From assembly GCA_029941115.1 (NCBI GenBank), contig JAPYRK010000006.1, positions 6,821 to 70,820 of the forward strand: a DNA stretch of 64,000 nucleotides, written 5' to 3'. Numbering within the stretch: the first letter of the stretch is position 1; every line of letters begins with the position of its first letter. The position numbers and the translations under genes were made by a program. Source of the stretch: Dehalococcoidia bacterium (lineage in GTDB: Bacteria > Chloroflexota > Dehalococcoidia > UBA2979). Shown piece by piece: positions 1 through 64,000 of this stretch. The notes beneath the pieces were generated by a model. It was not told the origin of the DNA. It saw only the letters and a program-made list of their open reading frames with translations, and did not search any database.

Positions 1-447
1 CGTTCTTACGCCGTGTTTACCTCAGAGCGCAAATTAAAATTTGTCGAAATGGAATATTTTATTCCCAGGGAGTTTGCTCGGGAAGCTTTAGAAAGAACAC
101 TAGACTTTGTACAGAACTCAGGCTTAGAGATATCGATGCCAATTGAGGTGCGTTGGGCTAGAGCTGACAACTTGCCTCTTAGTATGTGCTTTGGGCGAGA
201 GACTGCATCGATCGCAATTCATGTCAGGCAGAATGATCCATTTGAGCCCTATTTCGTTCCTGTTGAAACCATTATGAGTGATTACGGCGGTCGACCTCAC
301 TGGGGTAAAATGCACTTTCAGACCGCGGCAACATTGAGGGATCTGTACCCAGAGTGGGAGTCTTTTCAGAGAGCTCGAAAGATACTGGATCCGAATGGTC
401 GACTTGCAAATGCATATACTGATCGCGTGCTAGGACCTATTCAGTAG
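1..447 (+). CDS. FAD-linked oxidase, C-terminal part (D-arabinono-1,4-lactone oxidase/ALO-type domain); 5' end lies outside the window
   Basis: The frame is open from nt 1. The HWGKMH motif and the C-terminal pattern are typical of ALO/GULO-type FAD oxidases. The track ORF 13..447 is the in-window portion. Confidence 0.5.
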   Translation, partial: RSYAVFTSERKLKFVEMEYFIPREFAREALERTLDFVQNSGLEISMPIEVRWARADNLPLSMCFGRETASIAIHVRQNDPFEPYFVPVETIMSDYGGRPHWGKMHFQTAATLRDLYPEWESFQRARKILDPNGRLANAYTDRVLGPIQ

Positions 448-468
448 TACAAATCCATCGAACGAGAT

Positions 469-1236
469 CTAGAATCTGTAGTATCCGCCATCAATTACGA
501 AGTCTTCACCTGTCTGGTAGGATGAGGCATCACTTGCAAGATATACCGCGATGCCGGCGAAATCGTCAGGTTGTCCCCAACGTCTTACCGGAACTCGCTT
601 AATAACGCGGTCTTCAAAGGTTTCGTCACCCACCCGAGGCGCTGTCATCGCTGTTTCAATCCATCCCGGAATGATGGTATTTGCTGTTATGCCGTACCTT
701 GCTAACTCAACCGAAAGTCCGCGCGTCATAGAAATCATGGCACCTTTCGTAGCTGCATATGCTTCGTTCCTTGCCGCACCGTCCAAAGCCGAGAGACTTG
801 AAGTGCCGACTAGACGCCCTCCCTCTCCGCGCTCAATCATATGTTTTGCGGCCGCACGAAATGTAAAGAATGTGCCATCAAGATTGATTCCCATAACTCG
901 ATTCCACACGTCAGTCGGAAATTCGTGAAATGGGGCGCCACCACCCGCGCCAGCATTAGCGAAGCATGAGTCAACTTTTCCAAATAAATTCAAGGTTTCA
1001 GCAAATGCTGCTTCAACTTCATTTTCCTGCGACACGTCGCATCGAAGTGCTGCAGCCTTACCACCAACCGCGAGTATTTCTTTTTCAGCGGCAGTGTTTT
1101 TCTCTGGATTTGTACCCCATATGCAGATGTCTGCTCCAGCCTGCGCTAGGCCAATTGCCATACCAAGACCAATGCCACTGTTACCACCGGTTATAAGAGC
1201 TACTTTTCCTGTGAGATCGAAAGGCGCAAATGCCAT
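469..1236 (-). CDS. SDR family oxidoreductase (KduD/gluconate 5-dehydrogenase-like)
   Basis: TGGNSGIGLG Rossmann motif and NAG motif, 255 aa with SDR architecture. Confidence 0.85.
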   Translation of the reverse strand: MAFAPFDLTGKVALITGGNSGIGLGMAIGLAQAGADICIWGTNPEKNTAAEKEILAVGGKAAALRCDVSQENEVEAAFAETLNLFGKVDSCFANAGAGGGAPFHEFPTDVWNRVMGINLDGTFFTFRAAAKHMIERGEGGRLVGTSSLSALDGAARNEAYAATKGAMISMTRGLSVELARYGITANTIIPGWIETAMTAPRVGDETFEDRVIKRVPVRRWGQPDDFAGIAVYLASDASSYQTGEDFVIDGGYYRF

Positions 1237-1380
1237 AATTATTCCTTTTCGTTATAAGCCTAGGGCTTGCTATATTTTTTTTCGTCACGACGACTATCGT
1301 GTCAATTTTGTTCATGACAGTGACGATTGTATGTGAGTTGTCAGCGAAAGTCTTCTGTTAGCAGATTTCTCAATTCACTA

Positions 1381-2013
1381 TCACAGACCAACCACAGTAA
1401 TAACAAAAAAAATACCCAGAATGAATACAATACTGAAGGCCATCCAGAGAGAAAGTGTGTTGGAGAAGAAGCTATTAGATTCATTGCTTTCTCTCAAGTC
1501 AGCGTTCCCGTTCTGCCTAATAGATCGAGCGGAGTCGCCATATTTATTAGTTTCGTTGTCTCCAGGTAAACATAGCCAAAACAAATTGAGCGCGACGGAC
1601 GCAAAAAATGCTATTACGAAGGGGATGAGTAACATGAGATGCCAAAGTTCCCCACCACCCGTGAATAAAATGAGCCAAAATCCACCAATAAGTAAGATTA
1701 GCGCTCCGAATGGCCAGAAAAATCTTGAACCTGGTCGCCCGGTATCGTGTAGTCGACGCACTCCGACCGCTGTGGTGGGAAAAAATAGAGCTAGTTGGGT
1801 CAATATGAGAATTGGGTCAGGAATGAAATCTGGCAACCATGAGTCGATGATGATGATAGCTACTAGCCAGTAGAGTAAACTGAAAAGGATCCAAAACCAA
1901 TATTCGGATCTGGATGCTCGGCCTTTGAATACAAAATACTTGACCAGTGCCGTACGAATTGCTTCAAAAAAGGTCATCTGTAGCTCGATATATAGATGTG
2001 TTTCATGTATCAA
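1381..2013 (-). CDS. DUF805-family inner membrane protein
   Basis: The N-terminal GRASRSEYWFW motif is characteristic of DUF805, followed by multiple TM helices. The true start may be the internal Met at about 1977. Confidence 0.55.
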   Translation of the reverse strand: MIHETHLYIELQMTFFEAIRTALVKYFVFKGRASRSEYWFWILFSLLYWLVAIIIIDSWLPDFIPDPILILTQLALFFPTTAVGVRRLHDTGRPGSRFFWPFGALILLIGGFWLILFTGGGELWHLMLLIPFVIAFFASVALNLFWLCLPGDNETNKYGDSARSIRQNGNADLRESNESNSFFSNTLSLWMAFSIVFILGIFFVITVVGL

Positions 2014-2067
2014 CTTATAGTACAGCAGTGATTACGTTGGTAAGAAACCTCGATTTATCTTTATACT

Positions 2068-2967
2068 TTGTATGGCGGGATTATGAGGAGGCATGACAGC
2101 ATGAAGAATGAATCTGATCGAATCACAGATTTTATGCCGAAAACTGGCTGGCCACGTGTAATGGCAGGATTTTTACTCCTAATTCTTGGTTCATGGGTAG
2201 TTATGGGTTTGGCAGCGGCACGAGTATCATTTGATAGTGGTGTGCTCTCCGATATCTTTTGGACGGAGATCCTCGTTGTGTTTTGGATAGGGCTTGCAGT
2301 TATCAGTTTGCAAATATCTAATACTGCAAAAGATAACCCATCTAGATCGCCGGTCGCGCCATACTTGCCTCCTTTATGTTCTGCCATCACCCTCCCGGGA
2401 ATCGCCCTGCTGATTGTATTTCTTTGGGTCGGATTCGATGAGGCGAGTCAGACAATTTTGCGAATGACGTACAGCTTTTTAGCCTTGGGATTGGCGGGTG
2501 CATATTGCTCGGTTATTGGGCTTGGTAGGATTCCGGCGAGGTGGAGGCCTCTCAGATGGTTTCTCTATGTGATAGCTGCTGTTGGGGCAATAGAGTCACT
2601 CGAAGCACTATGGCTGCATGGCGACATAAGTACGGAAGGAACCCTAACAGAGGGTTTCGGGCAAGTTGGAGTTGCATTTATTGTCGCACTGCTCGCGTAT
2701 TTTATTTTGGCAGGAATTTTGTACAGTATCCTCAAAGAAACAAAGGCCCGTCAGCAGATATTTGTAGTGATGGTCTACTTAATCGCGGCGTTGATTGGTT
2801 TTACATTTGGTGTAATTGCACTTTCTGATGAATTTGATCCGGGACCATTTAGGTTGATTTTGGCGTCTACGGTGTTGTTAGCTACCGTAACTCCCCTTCT
2901 TGTAGTCTTTCACTGGTGGCCTGAGTCTGTCGACACTAGGCAGTCAGATGCCGTTGAGAGAGGTTGA
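2068..2967 (+). CDS. hypothetical polytopic membrane protein
   Basis: A 299 aa ORF with at least six hydrophobic helices and no recognisable catalytic motif. Confidence 0.45.
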   Translation: MYGGIMRRHDSMKNESDRITDFMPKTGWPRVMAGFLLLILGSWVVMGLAAARVSFDSGVLSDIFWTEILVVFWIGLAVISLQISNTAKDNPSRSPVAPYLPPLCSAITLPGIALLIVFLWVGFDEASQTILRMTYSFLALGLAGAYCSVIGLGRIPARWRPLRWFLYVIAAVGAIESLEALWLHGDISTEGTLTEGFGQVGVAFIVALLAYFILAGILYSILKETKARQQIFVVMVYLIAALIGFTFGVIALSDEFDPGPFRLILASTVLLATVTPLLVVFHWWPESVDTRQSDAVERG

Positions 2968-3502
2968 GGAATACTTGTCTGACGTACTTATTGAATCTCA
3001 TCAGGACGATGAACTGCAACTTGCTACCCCGCTGCGCAGGCTGGCGGCCTATGTTATTGACTGGCTGATTAGTACCGCGCTTACAAGTATTCTGTTTGTT
3101 GTCTTTATTATCGGTGCCAGGTTAGGAGGAGTGCTATTCCTTCTTTATATAATCCTTGATATTGCAGTGTTTGCCGGAATTATTGCTTGGTGGATTATCT
3201 GTTTAAGAAATGGTCAAACACCTAGTAAGCAATTTCTTCGGTTGTTTGTGATGCGTGAGGATGGGTCTCGCTCAGGTGGTTGGTATACCTTTTTACGTGA
3301 ATGGGTAATTAAAGGTTTTTTATTTTTTGTTTTACTATCTTCATTCAGTTTTGGTCTGGTACCAATAATCGCAGCTGCCTGGTTGCTGTGGGATCGCAGT
3401 CGCCAGACGCTTTGGGATAAGATAGTGTCTACTGAGATTGTGTATATTCCCGATGGAGAACGACCGTTAACAAATGGAGAAATAATTCGATCAGATTGTT
3501 GA
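2948..3502 (+). CDS. RDD family membrane protein
   Basis: RRLAAYVIDWLI...R...D pattern and the three-TM topology typical of the RDD domain. It overlaps the upstream ORF by 20 nt. Confidence 0.5.
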   Translation: MPLREVEEYLSDVLIESHQDDELQLATPLRRLAAYVIDWLISTALTSILFVVFIIGARLGGVLFLLYIILDIAVFAGIIAWWIICLRNGQTPSKQFLRLFVMREDGSRSGGWYTFLREWVIKGFLFFVLLSSFSFGLVPIIAAAWLLWDRSRQTLWDKIVSTEIVYIPDGERPLTNGEIIRSDC

Positions 3503-3527
3503 TAATTGTAAATACGGACTGAAAAGC

Positions 3528-3554
3528 AAAGCCCCGGTGTTTAGCCGGGGCTTT
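3528..3554. terminator. bidirectional rho-independent terminator between the RDD gene (+) and groEL (-)
   Basis: aaaGCCCCGGtgtttagCCGGGGCttt forms a GC-rich stem of about 10 bp, with an A-run on one side and a T-run on the other. Confidence 0.6.
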
Positions 3555-3586
3555 GTATTTGTATATTTAGTCTGAATAGTGTTTGG

Positions 3587-5269
3587 CTAGAAGCCGCCCA
3601 TACCGCCCATATCCATACCGCCCATACCGCCCATACCGCCCATACCGCCCATATCACCTCCTCCAGGAGGGCCCATAGGTGCAGGTGGCTCTGGGATTTC
3701 AGCCACAGCTACTTCGGTCGTAAGCATAAGACTCGCAATTGAAGTAGCGCTTTCTAGAGCAACTCGAGACACTTTCACCGGATCAATAATGCCAAGATCA
3801 AACATATCGCCCATCTCATCTGTTGCTGCGTTATACCCAACTGTATCTGGAGTAGCGGCCCGTACGTTTTCGACAACGACGCTCGGCTCTTGACCAGCGT
3901 TTTCAACAATTTGTCTAAGTGGCGATTCCAAGGCACGTTGTACAAGTACTGCGCCCGTTTTTTCATCTCCTGATAGAGATTCAATCAGAGCATCAATCGC
4001 GCTCTGTGCTCTAATAAAGGCCACACCACCACCTGCCACAACGCCTTCTTCAACGGCTGCGCGTGTTGCAGATAGTGCGTCTTCGATCCTGAATTTTTTC
4101 TCACGAACCTCAACTTCAGTCGCGCCGCCAACTTTTATAACAGCAACTCCTCCGACGAGTTTAGCTAGCCTCTCTTGCATCTTTTCGCGGTCGAAGTCAG
4201 AGCCCGCATCCTGAATTTGAGCACGAATTTGGCGGATACGTTGTTGAATCGCTTCGTCCGAGCCAGCACCTTCGATGATAGTAGTCATGCTTGAATCGGA
4301 TACGATCCGATGCGCATGTCCTAAGTCAGCGAGTTGAGTATCAGCAAGTTTACGACCCATATCATTAGTGATGTAAGTGGCACCCGTTAGGATTGCTAAA
4401 TCTTCGAGCATAGCCTTTCTTCTGTCACCGAATGAAGGGGCCTTAATGATTAGAGGATTCACTGCACCTTTCATCTTGTTCACAATTAATGTCTGTAGTG
4501 CTTCACCTTCTAAATCCTCACAAATTATGAAGAAGTTTTTAGAGACTGCTAGCACCTTTTCAAGGAGGGGCAGAAAGTCTTGTAGTGAGTTGATGGCATG
4601 ATCGGTGATCAAAATATAAGGATCGTCCAATTGCGCTTCCATTCGATCATTATTTGTTACAAAGTAGGGGGAAATATACCCTCTATCAATTTGCAATCCA
4701 TCGACAACTTCAATTTCATCGTCGAGTCCACGCCCATCCTCGATCGTAATGACTCCGTCTTTTCCAACTTGCTCCATTACGTCACCGATGAGATCACCAA
4801 TTCTTTTTTCGTTTGCTGAAATTGATGCAACTGATTGAATCATGTCTTTTTCTTCAACCGGCACCGACTGACTCACTAGGTCTTCAATTGCTACTTTAGT
4901 GGCAGCATCCATACCTCGTTTTAGATACATCGGATTTGCACCGGCTGCGATATTTCGCAACCCTTCGTGGAACATCGCCTGAGCGAAGACAGTCGCTGTA
5001 GTCGTTCCATCACCAGCAATATCGTTTGTGCGCACGGCTACCGTTTTTACTAACTGAGCACCCATGTTATGGAAACGATCGGTGAGTTCAATTTCGCGAG
5101 CCACCGTCACGCCGTCCTTAGTGATGACCGCCGGCCCATAGTTTTTGTCAAGTACGACATTTCGACCTTTTGGTCCGAGTGTTGCACGCACTGAATTAGC
5201 AAGAATATCTACCCCATGACGTAATTCACGTCGGGCAGCTTCGTCGAAGCGAAGTCGCTTAGCAGTCAT
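3587..5269 (-). CDS. groL: chaperonin GroEL (Cpn60)
   Basis: 560 aa with AAVEEGVVAGGGVA and other GroEL signature segments, and a C-terminal GGM repeat tail (GGMGGMGGMGGM). Confidence 0.97.
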   Translation of the reverse strand: MTAKRLRFDEAARRELRHGVDILANSVRATLGPKGRNVVLDKNYGPAVITKDGVTVAREIELTDRFHNMGAQLVKTVAVRTNDIAGDGTTTATVFAQAMFHEGLRNIAAGANPMYLKRGMDAATKVAIEDLVSQSVPVEEKDMIQSVASISANEKRIGDLIGDVMEQVGKDGVITIEDGRGLDDEIEVVDGLQIDRGYISPYFVTNNDRMEAQLDDPYILITDHAINSLQDFLPLLEKVLAVSKNFFIICEDLEGEALQTLIVNKMKGAVNPLIIKAPSFGDRRKAMLEDLAILTGATYITNDMGRKLADTQLADLGHAHRIVSDSSMTTIIEGAGSDEAIQQRIRQIRAQIQDAGSDFDREKMQERLAKLVGGVAVIKVGGATEVEVREKKFRIEDALSATRAAVEEGVVAGGGVAFIRAQSAIDALIESLSGDEKTGAVLVQRALESPLRQIVENAGQEPSVVVENVRAATPDTVGYNAATDEMGDMFDLGIIDPVKVSRVALESATSIASLMLTTEVAVAEIPEPPAPMGPPGGGDMGGMGGMGGMGGMDMGGMGGF

Positions 5270-5322
5270 TTAGTGCTCCTAAATCTTCAGATTTGTAAAT
5301 ATATATAGACGTCAATCGACTT

Positions 5323-5622
5323 TTAGTCCTCTAGCTTAGCTAGTACGTCTTGATATCGAATAATGATGTAATCTTCTGAATCCACAGATATATCTTGACC
5401 TGTGTACTTCTGATAGAGAACTCGGTCACCAGCCTTTATGTCATCCATACTCTGGACCTCACCGTTCTCAAGCGGTCGTCCTGGACCTACAGCTATGACA
5501 TGGCCGTGCTGGGGCGCTTCCTTAGCTGAATCTGGAATAATTAATCCACTAGTCGTAATTTCTTCGGCCTCAACAGCCTTAAGAATAATGTGGTCTGTAA
5601 CTGGAACTACACCTGTTGCCAT
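5323..5622 (-). CDS. groS: co-chaperonin GroES (Cpn10)
   Basis: A 99 aa product from the ATG at 5622, which has a GGGAGAGG RBS 9 nt upstream. The track start at 5667 adds a spurious 15 aa extension. The gene lies immediately upstream of groL. Confidence 0.9.
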   Translation of the reverse strand: MATGVVPVTDHIILKAVEAEEITTSGLIIPDSAKEAPQHGHVIAVGPGRPLENGEVQSMDDIKAGDRVLYQKYTGQDISVDSEDYIIIRYQDVLAKLED

Positions 5623-5828
5623 ATTTTTCAGTCCTCTCCCATACTTTATTTTCACTATCTTCATCAAGTGGTCAAATCTTTTTTCACCACATACCTACCA
5701 GATCTGAATTAGTATCGGAAAACCCGACTTTATTTCTCATTCTGGTTTTTTGCTTTTGAGTCGCGTCGCCCCCGCCGTCCATCTTTAGACGACGAATAAG
5801 TTGAAACCCACCGCAAGCAGAAATCATG

Positions 5829-5855
5829 TTAGCACTCTCCTGCCGAGAGTGCTAG
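5829..5855. promoter_or_regulatory. CIRCE element (HrcA operator) upstream of groES-groEL
   Basis: TTAGCACTC-N9-GAGTGCTAG is a near-perfect match to the CIRCE consensus TTAGCACTC-N9-GAGTGCTAA. It sits about 200 nt upstream of the groES start. Confidence 0.85.
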
Positions 5856-5976
5856 GTCCCTATCGAAACTATTTTATTGGCATAGATAGTGGTGCGTTTA
5901 TGACAGATGTGCACGAACTCGTTTACGATGGCATCAGGCACGCTAGTGCGCTAATTAAGATTTAGGGAGTCAAACA

Positions 5977-6738
5977 ATGTGTTTTCCGTATGATGCTGAA
6001 CCGCCAGTCCCTCAAATATTGGGGGCCGCAGTAGAAAATGAAAGCTTCACGCTTAGGACAGCGGATGGGAATGAATTTTCTGCCTTTTCGGCCAAGGGTG
6101 ACGGCTCTGAGCAGGCAGCTGTTTTAATCCTGCCGGATGTACGCGGTTTATTTCACTTCTATGAAGAACTAGCTCTGAGATTTGCAGAGAGAAACATAGA
6201 TTCGTTAGCGATTGACTACTTTGGAAGAACAGCAGGTCTTGGTGCGCGTGCAGCGGAATTTCCTTGGCAAGAGCATGTTGCACAGTCAACCTTCGAAGGC
6301 GTTAGAAGCGATGTTACTGCCGCTGTCGAATATCTCCGGGGGGAAGATTCATCTCGCCCGATTTTTACATTAGGTTTTTGTTTTGGTGGTTCAAATTCTT
6401 GGCATCAGGCAGCAAATGGTCATGGGTTGGCCGGGGCTATTGGCTTTTATGGACATCCGGATCGACCTGATTTTCCTCAAGGCGCATCAGGTGTAATTGA
6501 GAGAATTCGCGATATCTCATGTCCCATACTGGGGCTGATGGGCGGAGCTGACCAAGGGATACCTAGTGACGTTGTTAACAAGTTTGATCGAGAATTAACT
6601 TCGAGTAGCATTAAACACCAAATTGTCACCTATCCTGATGCTCCACATTCTTTTTTTGACAGACACTTTGAGGAATTTGCTAGCGAGTCGGCTGACGCCT
6701 GGGGAAAAGTTCTAGCTTTTATTGGAGAAAATTCTTAA
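5977..6738 (+). CDS. dienelactone hydrolase family protein
   Basis: 253 aa with a GFCFGG cysteine nucleophile elbow and a C-terminal His region of the DLH fold. An AGGGAG RBS lies 7 nt upstream. Confidence 0.75.
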   Translation: MCFPYDAEPPVPQILGAAVENESFTLRTADGNEFSAFSAKGDGSEQAAVLILPDVRGLFHFYEELALRFAERNIDSLAIDYFGRTAGLGARAAEFPWQEHVAQSTFEGVRSDVTAAVEYLRGEDSSRPIFTLGFCFGGSNSWHQAANGHGLAGAIGFYGHPDRPDFPQGASGVIERIRDISCPILGLMGGADQGIPSDVVNKFDRELTSSSIKHQIVTYPDAPHSFFDRHFEEFASESADAWGKVLAFIGENS

Positions 6739-6789
6739 CAGGCCCAACGCTGTGCGCAAAGTTCCTGCTTAATTAGATTGGTGTTGTAG

Positions 6790-7698
6790 ATGAAATTTAG
6801 TATTTGGCCTCATTTAAGTGGAAAATTCACTGACCTTATCGATATTTGTTTGAAAGCCGAAGCGTCCGGCTGGGACGGAATTTGGATAGCGGATCATTTC
6901 ATGCCAAATACCGGAGATCAGTCCACTACGGTCGGCCCGACGTCTGAGGCGTGGACTACGCTTTCAGCAATTGCAGCTTTAGTACCAAGGGTTCGCATTG
7001 GAACTTTGGTGACTGGAAACACATATCGTAGCCCGGCGATCCTAGCCAAAATGGCGGCCGAGGTGGACGGGATAAGTAATGGTCGCCTCGTACTTGGGTT
7101 GGGGGCAGGTTGGCAGGAGAACGAACATTTGGCATATGGTATTGAGTTTTCGTCAGTAGGGGGCAGGCTTGCCCGACTCAGAGAGAGCATCCAAATAATC
7201 AGGTCACTTCTTGAAGAGGAATTCACAAGTTTTTCAGGTAAGTATTATGAAATCACGGATGCGCCACTCAGCCCGAAGCCTGTTCAGAGTCATCTTCCGA
7301 TTCTTGTTGGTGGGGGTGGCGAGAAGGTTACATTAAAAATTACTGCAATGTTTGCTGATGAGTGGAATGTTTGGGGCAGTCCAGAAGTATTGAGGCAGAA
7401 AGGGCGTATTCTAGACCAACACTGTGAAGCAATCGATCGAGATCCACGAGAGATTAGGCGGTCAACTCAGGCGTTATTTTTTCTTTCAAAAGATGCGGCG
7501 GCTGTTGAGCGAGCTAAGGAAAATGCTACAGATCGGTTAATAGCAGGTAGCCCAGATGAAATAGTCGAGGTTATTGCGCAGTATGCTGAAGCTGGGATCG
7601 ATGAACTGATTGTACCCAACTTCAATATGGGTAATACGAACGAAGTCAATGAAACTTATGATTCGTGGATGCACGATGTCATACGGCAGTTAGGCTAA
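6790..7698 (+). CDS. LLM-class (luciferase-like) flavin/F420-dependent oxidoreductase
   Basis: 302 aa with a TIM-barrel LLM pattern (IWIADH ... GRLVLGLGAGW ... HLPILVGGGG). Confidence 0.8.
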   Translation: MKFSIWPHLSGKFTDLIDICLKAEASGWDGIWIADHFMPNTGDQSTTVGPTSEAWTTLSAIAALVPRVRIGTLVTGNTYRSPAILAKMAAEVDGISNGRLVLGLGAGWQENEHLAYGIEFSSVGGRLARLRESIQIIRSLLEEEFTSFSGKYYEITDAPLSPKPVQSHLPILVGGGGEKVTLKITAMFADEWNVWGSPEVLRQKGRILDQHCEAIDRDPREIRRSTQALFFLSKDAAAVERAKENATDRLIAGSPDEIVEVIAQYAEAGIDELIVPNFNMGNTNEVNETYDSWMHDVIRQLG

Positions 7699-7728
7699 CC
7701 AAAAATTTTATAGGAGCGTCTAGCAGTC

Positions 7729-8298
7729 TTATATACGCTCTTCGAGCAGAGACCAGACCATATTTTCAGTTTGGGTTGTTGCGTGTCCTTCTCTAAGAAT
7801 TCTTACTAATAATCTACTGTCGTATCCAAATTCGGAAAGATATTGCTGTATCTCTTCTACGCGATCGTTTGCTTGGAGAATTACCGCGAGCACTAGCTCC
7901 CATTCAGGCGGAGTACAAGGAACGCGATGTCCGTCTAGGGATCCATGATTCAAGGCGTTCCAGAGAGAAGGAATCTGCACAGGAGAAAATCTTTCCTCAG
8001 CACCTTGAAATACTGGATCACCAATTACGAAGATAGATATCTCTTCTCGGGTTAGATGGAGCCGCGTGCCAGATACCACTGCCGATGATATTTGGTCAGG
8101 TTTTTCTCCGAGCATTTTGCAGATAGTTTTAACTATTTTATCTGTAGTCATAAATTCGATAGTGTCGTAGTGAGTGTTCAGGCCTTGCAACTGGAGCGAG
8201 CCGCCACCGATCAAGGCCCAATCAGTGGGTTCCGGTGTGGCTTCTTCCAATACGCTAACAAGAGTTCTGAGTACTGTTTTATAAGTTTGTGTCAGCAT
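7729..8298 (-). CDS. hypothetical protein, possibly nucleotidyltransferase-fold (Lnu/MJ0435-like)
   Basis: W-A-L-I-GGGS ... D-x-I-E-F resembles the GG...DxD core of NTase-fold proteins but is degenerate. Confidence 0.3.
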   Translation of the reverse strand: MLTQTYKTVLRTLVSVLEEATPEPTDWALIGGGSLQLQGLNTHYDTIEFMTTDKIVKTICKMLGEKPDQISSAVVSGTRLHLTREEISIFVIGDPVFQGAEERFSPVQIPSLWNALNHGSLDGHRVPCTPPEWELVLAVILQANDRVEEIQQYLSEFGYDSRLLVRILREGHATTQTENMVWSLLEERI

Positions 8299-8404
8299 GA
8301 TTTTCCTTATTAGTCGACCCAGTTAAGAGCCTTGAATGATATCTCTAAATAGTCTCAATGGCGAGAATGAATCGCTTAATGAAGTTTTTAGGTATTATCA
8401 TTGT

Positions 8405-8479
8405 GGGCCTGTAGCTCAGTGGTAGAGCAATCGGCTTTTAACCGATTGGCCGTGGGTTCGATCCCCACCGGGCCCACCA
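8405..8479 (+). tRNA. tRNA-Lys (anticodon UUU), CCA encoded
   Basis: The cloverleaf was derived by hand: acceptor GGGCCUG/CGGGCCC, D-arm GCUC..GAGC, anticodon stem AUCGG/CCGAU with loop CUUUUAA, T-arm GUGGG-UUCGAUC-CCCAC, then the discriminator A and CCA. Confidence 0.9.
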
Positions 8480-8654
8480 ATCTTTCACTTTTCGTTCCTT
8501 ATTTAAAATATTGGAAGTAGTCGTGGATCTTCCGCGGTTACTTTTTGTTTTAAAACGGTTGAAGAGCAGGCCTAGCGATCGGACCAGTTGCTTTAGCGTC
8601 AGGTGAACGTTTTTTGATCGCGCTATATTAGTTGGGAATATGGAGGTTTAAAAT

Positions 8655-9722
8655 ATGAAAACGGCCGTTACTACTTTGGATCCAATGACCTTTGAGATTA
8701 TTGAATCAGATGTGAAGTCACCAGATCGGGCGGAAGTTTTGATACGTGTTAAGGCGTGTGGCATTTGCGGGTCTGATCTGCATGCGTATAGAGATCCAAG
8801 CCATTGGCTCTCCCCGGATGCTAGTTGGAAGGCAGGGCGAGTCCTAGGTCACGAGATAGCTGGAGAAGTCGTGGAGCTGGGGGTAAGCGTGGAGCGCCTT
8901 TCGATTGGTGATCATGTAGCTTTGCAACCGAGGTTATTTTGCGGAGAATGTGCTGAATGTCGAACAGGCCGCACAGAAATTTGCCAGCAATCTGATGGAT
9001 TGTTTGGGGGAGAACTTCCAGGCGGATTTTCAGAATATTTAACTGCTCCGCAAGAGAATTTATTTAGAATTTCCGACTCTGTTGATTTCGCGGTTGCTGC
9101 CTTAGCTGAGCCGTTGGCAGTAGCAGTGCACGGCCACAGAGTGGCAGCACAGCTTGATAGTACTCGACCAACATATGGTGAACGTGTTCTAGTTCTTGGA
9201 TCTGGGCCGATAGGATTAATGTCTACATTTTATGCCAAGCAATCGGGTGCAAGTGAGGTAATTGCTACTTACCGTTATCCGCAGCAGCGCGATGCCGCAT
9301 TGCTTTTAGGAGCGACTCAAGTGTTTCATTCTGAAGATGAGGAAGGCTTAGAATCCTTCTGCGAGTCAGTACCTGTAGATTCAGTTATCGAGACGGTTGG
9401 GGGAAGCGCAGACACCGCAGCACTTGCCTGCAGGTTAGTCAGGCGGGGTGGACGCGTTGTTATTTTGGGGGTGTTTTCCAGAAGCGTGATGATGCCAGCG
9501 CACGTCATCCTCTCTAAGCAATTGCGGGTGGCAGGAACAGTGTTTTATAGCTACGTGGGTTTTAAACATGATTATGAACTGGCGATAGAACTTTTGGAGA
9601 ATAATACTGATCGTATGTCGGCGTTGATTACGCATCGTGTTTCACTACAGGATGCCGGGACCGGAATAAAACTCGCAGGTGATAAGGCCAGTGGAGCGAT
9701 TAAGGTCACCATTCAACCCTAG
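8655..9722 (+). CDS. zinc-dependent alcohol dehydrogenase (MDR family, threonine/sorbitol dehydrogenase-like)
   Basis: GICGSDLH and GHEIAGEVVELG catalytic Zn motifs, a second Zn Cys cluster (CGECAECRTGRTEIC) and the Rossmann motif GSGPIGL. Confidence 0.85.
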   Translation: MKTAVTTLDPMTFEIIESDVKSPDRAEVLIRVKACGICGSDLHAYRDPSHWLSPDASWKAGRVLGHEIAGEVVELGVSVERLSIGDHVALQPRLFCGECAECRTGRTEICQQSDGLFGGELPGGFSEYLTAPQENLFRISDSVDFAVAALAEPLAVAVHGHRVAAQLDSTRPTYGERVLVLGSGPIGLMSTFYAKQSGASEVIATYRYPQQRDAALLLGATQVFHSEDEEGLESFCESVPVDSVIETVGGSADTAALACRLVRRGGRVVILGVFSRSVMMPAHVILSKQLRVAGTVFYSYVGFKHDYELAIELLENNTDRMSALITHRVSLQDAGTGIKLAGDKASGAIKVTIQP

Positions 9723-9802
9723 CGATGGTGTATATGGCTATATTGCTAAAGAAATTATGTGTTTTGTCAGATGCGATCAGAATTGTGAGGTAAAGTAACA
9801 CT

Positions 9803-10570
9803 ATGTTAGTTTTGCTATCGCCAGCTAAGGGTCAGAATTTCGAACCAACTGAGGCCGAAGTTCATGTGTCAGAACCCCGATTACTTTCAAAAAGTAACGA
9901 ATTGATCGAGATACTTCGCTTATACAGCCCGGACGAGCTTATGGCATTGATGAATGTCAGTGAGAAAATTGGAAATTTGACGGCGGAGCGTTTTGCCTCG
10001 TTCAGTACACCATTTAATGAGTCAAACGCGAAACCAGCTGCATTTGCATTTTCCGGTGATGTATATAAGGGTTTAGCGATTGATGATTTTACAGAAAATG
10101 ACCTTCAATTTGCTCAAGATCACGTACGGATTCTTTCGGGGTTGTATGGTGTGTTGAGACCTCTCGATCTTATACAACCCTACCGTTTAGAAATGGGAAC
10201 TCGTCTGGATACCGCGGCTGGCTCAGATTTATATCAATATTGGGGGTCTTCTATTTCAGATTGTCTGATGGCAGATCTAGAGGAACATGAAGACGATTTG
10301 GTTATTAACTTAGCATCTAATGAATATTTCAAGGCGGTGAATGGCGCAGACATCAGGGCTAATGTTAATACCCCAGTGTTCAAAGACTGGAAAAACGGTA
10401 GATACAAGATTATTTCGTTTTTTGCGAAAAATGCTCGAGGCGCTATGGCTAGGTGGATCACTAAGCAGCGGGCGGAGAAAGCCACAGATTTGTTTTATTT
10501 TGGAGAAGACGGTTACGAATATAGCGAAGAACTTTCCGCCCTAAATAGTCCTGTTTTTCTTCGTGGCTAG
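9803..10570 (+). CDS. yaaA: peroxide stress protein YaaA (UPF0246/DUF328)
   Basis: The MLVLLSPAKGQNF start and FAQDHVRILSGLYGVLRPLDLIQPYRLEMGTRLD are collinear with E. coli YaaA. Confidence 0.92.
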   Translation: MLVLLSPAKGQNFEPTEAEVHVSEPRLLSKSNELIEILRLYSPDELMALMNVSEKIGNLTAERFASFSTPFNESNAKPAAFAFSGDVYKGLAIDDFTENDLQFAQDHVRILSGLYGVLRPLDLIQPYRLEMGTRLDTAAGSDLYQYWGSSISDCLMADLEEHEDDLVINLASNEYFKAVNGADIRANVNTPVFKDWKNGRYKIISFFAKNARGAMARWITKQRAEKATDLFYFGEDGYEYSEELSALNSPVFLRG

Positions 10571-10852
10571 TTTCCGCAAATCTAGCGAATTGGATTTATT
10601 AATTTTAGCAAGTTGATGAAATGTACAGATTTATTGGCACTAATGTATAAGCGCCTATCCATTTGATATTGACAGGTCACTATAAAAAATTATACAGTTC
10701 AGTACCCAGTAGTTTTTACGCTTAAACGCTTGGGCGAGTGATCATTTAATAGCCAAATGTTTGAGTACGAGGTTGGCTTAGTTATTTGCCCAAGCCAAAG
10801 AGTAACCGGGGCATAATAATTATTGTGCCGATTAGTAACGAAGTAGGAGTAC

Positions 10853-13800
10853 TTGATGAAGATCAATCGTCGTTTTACAAAATCAGGTCAAAGTCCCTAC
10901 GATGGCGTTTCTTTTATAAAACGGGATTCTCGTATAACTGAATTTGATGGGACTCTGGTGTTTGAAGCAAAGGATATATCAATACCAGAATCCTTTTCTC
11001 AAGTCGCCACAGATGTAATGGCTCAGAAGTATTTTAGAAGAGCTGGGGTTCCAAGTGAGACAACAGCTGTCGCCGAAGAGGGAATCCCGGAATGGGCTCA
11101 GCGACGTGAACCTGCCGAGGGCAGTACTTTTGGTGGTGAGACGGATGCTCGACAATCATTTGATCGTTTGGGTTTGACGTGGGCTTATTGGGGATTAAAG
11201 AACAATTATTTCGACAGCGAAGAGGATGCTTTGGCATTTTCGGATGAAGTACGCCACATGATGGCTCGTCAAATGGTGGCACCAAATTCCCCTCAATGGT
11301 TTAACACCGGCCTGCACTGGGCATATGGAATCGAAGGCCCGTCTCAAGGTCACTGGTTTGTTGATCCTGAGTCAGCAGAGATGCGACCATCGACATCGGC
11401 ATATGAACGACCTCAACCTCATGCCTGTTTTATTCAGTCGGTAGCAGATGATCTCGTTAATAAAGGTGGAATTATGGACTTATGGACTCGTGAGGCACGA
11501 GTCTTTAAGTATGGTTCGGGCACAGGCTCAAATTTTTCGTCGATCAGAGGTGATAATGAGGGATTATCTGGTGGTGGACAGTCTTCAGGGTTGATGTCAT
11601 TCCTGAAGATTGGAGACAGATCTGCTGGAGCTATTAAATCAGGTGGAACAACACGCCGGGCGGCGAAGATGGTCATTTTGGATGTAGATCACCCAGATAT
11701 TGAGGAATTTATTGAATGGAAAGTGAAAGAAGAGCAAAAGGTAGCAGCTCTTGTCACTGGCTCAAAAATCACGCACCGACATTTAACTGATATTTTCAGA
11801 CTCGCCTCAGATGAAGAGGCTGGCGGTATCGATGTTACTGAGAATCAAGCTCTTCGAAAGGCTATCAGATCAGCGCGAGCTGATAGCGTGGTCGAATCAG
11901 TCATATCGAGAGTTCTTGATTTTGTTCACCAGGGTTATGTGGATATCGATTTTGATGAATTCGATTTGGATTGGCAAGGCGAAGCATATCAAACTGTTTC
12001 AGGACAAAACTCTAATAATTCGGTCCGCGTGACGGCTGATTTTTTGGACGCGGTGCGAAAGGATGATTCTTGGGATTTGATTCGAAGAACAGATGGTGAA
12101 GTTAGTAAAACTATTCGGGCAAGAGATCTCTGGTCAAAAGTCGCGCTAGCAGCATGGCAGAGCGCTGATCCTGGAGTTCAGTACGATTCGACAATTAACG
12201 AGTGGCACACTACACCTGCGGGTGGACGTATAAACGGATCAAATCCATGCTCCGAATATATGTTCCTTGATGATACGGCGTGTAATTTAGCATCACTTAA
12301 TTTGGCATCCTTTTATGATGCTGACACGAAGGCCTTTGATATAGCTGCCTATGAACATGGAATTCGATTATGGACAATTGTTCTGGAAATTTCGGTACTC
12401 ATGGCTCAATTTCCGTCGGAAGCGATTGCTCGGCGTTCGTATGACTATCGTACCTTAGGTCTTGGATATGCCAATCTTGGAGCTTTATTAATGCAGAAGG
12501 GCGTTGCGTATGATTCGCCAGAGGCCTTGGGCTTTGCGGGAACATTAACGGCTATTATGACTGGCTGCTCATACGCGACATCAGCTGAGATGGCTGGTGA
12601 GCTAGGTGCTTTTCCTCGGTATGAGGAGAATGACGGCGCAATGTTACGAGTCATGCGTAATCATCGAAGGGCTGCATACTCCTCGCCAGCTGATGATTAT
12701 GAAGAGTTAAGCGTACTTCCAGTAGCCATAAATGAAGCCCACGCGGATTCACAACTTCTTGATGCATCAATAAAATGGTGGGATTACGCAGTCGAATTAG
12801 GTGAAAGGCACGGTTACAGGAATGCTCAAACGACCCTTATAGCTCCAACTGGAACGATAGGTTTGTTGATGGACTGTGATACGACTGGAGTTGAGCCAGA
12901 CTTCGCACTAATTAAATTCAAAAAGTTAGCTGGTGGAGGATTCTTTAGAATTATTAATGAATCTGTGCCGGCTGCTCTAAAGGAATTGGGCTACGCAGAG
13001 ACCGAAGTCGATGATATTGTAAAGTACGCGATTGGATCGCATTCGATTAATAACTCCCCCCATGTGAATAGGCAGTCACTTAGTGAATTGGGTTTGTCCG
13101 AATTGGATTTAGGTAAAGTAGAAGAGGCTTTGGTTTGGGCCCCTCATGTTTCAGTCGCGGTGAATACGCTAGTAACTGAAAGTGAATTAATGAATGCTTT
13201 AGGAATTTCATCAGATGATTCGAGTGTTCCGGGTTTTGATCTGCTAACTGCGCTGGGCTTTGATGCTGTAGAGATTACACGAGCGAATGATTATATAAAC
13301 GGCCGAATGACAGTTGAAGGTGCTCCTCATTTACGTGATGATCATTTGGCCGTCTTTGATTGTGCAAATAAGTGTGGCGATTACGGAACAAGATACATTG
13401 AAGCAATGGCACATGTCAGAATGTTGGCAGCGGCACAACCGTTTTTGTCAGGAGCTATTTCAAAAACTATTAATATGCCAAGAGAGGCCACGGTTGGAGA
13501 GGTAACCGAGGTTTATGATGAGGCCGCGCGATTAGGTGTAAAAGCACTGGCACTATATCGTGATGGATCCAAGTTATCGCAACCATTGTCATCTGATAAG
13601 AGCATGTTGTTGTCGGGTGGCGCAGAATTTGAGGATACCGAGGAATTCACACAAGCGATTGTGGAATCGGCTGAGCGATTAATTGGACTGCGTCGTGGTC
13701 ATCGAGAAGATTTACCTAGTCGGAGGCCTGGTGGGTATACCCAAAAAGCCATGGTAGGTGGACACACTATTTATTTGCGAACGGGTGAATATCCCGAGAC

Positions 13801-14407
13801 CGGCGCTGATGGCCGGCCACGTTTAGGTGAAATATTTATTGATACGGCGAAGGATGGTGCAGCTTTTCGTAGTTTGATGAATTGTTTTGCAACCGCTGTT
13901 TCTGTGGGTTTGCAATATGGAGTTCCTCTTGAGACATTTGTTGATAAGTTTACGTTTAGAGCATTCGAACCAGCGGGCGTGGTACAAGGACATGATCGAA
14001 TTAAGAATGCCCGCTCGATTATTGACTATATATTTCGAGATCTAGGTGTGACATATCTTGGTATGGAGAATTTAGCGCATGTTCCTGAGGTTGAGGCAGA
14101 GGAACAAAGCACTTCGATTCACGCGGAGCCGGAAATGCTTCCGTCTGATTTAATTGAGGAACCAGATAATATTTCGGTCTTGGAATTTCCTGCCAGAGTA
14201 CCTGTGGTGGAGGAATCAGTAACTCCAGTAGTCAGCGGTGGAAATAATTTCCCCTCGACGGACTCAACACTCTTAGCACAACAGACAGAGGCAAAGCGAT
14301 ATGGGTTTGAAGGTGATGCTTGTGCAATGTGTGGTGAATTTAAGATGGTAAGATCTGGCACCTGCTTGAAGTGTATGGTTTGCGGAGAGACTACAGGGTG
14401 TAGCTAG
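10853..14407 (+). CDS. nrdJ: ribonucleotide reductase class II, adenosylcobalamin-dependent (long form with C-terminal Cys-rich Zn ribbon)
   Basis: 1184 aa with an RNR ten-stranded barrel region ([20 protein letters not shown] active-site stretch) and a C-terminal CAMCGE...[13 protein letters not shown] motif. Confidence 0.93.
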
Positions 14408-15717
14408 GCTGATATTTCGTCGATTTTGGAAGGAATTGCTTCCGATAGATTTCGTCGGCCAGTTCTTGTGACGAGAATGTCGTCCTCAATTCGTATGCCG
14501 ATTCCCTTGAGTTCTTTGGGTATGCCGTCAATATTCGTCGGGAAATAAAGGCCTGGTTCGACTGTGAGTACCATCCCGGATTTTAGTTTTACAGGAGTCT
14601 GGTCGGGATTGCTGTAATTACCCACATCATGGACGTCAAGACCTAACCAATGGCTGGTTCCGTGCATGTAAAACGGCCGATATGCAAAAGATTTCTCAAT
14701 ACTTTTTCGGGTGCCTTTGAGAACCTTGAGATCTTTTAGTCCATCTATTAGGACTCGGACAGCTGCTTCGTGGGGCTCATAGAAAGTCATGCCAGGTCTT
14801 ACAGATTCAATGGCGGTTTGTTGAGCCGACAAAACGATTTCGTAGACATCTTTTTGCGCTGAGGTGAATTTTCCACTAGCCGGATATGTTCGACTTACGT
14901 CAGCGGAATACAAATCCCACTCTGCACCAGTGTCGAGTAAAAGTAGGTCTCCATTTTTAATGCGCGCGCGGTTAGCAGTGTAGTGGAGCGTACAGGAATT
15001 ATTACCAGCCGCAACGATAGATGGGAAGCCGTCACGGGGTGACCCGAGTCTTCGATATTCGGACTCGAGAATTGCTTGAACTTCGTATTCCGTTTTCCCA
15101 GTTTTAGATAGGTGCTCGACGTTGGCTAGCCCAGCCGAGGTGATATTTATTGCTTCTTGGATAGCGCTAATTTCACTACTTGATTTAATTACTCTTAAGT
15201 TATCAATTGTTTCTTGAGGATCTCGTAATGCGGTAAGTGACGCACCACCTCTTTGTCGTCCATCGCGTCTCTCTACAATTTGATCTTTGATCAGTTGATC
15301 AATAGTGGAATTTGCGCCGACACTATACCAAACATCGTTACTCATTTTGATGAGTTTTGGCAATTCCGAGGAGAGTTCGTTAATATCGAATGTCTGATTG
15401 GCATCATACTGACTAATCGCCTTTCTTAGTCCTATTCTCGGGCCTACCCATGTTTCCATGACGGGGTCATGCTTTCGGACAAAGAGGGTGTAAGGCTTGT
15501 TACTGCCAGGTGCGAATACCGCTACGCAGCTTGGTTCCGGGAAGCCTGTTAGATAATGAAATGAAGAGTTCTGCCGAAAGGGAAAATAGACGTCGCCGTT
15601 TCGGATTACTTCTTCACCTGAAACTAATATGGCAATGTTTCCATCACCTATTTTTTTCATGAACTGATTTCTACGGTTAGTGAACTCTTCTCGAGGGATA
15701 GTATTATTTGAACTCAT
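14404..15717 (-). CDS. pepP: Xaa-Pro aminopeptidase (M24B family)
   Basis: [15 protein letters not shown] and the C-terminal pita-bread metal ligands; 437 aa. Confidence 0.88.
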
Positions 15718-15728
15718 AGAGCAAAATA

Positions 15729-16544
15729 CTATCTGAAAATATCACCGGCTGCACTTATACCAATAATAATTAGTCCAATTGCGAGAGCTCGCATCAGGCT
15801 TCCTTCACCAGTTCGCTGTCGGAGCTTTATGGCGATTGGTGCTGCGATGAAGAGGCCAGTTGCGAGCCAGGGAATATCGTTGAGTGGTGAGCCACCCACG
15901 TTATTAAGGAAATGGATACCTGTGACGCTAAGAGACTGTATGAGTATTAATAAATGCATACTGGGTACCGCTATATTGTGCGGTACTCGCTGTACGCGAG
16001 TCATGACAGGTATACCGATTGGGCCGCCCCCGATACCAGCTAGGGCTGACAAAAATGCAGTTCCGACTTGTGCGACTCCAGATCGAATGATAGGAATAGA
16101 GTAGGAATAGAGATTTCCTTGTCTATCTTTAATTTTTCTAGGCCAACCGTCACTGGGCATGAAATCTTCAACCGTCGTTGGTCGGAAAATTATATAGATA
16201 CCGATTAAAACCAAGAACATTCCGAACGCGAACGAAAAATAGATACGGTCGATTAATCCTGTAGTCAGACCTCCAAGAATGGCGGCTGGTACTCCTATCA
16301 CCGCGAGCAAGAGAATGAGTTTTCCGTCAATTCTTCGGTCTCGAATCGTGAGTAGGACTTGGATAGCCGAGTTAATTATCACATAAATTAATGTAGCGGC
16401 GGTAATCTCAGTCGGAGTGGCGGCGGGATGTCGCAGTAGCAGGATGGGGGCTATCAAGAATCCCCCACCTGCACCGATGGCTCCGGCATAAATTCCTATT
16501 ACCGCGCCCAACACTATGAGCAAAATAGGATCGCTGAATTCCAT
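15729..16544 (-). CDS. sulfite exporter TauE/SafE family membrane protein
   Basis: 271 aa with two halves of four TM each and the glycine-rich GAGGG motifs of the TauE/SafE family. Confidence 0.75.
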   Translation of the reverse strand: MEFSDPILLIVLGAVIGIYAGAIGAGGGFLIAPILLLRHPAATPTEITAATLIYVIINSAIQVLLTIRDRRIDGKLILLLAVIGVPAAILGGLTTGLIDRIYFSFAFGMFLVLIGIYIIFRPTTVEDFMPSDGWPRKIKDRQGNLYSYSIPIIRSGVAQVGTAFLSALAGIGGGPIGIPVMTRVQRVPHNIAVPSMHLLILIQSLSVTGIHFLNNVGGSPLNDIPWLATGLFIAAPIAIKLRQRTGEGSLMRALAIGLIIIGISAAGDIFR

Positions 16545-16565
16545 CAGTAAACTGATGGGTTCTTA

Positions 16566-17927
16566 TTATTGGGCAGAGCGAAGAAATTCTGGCAAAAGAT
16601 GATCTGGATATCTGTCTCCTACATGACCTTGCTCGAGTAACTCTTTATATTCTAGGTCACTATAGCCAAGCAATTCCTTATATATCTCCTCACTATGCTC
16701 GCCGAGCCTTGGGGGAGGTGTACGCAGCGTGTTTGGTGTGTTGATCCATTTAGTCATTATTCCGGGATAGCGATAGTTTCCGATTACGGGCGAGTCTAGT
16801 TCTTCAAAAAAGCCGCGATCGATGAGCTGCGGTGAATTAAGGAGTTCAACGTCGTCAGTGACTGGACCAGCGCAAACTCCGGCTCGTTGCAGTTGCTCAA
16901 ATAGTTCGTACTTGTCAATATCGATTGTGTATTTTGTAAGCTCTTCGTGTAGGGCGTCACGATTCTTGAATCGTGATAACTGCGTTGTGAATTTTTCGTT
17001 TTCCTTTAGCAAGTCGGCATCGAGTACGTCGCACAGTGTCCGCCATTCGCTATCTTCTGACACGTCTATCGCAATCCACTGGTCCACACCGAGGGTAGGA
17101 AAGACTCCATGCGGAGCGTGGGAATGATGAGTATTTCCTTGTGGCCCTGCCACTCGTTGATTCATTTCGAAGTCAAGAATAAATTCGCCTAGATTGGGTA
17201 GAAATCCCTCCGCTAGTGGCATTTCTATCTGCTGACCTTGACCTGTTATGTCCCGAAAACGCAGCGCAGCAGTGATTACGGTAGCACCAAGTATGCCGGC
17301 AAAAGCATCTGCGGTGAATGCCTCCCCGGTCTGATCCGGAGTCCCGTCGGGATAGCCGCGTAGGTAGTGGTGGCCAATCATTGCTTCAACATGTGTACCA
17401 AATGCGCGATAACCTTTGTACGGGCCGGACAGGCCATATGCCGGCATTCGAAGCATAATGAGTCGTGGGTTTATTTCTTTTAGCGTATCGTAGGTGATAC
17501 CTGCTTTTTCTATAGTTGTGGGAACATTGTTTTCAACGAGCACATCGACTTCTTTTATAAGTTTTAGGAAAGCTTGTTTACCTTCACTCGTCATGATGTT
17601 GCATGCCATCGATTTCTTGTTTCGGCTATGTGAATTAAATCCAGGGTTCCTGTTCCAAGGTTCATCACCGGGGTCGAAGTCAGGATATGCACTTAGTGTG
17701 ATTCCATTATTCGCCATTTCAATGAGTTGCTCCCGAGGGGCAATGCGTTCAGCTCCTCTTGAATAGGGCTGAATTGCATCTACTGGTTCCACTCGAATAA
17801 CCTCTGCTCCCCATTCGGCGAGAACTTGAGTGCAGTGCGGGCCCGCCCAAACTACCGTGATCGCTGCAACTCTAACCCCATCTAATGGTAGATCAGGCCT
17901 AGTTGAAGTCTCTTGTTTAGTTGCCAT
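16566..17927 (-). CDS. CoA-transferase family III (CaiB/BaiF)
   Basis: N-terminal LDGVRV..ITVVWAGP, central conserved Asp region and the overall ~450 aa architecture. Confidence 0.85.
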   Translation of the reverse strand: MATKQETSTRPDLPLDGVRVAAITVVWAGPHCTQVLAEWGAEVIRVEPVDAIQPYSRGAERIAPREQLIEMANNGITLSAYPDFDPGDEPWNRNPGFNSHSRNKKSMACNIMTSEGKQAFLKLIKEVDVLVENNVPTTIEKAGITYDTLKEINPRLIMLRMPAYGLSGPYKGYRAFGTHVEAMIGHHYLRGYPDGTPDQTGEAFTADAFAGILGATVITAALRFRDITGQGQQIEMPLAEGFLPNLGEFILDFEMNQRVAGPQGNTHHSHAPHGVFPTLGVDQWIAIDVSEDSEWRTLCDVLDADLLKENEKFTTQLSRFKNRDALHEELTKYTIDIDKYELFEQLQRAGVCAGPVTDDVELLNSPQLIDRGFFEELDSPVIGNYRYPGIMTKWINTPNTLRTPPPRLGEHSEEIYKELLGYSDLEYKELLEQGHVGDRYPDHLLPEFLRSAQ

Positions 17928-17940
17928 AATTAGTTAACCC

Positions 17941-19149
17941 TTAAATCACTTTTGTCCGACGTAATTGAACTATGTCGGAATCGGTGTAACCCATATCCGA
18001 AAGAACGCTAACGGTATGCTCGCCTAGTAACGGAGCGCGTTTCATTTGTTTTCGAGTCGCGCCCGAAGTGACAAAATGGCGTCCAGGGTAGCGGATACTG
18101 CCTGTTTCAGGATGCTCGACTTCCTCCCAGACGTTTCTCTCTTGATAGTGTGGGTCATTGAGGAGATCTTCCACGGTCAGTATTGCTCCACCCAGAATTC
18201 CAATGGATTGCGTAGCTGCTACAGCTTCTCGTTTTGTCCGTTCGATTAGCCAAATGGCATATGACGCTTCCATTTCTTCAATGAATGTCGTCGACATTTG
18301 CATGAACGGTTTTTTTGCATCAGGTTGTTCCGCTAAATCTTCGCGACCAATAAGTCGCAGAAATTCAGGGACATGCTTGCTGGGTCCAGCCATTATATTG
18401 GCGTATCCGTCTTGTGCCGGACGTGGCCCAGAGGCAACTCTACCTAATGATCCACCGCGCTTATTGCTCCTCCCTGTATAGGATGCAGATGTGAGGCCGG
18501 GAGCTCTTCTGTCGCGAAATCCAGCTTGAGCCTCATAGACAGACTGATCAATATGATCACCGGATCCACCGCGCTCGACTCGTAAACGAGCTAGCACGCA
18601 CGCATATGTGAGCGACAATCCGGCATGATAATGTGCTAGATTTCCTCCAAGCTTGATGGGTTCCTTGGCTGGGTCACCATTCATATGCAGTGGACCGGCC
18701 ATTGCTTGAAGAACCAGCTCAGATCCTTTGAAATCTCTCCAAGGTCCAGTTTGTCCGAACGGAGTAAGCGATCCCAGTACTAGATCTGTTCGATTCGAAG
18801 TAAGTACCTTGTACCCCAAACCAAGTGACTCGAGGGTTCCGGGATTGAAATTTTCAATCACTATGTCATGGGAGTCGATCAGGGAGCGAATTATATCTTT
18901 TCCGTTCGGTTTAGCTAGATCACACGTGATCGATCGCTTGTTAGTGTTTAAATGCAAAAAAAGAGCTGAAGTTTCTTTGTTTGGAATGTCGTTTAGAAAA
19001 GGACCTTCTGCACGCGAAGGATCCCCGTCTGGTGGTTCAACCTTGAGGACATCGGCGCCGTAATCGGCGAAGAGCTTCCCTGAGTATGGAACACCAACCA
19101 TCGTACCCAGTTCGAGTACCCTTATGCCTTCAAATAGTTGCCTAGTCAT
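17941..19149 (-). CDS. CoA-transferase family III (CaiB/BaiF)
   Basis: FEGIRVLELGTMVGVPYSGKLFADYGADVLKVEPP is the canonical family III N-terminus. It lies adjacent to a paralogue. Confidence 0.85.
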   Translation of the reverse strand: MTRQLFEGIRVLELGTMVGVPYSGKLFADYGADVLKVEPPDGDPSRAEGPFLNDIPNKETSALFLHLNTNKRSITCDLAKPNGKDIIRSLIDSHDIVIENFNPGTLESLGLGYKVLTSNRTDLVLGSLTPFGQTGPWRDFKGSELVLQAMAGPLHMNGDPAKEPIKLGGNLAHYHAGLSLTYACVLARLRVERGGSGDHIDQSVYEAQAGFRDRRAPGLTSASYTGRSNKRGGSLGRVASGPRPAQDGYANIMAGPSKHVPEFLRLIGREDLAEQPDAKKPFMQMSTTFIEEMEASYAIWLIERTKREAVAATQSIGILGGAILTVEDLLNDPHYQERNVWEEVEHPETGSIRYPGRHFVTSGATRKQMKRAPLLGEHTVSVLSDMGYTDSDIVQLRRTKVI

Positions 19150-19189
19150 TTATCGAACCGTAAACCTTCATCACTTCACAAAGTGCACA

Positions 19190-20122
19190 TTAATAGCCCT
19201 TGAAGTCTGGAGCTCGCCGCTCAACAAATGAGCGAAAACCTTCTTTCGCATCACTCGTTTTTAGTAATCCCGCCTGAGCATTCCATTCATGTATCAGCCA
19301 TTGTTCCGCAGATCCTGATGTATCTAATGACGAATGCAAGAGGCGTCGAATCTCTGCTGCCGCGAGTGGTGGACCAGCCGCAACTCTCCGCGCATAGTCG
19401 ATGGCCTCTGATAGGAGGTCCTCGTCTTCAACAACCCTGTTTACTAGGCCAAGTTCAAGCAATTTATCATATGGCATTACATCACTGTGATACATAACTT
19501 CGAAAGCCCGAGCTGATCCGACTACTCGAGGAAGAAACCAGAGCACACCATAATCTGAGACGATTCCGCGTTTGAAAAAAATTGGTCCCATTCGCGCTGA
19601 TTTCCCCGCGATCCGAACGTCACACGCCATTGCCATGCCAAATCCAGCGCCTGCTGTCGCTCCGTTGATAGCACCGATTATCGGGACATCAGATTTAATG
19701 AAACTTAACGCTGTTGAGACTGATCTGTTGTGATGTGGCAGGCGTTCGTGTCGTGGAAGGCTGGGAACAGCGTCACTTGACTCTTGGCTTGAATCTGCCG
19801 GTGTACGATCAGGTGTGATTTCGGCTCCTGCACAGAAGGCACGACCACTCCCCGTTAGTACCATAGCTCTGACTGAATCTTCTTTTGAAGCGAACGCTAA
19901 TGCGGCTCCCAGACCTTGTCCAAGGGTTGCATTGAGCGAGTTCATTTGCTCAGGGCGGTTGAATGTCGTAACGAGCACTCCTTCATCATCGAGTTCCGCA
20001 ATAACGTCACCTTTTGAGATATCTTGGATACTGTCTATTATTTTGCTCATGAGCTCCCTCGTAAAGTGTCTTATAGTTGACCGGTCTTTATGTTGTGAGA
20101 GTGTAGCCTGTCTGGGCGGCAT
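19190..20122 (-). CDS. enoyl-CoA hydratase/isomerase (crotonase) family protein with low-complexity insertion
   Basis: AFCAGAEI ... GAINGATAGAGFGMAMACDVRIAG oxyanion-hole segments. An insert of about 45 aa rich in Ser/Pro lies between them. Confidence 0.8.
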   Translation of the reverse strand: MPPRQATLSQHKDRSTIRHFTRELMSKIIDSIQDISKGDVIAELDDEGVLVTTFNRPEQMNSLNATLGQGLGAALAFASKEDSVRAMVLTGSGRAFCAGAEITPDRTPADSSQESSDAVPSLPRHERLPHHNRSVSTALSFIKSDVPIIGAINGATAGAGFGMAMACDVRIAGKSARMGPIFFKRGIVSDYGVLWFLPRVVGSARAFEVMYHSDVMPYDKLLELGLVNRVVEDEDLLSEAIDYARRVAAGPPLAAAEIRRLLHSSLDTSGSAEQWLIHEWNAQAGLLKTSDAKEGFRSFVERRAPDFKGY

Positions 20123-20200
20123 CCGTGAGTGCCTGATGTTCTAAAGAATGGGAATAGTTGCTTTTTCTTATTTTTAAGGCCATGCTAGTCAATTATTGGA

Positions 20201-23200
20201 GTGATTATGAAACTTGGTAAATTACTTGTGGCTAATCGAGGTGAAATAGCAGTTCGAATTATTCGAGCTGCTTCTGAGCTGGATATAGAGACTTGCTCGA
20301 TATATTCTGAGGCAGACATTAATTCAATCCATTGGCGAAGAGCCGATGAGGCATTCTTACTTCAGGGCTCGGGTGCTCAGCCGTATTTAGACATAGAGCA
20401 AATCGTACAGGTGGCTACTGATGCTGGATGTGCCGCGGTCCATCCGGGTTATGGCTTTCTTAGCGAAAATCCTGAGTTTGCTATCAAGTGTGAATCCGCT
20501 GGGATAAAGTTTGTCGGTCCAGAATCTTCCTCACTAAACGTTTTTGGTGACAAAGTATTGGCGAGACAAGTCGCGATGCAGCACGGAATACCGGTTGTAC
20601 CTGGACTTGACCATCCGGTAACGGTCACTGAGGCAATGGAATTTCTGGGATCTTTGGAAGAGGGTCAGTCAGCGATTCTCAAGGCTGTGCATGGCGGAGG
20701 TGGGCGTGGAGTTCGTGTACTCGAAAAGGATAGTGATGTTGGACAGGCGTACCGAGAGGCACAGACTGAGGCTGAATCGTCCTTTGGGAGTGCAGATCTC
20801 TACATCGAAAGATACCTACCCAATGTTCGCCATATTGAAGTGCAAATAGCCGGTGACTCAACTGGCGCGATCTCACATTTTTGGGAGCGCGATTGTTCCA
20901 TACAGAGGCGTCACCAGAAAATTATTGAGATAGCTCCTGCCCCGTTTTTGGATGAAGCCGTTAGGGATGCATTACTGGCGGCGGCGGTAACAATCGGAGA
21001 GGCCGCAAATTACGAAAATCTAGGCACCGTGGAGTTTTTGGTATCGGCAAGCCAGACAGAATCGAGCGAATTCTTTTTCATTGAGGTAAATCCAAGACTG
21101 CAGGTAGAACACACAGTAACTGAAGAAGTCACAGGTATTGATTTGGTACAAACACAATTGCGAATTGCTTCAGGTGAGAGTCTTGCATCACTTGGTCTTT
21201 TACAGGGATCGATTGCGCCAGCCCAAGGTTACGCGATTCAGGCAAGAGTAAATATGGAGAAAATCAAGGAAGACGCCACCGTGGTTCCGTCAACGGGAAC
21301 TCTATCAGTGTTCGCTCCGCCATCAGGTCTTGGTGTACGGACGGACACTTTTGGTTACAGCGGTTACCAGACTAGTACAAGTTTCGATTCACTTCTGGCA
21401 AAAGTAATTGGGTATTCCAGTTCTCGTGAATTTGCTCCTGCGGTCGCACGGGTTGAAAATGCGCTGGCCGAGTTTGATGTCAAAGGTGTGGATACCAATA
21501 TATCTTTCTTGAGAGCCATTCTTGGTCATCAATCGTTTCGGAATGGAGAAGTGTACACACGTTTTGTTGATTCAGAGGCCGGTGGACTCAACCAGCTTGC
21601 CAAAGAAATAGGCGACAGTGTTTTATTGGGCTTTGCCGAACCGAACGAACAGGCTGGGGCGACGATCGATTCTAACGACCCTTTGGCGGTACTAGATTAT
21701 GGAATACAAGCGATTCGGAGTGCGGAGACACAGTCTTCTCCAGAGCTAGGTGGACAATCCGATGCCCCTGGATCAGTAAGGTCACCTCTGCAGGGTACTG
21801 TCGTATCTATTGAAGTCTCGGTTGGCGAGAAAGTACAAGCCGGACAACTACTAGCGGTAATGGAATCAATGAAAATGCAGCATGAGATTAAAGCTCATTT
21901 AAGTGGTTCGGTCAGTGTTATTAGTGTTAGTTCAGGCGACACTCTTTGGGAGAATCACACGCTGATGATCATCGAAGCACATGAAGTCTCTGGGTCTGTT
22001 ATTGAAGGTGACAATTCAGTCGATTTAGAGTTCATTCGTCCTGATCTCGAGGAAATTTTGGTACGCCGTGCCGCGACCCTGGATGAGAATCGAGAAGAGG
22101 CGGTGTCCAAGCGCCATTCTCGGAATCTGAGGACAGTTCAGGAGAATGTAGAGGATTTGTTCGATACAGGAACTTTTTTGGAGTACGGACCTCTAGTTCT
22201 AGCAAACCAGTTCTCGCGTCGTAGCTTGAATGAATTAATTGAAAAGACACCAAGAGACGGGATGATTACCGGTATGGGGAGTGTGAACGGAGATCTGTTT
22301 TCTGGTCCTGAAAGTATGGTCGCAACAATTGCATATGATTATATGGTTTTGGCCGGTACGCAAGGGAACAGAAATCATCAAAAAACCGATCGAATGATTG
22401 AAGTAGCACGAAACTCACAACTACCCTTGGTATTGTTTGCAGAAGGCGGTGGCGGTCGGCCCGGAGACGATGGGCTTCATGCAGCTGGAGGTAGCTCAAC
22501 GTTTGCTTCTTTTTCAACCCTAAGTGGCCTGGTCCCTATGGTCGGAATTACGGCAGGCCGTTGTTTTGCCGGCAATGCTTCATTACTTGCTTGTTGTGAC
22601 GTAATTATCGCCACGGAAGGATCAAATATTGGGATGGGAGGACCGGCAATGATCGAAGGTGGTGGCCTAGGTATTTTTGCTCCTGAAGATATTGGTCCGA
22701 TGGAAATACAGATACCCAACGGCGTCGTAGATATATCGGTTAAAGACGAAGCAGAAGCCGTTCAAGTTACTAAGAAATACCTGTCTTACTTCCAGGGGTC
22801 AGTGGATACATGGGAGGCTCCTGATCAGCGTGAAATGAGGCAGATTGTCCCTGAAAATAGATTGCGAGTCTATAACGTTCGAGACGTGATTAATACGCTG
22901 GCTGACGTTGACTCCATACTTGAGATTCGGCCTGAGTTTGGAATTGGAATTGTCACTGTATTGGTCCGTGTGGAGGGCAGGAGTTTGGGTGTTATTGCTA
23001 ACAATCCTGGTCATTTGGGCGGTGCTATTGACTCAGATGGTGCTGACAAAGCCGCTCGGTTTATGCAGCTTTGTGACGCGTTCGATCTGCCGTTGCTCAC
23101 TCTAGTTGACACCCCTGGCATCATGGTTGGCCCTGAGGTGGAAAAAACCGCTTTAGTGCGTCACGCTAATCGGCTATTTCTGCATGGCGCCAATATTGAA

Positions 23201-23584
23201 ACGACTTTCATGTCAATTATTTTACGAAAGGCATATGGACTGGGCGCAATAGCCATGACAGGCGGTAATTATCGCCAACCACAGTTCACCGTGTCTTGGC
23301 CGACGGGGGAGTTTGGCGGAATGGGCCTGGAGGGTTCAGTGAAGCTTGGGTATCGTGATGAACTTGCGTCCATTGCGGACCCAGAAGAGCGATTAGAAAA
23401 ATATGAAGCGATGGTGGCTCGGGCATATGAGCGTGGTAAAGCTTTGAATACGGGAATGAACTTCGGTTTTGATGACACGATTGATCCCGCGGAATCGAGG
23501 GCGTGGATTGCGGGAACGCTTAAGGCAGCAAAATTACCTCCAATAAGATCTGGAAAAAAACGTCCGTTTATCGATGCCTGGTAG
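20201..23584 (+). CDS. single-chain multidomain acyl-CoA carboxylase (biotin carboxylase - BCCP - carboxyltransferase fusion, LCC-type)
   Basis: An N-terminal ATP-grasp biotin carboxylase (GYGFLSEN, EVNPRLQVEH), a biotinyl domain with the SMKM biotinylation motif (about residue 545), and a C-terminal AccD/PccB-like carboxyltransferase, all in one 1127 aa ORF. Confidence 0.85.
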   Translation: MIMKLGKLLVANRGEIAVRIIRAASELDIETCSIYSEADINSIHWRRADEAFLLQGSGAQPYLDIEQIVQVATDAGCAAVHPGYGFLSENPEFAIKCESAGIKFVGPESSSLNVFGDKVLARQVAMQHGIPVVPGLDHPVTVTEAMEFLGSLEEGQSAILKAVHGGGGRGVRVLEKDSDVGQAYREAQTEAESSFGSADLYIERYLPNVRHIEVQIAGDSTGAISHFWERDCSIQRRHQKIIEIAPAPFLDEAVRDALLAAAVTIGEAANYENLGTVEFLVSASQTESSEFFFIEVNPRLQVEHTVTEEVTGIDLVQTQLRIASGESLASLGLLQGSIAPAQGYAIQARVNMEKIKEDATVVPSTGTLSVFAPPSGLGVRTDTFGYSGYQTSTSFDSLLAKVIGYSSSREFAPAVARVENALAEFDVKGVDTNISFLRAILGHQSFRNGEVYTRFVDSEAGGLNQLAKEIGDSVLLGFAEPNEQAGATIDSNDPLAVLDYGIQAIRSAETQSSPELGGQSDAPGSVRSPLQGTVVSIEVSVGEKVQAGQLLAVMESMKMQHEIKAHLSGSVSVISVSSGDTLWENHTLMIIEAHEVSGSVIEGDNSVDLEFIRPDLEEILVRRAATLDENREEAVSKRHSRNLRTVQENVEDLFDTGTFLEYGPLVLANQFSRRSLNELIEKTPRDGMITGMGSVNGDLFSGPESMVATIAYDYMVLAGTQGNRNHQKTDRMIEVARNSQLPLVLFAEGGGGRPGDDGLHAAGGSSTFASFSTLSGLVPMVGITAGRCFAGNASLLACCDVIIATEGSNIGMGGPAMIEGGGLGIFAPEDIGPMEIQIPNGVVDISVKDEAEAVQVTKKYLSYFQGSVDTWEAPDQREMRQIVPENRLRVYNVRDVINTLADVDSILEIRPEFGIGIVTVLVRVEGRSLGVIANNPGHLGGAIDSDGADKAARFMQLCDAFDLPLLTLVDTPGIMVGPEVEKTALVRHANRLFLHGANIETTFMSIILRKAYGLGAIAMTGGNYRQPQFTVSWPTGEFGGMGLEGSVKLGYRDELASIADPEERLEKYEAMVARAYERGKALNTGMNFGFDDTIDPAESRAWIAGTLKAAKLPPIRSGKKRPFIDAW

Positions 23585-23592
23585 GTAGAAGT

Positions 23593-24252
23593 TCAGCTCA
23601 GCCTTAAATCCAAAGGTGATGCAGCTTTTCGTTTTAGAGCGGAAACGAGATCGATAACCGTTTTGATCTCGGTCGAAAATATGGTTGCTGCTCTTCCGAC
23701 CGCCTGAACTGAATGAGCATCTGACCCTCCGACCGCGACCACACCTAATTCCTTAGCTAGTCTCACATAGTAGCCATCATCACTGTCGGAATGATCGCCG
23801 TTGACCGCTTCGATACCCGTGAACCAATTTTGTATTTCTTCACTAGAGGGTCTGCGTAGAGTTCCTGTTGAACGCATGGGATGTGCGACGATTAAAGCTG
23901 CACCTTCTTCTTCGGCACTCTTAATTAAGTGATCTATCATTAATAATTGGGGACGATATCGAGAGAAACCGTAGGCAAGAATATGCCCGAAGTTAGTTCC
24001 TAACTCGATAGCCGGAAGGACATTGATCTGGAAAATTTCACTGAGTCGCTTTGTGTCTTCCTCGGGCCAAAGTGCATTGTGTTCGGTCAGGCAAATTCCA
24101 TCTAGTCCTCGAGCAGCCGCTTGGCCTACGAGTTTCTCGACGCTCACTCCACTATCGAGTGATTTGTCTGAACTATGGGCATGCATCTCAAAGACAGAAC
24201 CACCCTCGGGCCGATATTGTCTCGGGAATTCCAGTCGGATATCTAAGCTCAC
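23593..24252 (-). CDS. PHP domain (histidinol-phosphatase-like) metal-dependent phosphoesterase
   Basis: MHAHSSDKS, LTEHNA and AHPMR are the His motifs of the PHP fold; 219 aa. Confidence 0.7.
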   Translation of the reverse strand: MSLDIRLEFPRQYRPEGGSVFEMHAHSSDKSLDSGVSVEKLVGQAAARGLDGICLTEHNALWPEEDTKRLSEIFQINVLPAIELGTNFGHILAYGFSRYRPQLLMIDHLIKSAEEEGAALIVAHPMRSTGTLRRPSSEEIQNWFTGIEAVNGDHSDSDDGYYVRLAKELGVVAVGGSDAHSVQAVGRAATIFSTEIKTVIDLVSALKRKAASPLDLRLS

Positions 24253-24298
24253 GTAAAATTAATACCTTTTAGCTTTACTACTTGTGAATCACTGAATT

Positions 24299-25270
24299 CT
24301 AGCGTAGAAGCTCAATGAGTTCAGGCAATACAGCTAGGCAATCATCGATGATACCTACATCGGCATATTTAAAAATTGGAGCATCTGGATCAGAATTAAT
24401 TGCCACAATTAGACGGGCATTGGAGCATCCCGCCATGTGTTGACTAGCTCCCGAAATGCCTGCCGCAACATAGAGTGCGGGAGCAACAGTGGTGCCGGTT
24501 AGTCCGATTTGTTCTGTGGGTGGTGCCCAGTATTCGTCAACGATCGCTCGAGAGGCTCCGGGCATCCCCTTTAATAGGTTTGCCAATTCTCTCACAAGTG
24601 CAAAATTTTCAGCGTTTTGTAAACCTCGACCACCAGACACAACTATCTCCGCATTTTCAAGACGAGGTCCTTCATCAGCTGTTGCCTCAGTGATGACCCG
24701 CACCCTGTCCGCCAAGAGTTCAAGATTGAGTTCTACTATGTCTGAGGAGTTTTCCGGGTGAGGCGTCGGGGCTTCAGCTGCAGCTGGTCGCAAACCAACG
24801 ACTACAGGCGAAGTAGAATCGATTTGGTAGAGTGCTCTGGCAGCACCTCCATACACGGCTGCCTCAATTTCGGTATATTGCTCGTTTATTGTTTCAATCC
24901 TTGTCACGTTCATTACACAGGTACCGTCTATCCGTCTCGACAATCTAGGGATAAATTCAAGTGTTGATGGATGTCTGCCGATGAGCACTATGCGTGCCCC
25001 TGAGCTGGAAACAATGTGAGCAGCAGCCGAAACCATATTGTCCCCCGAAAAGCGAGCGAGCAACGAATCTTCGATTGTGTAGACCTTTGTCGCACCAAGC
25101 TCAGTAACTTCTGCGGTTGCGGACGAGTTATCTGCACCGATGAGCCCGCATTCCACTGGGCGTCCGGTATTTTCTGACAAATTCTGAGCGAAACCTAAGG
25201 CTTCGCGAGCGCCTATATTGATTTGTGAAGTCTCATCAATATGTGCCAGCACAAGAATGGGATCAGACAT
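24299..25270 (-). CDS. etfA: electron transfer flavoprotein subunit alpha
   Basis: The FAD-binding C-terminal domain (GISGASQHMAG, AINSDPDAPIF) and its position downstream of etfB. Confidence 0.9.
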   Translation of the reverse strand: MSDPILVLAHIDETSQINIGAREALGFAQNLSENTGRPVECGLIGADNSSATAEVTELGATKVYTIEDSLLARFSGDNMVSAAAHIVSSSGARIVLIGRHPSTLEFIPRLSRRIDGTCVMNVTRIETINEQYTEIEAAVYGGAARALYQIDSTSPVVVGLRPAAAEAPTPHPENSSDIVELNLELLADRVRVITEATADEGPRLENAEIVVSGGRGLQNAENFALVRELANLLKGMPGASRAIVDEYWAPPTEQIGLTGTTVAPALYVAAGISGASQHMAGCSNARLIVAINSDPDAPIFKYADVGIIDDCLAVLPELIELLR

Positions 25271-26078
25271 TTAAGTCACCTCGTTCTCTAAGGATCTGCA
25301 GTAAATGTTTCGCCTTTTCCTTCGGGTCAACACCTTCAATTATTTCGCAGTTTCCCTGCACTTCTGGAACCGTTAAGAGTTTGATGCTCATTTTTTCAGT
25401 AGCTGGACCTGGCAGCAGTTCGTCGGCTCGAAAAACGGTAGGGGGATTACGACGGGACTGAATCATGCGCCGGCTACTTGGATACCGTGGCTGCCCAATC
25501 TCATTACTAACAGCTACTACCGCTGGCAGATTGCATGCCAGTGTTTCCGGCCCGTTTGGAGTCACAACGTCAACATGCAATGATTGTGTTTGTTCGTCAA
25601 AATTTATCTGAGACGCCATGGTGATGAACGGCATTCCGAGATCCTCAGACAAGATCGCCGGGACGGCACCTTGGTCGTAGTCAGAACCCTGCCGACCGCA
25701 CAAAATTAGATCGACATCTCCTAGATTCTTGGCGACAGTGGCAAGTATCTGAGAAATTCGAAACGGATTACCTGATTGTTTTTCGTCATCATGCACGTGA
25801 ATGGTATTTTCAGCTCCCATTGCGTAGCATCGCTTTAGTACATCGGGGGCCGTATCTGAACCAACCGTGACTGCTGTCACACGAGTACCCTCTTGGACCT
25901 CAGCAATCTGTAAGGCAGCCTCCATCGCCTGTTCGTCATAGGCATTAATAATTTGTGGCACGGTCGCTCCAGTATTAAACCCTAGCCCGTCTTCACTAAC
26001 TTCTAAACGCCCCCATAACGCATAACTGTTAATACCGTCAGGATCCAACACTTGCTTTGCTGCCACAAGAATATGCAT
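25263..26078 (-). CDS. etfB: electron transfer flavoprotein subunit beta
   Basis: MHILVAAKQVLD start and the AMP-binding fold. It overlaps etfA by 8 nt, the usual operon arrangement. Confidence 0.9.
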   Translation of the reverse strand: MHILVAAKQVLDPDGINSYALWGRLEVSEDGLGFNTGATVPQIINAYDEQAMEAALQIAEVQEGTRVTAVTVGSDTAPDVLKRCYAMGAENTIHVHDDEKQSGNPFRISQILATVAKNLGDVDLILCGRQGSDYDQGAVPAILSEDLGMPFITMASQINFDEQTQSLHVDVVTPNGPETLACNLPAVVAVSNEIGQPRYPSSRRMIQSRRNPPTVFRADELLPGPATEKMSIKLLTVPEVQGNCEIIEGVDPKEKAKHLLQILRERGDLNV

Positions 26079-26102
26079 AGTGCTCCTTATACCTCCAGAG
26101 AT

Positions 26103-26384
26103 TTAGTCAAAAGAATAGACGTAGGATTCCTCACACCAAACGAATTCATCCTTAAAATCATCTGGTTTGACTGACAACTGACCTATTTCTAACCAGTACC
26201 ACGGGGGATCCCCCTGAACAATTTTTCGTCCAGTTAAAACTCCCTCGAAGGCAGCACGTGACGCAAAATTGGTGTTCCCAACTTGGGCGCCACCATCCGC
26301 CTCGACGCGTCTACCAACGAGTTCGGAATCGAGCGTGATCTGCATCGATCCCTTTGGTTGCCCCGACTCTATCTTTTCACTCAT
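26103..26384 (-). CDS. hypothetical protein (93 aa) between the NMO and etfB genes
   Basis: The ORF is in operon context but has no recognisable motif. Confidence 0.3.
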   Translation of the reverse strand: MSEKIESGQPKGSMQITLDSELVGRRVEADGGAQVGNTNFASRAAFEGVLTGRKIVQGDPPWYWLEIGQLSVKPDDFKDEFVWCEESYVYSFD

Positions 26385-26404
26385 GAAAAGTATTCAGCCC
26401 AGAC

Positions 26405-27523
26405 TTACGCTGTAGCTGAGTTTTCAGTGGCACGCTCGAAGAGCTCAAGCGCTTCGTCGGCCATTTCATACACGACCTCGGCCGCGGGTTTGATTGCATC
26501 AATGCCAACGATTGCCTGACCAGCTGGTGTAGTCATCCAATCTTCGAGATTCGCTTCCTTAATGTCGCGGAGTACATCGTTGACGAGCATACCTTGAAGT
26601 GGCATAGGGAGAGTATCGGGGGCCCCGTCCTCTTTCCAAATATCCGACCATCTTGAACGGAGCTGTCGTATTGGTTTTCCGGACATAGCACGCGACTGTA
26701 CGGCGTCTTCAACCTTGGAGTCTATTATTCGTTGTTTTAGGAACATGGCGGTTTCTGATTCATGGGTAGCGAGCCAGATGGTACCGGTCCAAACCCCTGC
26801 TGATCCCATCGCGATCGAGGCTGCGAGATGCTTGCCACTCGATACCCCGCCTGCAGTTAGAACTAACGTATCCGTACCTTCGGCCATTCTCACGATTTCC
26901 GGCACGAGAGTAAAGGTGCCTACCGTTCCACTATGTCCACCAGAGTCATAGCCCTGAGCTACTACAACGTCGACGCCTGCTTCGATCTGTCTACGGGCTT
27001 GTCGCGGAAGTCCTACGAGTCCCCAGACCTTCATTCCCTCTTGATGAGCCCGTTCAATAATGAACGCGGGGCTGCCTAGCCCGGACGCGAATATAGGTAC
27101 TTTTTCCTCAAATAATATATCGAGCTGCTGGCGTGATCGCTCTAGTAGATTTTCGTAACCAGAGTAAGTAGGGTCAATATCACTTGGTGGAGGAGAATCA
27201 GGAGCACCAGAAACGGACTTAACGTGCTGCACAAATGTTCGATGTTCGTCTGGGATCATTTCGTCTAGATCTTCGCGATTTCCCTCAACAAATGAGGCTG
27301 GGACTAGCAAATCCACACCGAAGGGCTTATCACCAATTTTGTCCCGGATCCAGCGGATATCGGACCGTAGTTCATCTGGTTTAAGTCCGGTTGCACCAAG
27401 TATTCCGATCCCGCCTGCGTTCGAAACAGCGGCGATTACGTCTTTAGTATGAGCAAATGCGACCACCGGAATTTCACATCCATATTCTTCGCAAAGCTTT
27501 GTGTTTAGCGGGTTTCCATCCAT
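26405..27523 (-). CDS. nitronate monooxygenase / 2-nitropropane dioxygenase family (FMN-dependent, FabK-like)
   Basis: GGIGILGA FMN-binding motif, TIM-barrel pattern, 372 aa. Confidence 0.8.
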   Translation of the reverse strand: MDGNPLNTKLCEEYGCEIPVVAFAHTKDVIAAVSNAGGIGILGATGLKPDELRSDIRWIRDKIGDKPFGVDLLVPASFVEGNREDLDEMIPDEHRTFVQHVKSVSGAPDSPPPSDIDPTYSGYENLLERSRQQLDILFEEKVPIFASGLGSPAFIIERAHQEGMKVWGLVGLPRQARRQIEAGVDVVVAQGYDSGGHSGTVGTFTLVPEIVRMAEGTDTLVLTAGGVSSGKHLAASIAMGSAGVWTGTIWLATHESETAMFLKQRIIDSKVEDAVQSRAMSGKPIRQLRSRWSDIWKEDGAPDTLPMPLQGMLVNDVLRDIKEANLEDWMTTPAGQAIVGIDAIKPAAEVVYEMADEALELFERATENSATA

Positions 27524-27558
27524 TTTCTTGACTCCTTCTTAGTTTTGCTAGCCTTTTT

Positions 27559-28365
27559 CTAAACCAGTACTGCTGGTGTTAGGGCGAACTCTTCAATCAT
27601 TTCATCTGCGTATGCTATTCGACCTGACAGCTTGCCACCTTCATCATGTACTAGTCTGAGGCAGGCTTCAGCCATGTTTTCGACCGGCACTACTCGATCT
27701 TTATTTGATTCATTCACCAATCCATGGTGCAGAACTCCAGGAGTTGCGACGAGGCCTGGTGAGATCGCATTTACTCTGATATTTTGATCGGCGACTTCAG
27801 ATGCAAGACCGGTAGACAGCCTTTCTAGTGCTGCTTTACACATTCCGTAAACGGTACCGCCGGATGCTGGCCCCCCAACTTCTGGATGTAGAGCTGCGTG
27901 GGACGAAATATTAAGTATCCAACCACTTCCCGTTTCACGCATATTTTCCATAGCGAGTTGAGCCAGATGCAGTGGGCCGTGGACCTGCACCTCAAACATG
28001 AGTTTTTGACGTTTTTCTGGAAATTCTGAGATAGGTATGAAGTAAGTTACGGCCGCATTGTTGACTACAATATCAACGCTTCCAAAAAGCGCCTTCGTGG
28101 TCTCAATAAGCTGCACTCGATCTTCGGCCAGTGCCATATCGCATCTAACTGCGGCCGCTTCACCGCCCGCATCATTAATCCGCTTCACGACGGAATTCAT
28201 GCTTCCGGCTAAGATATGATCTCCGTCATCAACGGTTCGTGCCGAGACGACCACTTTAGCGCCTTCCATTGCGTATCGAATAGCAATTGCTTCTCCAATA
28301 CCGCGTGATGCCCCAGTGATAATTGCGACCTTGCCGGCCAATAATCCATTTTTGTTAATTGACAT
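27559..28365 (-). CDS. SDR family oxidoreductase
   Basis: ITGASRGIGEAIA and NNAA; 268 aa. Confidence 0.85.
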   Translation of the reverse strand: MSINKNGLLAGKVAIITGASRGIGEAIAIRYAMEGAKVVVSARTVDDGDHILAGSMNSVVKRINDAGGEAAAVRCDMALAEDRVQLIETTKALFGSVDIVVNNAAVTYFIPISEFPEKRQKLMFEVQVHGPLHLAQLAMENMRETGSGWILNISSHAALHPEVGGPASGGTVYGMCKAALERLSTGLASEVADQNIRVNAISPGLVATPGVLHHGLVNESNKDRVVPVENMAEACLRLVHDEGGKLSGRIAYADEMIEEFALTPAVLV

Positions 28366-28413
28366 CTATACCCCCGTATTTCTGTTTGCTCAGCTTAGCG
28401 CATTTCTACTAAA

Positions 28414-29661
28414 TCAGATGATTCCATTACTTCGAAACGCTATTACTTTTCTTTCGTCATATCCTAATAGATCGATTAATATTTCATCATTATCAGCGCC
28501 GGTACTTGGTGTTGGGCCAGTTATTTCACCCTGTCCTTTTTCAAGTTTCCATATCACTCCTCGATAGAGCGAATCAAGAGAGAAATTGTTGTCGGTCACG
28601 GTGAGACTAGTTCGGTGCAGACTATTGAGATTCTCATCATTGACTAGATCCAGTGTCCCCATGACCGGGTATGCTGGAATTTTTGACTTTTGGAGAGTTT
28701 TTGTTAGTTGCATAGCTGTGTAATCCTTGGTCCATGATTCAATGGTCTCGTCTAATTCATCTTGATTATCGAGTCGACCCTGTAACGTCTTGAACTTAGG
28801 GTTTGTTATATCCTCTGATTTTTGCGCTGCCAGATCTTTAAACGTCTCCCATTCTTCTTGATTTCGAACTGAGATCGATATCCATTCATCGAGCCCTGAT
28901 GTTTTGTAGTAACCGTGTGGTGCTGTCGCTGGGTATCTATTGCCTTGCGGACCTGCAACTCGGCCGTTTAAAAAGTAATCCATCAATGGTTCAGCTATTC
29001 GTTGAATGCAGGCTTCTCCTTGGGCTATATCAATGTGTTGGCCTCGCCCGGTCGTGTCCCGAGATTCAAGCGCCGCAAGTATCGCAAAAAACGCATGACC
29101 TGCCGCGGTAGGATCCAAATCCGCTTGGTCTTCTTGAGGATGGTCAGAATCGTGGTACCCAAGGACACTCTTTATTCCATAGAGCGCTGCCAGGGAGGGA
29201 CCGTAGGTGACGAGATCTCTCCACGGGCCATCGGTTGCTCCTGTAGCTGAAAGCGAGGCCAATATTATCTTCGGATTAATTCTCGTAAGAACATCAAAAC
29301 CGAGACCCAACGAAGGCATTACTCGGGCTGAAAAGTTTTCGACTACTACGTCGCTGACTGCGATGAGTTTTTTATATATTTCTTTGCCATCTTCTGACTG
29401 TAGATCCAGACTTAAGCTTTTCTTACCTCGATCGAATGCGTGATATGCCATTGGGTCAGAGATATCGACTGCATCCCGAGTGGCTGTGCCGGCCATTCCT
29501 TTGCCTGCCATTGACACTCCTGATCCACCCGTGGGGGATTGTATTTTTATAACTTCCGCGCCCATATCTTTAAAACTCATTCCCAGAAGCGGTCCAGCCC
29601 AGACGTGGCCGTGATCTATTACTCGTATTCCGCTGAGCGGACCATTGGTTGTTGCAGTCAT
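28414..29661 (-). CDS. CoA-transferase family III (CaiB/BaiF)
   Basis: Family III N-terminus (GIRVIDHGHVWAGP); 415 aa. Its start overlaps the stop of the upstream paralogue as TAATG. Confidence 0.85.
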   Translation of the reverse strand: MTATTNGPLSGIRVIDHGHVWAGPLLGMSFKDMGAEVIKIQSPTGGSGVSMAGKGMAGTATRDAVDISDPMAYHAFDRGKKSLSLDLQSEDGKEIYKKLIAVSDVVVENFSARVMPSLGLGFDVLTRINPKIILASLSATGATDGPWRDLVTYGPSLAALYGIKSVLGYHDSDHPQEDQADLDPTAAGHAFFAILAALESRDTTGRGQHIDIAQGEACIQRIAEPLMDYFLNGRVAGPQGNRYPATAPHGYYKTSGLDEWISISVRNQEEWETFKDLAAQKSEDITNPKFKTLQGRLDNQDELDETIESWTKDYTAMQLTKTLQKSKIPAYPVMGTLDLVNDENLNSLHRTSLTVTDNNFSLDSLYRGVIWKLEKGQGEITGPTPSTGADNDEILIDLLGYDERKVIAFRSNGII

Positions 29662-30911
29662 TAGGTAATTCCTAGCTTTGTAAGATTGGATCTCTCAGAA
29701 GTCGTAAGTCCTAATCTAGTTTTGAAGAATTCCTCGTTATGTTCCCCAAGCTGTGGTGCAGGACGGTAAACGGCCCACGGTGTTTCTGAAAATAGATATG
29801 GTGCGCCAGGTATTTTATAACTGCCTACAACCGGATGTTCTATCTCATGCCAAAAGCCTCTGACAGCCAAATGTTCACTTTCAATTATTTCATTAACCTT
29901 GTTGACTGGTTGAAAAGGAATTCTATTTTCCGAGAACAACTTGAATAATTCTGATCGAGTCTTACCTTTCATCCAAGGATGCCAAAACGCATCTAATTCC
30001 TTATGCCACTCAAAAGACAACCATCTATCAGAGAGCCTAGGATCATCGGCCCAGTCTGGATTATCCATAAGATTGATAAATCGTTTCCATTGTTCATCTA
30101 CCATCGTTATTACCTCCACAAAGCCATCAGAGGCTGGAGTGACCTGCCACGGATAAAATCCACTTCGATGTGTACCGTCTCTTGAACCGAGTACCCCCTG
30201 GAAGACAAATCCTGGAACGCCTGAGCCTCCCAAATAACTGGCCATAACTTCTACTACAGATATCCACGCATGCAATCCTTGGTTAAGTTGTCTTTTCTTA
30301 CGCAGTGCTAATAGAGCCGCAATGGCGCCATGAATACCTCCCTGAAAATCAGCCGCACAGTAAGGCAGCCAAAGAGGAACTTTATCCGGACTTCCAATTT
30401 TCTTAGAGGCACCTGAAGCGGCTGTAGCCGTTAGTGCTGTACCAGCCCAGTCTCTATAGGGTGTGTCGTAACCAAATATTGTGATGGATGACATGACGAG
30501 CATGTCATTGTTCTCGGATAGCGATTCGTAACTCAAACGTTCATTCGTGAGCTCTTCCAAAGAGAGATTACTGATTACCAAATCTACATCTGCTGCAGCC
30601 GAAATTAATAGATCCTGCCCGACTTGAGTAGCCAAGTCAAGAGTTACACTCTTCTTGTTAGTATTGAGGAATAGGTGTAACCCACTCTTTTCTATATGTG
30701 GAATGTCTTTTGGAAAAGGGCCATGGCTACGGAGCGAATCACCGATTATAGGTTTTTCTATCTTGATAACTTCAGCGCCTAGATCAGCCAATAATTTTCC
30801 AGCGTAGGCCACAGAGATGAAGTCACCGATCTCGAGCACTCGCAAATTCTTTAGTGGTCCGTGTATGTCCATAACTAGATCCTGTGCCGGAATCATAGTG
30901 AACACTGTCAA
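29661..30911 (-). CDS. CoA-transferase family III (CaiB/BaiF)
   Basis: Family III architecture; 416 aa. Confidence 0.85.
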   Translation of the reverse strand: MTVFTMIPAQDLVMDIHGPLKNLRVLEIGDFISVAYAGKLLADLGAEVIKIEKPIIGDSLRSHGPFPKDIPHIEKSGLHLFLNTNKKSVTLDLATQVGQDLLISAAADVDLVISNLSLEELTNERLSYESLSENNDMLVMSSITIFGYDTPYRDWAGTALTATAASGASKKIGSPDKVPLWLPYCAADFQGGIHGAIAALLALRKKRQLNQGLHAWISVVEVMASYLGGSGVPGFVFQGVLGSRDGTHRSGFYPWQVTPASDGFVEVITMVDEQWKRFINLMDNPDWADDPRLSDRWLSFEWHKELDAFWHPWMKGKTRSELFKLFSENRIPFQPVNKVNEIIESEHLAVRGFWHEIEHPVVGSYKIPGAPYLFSETPWAVYRPAPQLGEHNEEFFKTRLGLTTSERSNLTKLGIT

Positions 30912-31030
30912 CTTTTTCCATGAAAAATCTCAAAAGGATGGGAAAATACTCTAAATAGTGCTTTTTCTGAGGTACGAATTAGAAATTGTTATTTCTAGAT
31001 CAAAGGCCTTCTGCAGACAATCTGGATTCG

Positions 31031-31495
31031 CTACTTCTTATTTCGCATTTCGGTGAATTTAATCATCTTGATTGCTTCGGAGACACTCATTCGACCGATT
31101 GGTCCTGATGCGTAGAGCGATCCTAGAATTTTGCCACTAGCATCTAGCAAAAATTCTGCGGGTTGGGAATATTCACCATGGTGATCTGCTCCCCACCAAA
31201 CACCGAGCGATTCAGCATGGCTTTTTTCCACGCTGTGAATCATGGTGAATGTCAGATTATTTTTAGTAACGACCCCGCCTACCTGGTCAGGTGTATCTAC
31301 GCTCGCAGCGTACACCGTCACCCCCAGCTGTTCGAGTTCTTTTTTTGCAGACTGCCATTCGGCCAACTGCCGATTACAGAACGGTCACCAGTGTCCACGA
31401 TAGAAAAGTATAGCCGCATATTTGGTGGGGATATCTCTAGGTAGCTCGATCTTGTCTTCGTCAAGTGTTTTAAAAACTAGCGAGGGGAAGGTCAT
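31031..31495 (-). CDS. thioredoxin-fold Prx/AhpC-TSA-like thiol peroxidase, selenoprotein candidate (UxxC; Sec codon TGA at 31385..31387)
   Basis: Reading through one in-frame TGA gives MTFPSLVFKTLDEDKIELPRDIPTKYAAILFYRGHW-U-PFCNRQLAEWQSAKKELEQLGV, a 154 aa product. The track reports only the 3' fragment, 31031..31366. Confidence 0.62.
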
Positions 31496-31528
31496 ATTTT
31501 GTTGAAGCATATTATTCAATGTTAGAGC

Positions 31529-31975
31529 CTATTCTGGCGCGAAGCTTGATCGGGCTTGCGCTCCCCAATTGCCATCAATTTTTCTCATTATCCAAAGAGC
31601 TTGCTGCGTGGTAATTGGGTGCTCATTTTCGTCGTAGCGAGTCCATTGAATAAAGAGATGCACTTTTTTTTTGGAACTGTGGATTACCTCAACTGAATCG
31701 AGCACGGTGTATTTCCAAGATGCTCCTGCTCGATCCCTAAAACCTTGTAGATACTTTTCCTCCAGTTCTTTTCTAGTCTGGTAGATCGTCACACGTTCAC
31801 CGGCAATACGGATATGAGGGATGTGTAACTTTTCAAAGAGGGTTTTATGATCTGCGGCGTTTAGGGCGGTTATATATTCCTGAACAGCACGTATTGACCC
31901 TGATTCAGCTGATCTAAGCTGCTGTTTACTTATTTTTTTTGGTTCTGAACTTGACAACTTTTGACTAACTAACAA
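31529..31975 (-). CDS. hypothetical protein (possible NTF2/SnoaL-like fold)
   Basis: A 148 aa ORF with no diagnostic motif and long T/A homopolymers inside. Confidence 0.3.
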   Translation of the reverse strand: MLVSQKLSSSEPKKISKQQLRSAESGSIRAVQEYITALNAADHKTLFEKLHIPHIRIAGERVTIYQTRKELEEKYLQGFRDRAGASWKYTVLDSVEVIHSSKKKVHLFIQWTRYDENEHPITTQQALWIMRKIDGNWGAQARSSFAPE

Positions 31976-32113
31976 TTAACTACAGAACAAGGATAATTGA
32001 TATTTTCAGTCTACCTGTTTGTACAGATTTTTTTTTGATATAGTTAAATCAGTTACGTGTTGACTTATTAGTCAGCAATAATTGGATGCGGGGGCTTCTA
32101 CCCCAAATCTAAT

Positions 32114-32149
32114 AAGGAGCGAGGTCTCAACCTCGCTCCTTATTTTTTG
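32114..32149 (+). terminator. strong rho-independent terminator with no annotated upstream + strand gene
   Basis: AAGGAGCGAGG-tctcaa-CCTCGCTCCTT followed by ATTTTTTG. A smaller GGGGcttctaCCCC hairpin precedes it at about 32088..32105. Confidence 0.55.
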
Positions 32150-32471
32150 CTCAAAACTATTGATTTGAAATCACATTGTCTAATTTCTTCTTGAAAACAT
32201 TAGACTTAAACGTATTATGAAATTAGTTACGCGACGTCATCAGCACGAGCCGAATGTCCGAGTAATTACTGGGTATGGAGTTTTGTTGGTAGTAAGCAGT
32301 GCATTAGCTTGGCTTTCAGTTCTGATATGGTTCAGTAAACAGGTTTCTAAGGTGATTAATACGTCTTTCAACGAGTAATGGAGTGTCGCGGCTTATCGAT
32401 TTACCTGAAGACGTAGCTATTAAGTAGATACAATCAGATTAGTATTTAGATATACATTTTTGGAGAACACT

Positions 32472-33077
32472 ATGCCAAAGGATTTCACAGATGGTCAGCG
32501 AGAGGTTCAAGCTCAAGCTGACTCGCTTCGACTTGCTGATCAAATGGCTGAGAAAGTTGTACATTCCTCTATTCGAGAGAATGATCGGCTTTTTATTGAA
32601 GCACGAGATATGTTTTTTCTTGCTACGGTCGACGCGGATGGTCGTGCTAATTGTTCCTATAAGGGTGGTTCGCCGGGTTTCGTACGAGTATTGGATGAGG
32701 AAACAATTGCTTTTCCTGTTTATGACGGGAATGGAATGTTTATGACGGCCGGAAGCGTCCTCGATAATGGTGAGGTGGGATTACTATTTATCGACTTTGA
32801 GGGCCAGAGTCGAATGCGTCTTAATGGGACTGCATCGCTTCACTCCTCAGACGACCTATTGTCTGAATATCCTGAGGCCCAATTTATAGTGAAAGTTAAG
32901 GCGCGCGAAGTATTTGTTAATTGCCCGCGATACATTCATAAGCTGGAACTCGTTGAGCGGTCGGTGTTTGTTCCGGAGTCTGGAACAAAAACACCAATAG
33001 CAGACTGGAAAGTGAAGATGATCGAGGCTGGTTCTGGTGATTTATTGAGTTCCAAGGATCAGACGTTACCTGATTAG
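32472..33077 (+). CDS. pyridoxamine 5'-phosphate oxidase (PNPOx-like) family FMN/F420-binding protein
   Basis: FFLATVDADGRANCSYKGG split-barrel motif. Start taken at the second ATG (32472), which has a GGAGA RBS. Confidence 0.72.
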   Translation: MPKDFTDGQREVQAQADSLRLADQMAEKVVHSSIRENDRLFIEARDMFFLATVDADGRANCSYKGGSPGFVRVLDEETIAFPVYDGNGMFMTAGSVLDNGEVGLLFIDFEGQSRMRLNGTASLHSSDDLLSEYPEAQFIVKVKAREVFVNCPRYIHKLELVERSVFVPESGTKTPIADWKVKMIEAGSGDLLSSKDQTLPD

Positions 33078-33146
33078 ATATTCAAACTGATTTTGATAAA
33101 GAGATATGCCCGTACATATGCACGGGCATATCTACAAAGTCTGCTA

Positions 33147-33515
33147 CTAATACACCGTTACTATTGCTACCACAGCAACAACAACAGGCAGAATTAGATT
33201 TGTTGCTCGAAACATGGCCCAAGGTGTTGCTTTCAAATCTGCATAAGTCGAAGTGTTTTTCATTTCCTCGTCATCAAGATCCAGTAGATCTGAGCCGATC
33301 ATCATTGAGCCTTTAATGGCTGGATCGCCAGCAATTATTTGGAAAAGAGCGGCAACAACTATTGCGACGCTTACCAGTAGTCGCTTCTCGGGTTCGATGT
33401 CTGTGGCGAGAATTGTTATGACAAGAGCCATTTGGCTAGTGATAGCAATTGCACTGACTTTCCAATAATCGCCAATTCGGTTTCTAAGGCCTTCGGTAAG
33501 TTCATTTCGGTTCAT
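33147..33515 (-). CDS. hypothetical small membrane protein
   Basis: Two predicted TM helices. An AAGGAG RBS precedes the internal ATG at 33515. Confidence 0.4.
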   Translation of the reverse strand: MNRNELTEGLRNRIGDYWKVSAIAITSQMALVITILATDIEPEKRLLVSVAIVVAALFQIIAGDPAIKGSMMIGSDLLDLDDEEMKNTSTYADLKATPWAMFRATNLILPVVVAVVAIVTVY

Positions 33516-33651
33516 CGAGTCTCCTTTTGATTCACGGTAAGAATACAGCTTGCTACACAAGATTTGTGTCAAAAAATCTTCTGCGAGAAGATTTAGTAGG
33601 CCACTCGATCCATGATTTTATTGTTAATTGACCGTGAACCATTAGGACTGG

Positions 33652-33894
33652 TCAAAGAGTGAAATGTGTGTCATCGCATAGAGGTTGATCTCCGGAATTC
33701 TTACATCCACAGAAATAGATTTCCTCATCAGCTTCGGCCGTGTACCTCACCGGCTTAAATTCAGTGCTGCGATGTGAGGAGTCACAAAATGGTTGCTTGG
33801 CACTCTTGCCGCATGAACACCAAAGATAATTCTTGCCCCTCTCCACCTTCACAATGTATGGGTCTTTCTGTGCTATGACTGGTAGCTCTTTCAT
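33652..33894 (-). CDS. CDGSH iron-sulfur domain protein (two CDGSH-type motifs)
   Basis: CSCGKSAKQPFCDSSH and CGCKNSGDQPLCDDTH. A strong GAGGAAGG RBS precedes the ATG at 33894. The track's longer N-terminus has no RBS. Confidence 0.75.
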   Translation of the reverse strand: MKELPVIAQKDPYIVKVERGKNYLWCSCGKSAKQPFCDSSHRSTEFKPVRYTAEADEEIYFCGCKNSGDQPLCDDTHFTL

Positions 33895-34166
33895 TGATAA
33901 ACCTTCCTCACAATGAGTCACATAATTCTTATGGGACTGAGTTAAGTGGAAGCGTACCAGATTTCGTCGAACTTGATAGCACGTCAAGTTTTGGCCATCG
34001 AATAAATATCTAAGCGTGGGGCAATTTCAGGCTATGTAGCTATTTTCTCGCGTTTAATAGCTGGCTCTCCATAGCTGAGATTCGAGAACGGACTTATGAG
34101 AATGTCAGCCACTGGTTTCATCCTTTCACTCTCTAATCAGCGGTTAGTTATGCTGATAGATGATTG

Positions 34167-34559
34167 CTAAGAAACGGCTGCGATTGCTTCTATTTCAACT
34201 TTTACATCAGGTCGAAAAAGACCAGCGACGTAAATCCAGCTCATAGCAGGAGGACCCTCGGGAAACTCTTTTGTATTTGCCTCACCGATGCTTTGCCAGT
34301 CGCTAGGTTTTTCGGTCAGGAACACAGTAATTCTTGCAATATCCAGTGACGATCCACCCTCAGACGTAACTATCGCATTGATGTTAGCTAGAGCTTGTGC
34401 ATACTGGGCTTCAAGTCCATTAATAATACTGCCATCCATTCGATTTCCGATTTGACCAGCAATGGCGAGGACACGTTGGTCACTTGGGATGATTGCAAGA
34501 TTTCGGTAGCCACCTGCCGGCGCTGGTACGGTATCTGGATCGACGAATTTCACGCTCAT
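34167..34559 (-). CDS. RidA/YjgF family protein
   Basis: 130 aa from the ATG at 34559 with an AAGGAAC RBS, carrying the RidA trimer-interface pattern. Confidence 0.75.
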   Translation of the reverse strand: MSVKFVDPDTVPAPAGGYRNLAIIPSDQRVLAIAGQIGNRMDGSIINGLEAQYAQALANINAIVTSEGGSSLDIARITVFLTEKPSDWQSIGEANTKEFPEGPPAMSWIYVAGLFRPDVKVEIEAIAAVS

Positions 34560-34718
34560 TATCTTGTTCCTTTTTGGTGCGCGATAGTTGTTTTTATGTT
34601 GAGAGATCATAATACAGTTAATTTCAGAGTGAAGTTATTTAGTTGAAAGTTGGACTCAATCTCCGCAGAAATTAGAGGGCGAAGTTCTTTCGGCCTCTAA
34701 TTAGATTTGTGAGTTTGG

Positions 34719-34774
34719 GAGGTGATCCGTTATTGGTGAACTCGGCAAAGCTTTGGCCAATAACGGATCACCTC
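34719..34774. repeat. perfect 18 bp inverted repeat with 20 nt spacer (large hairpin) upstream of the RidA gene
   Basis: GAGGTGATCCGTTATTGG ... CCAATAACGGATCACCTC. A second, 14 bp imperfect hairpin lies at 34670..34702 (AATTAGAGGGCGAAG-ttc-TTTCGGCCTCTAATT). Confidence 0.6.
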
Positions 34775-34833
34775 ATCTTAGAGCTTGTGCGAGTAAACAA
34801 CCATATGCCAAGTGAGGAAAATCTTTTTAGGTA

Positions 34834-35025
34834 TCAGCTTTTCTTTCCGTTGTAAGCTTCGTCTAACTGCGACCACTTGGCTCGTCCATTCCGTTGTTCC
34901 CAGTGAGAAATAGCTTCCTGTTCTGATTTTTTGGATTCAGCTTGTTTTCGTGCGTTGTTTTTAGCCTTTTCAAGCAATAATTTTAGAGTGGCTGGATCAG
35001 CCTTATTCGACATACTTTTCTCCAA
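34834..35025 (-). CDS. hypothetical small lysine-rich protein (about 59-63 aa)
   Basis: The track ORF begins with TTG. The first ATG (35011..35013) gives MSNKADPATLKLLLEKAKNNARKQ... Confidence 0.3.
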   Translation of the reverse strand: MEKSMSNKADPATLKLLLEKAKNNARKQAESKKSEQEAISHWEQRNGRAKWSQLDEAYNGKKS

Positions 35026-35097
35026 CAGTTTTAGAAGCCTTATGAATTTATTTCAAATCTGGGTAACAAGTCTCATTCACAATAAATACAGAGTTTT

Positions 35098-35526
35098 CTA
35101 GGCAGGAACCGCCAGAAATACCGGAATAACACGTGAAGTTTTTTCTTGATACTCCTCATAGGGTGGGTATGCCGCTACCGCGATCTTCCAGAGCCGCTCT
35201 TTTTCCACTGGGTCAGTAACCTCGTGTACCGACATTAACTGTACTTTATCGATATCTCTGATTTCCACGTTTGTCTCAGATTTCAGGTTGTAGTACCAGA
35301 CAGGATGCTTGGGCGCCCCGCCCCATGAAGCTACCAAGACATAATTGTCACCGTCTACGACGCGCATTAATGGTGTTTTCCTGACCGCGCCCGTTTTGTT
35401 GCCTTTGTTAGTCACAATAATGCATGGCAAATCATACAAAGTAGTACCCTCTGCACCGTTGCTACTCTCATATAGTTCCACCTGGTTGGCAACCCAGTCA
35501 ATTGGGTTTGCAATGTACTCACTCAT
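35098..35526 (-). CDS. F420H2-dependent reductase family protein (deazaflavin-dependent nitroreductase/quinone reductase, DUF385/PF04075)
   Basis: KTPLMRVVDGDNYVLVASWGGAPKHPVWYYNL ... ERLWKIAVAAYPPYEEYQEKTSRVIPVFLAVP matches the Ddn-family core. Confidence 0.8.
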   Translation of the reverse strand: MSEYIANPIDWVANQVELYESSNGAEGTTLYDLPCIIVTNKGNKTGAVRKTPLMRVVDGDNYVLVASWGGAPKHPVWYYNLKSETNVEIRDIDKVQLMSVHEVTDPVEKERLWKIAVAAYPPYEEYQEKTSRVIPVFLAVPA

Positions 35527-35662
35527 GATTCCTCCATCAGTCCACTTATGTCAGAAATGTAGTGTATTTGATTTTAGGTATGTACAGATAAATTAAAGAC
35601 TGACTTATAGCTAATAGATTAGCCAATACCGCAAGTCACGTGGCTGAAGGATTGATGAGGCT

Positions 35663-36976
35663 TTACTCGAATGTATTGGCGGGCCTCTCTAAGCCGTAAT
35701 GGTCACGTAACGTCTTACCTCGGTACTCGGTTCTGAAGAGTCCTTTTTTTTGTAATAATGGAACGACCTCGTCGATAAAAATATCCAACATTTTAGGTAG
35801 CACAGGTGGCATGAGGTTAATTCCATCAGCCACGCCATCGGTGAACCAATCTTCAATAAGATCCGCGATATGTTCTGGTGTTCCTGAAACTACATAATGT
35901 CCGCGGGCGCCCGCTAACTTCGACAGTAACTGTCGCATTGTAGGCCTTTCATTACGAACTACTCCGAGGATCACTTCGGTGCGACTGCGCGCAGCTTCTA
36001 CAGTGGAGGGGTCCGGAAAGTCGTCTGGCGAAAGTGGAGTATCGAGTGGAAGGTGTGAGAAGTCTGTGCCACCGAATCTGGAAGCGAGACTTATTAGTCC
36101 CTCTTTGGGGTCAGCTAGGTTATTTAGATCATCCCTGAATAGTTGTGCTTCAGCATCAGTTGAGGCAATTACCGGGCTCAGACCCGGCAATATCAGACAT
36201 TGCTTTTCGTCGCGGCCTTCTGCTTTGACGAGTGATTTCAAATCGCCGTAAAATGCCTTCGCTGACGCCTTTTCCATATGGGCCGTGAATACGGCTTCTG
36301 CATGTTGAGCAGCGAATTTACGACCTGTGTCTGAGGATCCGGCTTGTACAAGCACTGGCCAACCCTGTGGTCCGCGAGGTACATTAAGTGGGCCGGCGAC
36401 GTTGTAAAAATTCCCTTCATGGCCGCCCTCGCGAACACTATTTTCCTTTAAATATTTTCCATTTTCTCGGTCATCAATAATTGCATCATCCGACCAGCTG
36501 TCCCACAAACTTCTAGTTACTGCCATAAATTCGTCAGCTCGTGCATACCGTTCAGCGTGGCTAATCTGACTTGCATAACCGTAATTTCGTGCTGCAGGTA
36601 CTGACCAGGAGGTGACGATGTTCCAGCCGATTCGACCGTTACTAATATGATCGAGTGACGCAAATTGTCTTGCTAGATTAAAGGGTTCTGTATAGGTGGT
36701 CGAAGCGGTGCCTATAAGCCCAATATTGTTAGTCGATACGGCGAGCGCGGCTAGAGATGTCAAAGGCTCTAAGCTGAGCGATGCGCCGCCGCCTCGAAAT
36801 GCAAGTTGATCAGCTAAGAAAATTGAGTCAAAAAAGCCTTCTTCCGCTCGCTGTGAAAGTCCTTGTAAGTAGCTGATGTCGGTTAAAGCAAGATCCGATG
36901 CATCTGGATGTCGCCACGAAGCTTCATGGTGGCCTCGGCTATTAATAAATAAATTCAGATGTAGTTCACGACTCAT
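35663..36976 (-). CDS. LLM-class FMNH2-dependent monooxygenase, NtaA/SnaA/DszA family
   Basis: The N-terminus HLNLFINSRGHHEASWRHP is the hallmark of the NtaA/DszA group; 437 aa. Confidence 0.9.
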   Translation of the reverse strand: MSRELHLNLFINSRGHHEASWRHPDASDLALTDISYLQGLSQRAEEGFFDSIFLADQLAFRGGGASLSLEPLTSLAALAVSTNNIGLIGTASTTYTEPFNLARQFASLDHISNGRIGWNIVTSWSVPAARNYGYASQISHAERYARADEFMAVTRSLWDSWSDDAIIDDRENGKYLKENSVREGGHEGNFYNVAGPLNVPRGPQGWPVLVQAGSSDTGRKFAAQHAEAVFTAHMEKASAKAFYGDLKSLVKAEGRDEKQCLILPGLSPVIASTDAEAQLFRDDLNNLADPKEGLISLASRFGGTDFSHLPLDTPLSPDDFPDPSTVEAARSRTEVILGVVRNERPTMRQLLSKLAGARGHYVVSGTPEHIADLIEDWFTDGVADGINLMPPVLPKMLDIFIDEVVPLLQKKGLFRTEYRGKTLRDHYGLERPANTFE

Positions 36977-37204
36977 AATGCTTTTCTAACTGTTAAAACC
37001 GTCGCAATTACTCATGATCAAATTATACTTTTCGTCAATTCTGGATAACTTTTCACTGTCATATATTTTGTTGCCTGTCTGAAATGTTATTTCATTACCA
37101 GACAGCAAAGCATATGTGAATGGCTTATTGGCTTTCGCAAGATATGTCACTGCTGTTTCTGAAACTATAGAGCAAGTATTTTCTTTAGCTTGTGCTGGTT
37201 TGTT

Positions 37205-38431
37205 CTATACCTTTCCATAGGGTTCAAGAACGGGTATCTGATCATCTGTAAGAGGGGCAAGAGGTACTTTCCTATCAAACGCTTCTTGGATGAACGGTGC
37301 GAGTTCCTCATTCTTGATTTGAAGTCGAGCGTCTTCTTCAGCATGAAATTCTGGCATCACTTCTTTTGCGAAAAGATTTAAGGAGTCACATATATCGGAA
37401 TGTTTATTTTTTCCTCCTTGTTGGATGAAAATTGATTGATCAACCCCAAGGTCCGCAAACGCACGGAGATTCGATCGTACTTGGTCTGGTGTGCCAATTG
37501 CGCCTCGACTCGCTGTGATGTTTCCTTTTTCGCCCCCACCGGTTAAGTCGGGCGCGACTATCCCACTCCGAACATCCATATAGTTATCCCAAATGTTTGT
37601 GCGGCCAGGTTGGTGTTTTCCCTGGACATAATAATGTCCGAGTGCGTATTGAAAGAAACGGAGTCCGTCAATTCCACGCTCTATAGCAACTTGTTCATCC
37701 TGATGAAGCGAAAAGCCCATCACGAAGGCAATATTTGGATTGACGGCATGGCCAATTGGAATACATTCATTCTTAAAGGTATCGTAATAATCATCTACCC
37801 ATGGTTTTGCCTCGTCCGCGTCGACAAAGCTAAAGGTCAAGGCGCCGATACCGTGCCGCGCGGCCATTTTTATGGTTTCACGGCTTGAGCAGGCAACCCA
37901 AAGAGGAGGATGAGGTTTTTGTAGAGGTTTTGGAACTACATTTCGTGTGGGCATTGAGAAGAATTCGCCGTTATAGCCAGGGTACGGGTCCATAACCATC
38001 ATATTGGTAACTTGTTCGACCGCTTCCTCCCACTGCGCGCGTTTGGACGTGGGATCTACGTTATAACCTTCCAACTCTGTCCGTGACGCAGATTCACCGG
38101 TACCAAATTCAACTCGCCCGTTTGAGAGAAGGTCTAGAGTAGAAATTCGCTCGGCAATTCGCGCCGGAGCATTGTAGCCGGGTGGCATCAGAGTTATACC
38201 GTGCCCCAGCCGAATTTGGGAGGTTCGCTGTGAAGCCGCACCGAGAAACACCTCAGGGGCAGAGGAGTGGGAATACTCTTCCAAGAAATGATGCTCCACT
38301 TCCCATGCGTAATCAATACCAAGTTTGTCAGCGAGCTCTACTTGATCGAGTGCTTCGTGGAGCAGTGTTGCTTCACCATTTTCTGTCCAAGGTCGTGGAT
38401 ATTGATGTTCATAAAATACACCGAATTTCAT
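37205..38431 (-). CDS. LLM-class flavin-dependent oxidoreductase
   Basis: 408 aa from MKFGVFYEH (ATG 38431, GAGGT RBS). The track's 32 aa N-extension has no RBS. Confidence 0.85.
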   Translation of the reverse strand: MKFGVFYEHQYPRPWTENGEATLLHEALDQVELADKLGIDYAWEVEHHFLEEYSHSSAPEVFLGAASQRTSQIRLGHGITLMPPGYNAPARIAERISTLDLLSNGRVEFGTGESASRTELEGYNVDPTSKRAQWEEAVEQVTNMMVMDPYPGYNGEFFSMPTRNVVPKPLQKPHPPLWVACSSRETIKMAARHGIGALTFSFVDADEAKPWVDDYYDTFKNECIPIGHAVNPNIAFVMGFSLHQDEQVAIERGIDGLRFFQYALGHYYVQGKHQPGRTNIWDNYMDVRSGIVAPDLTGGGEKGNITASRGAIGTPDQVRSNLRAFADLGVDQSIFIQQGGKNKHSDICDSLNLFAKEVMPEFHAEEDARLQIKNEELAPFIQEAFDRKVPLAPLTDDQIPVLEPYGKV

Positions 38432-38586
38432 AGCTACCTCTTGCCCGCAAAAAAATGCAACTTCCAATTTGTGCACAGCATAGCACTGGGCTCCTAAAGT
38501 AGAGACATGAAGTCTCATAAAAATCACCGTCTACCTTCTCAAGTAAGGTGAATTGACTATGTTGCTTGATAGTGAGGGAGATTAGT

Positions 38587-39339
38587 ATGCCTTTTTACGA
38601 AAGAGAGTCTGTTCGCATTTATTATGAGGAGGCAGGATCGGGATTTCCGCTTCTCATTATTCCGGGTGGCGGACTTAATTCTTCCTTATCGTCACTAGTG
38701 ACCTCCGTTCCTTTCAATCCAATGGATCGGTACAAAGATGATTTTCGATGTATATCCGCTGACCTACGAAATGCAGCGTCTGGCCAATCGAGCGGTCCGT
38801 TAGAAGTTGATCGTCCGTGGGATGCCTATTCCGATGATCACTTGGGCTTGATGGATGAGCTTGGAATTCACGAGTTTTTAGTCTTAGGTTTTTGCATAGG
38901 TGGACCGATGATTCATAATTTAATCAGACTAGCTCCGGACCGAGTCGTTGCCGCGGCACTTATGCAACCCAGCGGCTTCAGCCCGAAGTATCCTGACCTG
39001 TTTTATCAAAATAATAGAAAGAACTGGGGCCCACCCCTTTGTGAAAAACGACCTGAAATAACAAGCACTATGGTCCATGACTTTCTGACAAGTATGTACA
39101 CTGACCGAGGCGACTTTGTTTTTACGGTTTCACGTGATTTCGTTAGTTCCATTCAGACTCCCTTATTGATAGCGCCTGACGACGTTCCGGCACATCCGTA
39201 TGAAGCCGCAATGGAGGTGGCTAATCTCGCCCCAAACTCCGAATTAACAATCTATCCATGGAAAGATTCGCCGTCACACATAGAACAGGCCGTATTACAT
39301 GCGCGTGAGTTTCTAAAGAAGCACCAGCCTGCAGATTAA
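38587..39339 (+). CDS. alpha/beta hydrolase fold protein
   Basis: GFCIGG nucleophile elbow. Start taken at MPFYERE with a GGGAG RBS. Confidence 0.72.
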   Translation: MPFYERESVRIYYEEAGSGFPLLIIPGGGLNSSLSSLVTSVPFNPMDRYKDDFRCISADLRNAASGQSSGPLEVDRPWDAYSDDHLGLMDELGIHEFLVLGFCIGGPMIHNLIRLAPDRVVAAALMQPSGFSPKYPDLFYQNNRKNWGPPLCEKRPEITSTMVHDFLTSMYTDRGDFVFTVSRDFVSSIQTPLLIAPDDVPAHPYEAAMEVANLAPNSELTIYPWKDSPSHIEQAVLHAREFLKKHQPAD

Positions 39340-39716
39340 ATAGTAAGCATATCTTCTTCAAGATCAGTATTTCTTGCAGTATAGTCAGCCAATTCACTGA
39401 GGTTAGATTTTATTTCATTTCTGTCTAATTTAGAATTTTTGTGAGCCGTATCCATCCGGCTTGGGCTAGTGATTTGTGAAGAGGTCATGCCAGAGCTATT
39501 GCTAATTTTTTGACGTCGTTCCTTGACTGATTGCCAAGGACCTTTCGGACCATCTGCCGGTTTACACACAAGACATTCTCTGTAGCCATTTTGCCTGGCA
39601 TCTCCAAGGGTTTTGAAGTATCGTCGATGTTCCGGCTTCGTCCGTCTTCCAGGCGGGCAATTTGGTCGACATACGATTCCAGTGGTAATGCATGCGTTGA
39701 ACAAGAAATTATCCAT
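39336..39716 (-). CDS. Ada metal-binding (Ada_Zn_binding) domain protein with low-complexity C-terminus
   Basis: TTGIVCRPNCPPGRRTKPEHRRYFKTLGDARQNGYRECLVCKP matches the Ada N-terminal Zn(Cys)4 domain. Confidence 0.55.
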   Translation of the reverse strand: MDNFLFNACITTGIVCRPNCPPGRRTKPEHRRYFKTLGDARQNGYRECLVCKPADGPKGPWQSVKERRQKISNSSGMTSSQITSPSRMDTAHKNSKLDRNEIKSNLSELADYTARNTDLEEDMLTI

Positions 39717-39849
39717 GATCGAACTTTCTTTATTCTTCAAACATGAGTGACTAGCTGCCTAACGGTCGAAAATCTATAGTTCATGCGCCTAACGTGAGAT
39801 GTATTTCAATAGTGCTGAGAAATCGCTATCTTCCACTCTGGCCTGTTCT

Positions 39850-40881
39850 TTATGACGTGCCGAAAGAAAGTAAGTTTTCGACTGGAGTATAGAGTTCTTC
39901 CAGATACTCAATATCGGCCTGATCTAATGTTATTTTGGTCGAATCGACTAGCTGATCAAGTTGCTCTAATTTCGATACTCCCACGATGGGTGCAGTAATT
40001 TCTGATTTATTAAGAAGCCAGGCTAGAGCGATTTGTGCGGATGATTTTTCATACTTGCTCGCAACCTCACCGACCCTTTCAGCAATACTGAATACATGCT
40101 CTCCGTGATATAAGCTTTCAGTACGAGCTCTGTCTTGACCTTGGGATCTATCAGTACTTCCTGCCCCGAACCCACCTTTATAAGCTCCCGCCAGGATGCC
40201 ACGAGCTAACGGCGACCAAGGAGTTAGTGCCACGCCCGACTTTTCACAGTATGGGTTCATTTCTCGCTCTTCTTCACGGTAGACGAGGTTGTAGTGATTT
40301 TGCATCGAGACAAACCGTTGCCACCCATGCATTTGAGCTGTTAGCTGAAGTTCCGCGAATTGCCAGGCAAACATTGAGGACGCGCCAAGATATAAGACCT
40401 TTCCAGCCTTAACGACGTCATTCAAAGCCTCCATCGTTTCCTCGATTGAGACTTCGCTTTCCTGGCCACGTATTCCGTGTGGATGGCGATGGATTACCAG
40501 ATGATCGATGTAATCGTGACCAAGTCTTTTTAGACTAGCATCGACTCCTTCCATAATATGCTTGCGAGATAATCCGGATTGATTAGCGCCACGACCCATG
40601 GGTTGGGCAATTTTTGTCGCTAGTACATAATTGTCCCGAGGCAACAGTTCATTCAGCAGCGCGCCAACTACTTCTTCAGAGGCTCCTAGCCCATAGACGT
40701 CGGCGCAGTCAAAGTAGTAGAGTCCGTGCTCTATAGCAGCCTTAAAGATGGGGCGAGCTTCATCAGTAGTCAAAGTCCAATCACCTTGATGGCCTCGACC
40801 GGGGATGCCGAAGTTCATAGTCCCCAAACATAATTCGGAGACGTTTAATCCACTGGTGCCAAGTTGTACACTGTCTAGCAT
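39850..40881 (-). CDS. aldo/keto reductase
   Basis: 343 aa with the AKR catalytic tetrad context (DCADVYG, LATKI, HRHPH). Confidence 0.9.
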   Translation of the reverse strand: MLDSVQLGTSGLNVSELCLGTMNFGIPGRGHQGDWTLTTDEARPIFKAAIEHGLYYFDCADVYGLGASEEVVGALLNELLPRDNYVLATKIAQPMGRGANQSGLSRKHIMEGVDASLKRLGHDYIDHLVIHRHPHGIRGQESEVSIEETMEALNDVVKAGKVLYLGASSMFAWQFAELQLTAQMHGWQRFVSMQNHYNLVYREEEREMNPYCEKSGVALTPWSPLARGILAGAYKGGFGAGSTDRSQGQDRARTESLYHGEHVFSIAERVGEVASKYEKSSAQIALAWLLNKSEITAPIVGVSKLEQLDQLVDSTKITLDQADIEYLEELYTPVENLLSFGTS

Positions 40882-40968
40882 TTGAACTCCCTAGTTATCA
40901 TTTGAGTTATCCACGTAACAGGCACCATGTTACAGGCTCGATGACTACTTGGTGCAAATCAGATTGTC

Positions 40969-41340
40969 ATCTCACAACATTACTTTTAAATTTTTTTTTC
41001 GATCACGAAATCCCTGTGAGGATAAGAGGTAATCAGCGATTTTTTCGGTAGTTTTCCAGTCTTCGTTTGAAGGATAAAATTTCCGGAGACCGTTCATCTG
41101 GGATGCCGAACACCATCCGCCAGCGCGGAGAATTTTTACCCCATCTTGTTTTAGGATGTTGATCTAAGGAATTAAGCTTTCTGAAATATCAATTACACCG
41201 AGCGACCGTTGATACCATGAATTTTCGATACTTTCGCTTTCATGGCCTCATTCAGCCATTTTGGCCTTTATGCCAATAAAATTAAGATCTTGGCTGAGCT
41301 CATCTCGGGTTTTGTCTCGAAATGTATCTTTCACGGTCAT
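40969..41340 (-). pseudogene. possible gene remnant interrupted by in-frame TGA (41248..41250) and TAG
   Basis: Three contiguous same-frame coding-like segments, MTVKDTFRDKTRDELSQDLNFIGIKAKMAE / GHESESIENSWYQRSLGVIDISESLIP / INILKQDGVKILRAGGWCSASQMNGLRKFYP..., in AT-rich DNA with long homopolymers. Confidence 0.2.
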
Positions 41341-41479
41341 TGCCCTATTTTTTGATTAAATGTCAGATTCTTTTTTTACTATATATGCGTAGTGGTTAGA
41401 TTTTAACTTTTTTGCTGACAAAATTATGTTATAGATCACGGGATAAATTAGGTCTAATAAAAGATAGAGGTAAGGAACT

Positions 41480-41788
41480 ATGATTTTCCATATAATCGCT
41501 GAGCACGACCACACCACCTGTGGCCGAGTCGAAAATGGCTTGGTAACTAAAACTTGGGAAGAGAGTGCACAAGGTGCAACGTCCTGGGTAGAAGGTAATG
41601 ACAACGTAACAGTACTTGGTGTTTGAGGTTATCCAGTTCAGCATCGTATTTTTGCGGTTGTTGAAGCCGAGACATTTGAGGCTGTCGAATTACTTTTCGA
41701 TTTTCATCTCGCTAAAGGACCAGTCGAGTTTTTACCAGTAAAGGATTTGGTTCAAAATCGGAAAGACCTAGGTTTCTGGGGTCAATGA
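41480..41788 (+). CDS. muconolactone-isomerase-like (dimeric alpha+beta barrel) ORF with one in-frame TGA at 41624..41626 (Sec/readthrough or pseudogene)
   Basis: TAAGGA RBS, MIFHIIAEHDH...VTVLGV-TGA-GYPVQHRIFAVVEAETFEAVELLFDFHLAKGPVEFLPV... The length (102 codons) and the MLFHV-like start resemble MLI (about 96 aa). The track missed it because both halves are under 60 aa. Confidence 0.3.
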
Positions 41789-41884
41789 TGACTTTGACGT
41801 AATCAAACGGATTGACCCAGGTCGTAGTTTTTCCGTCGATGTATTAGGATTTACGAAAGCATATAAAGGTAATTGGAGGATGAA

Positions 41885-42286
41885 ATGACAAGGATATTAA
41901 ATCCGGTGATTTGGTTGTGGATATTTTCTGCCTTAAACCTCTTTGTTGGTGCAGGACAAGGCCTAGTTGATGGTCAGTCCGTCGCTGAGATGGGATGGGG
42001 TAGCGACAATACAGGCGCGCATGACGCATTTTATGAGACAAATATGTCAATCATGATGTGCATATTATCTATTTTAGCGGCCGGAATTGCTCTTTTTACT
42101 TCAGGGTTAGCTCGAGCGAGAATGACGACTCTTTTGGGCGTGAGCATGATAGGAACCATAGTAGTTTGGCTGACATATGGATCGTCAAACAATTATGACA
42201 CTGGTGGTCCGATAATAATATTGCCCTTCGCGATTTTTGCTCTGCTTACGTTAAGCGGAATTCTAAGTCTTAAAAGTTCGGAGTAA
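41885..42286 (+). CDS. hypothetical membrane protein (four TM)
   Basis: A GGAGG RBS lies 5 nt before the ATG at 41885. The sequence is hydrophobic and glycine-rich. Confidence 0.45.
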   Translation: MTRILNPVIWLWIFSALNLFVGAGQGLVDGQSVAEMGWGSDNTGAHDAFYETNMSIMMCILSILAAGIALFTSGLARARMTTLLGVSMIGTIVVWLTYGSSNNYDTGGPIIILPFAIFALLTLSGILSLKSSE

Positions 42287-42443
42287 TTTGCAACTGAAGG
42301 TTGTAGTCTGACTGATATTTTGGAGTAGTTAGATTCAGCTTTCTCGACAAGAGTGATTATTACTCCCTGCTCGTCGGCGAGTAACCTGTATTTTTTCTAC
42401 TGTCAGTATTATTGTTTAGATATCAAAATGAGGAGATAAAGTC

Positions 42444-42836
42444 ATGGCGGCGACACCTGAAGACGCACTGAAAGATGCGGTCGAAGCGATCGGCGATAGT
42501 AAAAAAAAGAAATACCGAGACACAATTCATCAACCCGTACATCAGGTCATTGTGTCCGACACTTCAGACCGGAGATTTGATGAATCGAACATTCCCGAAT
42601 ATATGTCCGATGTGTGGGAGCAGTATCTACCTGACTGGGTAGGGAGTACCTGTACACTGGATTCTTTCGAGATAGTTATTCAAGATAGTCTGAAGATCGC
42701 ATACCTGATAAAAGCGAGTCGATTATTCGCCGATGGATCCTTGATGCAGACATTTGACGCAATTTTCACTGTTGGTAACAAGAATGGTGACTGGCGTCTT
42801 ATTAGCCGCAATCCATTCAACATAACAAAGGCCTAG
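42444..42836 (+). CDS. hypothetical protein (possible NTF2/SnoaL-like)
   Basis: GAGGAG RBS; 130 aa with a C-terminal W..I pattern. Confidence 0.35.
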   Translation: MAATPEDALKDAVEAIGDSKKKKYRDTIHQPVHQVIVSDTSDRRFDESNIPEYMSDVWEQYLPDWVGSTCTLDSFEIVIQDSLKIAYLIKASRLFADGSLMQTFDAIFTVGNKNGDWRLISRNPFNITKA

Positions 42837-42948
42837 TTTCATTAAACAGAAACTACAAGGTTTACGTCTTCTTTCACTTTGGTGGGTCTTTAGATGGGCC
42901 TCATTTGGAGAAGCAATTTGGTCTGTTTATCTCATTGAGCAGAGGGGA

Positions 42949-44025
42949 TTGAGCTTGGGGACGGTGCTCGCGTTTGAGGCTGCCTGGTGGATATTTATTA
43001 TTGCGCTTGAAATTCCTACTGGAATAATTACTGATAGATGGGGAAGGAAACGATCACTTGTTGCAGGCTCTCTTTTATTCACATTGGGTTTCTTAGTATT
43101 TGGATTGTCAGCTAGCCCTGTTCTTTTGCTTTCTGCCTATTTGATCTGGGGACTGGGTGACAGCTTTTTTTCAGGAACTGATACGGCATTTCTTTTCGAA
43201 ACCTTGAAGAAGCAACGAGCGACCGAAAAATATGCTCAATATGAAGGCTTTCTTAACTCAGGAGCTCTCTTGGTAGTCGCGATGACAGCGGCACTCGGGC
43301 CGATTCTATTGCTTTGGACCCCCCTATCAGTCCCATTCATTCTTAGTGCCCTTTTCGGACTAATTCTTGTTTGTGCAGCAATGTTTCTGAGTGAGCCAAG
43401 GACTCAAGAGTCATCCATAGAGAATTCGCGTGCCAGTGGATTTAAATCCACAATTTCTATGCTTGCTAACCCGAGTGTAGCTGGCATCATTTGTCTGAAA
43501 GCAATTCCCGAGATGTCGCTGGCGATTTTGCTTCTTACCTTGCCTCAGACACTCTCAAATTATGGTTTGCCAACTTTTCAATTCGGTTGGTGGGTGGCCT
43601 TGATTTTTGTACTGATGGGGTTTTCCTCTATATGGGCTGGCCGAGCTATACATTTCCTCTCATTGCCGAAATGGTTTGGCATGGCATCTTTTACCTCAGC
43701 GATGGCGTTTATTCTTTCGACTACAACTCATATGTGGCTGTTCCCATTATGTGTTTTACCGGCCTTGTTCCTTCCACTTCTCGAGCCACATGTGAATCAG
43801 TATCTTGCAGAAAGAGCGCTGCAGTCTAATCGAGCTACTCTTCTCTCAGTTGCAAATGCAGCAATGTCAGTTGTAATAGCCACTTCTATATTCGGCGGAG
43901 CCTGGGCGATGGATCAGTTTGGATTTGTGATAGCTATGTGGATCTTTGCCGGAGCAACTATCGTACTGACCGGGACAGGCTTCACGCTGTGGTTTGCCGG
44001 CAATCGAAATTCCGTCGCGGTCTGA
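42949..44025 (+). CDS. MFS transporter (N-terminus uncertain: TM1 is encoded upstream of the TTG start with no in-frame ATG)
   Basis: DRWGRKR loop 2-3 motif and 10-11 TM. The in-frame upstream reading 42826..42948 encodes LRLLSLWWVFRWASFGEAIWSVYL (TM1). Confidence 0.78.
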   Translation: MSLGTVLAFEAAWWIFIIALEIPTGIITDRWGRKRSLVAGSLLFTLGFLVFGLSASPVLLLSAYLIWGLGDSFFSGTDTAFLFETLKKQRATEKYAQYEGFLNSGALLVVAMTAALGPILLLWTPLSVPFILSALFGLILVCAAMFLSEPRTQESSIENSRASGFKSTISMLANPSVAGIICLKAIPEMSLAILLLTLPQTLSNYGLPTFQFGWWVALIFVLMGFSSIWAGRAIHFLSLPKWFGMASFTSAMAFILSTTTHMWLFPLCVLPALFLPLLEPHVNQYLAERALQSNRATLLSVANAAMSVVIATSIFGGAWAMDQFGFVIAMWIFAGATIVLTGTGFTLWFAGNRNSVAV

Positions 44026-44201
44026 TCTCTCACACTAACACTAGAATTTCGCAATCGCTGGTATCAGCTCGCTCCCATATGGATTTATAGGTTTGATCAC
44101 TTATCGTCATTAGGCTTGTAATATTCGTGTCTACTTTAGGCCATAGCATGTCTAAGTTTAAGTATGATGCTACTGACCCTAAAGAAGAGAGAGTTTAGGT
44201 T

Positions 44202-44879
44202 ATGGCCACGTCGAAAATTCCGATGCCTGCTCTTGTCCCCGAGGGATTGTTACTCGGTGATGATGGTCGGGCTCGATGTGCCTGGGCCTTAAAAGTTCCC
44301 GGCTTTGTTGATTACCACGACAAGGAGTGGGGGTTTCCGGTTGAGGACGAACACAGACTTTTTGAGAAGATATGCCTTGAGGGATTTCAGTCGGGACTGT
44401 CTTGGAAGACTATCCTGGACAAGCGACCTGCGTTTCGTGAAGTTTTCTTGGATTTCGATTTCGAAAAGGTGGCGCGGTTTGGAGAGATAGATGTGCATCG
44501 TCTCATGAGCGACGCTCGGATCGTTAGGCACCGTGGAAAAATCGAGGCGACAATAAACAATGCACGACGGGCCTGCGAGGCTGTGGAAGTTCATGGCTCC
44601 TTGGGAGCACTTGTCTGGGATTACGAACCACCACCTGTGGCGAAGGTGAGTAATAAAATAGGGCATATTACTTCGAAGACCGAACACTCTGCTAGGTTTG
44701 CGGCTGATCTCAAGAAACTAGGCTGGCGTTTCTTTGGACCAACAACGGCTTATGCCTTTATGCAGGCAATGGGATTGGTGAACGATCACTTGGAGGGTTG
44801 TTTCGTTCGCAAAGCATGTGAAGCGGTTCGGACCAAGTTTATGCGACCGCTATCGACGGATGTTGAAGCAGGTTTCTAA
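44202..44879 (+). CDS. tag: DNA-3-methyladenine glycosylase I
   Basis: RCAWA..DYHDKEWGFPV..LFEKICLEGFQSGLSWKTIL...RHRGKIEA..NAR and C-terminal FMQAMGLVNDHLEGC are collinear with E. coli Tag. Confidence 0.92.
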   Translation: MATSKIPMPALVPEGLLLGDDGRARCAWALKVPGFVDYHDKEWGFPVEDEHRLFEKICLEGFQSGLSWKTILDKRPAFREVFLDFDFEKVARFGEIDVHRLMSDARIVRHRGKIEATINNARRACEAVEVHGSLGALVWDYEPPPVAKVSNKIGHITSKTEHSARFAADLKKLGWRFFGPTTAYAFMQAMGLVNDHLEGCFVRKACEAVRTKFMRPLSTDVEAGF

Positions 44880-45330
44880 CGCGGTGCTTCCGCTCGCTTT
44901 CGCAAGCTGACATCCTTGTTAGTCTCTGTCGGGGACAGGTGTTGCCATCTTTGCATCCTGTTGTTGATGGAGTCCTCCCTCACAAAATATCTGCCGCAGA
45001 AAATACTTTATTTAATCAGGTCAGCTCGTACATTCTTGCTTAAAAGTTGCATAAGCACAGCAACCTCAATCAAATCGGTCAAGAAAAAGTACCAATGAAG
45101 CCTATACCTTCCGCCGAGACTGCTGCGAAGATCTCTAATACTAATAGTAAGGAATCAAGATTTCGTGCCCTGATCATTCTTTTGCATATTTCGTAACCTG
45201 AATGAAACTATTCCAGAGGTTCGTTCCAATTCTTCTTGGATTAACCAGCCGGTCTGCATCGACTTTAGATACTCGGCTCTAAGTCGTGCTGCTTTCTCTG
45301 GCGACAATTTCTTTTTCGGGTCGTTCGTAG

Positions 45331-46143
45331 TTATCTCTCGACCAGGGTATCCGCCTGCCGGGACCATTCGCCGAAGGAACCGTCATAGTTCCTGGCCTTG
45401 TCATAACCCATGAGTTTCAGAATCATTAAAGCGTGCGCCGCACGCATGCCACCCTGTCAATATGTAAGAACTTCACTTTCCGGAGTGATCCCACGTTCCT
45501 CAAGAATTTTTTGGATTTCATCAGCAGGCTTCATAGTTTGTGACTCAGGTTCGACGACGGAGTTCCACTCCAAATGTATTGCTCCAGGGATACGGCCGAC
45601 ACGATCAGGCGCATTCCCCCTTGAAATTTCTCCTGTAAACTCTCCCTCCAGTCGCGTATCCCAAAAAATGACTTGGGAATTATTTACGCCATCCTTTGCG
45701 TGCCCCAAGTCACAATAGAGATCAGGGATTATTTGCTTTATAAACTGTGTCGATGGGAATTCAGATTGTCTGGTTTCGAGATCGCGTTTTTCGACTGTCC
45801 ATTTCTTAATTCCGCCATTCAAAAAGTGCACCTTCATGAGGCCATAATACGAAAGTAACCACCAAGCGCGCGCTGCCGGAGGTCCAAGATCGTCATAACA
45901 AATAACCCTACTGTCATTACCAATTCCATTCTTAGATAATGTCTGAGCGAAATCATCGGGATCAACTAACTCCAAGTTAAAAGGAATGTCGAGTAAGTTG
46001 ATTGCCCCTGGGATGTGACCCTTGTCGTATTCTTCTTGTGAGCGAACATCGATTATTCGTAAATCCGTGTCCGAGATATGATCCGCAAGCCACGCACTTT
46101 CAACTAGTATCGTTTGATTGGGATAGGGTTTCGTGTCAGGCAT
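45331..46143 (-). CDS. two-domain rhodanese (thiosulfate/3-mercaptopyruvate sulfurtransferase-like), selenoprotein candidate with Sec (TGA 45457..45459) at the catalytic Cys position
   Basis: The track ORF stops at TGA. Read-through gives ...EVLTY-U-QGGMRAAHALMILKLMGYDKARNYDGSFGEWSRQADTLVER, which is exactly the CRxGxR active-site loop followed by the conserved YDGSW.EW tail. GAGGAG RBS at the start. Confidence 0.68.
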
Positions 46144-46370
46144 TAATTCTCCTCGTTTCTATTAGTGCTAGTTTAATCTACGTACGGTAGACAATAAGGG
46201 TAAATATTCGAGCGAGAGCGGCCGATAGGTGTTAGCTCAGAACTAATAATTTCGGTCAGGGCGCGCAGAGAGACTTTCGTAAGTAATTTTGCCATGGTTA
46301 TGATCAAGCCTATGCGTTGTTGCCACCCGTGACGTCATAAAAATCCTGAACATGGGCCCAACTCGTGAAA

Positions 46371-46934
46371 TCAGTGAAAAGATCTTAGGAACGAGTCGAT
46401 TTCCTTACTGGATCGCAGCCGAACAATCTCTAGTTCGGAATTGTTAGTAACGATGGCTAACATTCGTTTTCTTTTGTTGGCGTGCTGAGTAACAGCCCAA
46501 AACAAAAGTGAATCATTGCTCCATATTTTCAGGTGTTTGAAGAAGTTTTCGTAATTCGTCCCCCATAAGAGCTCATGTGTCCGCCAACGCTTCCATGATC
46601 TTCTAACTAGTCTGCCGAGTATGGTGGCTATGGGTAGGTCCAACCATATGATTAGGTTGATGTCTTTCCACACTGTAACTCGTATGTGATCTTCGTACGA
46701 ACCAGCGATTACCCACGAGTTGGACTTTGTAGCCTCAATAATCTTTGCTTGAAACAGTCTTGGGTTATGTTCATTGAGGCCAAACCAGTTAGGTAAGAAA
46801 TTGATTTCGTCCAGTTCTACGAAGGGGATATCTGTTTTACTGGCAACTTTGCGCCCGACTGTGCTTTTCCCAGAACAAGTATTTCCCACCACATAAATTC
46901 TTCGTCCGGTGATCTTCAATTCTTTCTCGATCAT
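46371..46934 (-). CDS. P-loop NTPase, adenylate-kinase-like/topology modulation protein FlaR-like
   Basis: Walker A VVGNTCSGKST, 187 aa, and a kinase-like lid region. Confidence 0.5.
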   Translation of the reverse strand: MIEKELKITGRRIYVVGNTCSGKSTVGRKVASKTDIPFVELDEINFLPNWFGLNEHNPRLFQAKIIEATKSNSWVIAGSYEDHIRVTVWKDINLIIWLDLPIATILGRLVRRSWKRWRTHELLWGTNYENFFKHLKIWSNDSLLFWAVTQHANKRKRMLAIVTNNSELEIVRLRSSKEIDSFLRSFH

Positions 46935-46983
46935 CTCTTAAATACTAGGGATGCAGGTCAACCGCTGCGACTCACGTCGGTTT

Positions 46984-47041
46984 TGTTGAGAGACTCGTCG
47001 GTTATAAAATCTCTGGGAGAAACGATTACACCCTCAGCATG
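46984..47041 (+). promoter_or_regulatory. copy A of a duplicated ~58 bp promoter/leader module (TGTTGrGrGAsTC-N9-ATAAAATCTCTGGGAGAAA-N16-ATG)
   Basis: Identical at 30 of 38 aligned positions (47004..47041), including a 19 bp identical core, to the copy at 49133..49190, with the same spacing to an ATG. It contains a -10-like TAAAAT and the palindrome TCTCTGGGAGA. Confidence 0.5.
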
Positions 47042-47111
47042 TCTGACAAATTAAACGAGTGGCTAAATTTTTATGCTTTCCTCGTGCGGCTTTGTTGCCG
47101 CGTTGATAGTA

Positions 47112-48818
47112 TTACGCTCGGGCAGGATGAAACTCTCCTGCCAAAATAGTCCCATGAACCCTTATATCTTTAATGGTTTTGGGGTCTACTTCGTAAGGGT
47201 CCTCGTCGAGCACTGTAAAATCAGCATGCTTGCCGACTTCAATGCTACCTAAATGGTCATCTTGATTAAGTACGTGAGCGGCATCTACCGTGATTGCACG
47301 TAGCGCTTGATCCAGAGAGATACGCTCACCAGGAGCAACTATCGTCTTATTGTCAGTAGTTAGTCGATTGACAGCGATCCATACAGCAGTAAGAGGATGC
47401 ATAGGGGCCACAACTAAGTTGTAATCTGAATGGAGAGCAAAGGTCACGCCGGCTTTGACGAGTGATCCCAATCTGGCTGTGGCTTCCGCACGGTCAGGTC
47501 CGAAGCCTTTTTCTGCCTGAATTTTCGATCGATAGTGAACGAAATAGGGGTTAACGCTTGCAAGTCCCCCCAATGCTGACAATCGTCGTGCTTGGGCGGG
47601 AGTACTGATGCAGTAGTGTTCGATGGTAAATCGATGATCGAAGCGAGGTGCGGCATTCTGCAGCGCTTTGAGAGTGTTGAGTGTCATGTCGATCGTTTCG
47701 TCCCCGTTAGCATGGGAATGAATCTGAATGCCTTCCTTCCAGAAGGGGAGCATCCGGTCAAACATATCTTCCCATGGAACTTCTCCAGTGAGGCCCTCTT
47801 CACCATCCAAATAGCCGGGGTAATTCAGGCGTAGAGTCATTGACGGATAAGACCCATCATTTACGAATTTCACGCCATGGACTGCCAGCTGGTCGGATGC
47901 TTGAGAAGCCATATGTTGATAGAAATCAAGAAAATTCTCACCGTAGCGTCGCCGGAGTGATCCTTCAAAAGGTACAAGGAACATACGTAGGGGTAGTGAA
48001 CCATTAGTAATTGCCTTCGAGTGGTCATCCCATTCCTCCTCGAACGAATGAGTGCCGTAGAGCATATCAGCAGTGGTCGTGACGCCACTATTCACTGCTA
48101 CTTGACCCTGTAACTTCAGCGAGTCTGCTCCAAATCCAGCACCGTAGACCTGATTGCGAACTGCCCGGGCCGCGACTGCAGTCGCTTCGGTTTCTACGAA
48201 CCACCCATTTAATTTGCCGGTTGGATCACGTCCTAAGCCATGAATTTGGCTATTTTCATCGACACCTATTTTCTTAATCATCGGTGTATTGGTATAAATA
48301 ATGTGTGGCGCATAGGCAACGACCCAAATAGGAGTTTCGGTTGAAATGGCATCGAGTATGTCACGGTTTAGGTGGCCGCCTTGCATACCTGGGTCATACC
48401 CCCAAGCAACTAAGGGCGACTTTGTGGTTCCGTCACTGGAATCGGTCGCTTTCGCTACCAGCTCCTTCAACCGAGATATGACGGATTCTTGATCGGGTAA
48501 TCCTGAAAGTGGCTGTCCAAGGTGATCCGTGGAATCGATAGGACCGACATAGTTTAAACTCATGTATGTACCTGAAAGCCTGAGATGGGTATGGGGATCA
48601 ATGAAACCAGGTAAGATGATTCGACCTAAGAACCTGTCATCGATTTCATAGGGCGTTCGGCGCAGCCATGGCTGCATTGACTCAAGGGTGCCGACAGATA
48701 CTATTCTTCCATTGCTAACTGCCACGGCATCGGCTTGTGGCCGACCAGGGTCCATGGTGTGAATTCGTGTGGCGGTAAATACAGTAAGTTTATCCATCAG
48801 TCGTTCGGTTTTCTCCAC
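47112..48818 (-). CDS. amidohydrolase family (Amidohydro_3, metal-dependent TIM-barrel hydrolase)
   Basis: 568 aa with an N-terminal HxH region (IDPHTHL), HSH and a C-terminal HSD metal ligand pattern. Confidence 0.85.
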   Translation of the reverse strand: MEKTERLMDKLTVFTATRIHTMDPGRPQADAVAVSNGRIVSVGTLESMQPWLRRTPYEIDDRFLGRIILPGFIDPHTHLRLSGTYMSLNYVGPIDSTDHLGQPLSGLPDQESVISRLKELVAKATDSSDGTTKSPLVAWGYDPGMQGGHLNRDILDAISTETPIWVVAYAPHIIYTNTPMIKKIGVDENSQIHGLGRDPTGKLNGWFVETEATAVAARAVRNQVYGAGFGADSLKLQGQVAVNSGVTTTADMLYGTHSFEEEWDDHSKAITNGSLPLRMFLVPFEGSLRRRYGENFLDFYQHMASQASDQLAVHGVKFVNDGSYPSMTLRLNYPGYLDGEEGLTGEVPWEDMFDRMLPFWKEGIQIHSHANGDETIDMTLNTLKALQNAAPRFDHRFTIEHYCISTPAQARRLSALGGLASVNPYFVHYRSKIQAEKGFGPDRAEATARLGSLVKAGVTFALHSDYNLVVAPMHPLTAVWIAVNRLTTDNKTIVAPGERISLDQALRAITVDAAHVLNQDDHLGSIEVGKHADFTVLDEDPYEVDPKTIKDIRVHGTILAGEFHPARA

Positions 48819-49132
48819 TCATAAGTAACGCCAGCAAGTTGCTCTCTCTTTAAAGAAATGTGAGTGGCTTTAAACTTTATACCTTATCGCCCCCTTCTTT
48901 TTATAAGGTTCAGCTAGTCCCAACTCGTCAGTATTTACAAGTGTAAACGCTAATTAAGCACTCAACTAATTACAGGTGAATTCAAGGGCATTGCTACCTG
49001 ATTGCTGCACGCTAGGCCAGCAGGTCAAAGAACGGTCACCCTTTCCTTTAACCGATGGGGGCCACCTAACTATATTTCACCGGAAAACAAACAGAGGGAG
49101 GGAGGTCAGGCGTTCGCCCCCCTAGCTCCGTC

Positions 49133-49190
49133 TGTTGGGGGAGTCCATTTACATAAAATCTCTGGGAGAAATGGTTACACTCCCTGCATG
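49133..49190 (+). promoter_or_regulatory. copy B of the duplicated promoter/leader module, upstream of a 40-codon ORF and the lyase gene
   Basis: See copy A. The ATG at 49188 opens MSKNLDKDELIKRIERLRSNNPVSKIDEEEINARKHAFWG, which overlaps the RBS and start of the downstream gene. Confidence 0.5.
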
Positions 49191-49281
49191 AGTAAGAACC
49201 TAGACAAAGACGAACTAATAAAACGCATTGAGCGATTACGCTCTAATAATCCAGTGTCAAAGATTGATGAGGAGGAAATAA

Positions 49282-50640
49282 ATGCAAGAAAACACGCCTT
49301 TTGGGGATAGCGGTAGTACGTCAGTCAGTGAAATATTTAGTGAGTCCAATCTGTTTCAATCCTACTTGGATGTTGAGGCGGCGCTTGCCCGAGCCCAGGC
49401 GAGTCAAGGAATAATTCCAGTCGAGGCCGCTATTGTGATATCCGAAAAAGCAAAACTTGAATTGTTGAGTCTCCAAAATATATATGACGGATTGAATAAA
49501 ACAGGACACCCCTTAGTCCCGTTGATTTGGGAGTTAGATAGGATCTGTGGCGAAGAGGCAGGTGGATATATACACTGGGGCGCCACGACTCAAAACATCA
49601 CACAAACGGGAAAGATACTGCTGGTTAAGCAATGCCACGATAGTTTCTTAAAGGATCTCGGAGCTCTACTGCATGTGCTCGGAGAACTGGCGGAAAAGAC
49701 TAAGGATTATGCCCTGCCCGGAAGAACTCACGGCCAACATGCTGTTCCGGCAACTTTCGGCTATAAAGTGGCCGTATGGATTGACGAATTAATGCGGCAT
49801 GTCGATCGCTTGCAAGGAAGCGAGGAACGGGTCTTTGTGGCAATGCTTGGCGGTGGGGCTGGAACGATGGCCTCTGTCGGTCTTGATGGTCTCGAAACTC
49901 AAAGGCTAATTGGCGAGGATTTAGGATTAGGTTCAATGACTATGCCTTCCAGAGTGATAGGCGATCATCTGACGGAATACATCACTATTCTCGCCATGCT
50001 TGCTGCGACAGCTAGCAAGATGTCACGTGAAATTTATACCATGATGAAACAGGAATTCGGTGAAGTTGAAGAGCCCGTGCCTCTGGGTGCTGTCGGTTCA
50101 TCAACTATGCCCCAGAAACGTAATCCTCGTTTATGTCAGGATGTTGTCGCTTGGGCTGCAGAAATCCGGACATTTGTGCCGATGTCCTTAGAAGCAATGC
50201 AAACTGAGCATGAGGCTGATAAAACCACCAGCATGATGATTAATTCTGCCATTGATAGGACGTGTGTACTTATGGGACAAATTACTACTGCGCTGATTGA
50301 GATATTTTCCGATCTAAAGATTTTCCCTGACCGGATGAGGCAGAATCTTGAACTTAGTGGAGGACTGATACTTTCTGAGAGAATCATGCTGGAATTAGGT
50401 CAGGAGATGGGGCGGCAAAAAGCTCACGATGTGGTTTATGATGCTGCACAAAGATCAGTTAATGAGGGAAGGCCGTTTACAGAGACGCTACAAGAGGAGC
50501 CTGAAGTGACTAAGCGACTGTCTAAAGCCGATATATTGGATCTGCTCGATCCGGAGCAATATACCGGTCTATGTTCATATTTTGCACAGGAATTCTCAAG
50601 AAAGGCCCAGAAAAAGAGTCTGGAGTTGATTGGTGACTAA
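49282..50640 (+). CDS. fumarate-lyase superfamily enzyme (3-carboxy-cis,cis-muconate cycloisomerase / adenylosuccinate lyase-like)
   Basis: GSSTMPQKRNP signature and HEAD catalytic region; 452 aa. A strong GGAGG RBS precedes the start. Confidence 0.85.
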   Translation: MQENTPFGDSGSTSVSEIFSESNLFQSYLDVEAALARAQASQGIIPVEAAIVISEKAKLELLSLQNIYDGLNKTGHPLVPLIWELDRICGEEAGGYIHWGATTQNITQTGKILLVKQCHDSFLKDLGALLHVLGELAEKTKDYALPGRTHGQHAVPATFGYKVAVWIDELMRHVDRLQGSEERVFVAMLGGGAGTMASVGLDGLETQRLIGEDLGLGSMTMPSRVIGDHLTEYITILAMLAATASKMSREIYTMMKQEFGEVEEPVPLGAVGSSTMPQKRNPRLCQDVVAWAAEIRTFVPMSLEAMQTEHEADKTTSMMINSAIDRTCVLMGQITTALIEIFSDLKIFPDRMRQNLELSGGLILSERIMLELGQEMGRQKAHDVVYDAAQRSVNEGRPFTETLQEEPEVTKRLSKADILDLLDPEQYTGLCSYFAQEFSRKAQKKSLELIGD

Positions 50641-50693
50641 TTAGCCGCGAGGAAATCGAGTTCATGAAGAGACTCGAAAGATGGGAACCCTCT

Positions 50694-51467
50694 TTAAACT
50701 TTATAGCCCCCATCAACACTTATAACCTGGCCTGTAATTCCTGCCGACTCAGGCGCGGCGAGCAACGCTGCCATGGGACCAAGCTCCTCTGGTTCCAAGA
50801 CTCTGTTCTGAAGATTTTCTGCCGATCTCCATGCATGAGCTTCAGCTGCATCTGTGCCGCGAGCTCGCCCCATTGCGTCCCAATCAACGAGTGCGGTATT
50901 TGTCCAACCTGGACAAAGACAATTCACGGTTATTCCGTCTGCGGCCACCTGTCCGGCTAAGGCTTTTGTGAATCCGATAAGACCGTGTTTTGCGCTCGTG
51001 TATGCGAGCGCCCCCCCGCTTCGTTTTGCGTAGCCCGATCCAATGGTGAGGATTCGACCAAAACTGTTTTCTTTCATATGTGGAAGAGCTTCACGAGTTG
51101 TCCAGTATGCTGACGTGAGATTCAGGGCTAAGTTGGCTTCGAAAGTGTCATCATCATGTGTGTATGGATTTTGGTCACCTGGTACACCACCACCGACATT
51201 GTTGACCAGGATGTCTATCTGACCGAAATGACTTACAGCCTCGATGACAGGTTTTTTTGATTCAAGTCTGTTGAGGGCGTCGGCCTCGACCGCCAGGCCG
51301 ACGCTGCCGATTTCGTTAATTTCTTCGACTACAGCGTCAAGTTGCGAGCGCGTACGAGCGGAAACCACTACTTTGGCCCCTTCGCGAGCAAGCTCAAGGG
51401 CGATTGCTCTCCCGATTCCTCTTCCACCACCCGTTACCACAGCCACACGATTTTCTAATCGTCCCAT
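50694..51467 (-). CDS. SDR family oxidoreductase
   Basis: VTGGGRGIGRAIALELA and NNVG; 257 aa. Confidence 0.85.
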   Translation of the reverse strand: MGRLENRVAVVTGGGRGIGRAIALELAREGAKVVVSARTRSQLDAVVEEINEIGSVGLAVEADALNRLESKKPVIEAVSHFGQIDILVNNVGGGVPGDQNPYTHDDDTFEANLALNLTSAYWTTREALPHMKENSFGRILTIGSGYAKRSGGALAYTSAKHGLIGFTKALAGQVAADGITVNCLCPGWTNTALVDWDAMGRARGTDAAEAHAWRSAENLQNRVLEPEELGPMAALLAAPESAGITGQVISVDGGYKV

Positions 51468-51529
51468 ATTCAGACTCCTTTAAACTCTAAGATTAAGACC
51501 GTCAGGATAGTTCTTAATATACTGATGGT

Positions 51530-52933
51530 GTGCTTTTGGAGTCCGAGATTACAAATAAATCTTCACAAAATTTTAAAGTGTTAATTGTCTCTGCATATGA
51601 ATTAGGTCATCAACCGATTCCAGTGGCCACCGCCGCCTCTATTTTTCGCCGAGCGAACTGTGACGTGAGCGTTCTAGATCTGGCGACATCTCCCAGTGAT
51701 TTTGATCTACGAAGTGTGGATGTTCTTGTAATTTCATGTTCTATGCATACCGCATCCAGATTGGGTTTGGAGTTTGCAAGAGGTGCCAAGTTGCTTAATC
51801 CTGAAATGCGTGTTGTGGGATTTGGTTTGTATGCGTCGTTACTTGCGCAGGACGAACACATTAATAATGAGATTGATTTTTGGATTGGGGGCGAGTTTGA
51901 GACTGGGCTATTAGAATTTGTTGATTTGTTAGTTGAAACTCCAAAGCTTTCTGAATTGTCAGGTGAAGGTATTTCTGGACTTGGACAACACCCTAACTTC
52001 AAGCGGGCCGTGCATTTACTCCCAGACCGAGTAGGCTTGCAATCACTGAAGCACTACGGGCATGTGGAACGAACGGATGGTAGTCATTTTGCTGGCGCGG
52101 TCGAAGCTACGCGAGGGTGCGCGCATATGTGTTCTCACTGTCCAATTCCGTCGGTTTATGGAGGAAAACTACGATTAGTTGATCGCGATCTAGTGCTTAA
52201 GGATATCGATGGTCAAATTGAGCTGGGGGCTCAGCACATCACTTTCACCGATCCGGATTTCTTCAATGCGGTGCCGCATTCGCTGTCGATTATCCGTGAA
52301 ATGCGAGAGAGATATTCAGGAGTTACATTTGACGCCACGATCAAAGTTGAGCACTTGATCGAGTATCAGGGGAATATTTCTGAGCTGAGTGAATTGGGTT
52401 GCTTATTTATTACTTCGGCATTCGAATCGCTAAACGATTCTATCCTGAATAAGTTAGCGAAAGGTCATACCTCAAAGGATTTGTATACGGTACTGGATTC
52501 AGTGAGGGCTTCCGACTTATTTATTAATCCAACCTGGTTGCCATTTACTCCATGGACTCAAATTCAGGACATTAAGGACATACTCATATTCTCTGCCGAG
52601 CAAGGCTTGGTGAGCAGGGTTCCTTCAATCCAGTATGGTCTACGTTTACTGATACCTCCGCGGTCATTATTGATTAAAGAACTTGAGAGTGAGGGTTTAC
52701 TTGGCAAGTTTAATAATGAAAAATTGACATACGAGTGGAGTAACGAAAAGGCAGATACGCTACAAAGAGAGATCAGTGAACTGGTTGAAGTTGGCCAAAG
52801 AGATCGGCATGATTTCGGTGATATTTTCACTGATGTGTGGGATCTGGTGTTTGGGTATGAAACCCCTATTCCAGCTGTAAAGGTCGATGTTCCAGATTTT
52901 ATTCCCGGTCTTACTGAAGGGTGGTTTTGCTGA
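51530..52933 (+). CDS. B12-binding domain-containing radical SAM protein
   Basis: An N-terminal Rossmann-like B12-binding region (KVLIVSAYELGHQP) followed by the CxxxCxxC cluster motif RGCAHMCSHCPIP. Confidence 0.72.
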   Translation: MLLESEITNKSSQNFKVLIVSAYELGHQPIPVATAASIFRRANCDVSVLDLATSPSDFDLRSVDVLVISCSMHTASRLGLEFARGAKLLNPEMRVVGFGLYASLLAQDEHINNEIDFWIGGEFETGLLEFVDLLVETPKLSELSGEGISGLGQHPNFKRAVHLLPDRVGLQSLKHYGHVERTDGSHFAGAVEATRGCAHMCSHCPIPSVYGGKLRLVDRDLVLKDIDGQIELGAQHITFTDPDFFNAVPHSLSIIREMRERYSGVTFDATIKVEHLIEYQGNISELSELGCLFITSAFESLNDSILNKLAKGHTSKDLYTVLDSVRASDLFINPTWLPFTPWTQIQDIKDILIFSAEQGLVSRVPSIQYGLRLLIPPRSLLIKELESEGLLGKFNNEKLTYEWSNEKADTLQREISELVEVGQRDRHDFGDIFTDVWDLVFGYETPIPAVKVDVPDFIPGLTEGWFC

Positions 52934-53060
52934 GCGGAACCAACTTCTGAGCAGTTTGCTCAACTGACGACCATCACGACCTAGCTCATCACTAAAAGCA
53001 TTACTGCGATGGGCTAAGCTTAGGCTATTCTCTTGTTGAAAGAACACCAAGGAGGGTGAC

Positions 53061-53897
53061 ATGAAATTCGGCGTAAGTATGTTTATGACTGACTATGCTT
53101 TATATCCTGATATTTTAGCGAAAGAAGCAGAAGCGAGAGGATTTGAATCGCTCTGGTTCCCTGAGCACACTCATATTCCAGCTAGCAGGAAATCTGCATA
53201 TCCAGGCGGTGGAGAACTTCCCCAGCAGTATTATCACTCGCTCGATCCTTTTGTGGCACTCACGGCGGCTGCGACTGTGACAGAAAAAATAAAACTAGGT
53301 ACCGGAATTGCGCTTGTAATCGAACGTGATCCAATCACGTTAGCCAAGGAAGTTGCAAGTATTGACTATGTGTCCAATGGTAGGTTCTTGTTTGGAATTG
53401 GTGGCGGTTGGAACAGGGAAGAAATGGAAAATCATGGAACTGACCCGAGCAGACGGTGGAAGCTACTTCGTGAACGAATCGAAGCTATGGTAGAAATTTG
53501 GACAAAGGATGAGGCTGAATATCATGGTGAATTCGTTGATTTTGATCCTATATGGTCCTGGCCTAAACCAGTGCAGAAACCCTATCCACCGATTATGCTT
53601 GGCAACGCCGGTCCAGGCGCAATTTCACGCGCTGTGAGATTTGCTGATGAGTGGATGCCGATAGGGGCTCGATTAGATCTCGCTGAAAGAATTAGTGAGT
53701 TAAATGACAAGGCAGAAGCAGCCGGTCGTGGGCCTATTCCGGTCACTAACTGGGGCACGGCCCCAAATCGTGAAGCGATAGACGAGCTTGCGGATATTGG
53801 TGTGGGACGAGCGATTTTTGGTCTGCCTTCAGCTAAAGAAGATGAAGTAATCCCATTGCTTGACAGATATGCCGAGCTAATCGCACCCTTGATTTAG
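53061..53897 (+). CDS. LLM-class F420/flavin-dependent oxidoreductase
   Basis: MKFGVSMF start, GTGIALV, and the GRFLFGIGGGW LLM signature; 278 aa. Confidence 0.85.
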   Translation: MKFGVSMFMTDYALYPDILAKEAEARGFESLWFPEHTHIPASRKSAYPGGGELPQQYYHSLDPFVALTAAATVTEKIKLGTGIALVIERDPITLAKEVASIDYVSNGRFLFGIGGGWNREEMENHGTDPSRRWKLLRERIEAMVEIWTKDEAEYHGEFVDFDPIWSWPKPVQKPYPPIMLGNAGPGAISRAVRFADEWMPIGARLDLAERISELNDKAEAAGRGPIPVTNWGTAPNREAIDELADIGVGRAIFGLPSAKEDEVIPLLDRYAELIAPLI

Positions 53898-53937
53898 ATA
53901 ATATTTCTCGCCCGGACAATTTATTGATGAGGGGTAT

Positions 53938-54705
53938 TTATTTCATTTTCCACACAGGAGGTCGTTTTTCGGCGAAAGCTTTAGCGCCTTCGATTGAATC
54001 CTCAGATGTCCAGACTGACTCGACCAGATGAGCGCTCATTTTCCGAGCATAGTCAGACGGGAGTTCTAGTCCAAGTTTGGCAAGCTTACGTGTGGCGTTT
54101 ATTGCGAGAGGCGCATTACCAGCAATTGTTTCAGCCATTTTAGTTGCAGTGTCCATGAGGTCTGCTTGGGGCACGACCTTTGTCACTAGACCCATACGAA
54201 GCGCTTCTTCTGCATCAACCGGTTCACCGCTTAGTAGTAACCACATAGAATTTGATAGACCCACCAACCTCGGTAGGTCGAATACGCCTCCGGGAGGGCA
54301 GAGCCCAACTTTTACCTCCGCAAGTGCGAGTCGCGCGTTGTCTGAGCAGATACGGATGTCGCAAGTAAGTGCCTTTTCAAGTCCACCTCCATACGCGGCC
54401 CCATTGATGGCCGCTATTGTTGGCTTTCCCAGATCGATTGGTGCTCGACCAAAATCACGCTTCGGCGCCGGCCCGGTTTCGGTGCCTTCTGTTTCGGCCA
54501 CTTCTTTAAGGTCTCGACCGGCGCAAAAGGCCCTGTCTCCTGCTCCAGTGTATATGCCGACCAAGGCGTCATCATCGGCAGCAAATTGCTCTTCTGCTTG
54601 CCTTAGTTCGGCTCCGAGTTGCTTGCCTAGGGCATTCATTCGATCAGGACGATTTAGCGTAATGTATCCAATGTGATTTTTTGTTTCATAAATTACGTAT
54701 TCCAT
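53938..54705 (-). CDS. enoyl-CoA hydratase/isomerase (crotonase) family
   Basis: AFCAGRDL ... AAINGAAYGGGLE oxyanion-hole motifs; 255 aa. Confidence 0.85.
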   Translation of the reverse strand: MEYVIYETKNHIGYITLNRPDRMNALGKQLGAELRQAEEQFAADDDALVGIYTGAGDRAFCAGRDLKEVAETEGTETGPAPKRDFGRAPIDLGKPTIAAINGAAYGGGLEKALTCDIRICSDNARLALAEVKVGLCPPGGVFDLPRLVGLSNSMWLLLSGEPVDAEEALRMGLVTKVVPQADLMDTATKMAETIAGNAPLAINATRKLAKLGLELPSDYARKMSAHLVESVWTSEDSIEGAKAFAEKRPPVWKMK

Positions 54706-54964
54706 AATTTCTCCTTACTAGCGTGCCGATATCGAAAGGGCATCAGGGTGTCATTGAGTGACGTCAGAATATCAGAGCAGGCAGATTTTTTGCTAGTTTA
54801 TTTGTTTTTACCATATTTAGATTTACAGTTATGTACGGGAGTGAATCACGAGCAATACAAAACCTACAAATCCTACGGCGTCTAAGCCGTCTCTTCGTAC
54901 GACCCTGTCTGTCTTTGCGATTAGAGATTTCCGCCTCCTGTGGACTTCTTCGACCTTTTCTTTT

Positions 54965-56806
54965 ATGGGTATGAATATGCAAATGTTAGTCCGAGGGGCA
55001 ATTGCCTGGGAGTTGACTAATTCATATAGCGCCACAGCGTTTTTGATGGTTGCTTTCATGCTCCCTCAAATGTTTTTTACACTACCCGGAGGCGCTTTAG
55101 TCGATCGGGTTGAAAAGCGAAACATGATGATGCTCATGCAAGCGACGATGGCAGCGGTGGCAGTAATAACAGGCGCAATGGTAATAACGGACACCATCAC
55201 AGCGATGTCTCTTTTTGTACTGGGTCTCCTACAAGGTGCGATCACGTCGATTGGTATGCCGGCTCGAACCCCGTTGATGGCTGAGATCGTGGCACAAGAT
55301 CGAATCGCAAGTGCGATGGCATTATCTAATAATTCGATGAATCTGACCAGAGCATTTGGTCCACTTGTTGCCGGTATTTTAATGACAACATTCCCGCACG
55401 TGAGCGATAGATTTGGCGCAGGATATGAATGGGCTTATTTTGCGCAGGGTGGATTTGGTGCATTATCTGTTGCGCTTCTTTTATTTGTTCCAACCTCATC
55501 AAAAAAGCGCGCCATGCAAATTGCTGCAGGGATGGTACCAACGGCCGTAATTCCAAGGGGCATCAAGGGAATCTCTTTTGGTGACGTGTTTTCAGATGTA
55601 ACAGCAGGGCTTAAATATGTAATAAGTACGCCTACATTGCGCACTCTAATGTTGATGATGTTAGTTCTGACTCTCTTTGCAATGCCATTTCAAAATTTAA
55701 TGGCTGGATATGTTGAGCTAGGCCTAGGCATTTCGGATTGGCAAGGTCAGCTTGGTGACTTGCTATTCATTTCAGGAGTAGGAGCACTTTTTGGGTCAGC
55801 TCTAATGACTTGGTTAGCTGAATGGGACAGACGACCACTTATTCAGTGGTTCGCGGGATTGGTGTGTAGTTTTGGTATGGTGGCACTTACTTTCGGGGCA
55901 TTTAGGTTTGGGTTCGTTGGCGCTGCAGTTGGTGTGACATTACTTGGCATAGGTACCACCGTCTATATGACAGCCTCTAGCACAATGATGTTGCTGTCAG
56001 CTAATCGAGAATATTACGGCCGAGTTATGAGTATATTCATGCTGTCATTTTCTGCTATGGCAGTCACCGTGTATCCGTTAGGGTTAGCTGCAGACTTGCT
56101 GGGGACACCACTTTTATTTGGACTGCTTGGAATTCTTGTGTTCATGTGTATGGTGATTGCGTTAATCGTCAACCCAGGATTCATATTTGGTCGAGTATCG
56201 GCAATCCCAGTAATGGCCACTCCTTCAAAAAACATAGGCCAACTTGATTCTCCAAATGCAGTTCCAAGTAAATCAAGTTTCGTGCAGAATTCGTCGATAA
56301 ACCCGGAGATACCTCTGAGAGCTGTCCAGCGGTCTTTTGTTGCAACTGGTCGAACTATCTCGCAGCAACGCAGCTCCCGCTTAGGGGGAATATCTACTCA
56401 AGTCACATATGGTCTAGGAAAAATAAGTCCTGAGAAGAAGATCGATTTAATGCGCGGGACAAAAATTGGTAATTATGGATTAGGCAACTTTTTTAATGGC
56501 GGAGCAACCAGTATTTCGCTTGGGGAGAATTTATCGTTTGATGGACCAGAAGAAAATAGTGAGACTGAGCCACTCTTTCAATCTACCTTTGATGAAGTGA
56601 TTCAAGAGAGCAAGCCAGATGATAATAATGCTCGTGCAACCGAAAATTCATTCCAGTATCGACCAGATATTGACACCGAAGCTCTGAAGAACTTTTTTAC
56701 TGCTCAAAATCAGCCGAGCAGATGGCGAAAGATGTTTGTCGCTGGGTGCAGTGCAGCAGCAATTACTGCGGGAGTCATGCGCCTTTATGAGAGATCTGAT
56801 CAATAA
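54965..56806 (+). CDS. MFS transporter (EntS/MFS_3-like) with ~200 aa hydrophilic C-terminal extension; N-terminus probably begins upstream of the first ATG
   Basis: 12 TM core (LTNSYSATAFLMVAFMLPQMFF...). The in-frame upstream codons encode RDFRLLWTSSTFSF, which is typical of the family N-terminus, but there is no ATG, GTG or TTG back to the stop at 54842. Confidence 0.78.
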   Translation: MGMNMQMLVRGAIAWELTNSYSATAFLMVAFMLPQMFFTLPGGALVDRVEKRNMMMLMQATMAAVAVITGAMVITDTITAMSLFVLGLLQGAITSIGMPARTPLMAEIVAQDRIASAMALSNNSMNLTRAFGPLVAGILMTTFPHVSDRFGAGYEWAYFAQGGFGALSVALLLFVPTSSKKRAMQIAAGMVPTAVIPRGIKGISFGDVFSDVTAGLKYVISTPTLRTLMLMMLVLTLFAMPFQNLMAGYVELGLGISDWQGQLGDLLFISGVGALFGSALMTWLAEWDRRPLIQWFAGLVCSFGMVALTFGAFRFGFVGAAVGVTLLGIGTTVYMTASSTMMLLSANREYYGRVMSIFMLSFSAMAVTVYPLGLAADLLGTPLLFGLLGILVFMCMVIALIVNPGFIFGRVSAIPVMATPSKNIGQLDSPNAVPSKSSFVQNSSINPEIPLRAVQRSFVATGRTISQQRSSRLGGISTQVTYGLGKISPEKKIDLMRGTKIGNYGLGNFFNGGATSISLGENLSFDGPEENSETEPLFQSTFDEVIQESKPDDNNARATENSFQYRPDIDTEALKNFFTAQNQPSRWRKMFVAGCSAAAITAGVMRLYERSDQ

Positions 56807-57159
56807 GCCTAGTTAACCTGTGGGTATTGTTTTGAATGTGCCGTGGGTGACAGACTCCAGACAGTGAATTAGTGCGGGGCTGTCATTCATACAAGGTATC
56901 CAGGTAAAGTTAGCGTCTCCCGCATCCTCCCAAGTTAGTTCATAGGCTTCCTTGGTTTTCTTTGGTCAGAAATGAAGAATGAAAGCTCGTAGAATGAACT
57001 ATTGAAGGAGTTTTGGAAGGTCAATCACCAACTTATCTGATAGAAATTCATCGCGTAGACTTTTACGTCTTGGGTATCCAGCGACTTGGGAGATCCGAGA
57101 TTTATTAGGAATATATGTTTAGACTGTGTTGCCAAAAAATTATCCTAAACGGCGAATAT

Positions 57160-57552
57160 TCATGAGACAACCTGGTGTGCAGTATGCGATGGAGGTACTG
57201 GACGCGTTGCGAGGAAAGTGCAAAGCACTATTCCAAAGCTGACGAATCCGATGTCAACCAGAATTGGAAAGTTGGTTAGCAAGATAGTGGCTCCTATGGT
57301 GGGGACTATAAGGCCGACGGCCGTGATTTTTGATCTGATACTGATACCATGATATTTTCTCCAGTTCTGGATTAGTGAACCAAAAATAGGATGCTCTAAT
57401 AGCCATCGTTCAAATCGTTCTGACGATCTGGAAAATGCCCATGCTGCAACAAGAACAAATATTGTTGTTGGAAGCCCGGGTACGAAAATTCCCACGAAGC
57501 CTAATCCAACGCAGATAAAGCCTAGTGCGAGGTATAAATAGCGCCTAATCAT
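57160..57552 (-). CDS. DUF454 (YbaN-like) inner membrane protein
   Basis: LALGFICVGLGFVGIFVPGLPTT...AAWAFSRSS is the conserved DUF454 N-terminus. Confidence 0.8.
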   Translation of the reverse strand: MIRRYLYLALGFICVGLGFVGIFVPGLPTTIFVLVAAWAFSRSSERFERWLLEHPIFGSLIQNWRKYHGISIRSKITAVGLIVPTIGATILLTNFPILVDIGFVSFGIVLCTFLATRPVPPSHTAHQVVS

Positions 57553-57697
57553 AAGTATCCTCAGTTGGGATGTGACGTATTAAAATTCTCTCACGAACTT
57601 TAGATAATGAGAGAATTTACCTTTTATTTATAGTTCGATTTATATTACTCAGCAACCCAAAACCTTACGCTATCTCGGCGGATCGATAGATTTTATC

Positions 57698-58453
57698 TCA
57701 GTTACTTTGGTCAAGATTTGCGAGGAAGCTATTGATTAAGTCTGCACCGGCCTGAGGGTTGCTGCACATCCACCAATGTCCCTCATCGGTCAGAATTCCG
57801 ATTTCTGCGCCCGCCTGTTCTGCAGCTTTACGGGCCAAGAGCTCTCCACCGACAAATGGGTCGGCTGTTGCAATTATTGCTAGCCCAGGTCGTACACTCG
57901 CGTTTGTTAATGTTGGAAAAAGATCGCCTACTATTGGTTGAGCTGCGGATCTATAGAGGCTGAGAATTGCTTTAGCCATGTCGGCATTCACACCGTTTGC
58001 GACTTGACTCGCTATATCAGCGCTCATCCCTAAACTTTGATATCGAGTTGATGTATCTGCGGGATCTGTGGACAGCATTGCAGCTACTGCCTCTTCACCA
58101 ACCTCCGGAGTTTGCCATATTTGTGCCCGATCATGCCAGACGTACTCCGGTGTGAAGACTCCGAGAATATCACTTGCCCATGAGCGTATGAGGTCGGGTC
58201 TCTCGCATGCAAGTCGGACGACGTGACCGCCTCCCCAGTCATGGCCTAAGAGATCAACCGGAGAACTAAAATGCGATAATTCTGCGGCAAGCCACTCGAC
58301 GTAGGCGTCACTTGTTGCGTCAAAGTTATTTGGTAATGGTGAGCCGAAGCCGGGCGGTGAAAGTGTTTGAATGTCATCGGCGTCCAGAAGAGGAATGAGG
58401 TCGTTCCAGATTGCTGCGGTCTCTGGGTTGCCGTGTACTAGAACTAAAGTCAT
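57698..58453 (-). CDS. alpha/beta hydrolase fold protein
   Basis: LVLVHGNPETAAIW start and GHDWGG nucleophile elbow. Confidence 0.8.
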   Translation of the reverse strand: MTLVLVHGNPETAAIWNDLIPLLDADDIQTLSPPGFGSPLPNNFDATSDAYVEWLAAELSHFSSPVDLLGHDWGGGHVVRLACERPDLIRSWASDILGVFTPEYVWHDRAQIWQTPEVGEEAVAAMLSTDPADTSTRYQSLGMSADIASQVANGVNADMAKAILSLYRSAAQPIVGDLFPTLTNASVRPGLAIIATADPFVGGELLARKAAEQAGAEIGILTDEGHWWMCSNPQAGADLINSFLANLDQSN

Positions 58454-58539
58454 ATATTGCCATCCAATGTAATAAACTACGCAAATAAATGCTAACTAAT
58501 GCATTTACCACTTAATTGTATCGTCTAGGAGATTGCGTT

Positions 58540-58926
58540 ATGACTTTTGCGATAAACCATATTCATTTGAAATCAAATTCACCCCGCGAGTGTGCCGACT
58601 GGTGGGTTAAGGCGTTCAACTTTCGTATACTCGGAGACACTATTCGTGACAGCGGAGATCAGTTTATCGCGTGCGAAAGCGAGAATGGCATCATGGTTAA
58701 TATATCCGGGCCTCAGTCGACACAAACACTCACAACTGGTGACTACGGTGTAAAAGAAGGTCTTGAGCATTTTGGTTTGGATTCAGAGAATCTGGAATCA
58801 GACATCGACCGTTTGACCTTGCTTGGAGCAGAACTATTAGACGGACCAATCGAAATGGGTGCGATTAGGATTTGCTTCCTGAAGGCACCAGATAACGTTC
58901 GTATTGAGCTAATTCAGCGTGACTAG
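58540..58926 (+). CDS. VOC/glyoxalase family protein
   Basis: INHIHLKS start and a beta-alpha-beta-beta-beta module. An AGGAG RBS precedes the ATG at 58540; the upstream ATG has none. Confidence 0.7.
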   Translation: MTFAINHIHLKSNSPRECADWWVKAFNFRILGDTIRDSGDQFIACESENGIMVNISGPQSTQTLTTGDYGVKEGLEHFGLDSENLESDIDRLTLLGAELLDGPIEMGAIRICFLKAPDNVRIELIQRD

Positions 58927-60141
58927 CTAGTGCTCTGTGGTAAAAATACCATCCGCGGCCAGCTCCGTTATTTCAGTTTCGGAAAAACCGGCATCAATTA
59001 AAACTTCGTAATTATGTTCTCCGACTAGGGGTGCTCTTCTACGTGGTGCCAAGTCAGCATCCTGAATGCTAAACGGAGTTGAAATTATTCGATATTCTTT
59101 TCCTGTGACGTCTTCAAGAGTTGTAATTGCTTCCTGTTCCAAGATCACTGGATCGGTTGCAATTTCAGAGAGCGATGCAGCCGGTGCCCAGATACATTCA
59201 TTCTTGTCGAGGAGGGGCGCCCACTCGGATAGTGTTTTTGACTTGAACTCTGCCTGAAGTTCCGCAACTATTTCAGTACCGTGTTCGAGCATTCCTGCAT
59301 TTGTGGTAAATCTTGAATCTGTTGACCAGTCTGAGCGTCCAAGCACTGCACATAGACGGGGCCAATGTCGAGGCACGTTATGCATTGTGAGCATTAGCCA
59401 CCTTTTATCTTTTGTTTCGTACGCACTTCGTATTAACAGCCCGTGGGTTTGTCGATTGAATTGACTCGGGATGCTGTTAGGGAGATTCATTGCCAGTTGC
59501 ATATCGGTAGCAATCGTCCACAAACCAGTTCGAAGAAGAGACACTTCGGCTCTCTGTGGTAATCCAGTTTGTTCTTTGAGTCGTAGTGCGGCAAGCGTTG
59601 CAGCAAGTAGATTCACACCTGTCGGATGGTCTCCCTGTCCAGGACGACTCTGCACTGCGGGTGCGCCGACTTCACCCATAAGTCCCATAACGCCTGATCG
59701 TGCCCAAAAGGCGGTGCTGTCGAAGCCAGGACGTTCGGAGTCTGTGCCACTGCCACTATACCCAACTAAATGGCCGTACACCAAAGTCGGCTGAATTTGT
59801 TTTAAGGTTTCGAAGTCTAGTCGATATTTTTCAGCTCGTTTCGATGTGAGGTTAGTAATAAAAATGTCAGCGCTCGCGATTAGTCGATGTAACACATCTT
59901 GTGCCGCCGTTTTTGTGAGGTCCAATGCGAGAGATTGCTTGCCGCGATTATCGACCTCAAAGACATAGTTTACTGGCGCGGATACATGGAGGTGAGCTCG
60001 ATTTCCACGAAATGTGTCACCATCAGGAGGCTCTATCTTAATAACCGTTGCGCCCATATCTGCCATAAGTGCAGCGGCAGAAGGAGCAGCCAAAAAACTT
60101 GCAACTTCAATCACACGAATACCGTCTAAAGGGCCAACCAT
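58927..60141 (-). CDS. CoA-transferase family III (CaiB/BaiF)
   Basis: LDGIRVIEVASFLAAPSAAALMADMGATVIKIEPP N-terminus; 404 aa. Confidence 0.85.
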   Translation of the reverse strand: MVGPLDGIRVIEVASFLAAPSAAALMADMGATVIKIEPPDGDTFRGNRAHLHVSAPVNYVFEVDNRGKQSLALDLTKTAAQDVLHRLIASADIFITNLTSKRAEKYRLDFETLKQIQPTLVYGHLVGYSGSGTDSERPGFDSTAFWARSGVMGLMGEVGAPAVQSRPGQGDHPTGVNLLAATLAALRLKEQTGLPQRAEVSLLRTGLWTIATDMQLAMNLPNSIPSQFNRQTHGLLIRSAYETKDKRWLMLTMHNVPRHWPRLCAVLGRSDWSTDSRFTTNAGMLEHGTEIVAELQAEFKSKTLSEWAPLLDKNECIWAPAASLSEIATDPVILEQEAITTLEDVTGKEYRIISTPFSIQDADLAPRRRAPLVGEHNYEVLIDAGFSETEITELAADGIFTTEH

Positions 60142-60216
60142 ATTGCTCTTTGTACCATAGTCTTACTCTTGAGGGTAAGAATTTATTTGCGAGAAAGAAT
60201 TGCTAGAGGAATTATT

Positions 60217-61407
60217 ATGTCTGGACCACTGGATGGCATGCGCGTTCTCGAATTTACACAGCTGATAATGGGACCGCAGTGTTGTCAGTTACTGCGGGAT
60301 CTTGGTTGCGATGTGATCAAGATTGAACATCCGGACGCACCGGATTCTTCAAGACGAATTCCGGCGTCTGAGTCTGAATCTGCCCCACCGGTATACCATG
60401 CTAACAATCGTGGTAAGCGAAGCCTTACAGTCAACTTCGGCAATCCCGAAGGATTGGAACTAGTACAGGCTCTCATAGCTGAGAGTGACGTCTTGGTGAC
60501 GACGCTGCGACCACAAGCCCTAGATCGAGCAGGGCTGGGATATGAAGCCTGTCGCACCATTAATCCACGTTTGATATATGCAGTAGGTACTACCTACGGC
60601 CCGCAAGGTCCAGACAGTAATCGTCCGGGAAATGACCTAATGGCTCAAGCCGCAGGAGGTTTAGCCTGGAATACCGGAACACCGGAATCAGCTCAGGGGG
60701 CCGGTGCATTGGTGGCGGACACCATGGGCGGTATGACTTTGTTTGGGGCAATTGTTACGGCTCTTTATGCTCGTGAAAAGTCAGGTGTTGGTCAGATGGT
60801 CGAAACCTCTCTTCTGGGTGGGCAAATTTGGGCGCAATCTTCAGAGTTGATGGCGCACGTAATGGCCGGAAACCAACACGATCGATCTCAGCGTACATAT
60901 CCGTGGTTGAGTTCAATATCACCTATAAGTATTTATCAAGCCAAGGATGGTTACGTAGCGTTATCAGGCGTCCCTAAAAGATGGGAGAAGTTTTGGAATG
61001 CTTTGGGTCGAGCTGATCTTGCGGCTAATGAAGTATTGCAGGCGGGCCTGGAGAGATTACGTCAAAATGATTTGATAACTAAGGCAATTTCTGAGATTTT
61101 TGTGAATATGAGTGCGCGTGATATTCACATCATTTTGGAAGAAGTTGATGCGGTTTGGGCACCAGTCAATGATTATGATCACGTGGTCACTAACCCGCAG
61201 GTGCTGGAGAGCGGTTATTTACGCCAGGCGAGTCACCCTGAATACGGTGACATGGTAACTATGGGCACACCGGTGCGCTATAGTGACGGAATTGACGAGC
61301 CGGCTGATCGGGCACCCGAGCTCGGCGAGAATACTGAAGAAATCTTGCTAGAGATTGGCTATAGCTGGGAGCAGATTGAGCTCCTAAAGAAAGAAGGAGC
61401 TCTTTAG
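60217..61407 (+). CDS. CoA-transferase family III (CaiB/BaiF)
   Basis: MSGPLDGMRVLEF start with a GAGGA RBS. The track start at 60169 adds 16 aa with no RBS. Confidence 0.85.
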   Translation: MSGPLDGMRVLEFTQLIMGPQCCQLLRDLGCDVIKIEHPDAPDSSRRIPASESESAPPVYHANNRGKRSLTVNFGNPEGLELVQALIAESDVLVTTLRPQALDRAGLGYEACRTINPRLIYAVGTTYGPQGPDSNRPGNDLMAQAAGGLAWNTGTPESAQGAGALVADTMGGMTLFGAIVTALYAREKSGVGQMVETSLLGGQIWAQSSELMAHVMAGNQHDRSQRTYPWLSSISPISIYQAKDGYVALSGVPKRWEKFWNALGRADLAANEVLQAGLERLRQNDLITKAISEIFVNMSARDIHIILEEVDAVWAPVNDYDHVVTNPQVLESGYLRQASHPEYGDMVTMGTPVRYSDGIDEPADRAPELGENTEEILLEIGYSWEQIELLKKEGAL

Positions 61408-62393
61408 ATCGCCTGATCTGTATTTACGTGAGTTGGGACGTTTTCTTCCTCAAATATCATGTCTATTTCTTCACGAATTTCGGAAGTAAGTTCCCATTCA
61501 ACTGCTGCGACATTCTCCTTAAGTTCCCATTCGTTACGAACGCCAACTAGTCCAACCGACACAGCCGGATGGCCAAGTGTCCAGGCAATTGCCATCTGGG
61601 CGACTGATTTATTGTTCCGTTCCGCAATCGTTTTCAGACGTTCAACCACTCGCAGTTCTTTGGCGAATTCTTCGGTCTGAAATAGGGGTAACTTGAACGC
61701 TATTCCGCTGCTTCGCCAGTCATTTTCTCCAAAACTAGTGTCGGGAGTAAAAGCTCCAGACAGCAAACCAAAGCCAAGCGTGCCATAAGCCATGAATCCA
61801 ATGTTTTTGTCCAGACAGTGTGGCAGAACGGTAGATTCCATCCGACGATCGAACATGTGATAACCCACCTGATTTGCTGCCATGTGACCATATTGTTCGC
61901 ACTCATCCATCATCTCTGGGGTAAAGTTAGACACACCATAATGTCTAATTTTGCCGGTCTGTTTCAGTTGTTCAAGTGCTCGGATGGTTTCTTCAAACGG
62001 AGTGTTGTGATCAGGCCAATGTATGAGTAGAAGGTCTAAATAGTCTGTGTTTAAACGACTGAGGCAGCCTTCTGCTCTGTCGATAACATGCTGAAACTGA
62101 GAGTTACGTCCTAAATTCTTTCCGTTTTCGTCATACGCGAAGCCAACTTTGCTGACTAGTAAGATATCTTTTCGTTTATTTCCTAATGCTTTGGACAAAA
62201 GCTCCTCAGAATGATATGGACCGTACACTTCTGCTGTGTCGAAAAGAGTAATACCGTGGTCTATTGCAGCGTGCACGGCATCAGCCGCTTCGTTTACATC
62301 TATGTCACCATAGGTGGTGGTAGCCATTTCCCAAGTTCCAAAACCGATCGGTGAAGAAAAGAGATCGCTGTCACCGAGTTGTCGTTGCTCCAT
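61404..62393 (-). CDS. aldo/keto reductase
   Basis: FDTAEVYG, LVSKV and IHWPD motifs; 329 aa. Confidence 0.9.
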   Translation of the reverse strand: MEQRQLGDSDLFSSPIGFGTWEMATTTYGDIDVNEAADAVHAAIDHGITLFDTAEVYGPYHSEELLSKALGNKRKDILLVSKVGFAYDENGKNLGRNSQFQHVIDRAEGCLSRLNTDYLDLLLIHWPDHNTPFEETIRALEQLKQTGKIRHYGVSNFTPEMMDECEQYGHMAANQVGYHMFDRRMESTVLPHCLDKNIGFMAYGTLGFGLLSGAFTPDTSFGENDWRSSGIAFKLPLFQTEEFAKELRVVERLKTIAERNNKSVAQMAIAWTLGHPAVSVGLVGVRNEWELKENVAAVEWELTSEIREEIDMIFEEENVPTHVNTDQAI

Positions 62394-62596
62394 CGTTAGT
62401 CCTTAATGTTTGTACTCGTTTGATAATGGTTGGACTGTACCATATACACATTAGGCGGACTGATTAACTGAGCCTACTTCGGCATTACGCTTGATATGGC
62501 AGCACTTCAAAGTTGGGTTAACTTGCATAACTTCAACACGGTTTTACAATATAAGTCCGTATAAAAGTAGTGAAGAACGATTTATTAAGGAAACTC

Positions 62597-63787
62597 ATGG
62601 CTGAAGAGCATCAACGTCTTTTGGCAGGCCTTCGAATAATTGATGCTGGTCAAGTATTGGCCGGGCCATTTGTGTCTACGTTATTAGCAGATATGGGCGC
62701 AGAGGTTATTCGTGTAGAACTACCTGCACTCCGGCATGATACGGCGGCTCAGCAGAATTCAACGAGAGCTGGACTGCAGCGTAACAAAAAGTCAGTTTCT
62801 CTAGACTTGAGAAAACCTGAGGGCGCTGAATTGTTTAAGAAATTGGTCGCTAGTGCTGATGCTGTGGTTGAAAATTTCTCTCCAGGAACAATGGAGCGCT
62901 GGGGTATAGGGGAGGACGAGCTTGCAAAGGTGAATTCGCGACTAATTTTCGTACGAATTTCTGGGTTTGGTCAGACAGGCCCGTATCGTGACCGGACGTC
63001 TTATGACAGGATTGGTCAAGCGATAGGGGGGATGATTTATGTAACCGGTGAGGCAGATCAACCTCCAGTACATCCAGGATACATGATGGGTGATTTGGCT
63101 ACGGGCACATATGGCGCGCTTGCTATTTTAGGGGCCGTATATCATCGAGACCACGAAAATTGCCAGGAAACACAGATTGTTGATTTGTCATTATACGAAT
63201 CTATCCTGAGTTATTCAGGACCAATGGCGGCTGAATATAGTAGATCAGGCATTGTTCGGGAGCGAGCAGGTAACGTAAGATCCTGGTCTATTCCCGGGGA
63301 TCAATTTTTGACCAAGGATGGAAAGTGGGTGTTGATTCTCGCTCTTAATCCACAAATATTTCAAAGACTTTGCGATGCGATGAGTATCCCAGATTTACCA
63401 CAGGATCCAAAATTTTCGAATCACGCCAATCGATTTGCCAACGAAGTTGAACTCCATTCAATGATCCGAGAGTGGGTAAAAGATTTCGATTCAGTAGATT
63501 TATATAGTGTTCTAGATGAGTATCGAGTGCCGTATGGCCCGGTCTATAGTATTGCCGATATATTCGCCGACCCGCATATAGCTGCGCGGAAAAATTTGGT
63601 ACAGGTAGACGATCCATTTGTTGGTCCCGTAACTGTACCCGCGCCATATCCGAATCTGTCTCATGCCGAGGGGAGAATATATAATCCTGCTCCACGAATA
63701 GGTGAGCACAATGATGAGATTTACAAGGAACTTTTAGGTCTCACTGAAACTGAGATAGATGAGCTTACGGACGTAGGTGCTATTTAG
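62597..63787 (+). CDS. CoA-transferase family III (CaiB/BaiF)
   Basis: LAGLRIIDAGQVLAGPFVSTLLADMGAEVIRVE N-terminus. AAGGAA RBS before the ATG at 62597. Confidence 0.85.
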   Translation: MAEEHQRLLAGLRIIDAGQVLAGPFVSTLLADMGAEVIRVELPALRHDTAAQQNSTRAGLQRNKKSVSLDLRKPEGAELFKKLVASADAVVENFSPGTMERWGIGEDELAKVNSRLIFVRISGFGQTGPYRDRTSYDRIGQAIGGMIYVTGEADQPPVHPGYMMGDLATGTYGALAILGAVYHRDHENCQETQIVDLSLYESILSYSGPMAAEYSRSGIVRERAGNVRSWSIPGDQFLTKDGKWVLILALNPQIFQRLCDAMSIPDLPQDPKFSNHANRFANEVELHSMIREWVKDFDSVDLYSVLDEYRVPYGPVYSIADIFADPHIAARKNLVQVDDPFVGPVTVPAPYPNLSHAEGRIYNPAPRIGEHNDEIYKELLGLTETEIDELTDVGAI

Positions 63788-63841
63788 GTGTGAATTGAAG
63801 AACTATTATCTTGCTATAGTACAACTGCTAAAGGACACATT

Positions 63842-64000
63842 ATGACATCAATAGAAAATAAAGCTGACACAAGTCGGTCTCTGTATATCAGCTACATGGC
63901 TAAAACGACTGATCATTATTTGTCAGAGGGATTTAATAACCCTTATCAGTGGGCTCGTTTCGAGGATGTTCCTTTCACTCCGCTTAAGAAACCACTCGTA
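63842..64000 (+). CDS. hypothetical protein, 5' fragment (continues beyond window)
   Basis: AAAGGA RBS then ATG. The reading frame stays open to the window end (MTSIENKADTSRSLYISYMAKTTDHYLSEGFNNPYQWARFEDVPF...). Confidence 0.3.
   Translation, partial: MTSIENKADTSRSLYISYMAKTTDHYLSEGFNNPYQWARFEDVPFTPLKKPLV

What the first reader, a model, noticed from the sequence alone, without database searches (positions are those of the whole stretch)
45331..46143. Rhodanese with in-frame UGA exactly at the catalytic cysteine: candidate selenocysteine sulfurtransferase plus SECIS-like hairpin
The track ORF 45457..46143 ends at a TGA. Continuing in the same frame gives ...TY-U-QGGMRAAHALMILKLMGYDKARNYDGSFGEWS... 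and then a normal TAA stop at 45331. The position of U matches the Cys of the CRxGxR active-site loop of rhodaneses, and the downstream YDGSxxEW tail is the conserved end of the catalytic domain. That rules out reading the ORF end as a genuine stop. A 6 bp GC hairpin (GCGUGC-GGC-GCACGC, + strand 45431..45445) begins 11 nt after the UGA, which is the position and loop-G content expected of a bacterial SECIS. Rhodanese-like selenoproteins are a described but rare family.
Basis: partly seen in the sequence, partly recalled or inferred. Interest (0 to 1): 0.8.

Follow-up and report, generated by a model that had tools for sequence, protein, structure and literature searches.

The report
Selenocysteine rhodanese gene in a SAR202 bacterium
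This is a real but mis-annotated gene for a sulfur-transfer enzyme whose catalytic cysteine is replaced by selenocysteine, read from a UGA "stop" with the help of a small RNA hairpin. The protein family was already described from ocean metagenomes, so this is a new member, not a new kind.

Summary
The minus-strand gene 46143..45331 is a two-domain rhodanese (PF00581, E=6e-42). It has an in-frame TGA at 45459..45457, then 41 more sense codons, then TAA.

- **Catalytic position.** The UGA aligns with the catalytic Cys230 of A. vinelandii RhdA and Cys237 of E. coli SseA.
- **Conservation of the codon.** The same column is TGA in 15 of 15 distinct relatives, in four sequence groups down to about 40% identity. 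The true terminators vary (TAG, TGA, TAA). More distant homologues have TGC or TGT.
- **Translation past the UGA.** The codons after the UGA are under strong purifying selection (pN/pS 0.06-0.11).
- **RNA signal.** Among 57 degenerate, amino-acid-invariant codon columns, only four never vary at synonymous sites. Its closing pair switches G-C to C-G in one group. The hairpin meets all four published bacterial SECIS criteria.
- **Second case.** A Prx-like UxxC gene with a conserved UGA and its own hairpin lies at 31510..31031.

No selA, selB, selD or tRNA-Sec lies in the window. That remains untested genome-wide. The lineage is SAR202/Dehalococcoidia. Sec rhodanese-related sulfurtransferases were reported in 2005 and 2008, so this is a new member of a known kind.

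The parts
45331..46143 (-). Full coding sequence of a two-domain rhodanese-type sulfurtransferase, 270 residues, with selenocysteine at residue 229. Public gene calls truncate it to 228 aa.
   Evidence: Translation. Pfam PF00581 in two stretches, E=5.8e-42. Alignment over residues 7-269 to solved rhodaneses 1uar, 1e0c and 1urh. Truncated database entries P0001-P0005 and P0010.
46149..46154 (-). Shine-Dalgarno-like GAGGAG, 5 nt before the ATG at 46143..46141.
   Evidence: Read directly from the sequence. Inference only.
45457..45459 (-). In-frame UGA read as selenocysteine (U229), the catalytic residue that opens the active-site loop U-Q-G-G-M-R-A.
   Evidence: Aligns with Cys230 of RhdA (1e0c) and Cys237 of SseA (1urh). 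TGA in 15/15 distinct relatives against TGC/TGT in more distant homologues.
45431..45445 (-). SECIS hairpin GCGUGC-GGC-GCACGC. It has a 6-bp stem and a GGC loop, and 17 nt lie between the UGA and the loop. It is encoded by the codons (M)RAAH(A).
   Evidence: RNAalifold keeps only this helix. Pairs are 100% formed, with one compensatory G-C to C-G pair. The 13-nt core CGUGCGGCGCACG is invariant in four sequence groups. It is the only run of synonymous-site invariance in the gene. Energy is -8.1 kcal/mol alone and -9.3 in context.
45334..45456 (-). The 41 codons after the UGA. They encode the rest of the active-site loop and the conserved end of the catalytic domain (…NYDGSFGEWS…).
   Evidence: Amino-acid identity is 32-35 of 36 to relatives that are about 60% identical overall, with near-saturated synonymous change and pN/pS 0.06-0.11. 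This stretch aligns to the structural core of PDB rhodaneses.
45331..45333 (-). True terminator, TAA.
   Evidence: The terminator varies among relatives (TAG/TGA/TAA).
31031..31510 (-). Supporting feature: a second candidate selenoprotein gene. It is a Prx-like AhpC/TSA thiol:disulfide oxidoreductase with the motif U-P-F-C. The UGA is at 31387..31385. The hairpin UCGGC-AGUUG-GCCGA is at 31373..31359, with 16 nt between the UGA and the loop.
   Evidence: Found by a systematic scan for in-frame TGA splits. The read-through covers AhpC-TSA profile positions 5-121 of 124, E=3e-19, against 46-121 for the truncated ORF. TGA is conserved in L040, L041 and L042 at 50-90% identity, with Cys in P0153 and P0154. 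The hairpin is conserved, with U-A changing to G-C at its base.

Best explanation
The gene encodes a 270-residue two-domain rhodanese-type sulfurtransferase whose catalytic nucleophile is selenocysteine. During translation the UGA at 45459..45457 is not read as a stop. A 15-nt hairpin sits 11 nt downstream and lies within the codons for the active-site loop and the following helix. It is inferred to recruit SelB·GTP·Sec-tRNA(Sec) to the ribosome, which inserts Sec, and translation continues to the TAA at 45333..45331.

The enzyme would then work like a Cys rhodanese by double displacement. The selenolate attacks a sulfane-sulfur donor and forms an enzyme Se-S(H) intermediate in place of a Cys persulfide. 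It then passes the sulfur to an acceptor. The lower pKa and better leaving-group character of Se are the presumed advantage.

**Shown here:** the position of the UGA, its conservation, translation-level selection downstream, and RNA-level selection on the hairpin.

**Inferred:** SelB dependence, actual Se incorporation, substrate and physiological role.
For: 1. U229 aligns to the catalytic Cys230 of RhdA and Cys237 of SseA, and to Cys in homologues P0006-P0009 and L029-L035.
2. The TGA is conserved in four sequence groups (about 86-100%, 60%, 40% and 42% identity). It is TGA in 15/15 distinct genes, while the true stops vary.
3. The downstream 36 codons have pN/pS 0.06-0.11 at pS 0.6-0.9.
4. 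Of 57 degenerate, invariant-residue codon columns, only CGT GCG GCG CAC, which is the hairpin, is nucleotide-invariant. Cys homologue L030 encodes the same RAAH as CGT GCA GCA CAC, so the protein does not force these bases.
5. The closing pair changes G-C to C-G by compensatory substitution. In L043 the stem is extended to 7 bp.
6. All four bSECIS consensus criteria quoted in PMC13188914 are met. The loop is 3 nt starting GG, inside the C-GGC-G pattern. The stem is 6 bp. The spacing is 17 nt. The energy is -8.1 or -9.3 kcal/mol.
7. TGA is otherwise an ordinary stop in the window (13 of 60 ORFs). Only two in-frame TGA splits exist. The other is a Prx-like UxxC gene with its own conserved UGA and hairpin.
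8. An identical gene occurs on at least 15 independent contigs.
9. The lineage is SAR202/Dehalococcoidia. Dehalococcoidia MAGs with 46-49 selenoprotein genes are catalogued in BSepDB (PMC13326102).
Against: - No selA, selB, selD or tRNA-Sec is in the 64-kb window or in 29 related loci. The rest of the genome could not be searched.
- The hairpin alone is not thermodynamically distinguishable from shuffled sequence.
- Five of the six stem pairs never vary, so direct covariation rests on a single pair.
- There are no proteomic or Se-labelling data.
- The substrate is unknown. The protein falls below NCBIfam's cut-off for 3-mercaptopyruvate sulfurtransferase (124.6 against 250 bits).
Confidence: 0.9

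Rival explanations
1. The gene is a pseudogene, or the TGA is a genuine stop. The product would be a 228-residue protein lacking the catalytic loop, and the downstream frame would be a decaying remnant.
For: Every public gene call stops at the TGA. No Sec machinery is seen in the window.
Against: The downstream codons are under strong purifying selection. They stay open for 36-45 codons in all 15 distinct relatives. The stop is never TAA or TAG, while the true terminators vary. The truncation would remove the catalytic residue and part of the fold.
Confidence: 0.03
2. The UGA is decoded by something other than the Sec pathway. Options are near-cognate read-through (Trp or Cys), or a reassigned genetic code such as table 4 or 25.
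For: Some pipelines translated the equivalent TGA of the Prx-like gene as W (P0147, P0151). Sec machinery is unverified.
Against: TGA terminates 13 of 60 ORFs in the window, and only two in-frame TGAs occur. Both fall on redox or catalytic Cys columns, and each is followed by a conserved hairpin at SECIS spacing. Trp or Gly in place of the nucleophile would give a dead enzyme. Such an enzyme would hardly be conserved to 40% identity.
Confidence: 0.04
3. The gene is split. The 228-aa N-terminal product and a separately initiated peptide of about 38 aa (from the Met in QGGMRA) would be made as two chains.
For: Gene callers annotate a 37-39-aa ORF right after the TGA in L006, L008, L009, L011 and L013.
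Against: That Met is Ile in group C and Gly in L043, so the start is not conserved. Neither chain would contain the catalytic residue. This reading does not explain the invariant TGA or the RNA constraint.
Confidence: 0.02
4. The TGA is a sequencing or assembly error for TGC or TGT.
For: None beyond the single-base distance between the codons.
Against: An identical TGA is present in at least 15 independently assembled contigs of the same gene, and in all diverged relatives from JGI, ENA, Logan, Tara and NCBI.
Confidence: 0.01

Closest known systems
Sec-containing 'rhodanese-related sulfurtransferase' selenoprotein family. Sources: Zhang, Fomenko & Gladyshev 2005, Sargasso Sea, COG2897 (PMC1088965); GOS 2008, cd01449 (PMC2398784); listed as rhodanese-like forms 2 and 4, motif UxxG, in the 2026 review (PMC13188914).
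   Same: - Marine bacterial origin.
- Rhodanese/COG2897-type two-domain architecture.
- Sec in place of the catalytic Cys, with the UxxG motif (U-Q-G-G here).
- A small downstream hairpin with G in the apical loop.
- Very many Cys homologues and very few Sec forms.
   Different: I could not retrieve the reference sequences (AACY01016424, MBM9537886.1, MCY3690685.1). Identity of clade is therefore inferred from the description, not aligned. The assignment to SAR202/Dehalococcoidia and the 13-nt invariant SECIS core are not mentioned in the papers I could search. No paper holds both 'SAR202' and 'selenoprotein'.
Cys-type two-domain rhodaneses with solved structures: A. vinelandii RhdA (1e0c), T. 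thermophilus rhodanese (1uar), E. coli SseA (1urh).
   Same: Full-length alignment over residues 7-269, E=6e-36 to 4e-32. The architecture is an inactive N-domain plus a catalytic C-domain. The nucleophile column and the six-residue active-site loop match.
   Different: The nucleophile is Sec, not Cys. The loop sequence UQGGMR differs from CQTHHR (RhdA), CRIAER (1uar) and CGSGVT (SseA). The protein falls below the NCBIfam equivalog cut-off for SseA, so substrate preference cannot be transferred.
E. coli fdhF-type bacterial SECIS and the bSECIS consensus model.
   Same: It lies immediately downstream of the UGA, inside the coding sequence. [quoted passage not shown]
   Different: It is minimal, a 6-bp perfect stem with a 3-nt loop and no bulged U. 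No conserved lower stem exists: the CAGGGU/AUUCUG stem in the single-sequence centroid is not retained by RNAalifold.
NCBIfam NF041203 rhodanese_LYCAU (rhodanese-related (seleno)protein, form 3, CxU).
   Same: It is a rhodanese-domain selenoprotein.
   Different: It is not the same family: 20.3 bits against a cut-off of 115, matching only residues 15-42. The motif is also different.

Membership tests
Two-domain rhodanese / thiosulfate-3-mercaptopyruvate sulfurtransferase superfamily (PF00581, COG2897) | Two tandem rhodanese homology domains | tested here: met
   PF00581 in two stretches, E=5.8e-42. End-to-end alignment to 1uar, 1e0c and 1urh.
Two-domain rhodanese / thiosulfate-3-mercaptopyruvate sulfurtransferase superfamily (PF00581, COG2897) | Catalytic nucleophile at the first position of a six-residue active-site loop in the C-terminal domain | tested here: met
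   The UGA codon (entered as C) aligns with Cys230 of RhdA and Cys237 of SseA. The loop is U-Q-G-G-M-R. The residue is Sec, not Cys.
Two-domain rhodanese / thiosulfate-3-mercaptopyruvate sulfurtransferase superfamily (PF00581, COG2897) | Sulfurtransferase activity | not testable with these tools
   Needs an enzyme assay.
E. coli SseA-type 3-mercaptopyruvate sulfurtransferase (NCBIfam NF008557 equivalog) | Score above the curated equivalog cut-off | tested here: not met
   124.6 bits against a cut-off of 250. Related, but not an SseA orthologue.
Bacterial selenoprotein gene | In-frame UGA aligned with Cys in homologues | tested here: met
Bacterial selenoprotein gene | UGA conserved in orthologues, with a conserved and selected downstream coding sequence | tested here: met
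   TGA in 15/15. pN/pS 0.06-0.11.
Bacterial selenoprotein gene | bSECIS: 3-9 nt loop, 4-16 bp stem, G in the first two loop positions, 16-37 nt from UGA to loop, MFE at or below -7.5 kcal/mol (PMC13188914) | tested here: met
   Loop GGC, 6 bp, 17 nt, -8.1/-9.3 kcal/mol. Synonymous-site invariance and one compensatory pair add support.
Bacterial selenoprotein gene | selA, selB, selD and tRNA-Sec in the same genome | not testable with these tools
   Absent from the 64-kb window and from 29 related loci. Indirect support comes from a second Sec-type gene in the window and from selenoprotein-rich Dehalococcoidia MAGs in BSepDB.
Bacterial selenoprotein gene | Selenium actually incorporated at the UGA | not testable with these tools
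   Needs 75Se labelling or mass spectrometry.
Described Sec 'rhodanese-related sulfurtransferase' family (Sargasso/GOS; review forms 2/4, UxxG) | COG2897/cd01449-type protein with a UxxG motif at the catalytic site | tested here: met
   The motif U-Q-G-G is read. Architecture. Family description.
Described Sec 'rhodanese-related sulfurtransferase' family (Sargasso/GOS; review forms 2/4, UxxG) | Sequence similarity to the published reference members (AACY01016424, MBM9537886.1, MCY3690685.1) | not tested
   The reference sequences could not be fetched with the tools available.
NCBIfam NF041203 rhodanese_LYCAU selenoprotein (form 3) | Score above the cut-off; CxU motif | tested here: not met
   20.3 bits against 115. 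The motif is absent.

The most novel reading that the evidence does not exclude
The dark-ocean SAR202 lineage may depend on selenium for part of its sulfur metabolism. A Sec-rhodanese clade has been kept for a long time with an invariant minimal SECIS welded into the active-site-loop codons, and it sits alongside other selenoproteins such as the Prx-like one in this window. If so, selenium availability would constrain thiosulfate or organosulfur processing by one of the most abundant deep-sea bacterial groups. A variant reading is that the enzyme handles selenium itself, as a perselenide carrier, and not sulfur. No paper in the searched library connects SAR202 with selenoproteins.
Probability: 0.15. 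Interest if true: 0.55.

Novelty: new member of a known kind. Interest (0 to 1): 0.35.

Why it matters
- **Annotation.** The gene is truncated to 228 aa in every public call I saw, or split into two ORFs. The same error affects a Prx-like gene 14 kb away, where some pipelines even translate the UGA as Trp.
- **Biology.** It places two selenoprotein genes in a SAR202/Dehalococcoidia genome. This lineage is discussed for deep-ocean sulfur and recalcitrant-carbon cycling, but I found no published link to selenium. It points to a testable Se dependence of a sulfurtransferase.
- **Method.** The complete loss of synonymous variation confined to four codons is a clean example of an RNA signal overlapping an active-site coding region.

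None of this changes what is known about the kind of system.

Tried and rejected
- **Single-sequence folding of 45395..45465.** z=0.2 and the MFE did not even contain the hairpin. This test is uninformative for a 15-nt element, so I replaced it with comparative tests.
- **Lower stem CAGGGU/AUUCUG from the centroid fold.** It is not kept by RNAalifold and not conserved in L011 or L016. Rejected as part of the element.
- **Rfam gathering scan of the window.** Only one tRNA was found.
- **ARAGORN on the window and 29 loci.** No tRNA-Sec.
- **Pfam annotation of the whole window, looking for selA, selB and selD.** None found.
- **Promoter and terminator scan around the gene.** Counts were at shuffle level.
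- **DNA for the Cys homologue P0006.** Unavailable.
- **Literature search for SAR202 with selenoprotein or selenocysteine.** Nothing relevant.
- **Global UGA reassignment.** Considered and rejected on stop-codon usage and the rarity of in-frame TGAs.
- **NCBIfam.** No dedicated selenoprotein model matched.

Full report
**Observation**

On the minus strand an ATG at 46143..46141, preceded by GAGGAG, opens a frame that meets TGA at 45459..45457. The frame then runs 41 more codons (QGGMRAAHALMILKLMGYDKARNYDGSFGEWSRQADTLVER) to TAA at 45333..45331. With C entered for the UGA, the 270-residue product is a two-domain rhodanese (PF00581, two stretches, E=5.8e-42).

**Position of the UGA**

Against solved structures the protein aligns end to end (residues 7-269) with T. 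thermophilus rhodanese 1uar, A. vinelandii RhdA 1e0c and E. coli SseA 1urh. Counting along the printed alignments puts the UGA column on Cys230 of RhdA and Cys237 of SseA. From established knowledge of these enzymes, those are the catalytic persulfide-forming cysteines. Cys-containing database homologues read TYCQGGIRAAHA… in the same place (P0006 and P0007).

**Relatives**

The closest database proteins are all 224-233 aa, that is, cut at the same spot. I fetched DNA for relatives from independent sources: JGI, ENA, Logan, Tara and NCBI MAGs.

- All members of four sequence groups carry TGA in that column. The groups are about 86-100%, about 60%, about 40% and about 42% identical to the window protein.
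- In all of them the frame stays open for a further 36-45 codons.
- Among 15 distinct sequences the internal codon is TGA 15 times. The real terminator is TAG 8 times, TGA 4 times and TAA 3 times.
- More distant homologues have TGC or TGT (L029-L035).
- An identical gene is on at least 15 separately assembled contigs, so sequencing error is excluded.

**Is the downstream part translated?**

For the 36 ungapped codons after the UGA, comparison of the window with the ~60% group gives 32-34 of 36 identical residues. Synonymous sites are near saturation (pS 0.60-0.91), and pN/pS is 0.06-0.10. The closer relatives L014 and L017 give 0.11 and 0.07. That is the signature of a translated, functional segment, not of a remnant behind a stop.

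**Is the hairpin a signal?**

A single-sequence fold is uninformative (z=0.2). The comparative signal is strong.

- Across 12 Sec-type genes there are 57 codon columns with an invariant, degenerate amino acid. Of these, 53 vary at synonymous sites. The 4 that never vary are the consecutive codons CGT GCG GCG CAC (R-A-A-H), which form the hairpin.
- A Cys homologue (L030) encodes the same RAAH as CGT GCA GCA CAC. The protein sequence therefore does not dictate those bases.
- RNAalifold retains exactly this 6-bp helix.
- All pair cells are formed. The closing pair is G-C in eight sequences and C-G in three, a two-sided change caused by M to I and A to G codon changes.
- In L043 the stem gains a seventh pair.
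- The limitation is that five of the six pairs never vary. Covariation proper rests on one pair, and the main argument is the localised synonymous-site freeze.

The 2026 review of prokaryotic selenoproteomes (PMC13188914) gives the bacterial SECIS consensus as four criteria:

| Criterion | Consensus | Here |
|---|---|---|
| Apical loop | 3-9 nt | GGC, within C-GGC-G (fits the N1-G-[G/U]-N-N2 pattern) |
| Upper stem | 4-16 bp | 6 bp |
| G in loop | within the first two positions | GG |
| UGA to loop | 16-37 nt | 17 nt |
| MFE | at or below -7.5 kcal/mol | -8.1 alone, -9.3 in context |

All criteria are met.

**Does this organism decode Sec?**

The window contains no tRNA-Sec and no selA, selB or selD. 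This comes from Pfam over all ORFs and from the precomputed annotation of the central 20 kb. The 29 related loci also hold no tRNA-Sec. Three indirect lines support Sec decoding.

1. TGA is a normal stop here (13 of 60 ORFs). A systematic scan finds only two credible in-frame TGA splits.
2. The second split is a Prx-like AhpC/TSA gene at 31510..31031.
   - Its UGA (31387..31385) sits in a U-P-F-C motif.
   - Read-through restores the full Pfam domain: profile positions 5-121, E=3e-19, against 46-121 for the truncated ORF.
   - Relatives at 50-90% identity keep the TGA (L040-L042), while others have Cys (P0153 and P0154).
   - A hairpin [U/G]CGGC-AGUU[G/A]-GCCG[A/C] sits with 16 nt between the UGA and the loop. 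G is the second loop base, and its basal pair changes in a compensatory way.
3. The lineage is SAR202/Dehalococcoidia. BSepDB lists Dehalococcoidia MAGs with 46-49 selenoprotein genes (PMC13326102).

**Mechanism**

What is shown is a UGA at the nucleophile position, selection for translation past it, and selection on an RNA hairpin at SECIS spacing. The rest is inferred. SelB·GTP·Sec-tRNA(Sec) would bind the hairpin and insert Sec. The selenolate would then take sulfane sulfur from a donor as an Se-S intermediate and pass it on, as Cys rhodaneses do with a persulfide.

The active-site loop UQGGMR differs from those of RhdA, 1uar and SseA. The protein scores below the SseA equivalog cut-off, so the substrate is unknown. 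No operon partner is conserved. The neighbours differ between the window, L011 and L013.

**Comparison with what is known**

Sec-containing rhodanese-related sulfurtransferases were reported from the Sargasso Sea (COG2897, 3 sequences, SECIS shown; PMC1088965). They were also reported from GOS (cd01449, 8 Sec against 3,367 Cys homologues; PMC2398784). The 2026 review lists them as forms 2 and 4 with motif UxxG. U-Q-G-G fits that motif. I could not align the published reference sequences. The NCBIfam LYCAU selenoprotein model (form 3) does not match.

The finding is therefore a new, mis-annotated member of a known selenoprotein family. The modestly new elements are the SAR202 assignment, for which no paper in the library links SAR202 with selenoproteins, the invariant 13-nt SECIS core, and the second selenoprotein gene nearby.

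**Verdict**

Confidence that this is a genuine Sec-encoding gene is 0.9. Novelty is a new member of a known kind, and interest is 0.35.

Noticed in passing
window 31031..31510 (-); UGA 31385..31387; hairpin 31359..31373: A second candidate selenoprotein: a Prx-like AhpC/TSA thiol:disulfide oxidoreductase with a U-P-F-C motif. The TGA is conserved in relatives L040-L042, and Cys occupies that position in P0153 and P0154. A SECIS-like hairpin sits with 16 nt between the UGA and its loop. Public calls give only a 111-aa fragment.
   Followed up: yes
P0147 (L041 373-837) and P0151 (L042 162-656): The database proteins show Trp where the DNA has TGA (GHW-W-PFC). The source pipelines apparently translated these short contigs with a UGA=Trp code. 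This is an annotation artefact that hides selenoproteins.
   Followed up: yes
L006 1726-1842, L008 2292-2408, L009 906-1022, L011 1231-1344, L013 2176-2295; window 45155..45367 (-): Short ORFs of 37-39 aa are called right after the rhodanese TGA. They are the C-terminal piece of the split gene, not separate genes. The 70-aa ORF that overlaps the gene's end (called in L004) looks spurious too.
   Followed up: partly
window 16566-19149, 28414-30911, 58927-61407, 62570-63787: Seven family III CoA-transferase (PF02515) paralogues occur in 64 kb, several in adjacent pairs. With them are enoyl-CoA hydratases, SDRs, ETF alpha/beta and a nitronate monooxygenase-like gene. This is a dense acyl-CoA catabolic neighbourhood.
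   Followed up: no
window 6790-7698, 35663-36976, 37205-38527, 53061-53897, 35098-35526: Four luciferase-like monooxygenase (PF00296) paralogues and an F420H2-dependent quinone reductase-like gene. This fits the SAR202 paralogue expansions and supports the taxonomic assignment.
   Followed up: no
window 20201-23584 (+): A single 1127-aa polypeptide fuses biotin carboxylase, a biotin-carrier domain and a carboxyltransferase. It is an all-in-one acyl-CoA carboxylase.
   Followed up: no
window 10853-14407 (+): A class II (B12-dependent) ribonucleotide reductase of 1184 aa. Its barrel domain matches in two stretches, and it has a C-terminal TSCPD domain. It may carry an insertion; I did not examine it.
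   Followed up: no
L011 262-333, L016 9728-9803, L024 2030-2105: In the ~60% identity group, a tRNA-Ala(TGC) gene lies about 200 bp upstream of the Sec-rhodanese on the opposite strand. This synteny is absent from the window.
   Followed up: no
L043 770-1633: The fourth-group Sec-rhodanese keeps the UGA and the hairpin. Its C-terminus departs from the family after …NFDAS (QRGPRNRTD*). That could be a frameshift in this short contig or real divergence.
   Followed up: no

What the first reader, a model, noticed from the sequence alone, without database searches (positions are those of the whole stretch)
46984..49190. Duplicated ~58 bp promoter/leader module in direct orientation flanking the amidohydrolase gene
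The two copies are 46984..47041 and 49133..49190. They share 19 identical bases (ATAAAATCTCTGGGAGAAA), then TTACAC and GCATG at identical spacing. They also share a similar upstream TGTTGrGrGAsTC block 15 nt before, and an ATG exactly 35 nt after the core. Each ATG opens a short ORF starting MS(D/K)(K/N)L(N/D). The element has a -10-like TAAAAT and an 11 bp palindrome, TCTC-TGG-GAGA, that could be an operator. Copy B sits upstream of the lyase gene (49282). Copy A is orphaned: its small ORF runs antisense into the 3' end of the amidohydrolase gene (47112..48818, minus). This suggests the amidohydrolase gene was inserted or rearranged between two copies of one regulatory module.
Basis: seen in the sequence. 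Interest (0 to 1): 0.55.

Follow-up and report, generated by a model that had tools for sequence, protein, structure and literature searches.

The report
Reused two-way promoter in island modules
The two repeats are real copies of a roughly 100-base intergenic element, most likely a two-way promoter, that comes with gene modules inserted at the end of a dehydrogenase gene in uncultured marine Dehalococcoidia bacteria; it is an instructive but not unprecedented case of promoter reuse on mobile DNA.

Summary
Copies A (46939-47041) and B (49087-49190) belong to a 95-115 nt element family. The window also holds a decayed third copy, C (44926-45010). More copies lie in related marine Dehalococcoidia contigs.

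The conserved block runs from one start codon to another. On the right, TACACT, 6 nt, then ATG. On the left (opposite strand), TA[CG][GT]AT, 6-7 nt, then ATG. Neither side has a Shine-Dalgarno site. I read this as a compact bidirectional promoter for leaderless or short-leader mRNAs, inferred from anatomy only.

The gene-insertion interpretation is reversed. The amidohydrolase was not inserted between two copies. The mobile piece is a 1.8-kb module (48898-50694) made of an att arm, copy B and the lyase gene. It is bounded by att repeats derived from the 3' end of the SDR (short-chain dehydrogenase) gene. It is absent from strains whose SDR is 98% identical, and one assembly shows it duplicated through a hybrid att junction. 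Integrase-bearing relatives occupy the same site.

Copy A's right half is decaying. Its left half keeps a -10-like box 7 nt before the ATG of the kinase-like gene.

This is a new member of known kinds: mobile promoters and site-specific island accretion.

The parts
49087..49190 (+). Copy B of the element, full length. Core 49153-49171; palindrome 49159-49169; -10-like TACACT 49176-49181; 6-nt spacer; fixed ATG 49188-49190.
   Evidence: HMM hit at 49088-49182, E 2.7e-23. Sequence read directly. The orthologue in L062 (9805-9903) keeps TACACT plus ATG.
46939..47041 (+). Copy A of the element. Core 47004-47022; right -10 degraded to TACACC (47027-47032); fixed ATG 47039-47041. The left -10-like box ATACTA at 46942-46947 reads TAGTAT on the minus strand.
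   Evidence: HMM hit at 46940-47034, E 1.5e-20. Left-side anatomy; orthologue comparison.
44926..45010 (+). Copy C, a degenerate third copy. It keeps the upstream blocks GACAGGTGTTGCCA and TGTTGTTGATGGAGTCC, and has a variant palindrome TCTG-CCG-CAGA.
   Evidence: HMM hit at 44930-45001, E 1.2e-4.
48860..49061 (+). Distal att core (48878-48897; on the minus strand GAAGGGGGCGATAAGGTATA, the displaced original 3' end of the SDR gene) plus a conserved arm of about 190 nt shared by island modules.
   Evidence: Arm HMM hit, E 2.3e-57. The same arm occurs in L048 (twice), L080 and L062, and in part in L086, L076 and L050. att match.
50695..50714 (-). Proximal att core, which is the rebuilt 3' end of the SDR gene (GATGGGGGCTATAAAGTTTA, encoding ...DGGYKV*).
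   Evidence: Empty-site comparison. The same 20-mer flanks integrase-bearing islands in L048 and L080.
48898..50694 (+). The lyase module: arm, copy B, a 40-aa ORF and the Lyase_1/ADSL_C gene. It is a non-autonomous integrated unit with no integrase. The att-to-att period is 1817 nt.
   Evidence: Absent from L086-L095. Tandem copy with a hybrid att junction in L007.
49188..49310 (+). A 40-aa ORF opened by the fixed ATG of copy B. It overlaps the lyase start (49282) by 29 nt. It may be a translated leaderless small ORF or simply the lyase leader.
   Evidence: The L062 orthologue has the same length with 6 aa changes. No Pfam hit.
49282..50640 (+). Lyase_1/ADSL_C family gene with a strong Shine-Dalgarno site (GAGGAGG); the cargo of the module.
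   Evidence: Pfam E 6.7e-40 and 2.8e-20. NCBI name 'adenylosuccinate lyase family protein [Dehalococcoidia bacterium]'.
47112..48818 (-). Amidohydro_3 gene lying between copies A and B. The ATG at 48797 is the start that most gene callers chose.
   Evidence: Pfam E 2e-58. Retained next to the SDR gene in strains that lack the lyase module.
46371..46934 (-). P-loop kinase-like gene. Its ATG (46932-46934) lies 7 nt from the left -10-like box of copy A, making it a candidate leaderless gene driven by copy A.
50694..51467 (-). SDR (short-chain dehydrogenase) gene whose 3' end is the integration site (attB).
   Evidence: Pfam E 2e-49. Integrase-bearing islands abut the orthologous gene in L080 and L048.

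Best explanation
Copies A and B are two of at least three copies in this window of a 95-115 bp intergenic element. The element is part of the backbone of a family of site-specific integrative islands in marine Dehalococcoidia (SAR202-like) bacteria.

The element most likely works as a compact, back-to-back (bidirectional) promoter. On the right, a -10 box TACACT sits 6 nt before an ATG. On the left (opposite strand), a -10 box TA[CG][GT]AT sits 6-7 nt before another ATG. Transcripts would therefore start at or near the start codon (leaderless), or, in a 'long form', about 20 nt upstream of a start that has a Shine-Dalgarno site. The roughly 75 bp between the two boxes, including AAATCTCTGGGAGAAATGG, is conserved and presumably binds a regulator.

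The islands integrate into the 3' end of an SDR gene and rebuild that end. This leaves a displaced att copy plus a ~190-nt arm at the far side of the insertion.

In this window, a 1.8-kb integrase-less module (att and arm, copy B, 40-aa ORF, lyase) sits at that site, and copy B is its cargo promoter. Copy A lies in an older part of the same variable region. Its right half is decaying, while its left half probably drives the kinase-like and rhodanese genes on the minus strand.

Shown: the family, its anatomy, the att repeats, the empty site and the hybrid junction. Inferred: promoter activity, leaderless starts and regulator binding.
For: Family:
- A metagenome scan found 6 further loci sharing more than the bases forced by the search pattern.
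- HMM searches found 18 copies carrying the right half in 9 non-redundant contigs.
- All 3 window copies lie within 4.3 kb of the variable region, and none elsewhere in the 64 kb.

Promoter anatomy:
- T1, A2 and T6 of TACACT are at least 90% conserved across 18 copies.
- In 9 of the copies found, an ATG follows at exactly 6 nt, preceded by a pyrimidine, with no Shine-Dalgarno site. It opens non-homologous ORFs of 36-100 aa, including an uncalled 88-aa membrane ORF in L080 and a 100-aa ORF in L048.
- Other copies continue into a leader with a Shine-Dalgarno site (L050, L062 at 5453 and 11435, and the MDWEQ-family long form).
- 11 of about 13 full copies show ATCCCC-TA[CG][GT]AT-N6-7-ATG on the other strand. 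The genes there are a DUF2569-like gene, a GNAT acetyltransferase and, in the window, the kinase-like gene.
- Copies truncated on the left keep exactly the -33 to +1 part.
- Indels of 1-2 nt exclude coding.
- TANNNT at 6-7 nt without a Shine-Dalgarno site occurs at 13 of 121 long ORFs, against 2-9 at control spacings.
- Leaderless genes with a -10 box about 12 nt upstream of the start codon are documented in bacteria, including about 4.7% of genes in some Chloroflexi (PMC3160421).

Selection pattern at copy A:
- The left TANNNT-N7-ATG is kept in the window (TAGTAT) and in L086 (TACTCT), despite surrounding changes.
- The right side is broken differently in each strain.

Island context:
- att repeats are present.
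- The empty site in strains L086-L095 shows the SDR codon swap expected for integration with rebuilding of the gene end.
- L007 has a duplication with an 1817-nt period and a hybrid att junction.
- Tyrosine integrase, HTH_17 and AAA_25 islands sit at the same SDR end in L048 and L080.
- A conserved arm lies next to the distal att.
Against: - No transcript 5' ends are available, so promoter activity and leaderless translation are inferred from anatomy alone.
- No recognisable -35 hexamer accompanies either -10 box, and the simple sigma-70 scan found nothing here.
- TACACT is a weak -10 box by E. coli standards.
- The enrichment of leaderless-type starts in these contigs is modest. Published estimates for Chloroflexi are low (PMC3160421).
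- In two of the three window copies, the genes to the right of the element are convergent with it, so the right promoter has no obvious client there.
- The very high conservation of the 20 bp upstream of TACACT is unusual for a plain promoter and is not explained.
- The metagenome search pattern forced 19 core positions, which inflates the apparent invariance of those hits.
Confidence: 0.6

Rival explanations
1. The element is a one-directional sigma-70 promoter with -10 TAAAAT and -35 TGTTGR. TCTC-TGG-GAGA is an operator and about 22 nt forms a leader. The amidohydrolase gene was inserted between two copies of one regulatory module.
For: TAAAAT is a good -10 hexamer in copies A and B, in one L052 copy and in several L062 copies (TATAAAAT). 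It sits 16 nt from (C/T)TGTTG. Copy C carries a compensated palindrome, TCTG-CCG-CAGA.
Against: The TAAAAT position varies across the family (CAAAAT, CGAAAT, GCAAAT, CGCAAT), and left-truncated copies lack the TGTTG block. A start near GGGAG would leave a 22-nt leader with no Shine-Dalgarno site before the ATG. Several copies break the palindrome without compensation. Comparative data show that the lyase module with copy B is the inserted unit, not the amidohydrolase.
Confidence: 0.12
2. The element is mainly a protein-binding module of the recombination machinery, for example accessory sites for the island integrase or excisionase. Its position next to start codons would then be secondary.
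For: The element occurs only in or near island modules. Its GGTCAGGCGTTGCCACC block resembles a block in the att arm, C(A/G)GGTCA(A/G)AG..TGC. One copy (L062 at 11421) is fused directly to an att core. In L049 the core lies 10 nt after a tRNA-Glu gene. In L053 the core abuts an integrase fragment, although that Pfam hit is weak (E 0.005, 17.1 bits against a cut-off of 27.1).
Against: The distance from the att core varies from 0 to about 900 nt. The crossover in L007 and the boundaries of the empty site lie in the att core, not in the element. This model does not explain why conservation stops exactly at an ATG on both sides.
Confidence: 0.13
3. The element is a selfish miniature repeat (MITE/REP/Correia-like) that spreads by itself, and any promoter activity is incidental.
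For: There are multiple copies per contig and truncated forms, and metagenome contigs tend to break near copies. Because of the CAT...ATG ends, the two ends look like loose inverted repeats.
Against: No real terminal inverted repeats and no target-site duplications were seen. No copies lie outside the variable island region in the 64-kb window or in 88 kb of unrelated contigs. All window and L062 copies share one orientation relative to the SDR gene. Copies are delimited by start codons.
Confidence: 0.08
4. The element is a structured RNA, either a 5' UTR riboregulator or a small RNA.
For: Small hairpins are possible (TCTC/GAGA, AGTCCC/GGGACT). Spacing to the ATG is fixed.
Against: There is no Rfam hit, even at E up to 10. 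RNAalifold finds no consensus structure on either strand (-4.8 and -2.5 kcal/mol). Only one compensated pair was seen among 4 sequences. If the -10 boxes point outward, the conserved centre is not transcribed.
Confidence: 0.05

Closest known systems
Putative mobile promoters ('promoter propagation'; Matus-Garcia et al. 2012, PMC3488235)
   Same: Highly similar upstream regions sit in front of non-homologous genes within and between related genomes, which suggests promoters are reused separately from their genes.
   Different: Here the reused unit is bidirectional and ends at a start codon on both sides (leaderless anatomy). It is also tied to one family of integrative island modules rather than scattered across the genome.
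ssrA-specific genomic islands of Dehalococcoides (McMurdie et al. 2011, PMC3146451)
   Same: Same bacterial class. Site-specific islands integrate at the 3' end of one conserved gene. A direct repeat of that end marks the island boundary. A module of integration genes lies next to the integration site, with variable cargo.
   Different: The target here is the 3' end of a protein-coding SDR gene, not the tmRNA gene. The integrase is a different tyrosine recombinase with few relatives. I know of no report of a conserved promoter element for those islands.
CIMEs (cis-mobilizable elements) and tandem accretion of integrative elements, as in Streptococcus thermophilus ICESt3/CIME
   Same: The module is flanked by att sites but lacks its own recombinase. 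It sits at a site used by integrase-bearing relatives, so it could be mobilised in trans or in cis.
   Different: Mobilisation was not demonstrated here. The only hint is the hybrid att junction in one metagenome assembly.
Tycheposons of Prochlorococcus (bioRxiv 10.1101/2020.12.28.424599)
   Same: They are integrative elements behind genome variability in an abundant marine bacterium. From my own knowledge of the paper, they are small, tyrosine-recombinase-based, build cargo islands and leave att remnants.
   Different: The lineage, integrase and target differ. Only the abstract was seen here, so the detailed comparison rests on my recollection.
Integron gene cassettes
   Same: Small units of one or two genes are bounded by recombination sites and arranged in a row, with a possible circular junction.
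   Different: There is no attC-like imperfect palindrome and no R'/R'' core sites. Cassettes here carry their own promoter, genes lie on both strands, and the recombinase is a phage-type integrase that targets a gene's 3' end.

Membership tests
Bacterial promoter for leaderless mRNA | TANNNT -10 box ending 6-7 nt upstream of the start codon | tested here: met
   Copy B: TACACT at 49176-49181, 6 nt, then ATG at 49188. Copy A, left side: TAGTAT, 7 nt, then ATG at 46934. T1, A2 and T6 are at least 90% conserved in 18 copies. Copy A's right side fails the test (TACACC).
Bacterial promoter for leaderless mRNA | No Shine-Dalgarno sequence before the start codon | tested here: met
   CTCCCTGC before the ATG at 49188 and TTAAGAG before the ATG at 46934. 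The same holds in the other short-form copies.
Bacterial promoter for leaderless mRNA | Transcript 5' end mapped at the start codon | not testable with these tools
   No transcriptome data are available.
Putative mobile promoter (PMC3488235) | Homologous upstream region in front of non-homologous genes | tested here: met
   Genes on the right include the lyase leader ORF, a 100-aa protein, an 88-aa membrane protein, a lipoprotein-like peptide, a RibD_C protein and the MDWEQ family. Genes on the left include a DUF2569-like gene, a GNAT acetyltransferase and the kinase-like gene.
Site-specific integrated element without its own recombinase (CIME-like) | Flanking direct att repeats derived from the target | tested here: met
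   Repeats at 48878-48897 and 50695-50714. The distal copy retains the displaced SDR end.
Site-specific integrated element without its own recombinase (CIME-like) | Empty site in close relatives | tested here: met
   L086-L095: SDR 98% identical, with the amidohydrolase 80 nt after the SDR stop codon.
Site-specific integrated element without its own recombinase (CIME-like) | Integrase-bearing relatives use the same attB | tested here: met
   L080 has an integrase island between att copies at 49-68 and 7347-7366, next to SDR, radical SAM and luciferase-like genes. L048 has an island at 2066-8562.
Site-specific integrated element without its own recombinase (CIME-like) | Excision or circular intermediate | tested here: inconclusive
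   The hybrid att junction in L007 fits a circle, a true tandem duplication or an assembly effect equally well.
Integron cassette (attC) | Imperfect palindrome with R''/R' core sites (RYYYAAC ... GTTRRRY) | tested here: not met
   GTTACAC does not fit GTTRRRY. There is no matching R'' and no long hairpin.
Known RNA families (Rfam 15) | Covariance-model match | tested here: not met
   No hit at gathering threshold or at E up to 10 in 46700-49500.
MITE/REP-type repeat | Terminal inverted repeats and target-site duplication, with dispersed copies | tested here: not met
   None of these features was seen, and copies are confined to the variable island region.

The most novel reading that the evidence does not exclude
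Integrase-less, att-bounded modules such as arm + copy B + lyase may be true gene cassettes of a non-integron system in abundant marine SAR202-type bacteria. In this reading they are excised as circles and re-inserted at the SDR gene's 3' end by an integrase supplied in trans. Each cassette would carry a standard bidirectional leaderless promoter, making it expressible on arrival. The promoter's conserved centre would be shared with the att arm and bound by the same island-encoded protein, linking cargo expression to recombination.
Probability: 0.15. Interest if true: 0.7.

Novelty: new member of a known kind. Interest (0 to 1): 0.42.

Why it matters
SAR202-type Dehalococcoidia are abundant in the deep ocean and are uncultured, and how they exchange and express accessory metabolic genes is poorly known. 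This locus gives a concrete, testable picture with four parts. There is a defined attB (the SDR gene's 3' end), a small family of tyrosine integrases that use it, and integrase-less cargo modules that differ between near-identical strains. There is also a standard element of about 100 bp that could switch on whatever gene lands next to it in either direction, apparently without a ribosome-binding site.

For annotation, the element flags small leaderless ORFs that gene callers missed. For the finding itself, the practical result is a corrected reading of which gene moved and which strand copy A serves.

Tried and rejected
- Exact 18-mer scan of 185,579 reference genomes: 36 single hits in unrelated taxa with random flanks. 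All are chance hits, and the source species is not represented.
- Viral contigs: no match to the core and no relative of the island integrase.
- Rfam at two thresholds: nothing.
- Consensus RNA folding of 4 and of 7 copies on both strands: no convincing structure.
- The simple sigma-70 and terminator scan found nothing at the element.
- A first, narrow HMM built from near-identical cores missed the diverged copies. It was rebuilt from full copies.
- The closest amidohydrolase homologues (77-78% identity) lie in other genomic contexts (an amidohydrolase-CobW pair) without the element. They were no use as orthologous loci.
- I looked for strains in which recombination between A and B had removed the amidohydrolase, using the kinase-like protein as anchor. 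None were found.
- Sigma-54, ECF-sigma, T7-like and archaeal TATA readings of the core were considered by eye. They were dropped because spacing or key bases do not fit, and because the organism is bacterial (a GroEL-like ORF ending in MGG repeats, and NCBI names).
- The coding hypothesis was rejected because copies differ by 1- and 2-nt indels.
- The attC hypothesis was rejected (see the membership test).
- A first, crude count of TANNNT before any candidate start was uninformative. A stricter version gave a modest signal.
Full report
**1. Observation**

The 19-mer ATAAAATCTCTGGGAGAAA occurs exactly twice in the 64-kb window, at 47004-47022 and 49153-49171, both on the + strand. With up to three mismatches allowed there are still only these two matches, against 0.02 expected by chance. 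TTACAC and GCATG follow at the same spacing. Each ATG (47039 and 49188) opens a short ORF of 36 or 40 aa. Gap-free similarity runs from about 46983 to 47057.

**2. The repeat belongs to a larger family**

- The exact 18-mer in one genome per species gave 36 single hits with unrelated flanks. These are chance hits.
- Scanning metagenome contigs with TCTCTGGGAGAAANNNTTACAC returned copy A itself and six other loci. All six share bases the pattern did not force, giving AATCTCTGGGAGAAATGGTTACACTC, and they have different surroundings.
- Aligning these loci showed the unit is 95-115 nt. Its consensus is tAGGGgATGgaGGTCAGGCGTTGCCACCCCTAG..TGTTGGGGACTGCTCTTATACAAAATCTCTGGGAGAAATGGTTACACTC.
- An HMM built from seven full copies scores copy A at E 1.5e-20 (46940-47034) and copy B at E 2.7e-23 (49088-49182). 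It also finds a third, decayed copy C at 44930-45001 (E 1.2e-4) and further copies in L048, L051, L052, L053, L062, L080 and L086.
- NCBI names for the window's proteins place the organism in Dehalococcoidia, as a marine metagenome-assembled genome.

**3. What the element is not**

- It does not code for protein: copies differ by 1- and 2-nt indels.
- It matches no Rfam family, even at E up to 10.
- It has no consensus RNA fold on either strand.
- It lacks attC features, terminal inverted repeats and target-site duplications.

**4. Anatomy**

Conservation stops at a start codon on both sides.

*Right side.*
- Across 18 copies the hexamer TAcaCT keeps T1, A2 and T6 in at least 90% of copies.
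- In nine copies an ATG follows after exactly 6 nt. It is preceded by a pyrimidine and has no Shine-Dalgarno sequence. The ORFs it opens are not homologous to one another and range from 36 to 100 aa. One is an 88-aa two-helix membrane ORF in L080 that gene callers missed.
- Other copies continue into a short leader with a Shine-Dalgarno site. This 'long form' precedes a paralogous 'MDWEQ' membrane-protein family and a RibD_C gene.

*Left side (opposite strand).*
- Eleven of about thirteen full copies read ATCCCC-TA[CG][GT]AT-N6-7-ATG.
- The genes served there are a DUF2569-like gene, a GNAT acetyltransferase and, in the window, the kinase-like gene: TAGTAT, TTAAGAG, then ATG at 46934.

*Interpretation.* A TANNNT box about 12 nt upstream of the start codon is the recognised signature of bacterial leaderless genes. 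It has been reported, at low frequency, in Chloroflexi (PMC3160421). In the contigs collected here, 13 of 121 long ORFs have such a box at 6-7 nt and no Shine-Dalgarno site, against 2-9 at control spacings. I therefore read the element as a compact bidirectional promoter for leaderless or short-leader mRNAs. This is an inference from anatomy. No 5' ends were available and no -35 hexamer is evident.

The palindrome is kept mainly as a sequence. One compensated variant exists in copy C (TCTG-CCG-CAGA), and several copies break it without compensation.

**5. Genomic context**

- A 20-nt sequence at the 3' end of the SDR gene (minus strand 50695-50714, GATGGGGGCTATAAAGTTTA) recurs in degenerate form at 48878-48897, upstream of the amidohydrolase.
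- The same sequence flanks islands in other contigs:
  - L048 2066-8562 carries a tyrosine integrase, an HTH_17 excisionase-like gene and an AAA_25 gene.
  - L080 has an integrase 88% identical to that of L048. Its island lies between att copies at 49-68 and 7347-7366, directly beside the orthologous SDR, radical SAM and luciferase-like genes.
- Next to each distal att core lies a conserved arm of about 190 nt. In the window it spans 48860-49061 (E 2.3e-57).
- The usual order is: att core and arm, then an optional DUF2569-like gene pointing left, then the element, then cargo pointing right, then (in autonomous islands) the integration genes, then the proximal att at the SDR end.

**6. Which piece moved**

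- Strains whose SDR is 98% identical (L086-L095) have the amidohydrolase 80 nt after the SDR stop codon. They have no lyase and no copy B.
- Their junction, GCTTTAAACTCTATACCTTATAGCCCCCATCAACAC, equals the window's distal att flank joined to the SDR end.
- The SDR's last codons are AAG GTA TAG in those strains and AAA GTT TAA in the window. The window's distal att still carries GATAAGGTATAA. This is the pattern expected when an element integrates into a gene's 3' end and supplies a replacement end.
- In one assembly (L007) the module is present twice, with a period of 1817 nt. That equals the att-to-att distance. The join is a hybrid att, CTTTATAGCCCCC|TTCTTTTTATAAGG. This could be a true tandem copy, read-through of an excised circle, or an assembly effect.
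- A related strain (L062, lyase at least 90% identical) has five element copies in the same orientation. It also has extra modules that the window lacks: a 48-aa ORF plus an enoyl-CoA hydratase gene, and a 417-aa gene flanked by att repeats.
- The inserted unit is therefore the lyase module carrying copy B, not the amidohydrolase.

**7. Copy A**

- On the + strand it faces the 3' end of the amidohydrolase gene. Its right half is broken in a different way in each strain:
  - window: TACACC;
  - L086: ATG changed to AAG;
  - L062: the palindrome is lost.
- ORF A is not conserved across these strains.
- The left half keeps TANNNT-N7-ATG before the kinase-like gene in both the window (TAGTAT) and L086 (TACTCT). 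It is missing in L062, which has no kinase-like gene.
- This fits a bidirectional promoter in which only the side in use is maintained.
- The kinase-like gene's start is uncertain: some gene callers chose a TTG five codons downstream.

**8. Comparison with known systems**

The element fits the description of putative mobile promoters (PMC3488235). The island behaviour parallels the ssrA-specific islands of Dehalococcoides (PMC3146451) and cis-mobilizable elements. It broadly resembles tycheposons (bioRxiv 10.1101/2020.12.28.424599). It is not an integron cassette system. I found no paper in the library describing SAR202 islands of this kind, but the library is incomplete.

**9. Verdict**

The promoter idea is broadly right but needs a different -10 box, two directions and probably leaderless starts. 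The insertion scenario is reversed. This is a new member of known kinds and of moderate interest. The more novel reading, a promoter-equipped cassette system mobilised in trans, is not excluded but rests on one ambiguous junction.

Noticed in passing
L007:1717-5373 (same as L070; assembly GCA_029935995.1): The lyase module is present twice in tandem with a period of 1817 nt. The join is a hybrid att, TAAACTTTATAGCCCCCTTC. It could be a real duplication, the trace of an excised circle, or an assembly effect.
   Followed up: partly
window 51530 (also L062:14122 and L080:8182): The B12-binding radical SAM gene starts at a GTG preceded by TATACT plus 6 nt, with no Shine-Dalgarno site. This is conserved in three strains, making it another candidate leaderless gene outside the element.
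   Followed up: partly
window 56918-56927 versus L062:19517-20226: L062 carries extra sequence overlapping a called ferrochelatase gene (19402-20445) that the window lacks. The indel is flanked by a short direct repeat, CCCGCATCC.
   Followed up: no
L054-L061 (contigs holding the closest amidohydrolase homologues): The nearest homologues of the window's amidohydrolase (77-78% identity) are followed by a CobW-family GTPase gene and sit in different gene neighbourhoods. Source names for other homologues span several phyla. In the window the gene stands alone, which suggests horizontal acquisition.
   Followed up: partly
L048:9786-10967 and 13129-14229; L049:2100-2200; L051:1130-1153: A paralogous family of small membrane proteins (N-terminus MDWEQ.TIIAQIATG) repeatedly follows the 'long form' of the element. 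It includes a copy with an in-frame stop codon in L049. One member has a weak DUF6082 hit.
   Followed up: partly
L049:1985-2096: The element core begins 10 nt after the 3' end of a tRNA-Glu gene and lacks the element's left part. This may be a junction of a related island that targets a tRNA.
   Followed up: no
L076:3337-3482 and 10001-11179: An integrase 57% identical to that of L048 lies in an island next to the ffh gene (SRP54). The island carries the same att-arm sequence but no clear element copy. The family therefore uses more than one attachment site.
   Followed up: no
window 49230-49243: A hairpin, GAGCG-ATTA-CGCTC, lies inside the 40-aa ORF and lyase leader. In L062 the two changes fall in the loop (TTTG), and they are also synonymous in the small ORF. 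RNA structure and coding constraint cannot be separated here.
   Followed up: no
window 3594-3677: A 9-nt tandem repeat (CCGCCCATA) on the + strand lies near the 3' end of the minus-strand ORF 3587-5269. Read on the minus strand it would encode the methionine/glycine-rich tail typical of GroEL. Judged by eye; ordinary.
   Followed up: no
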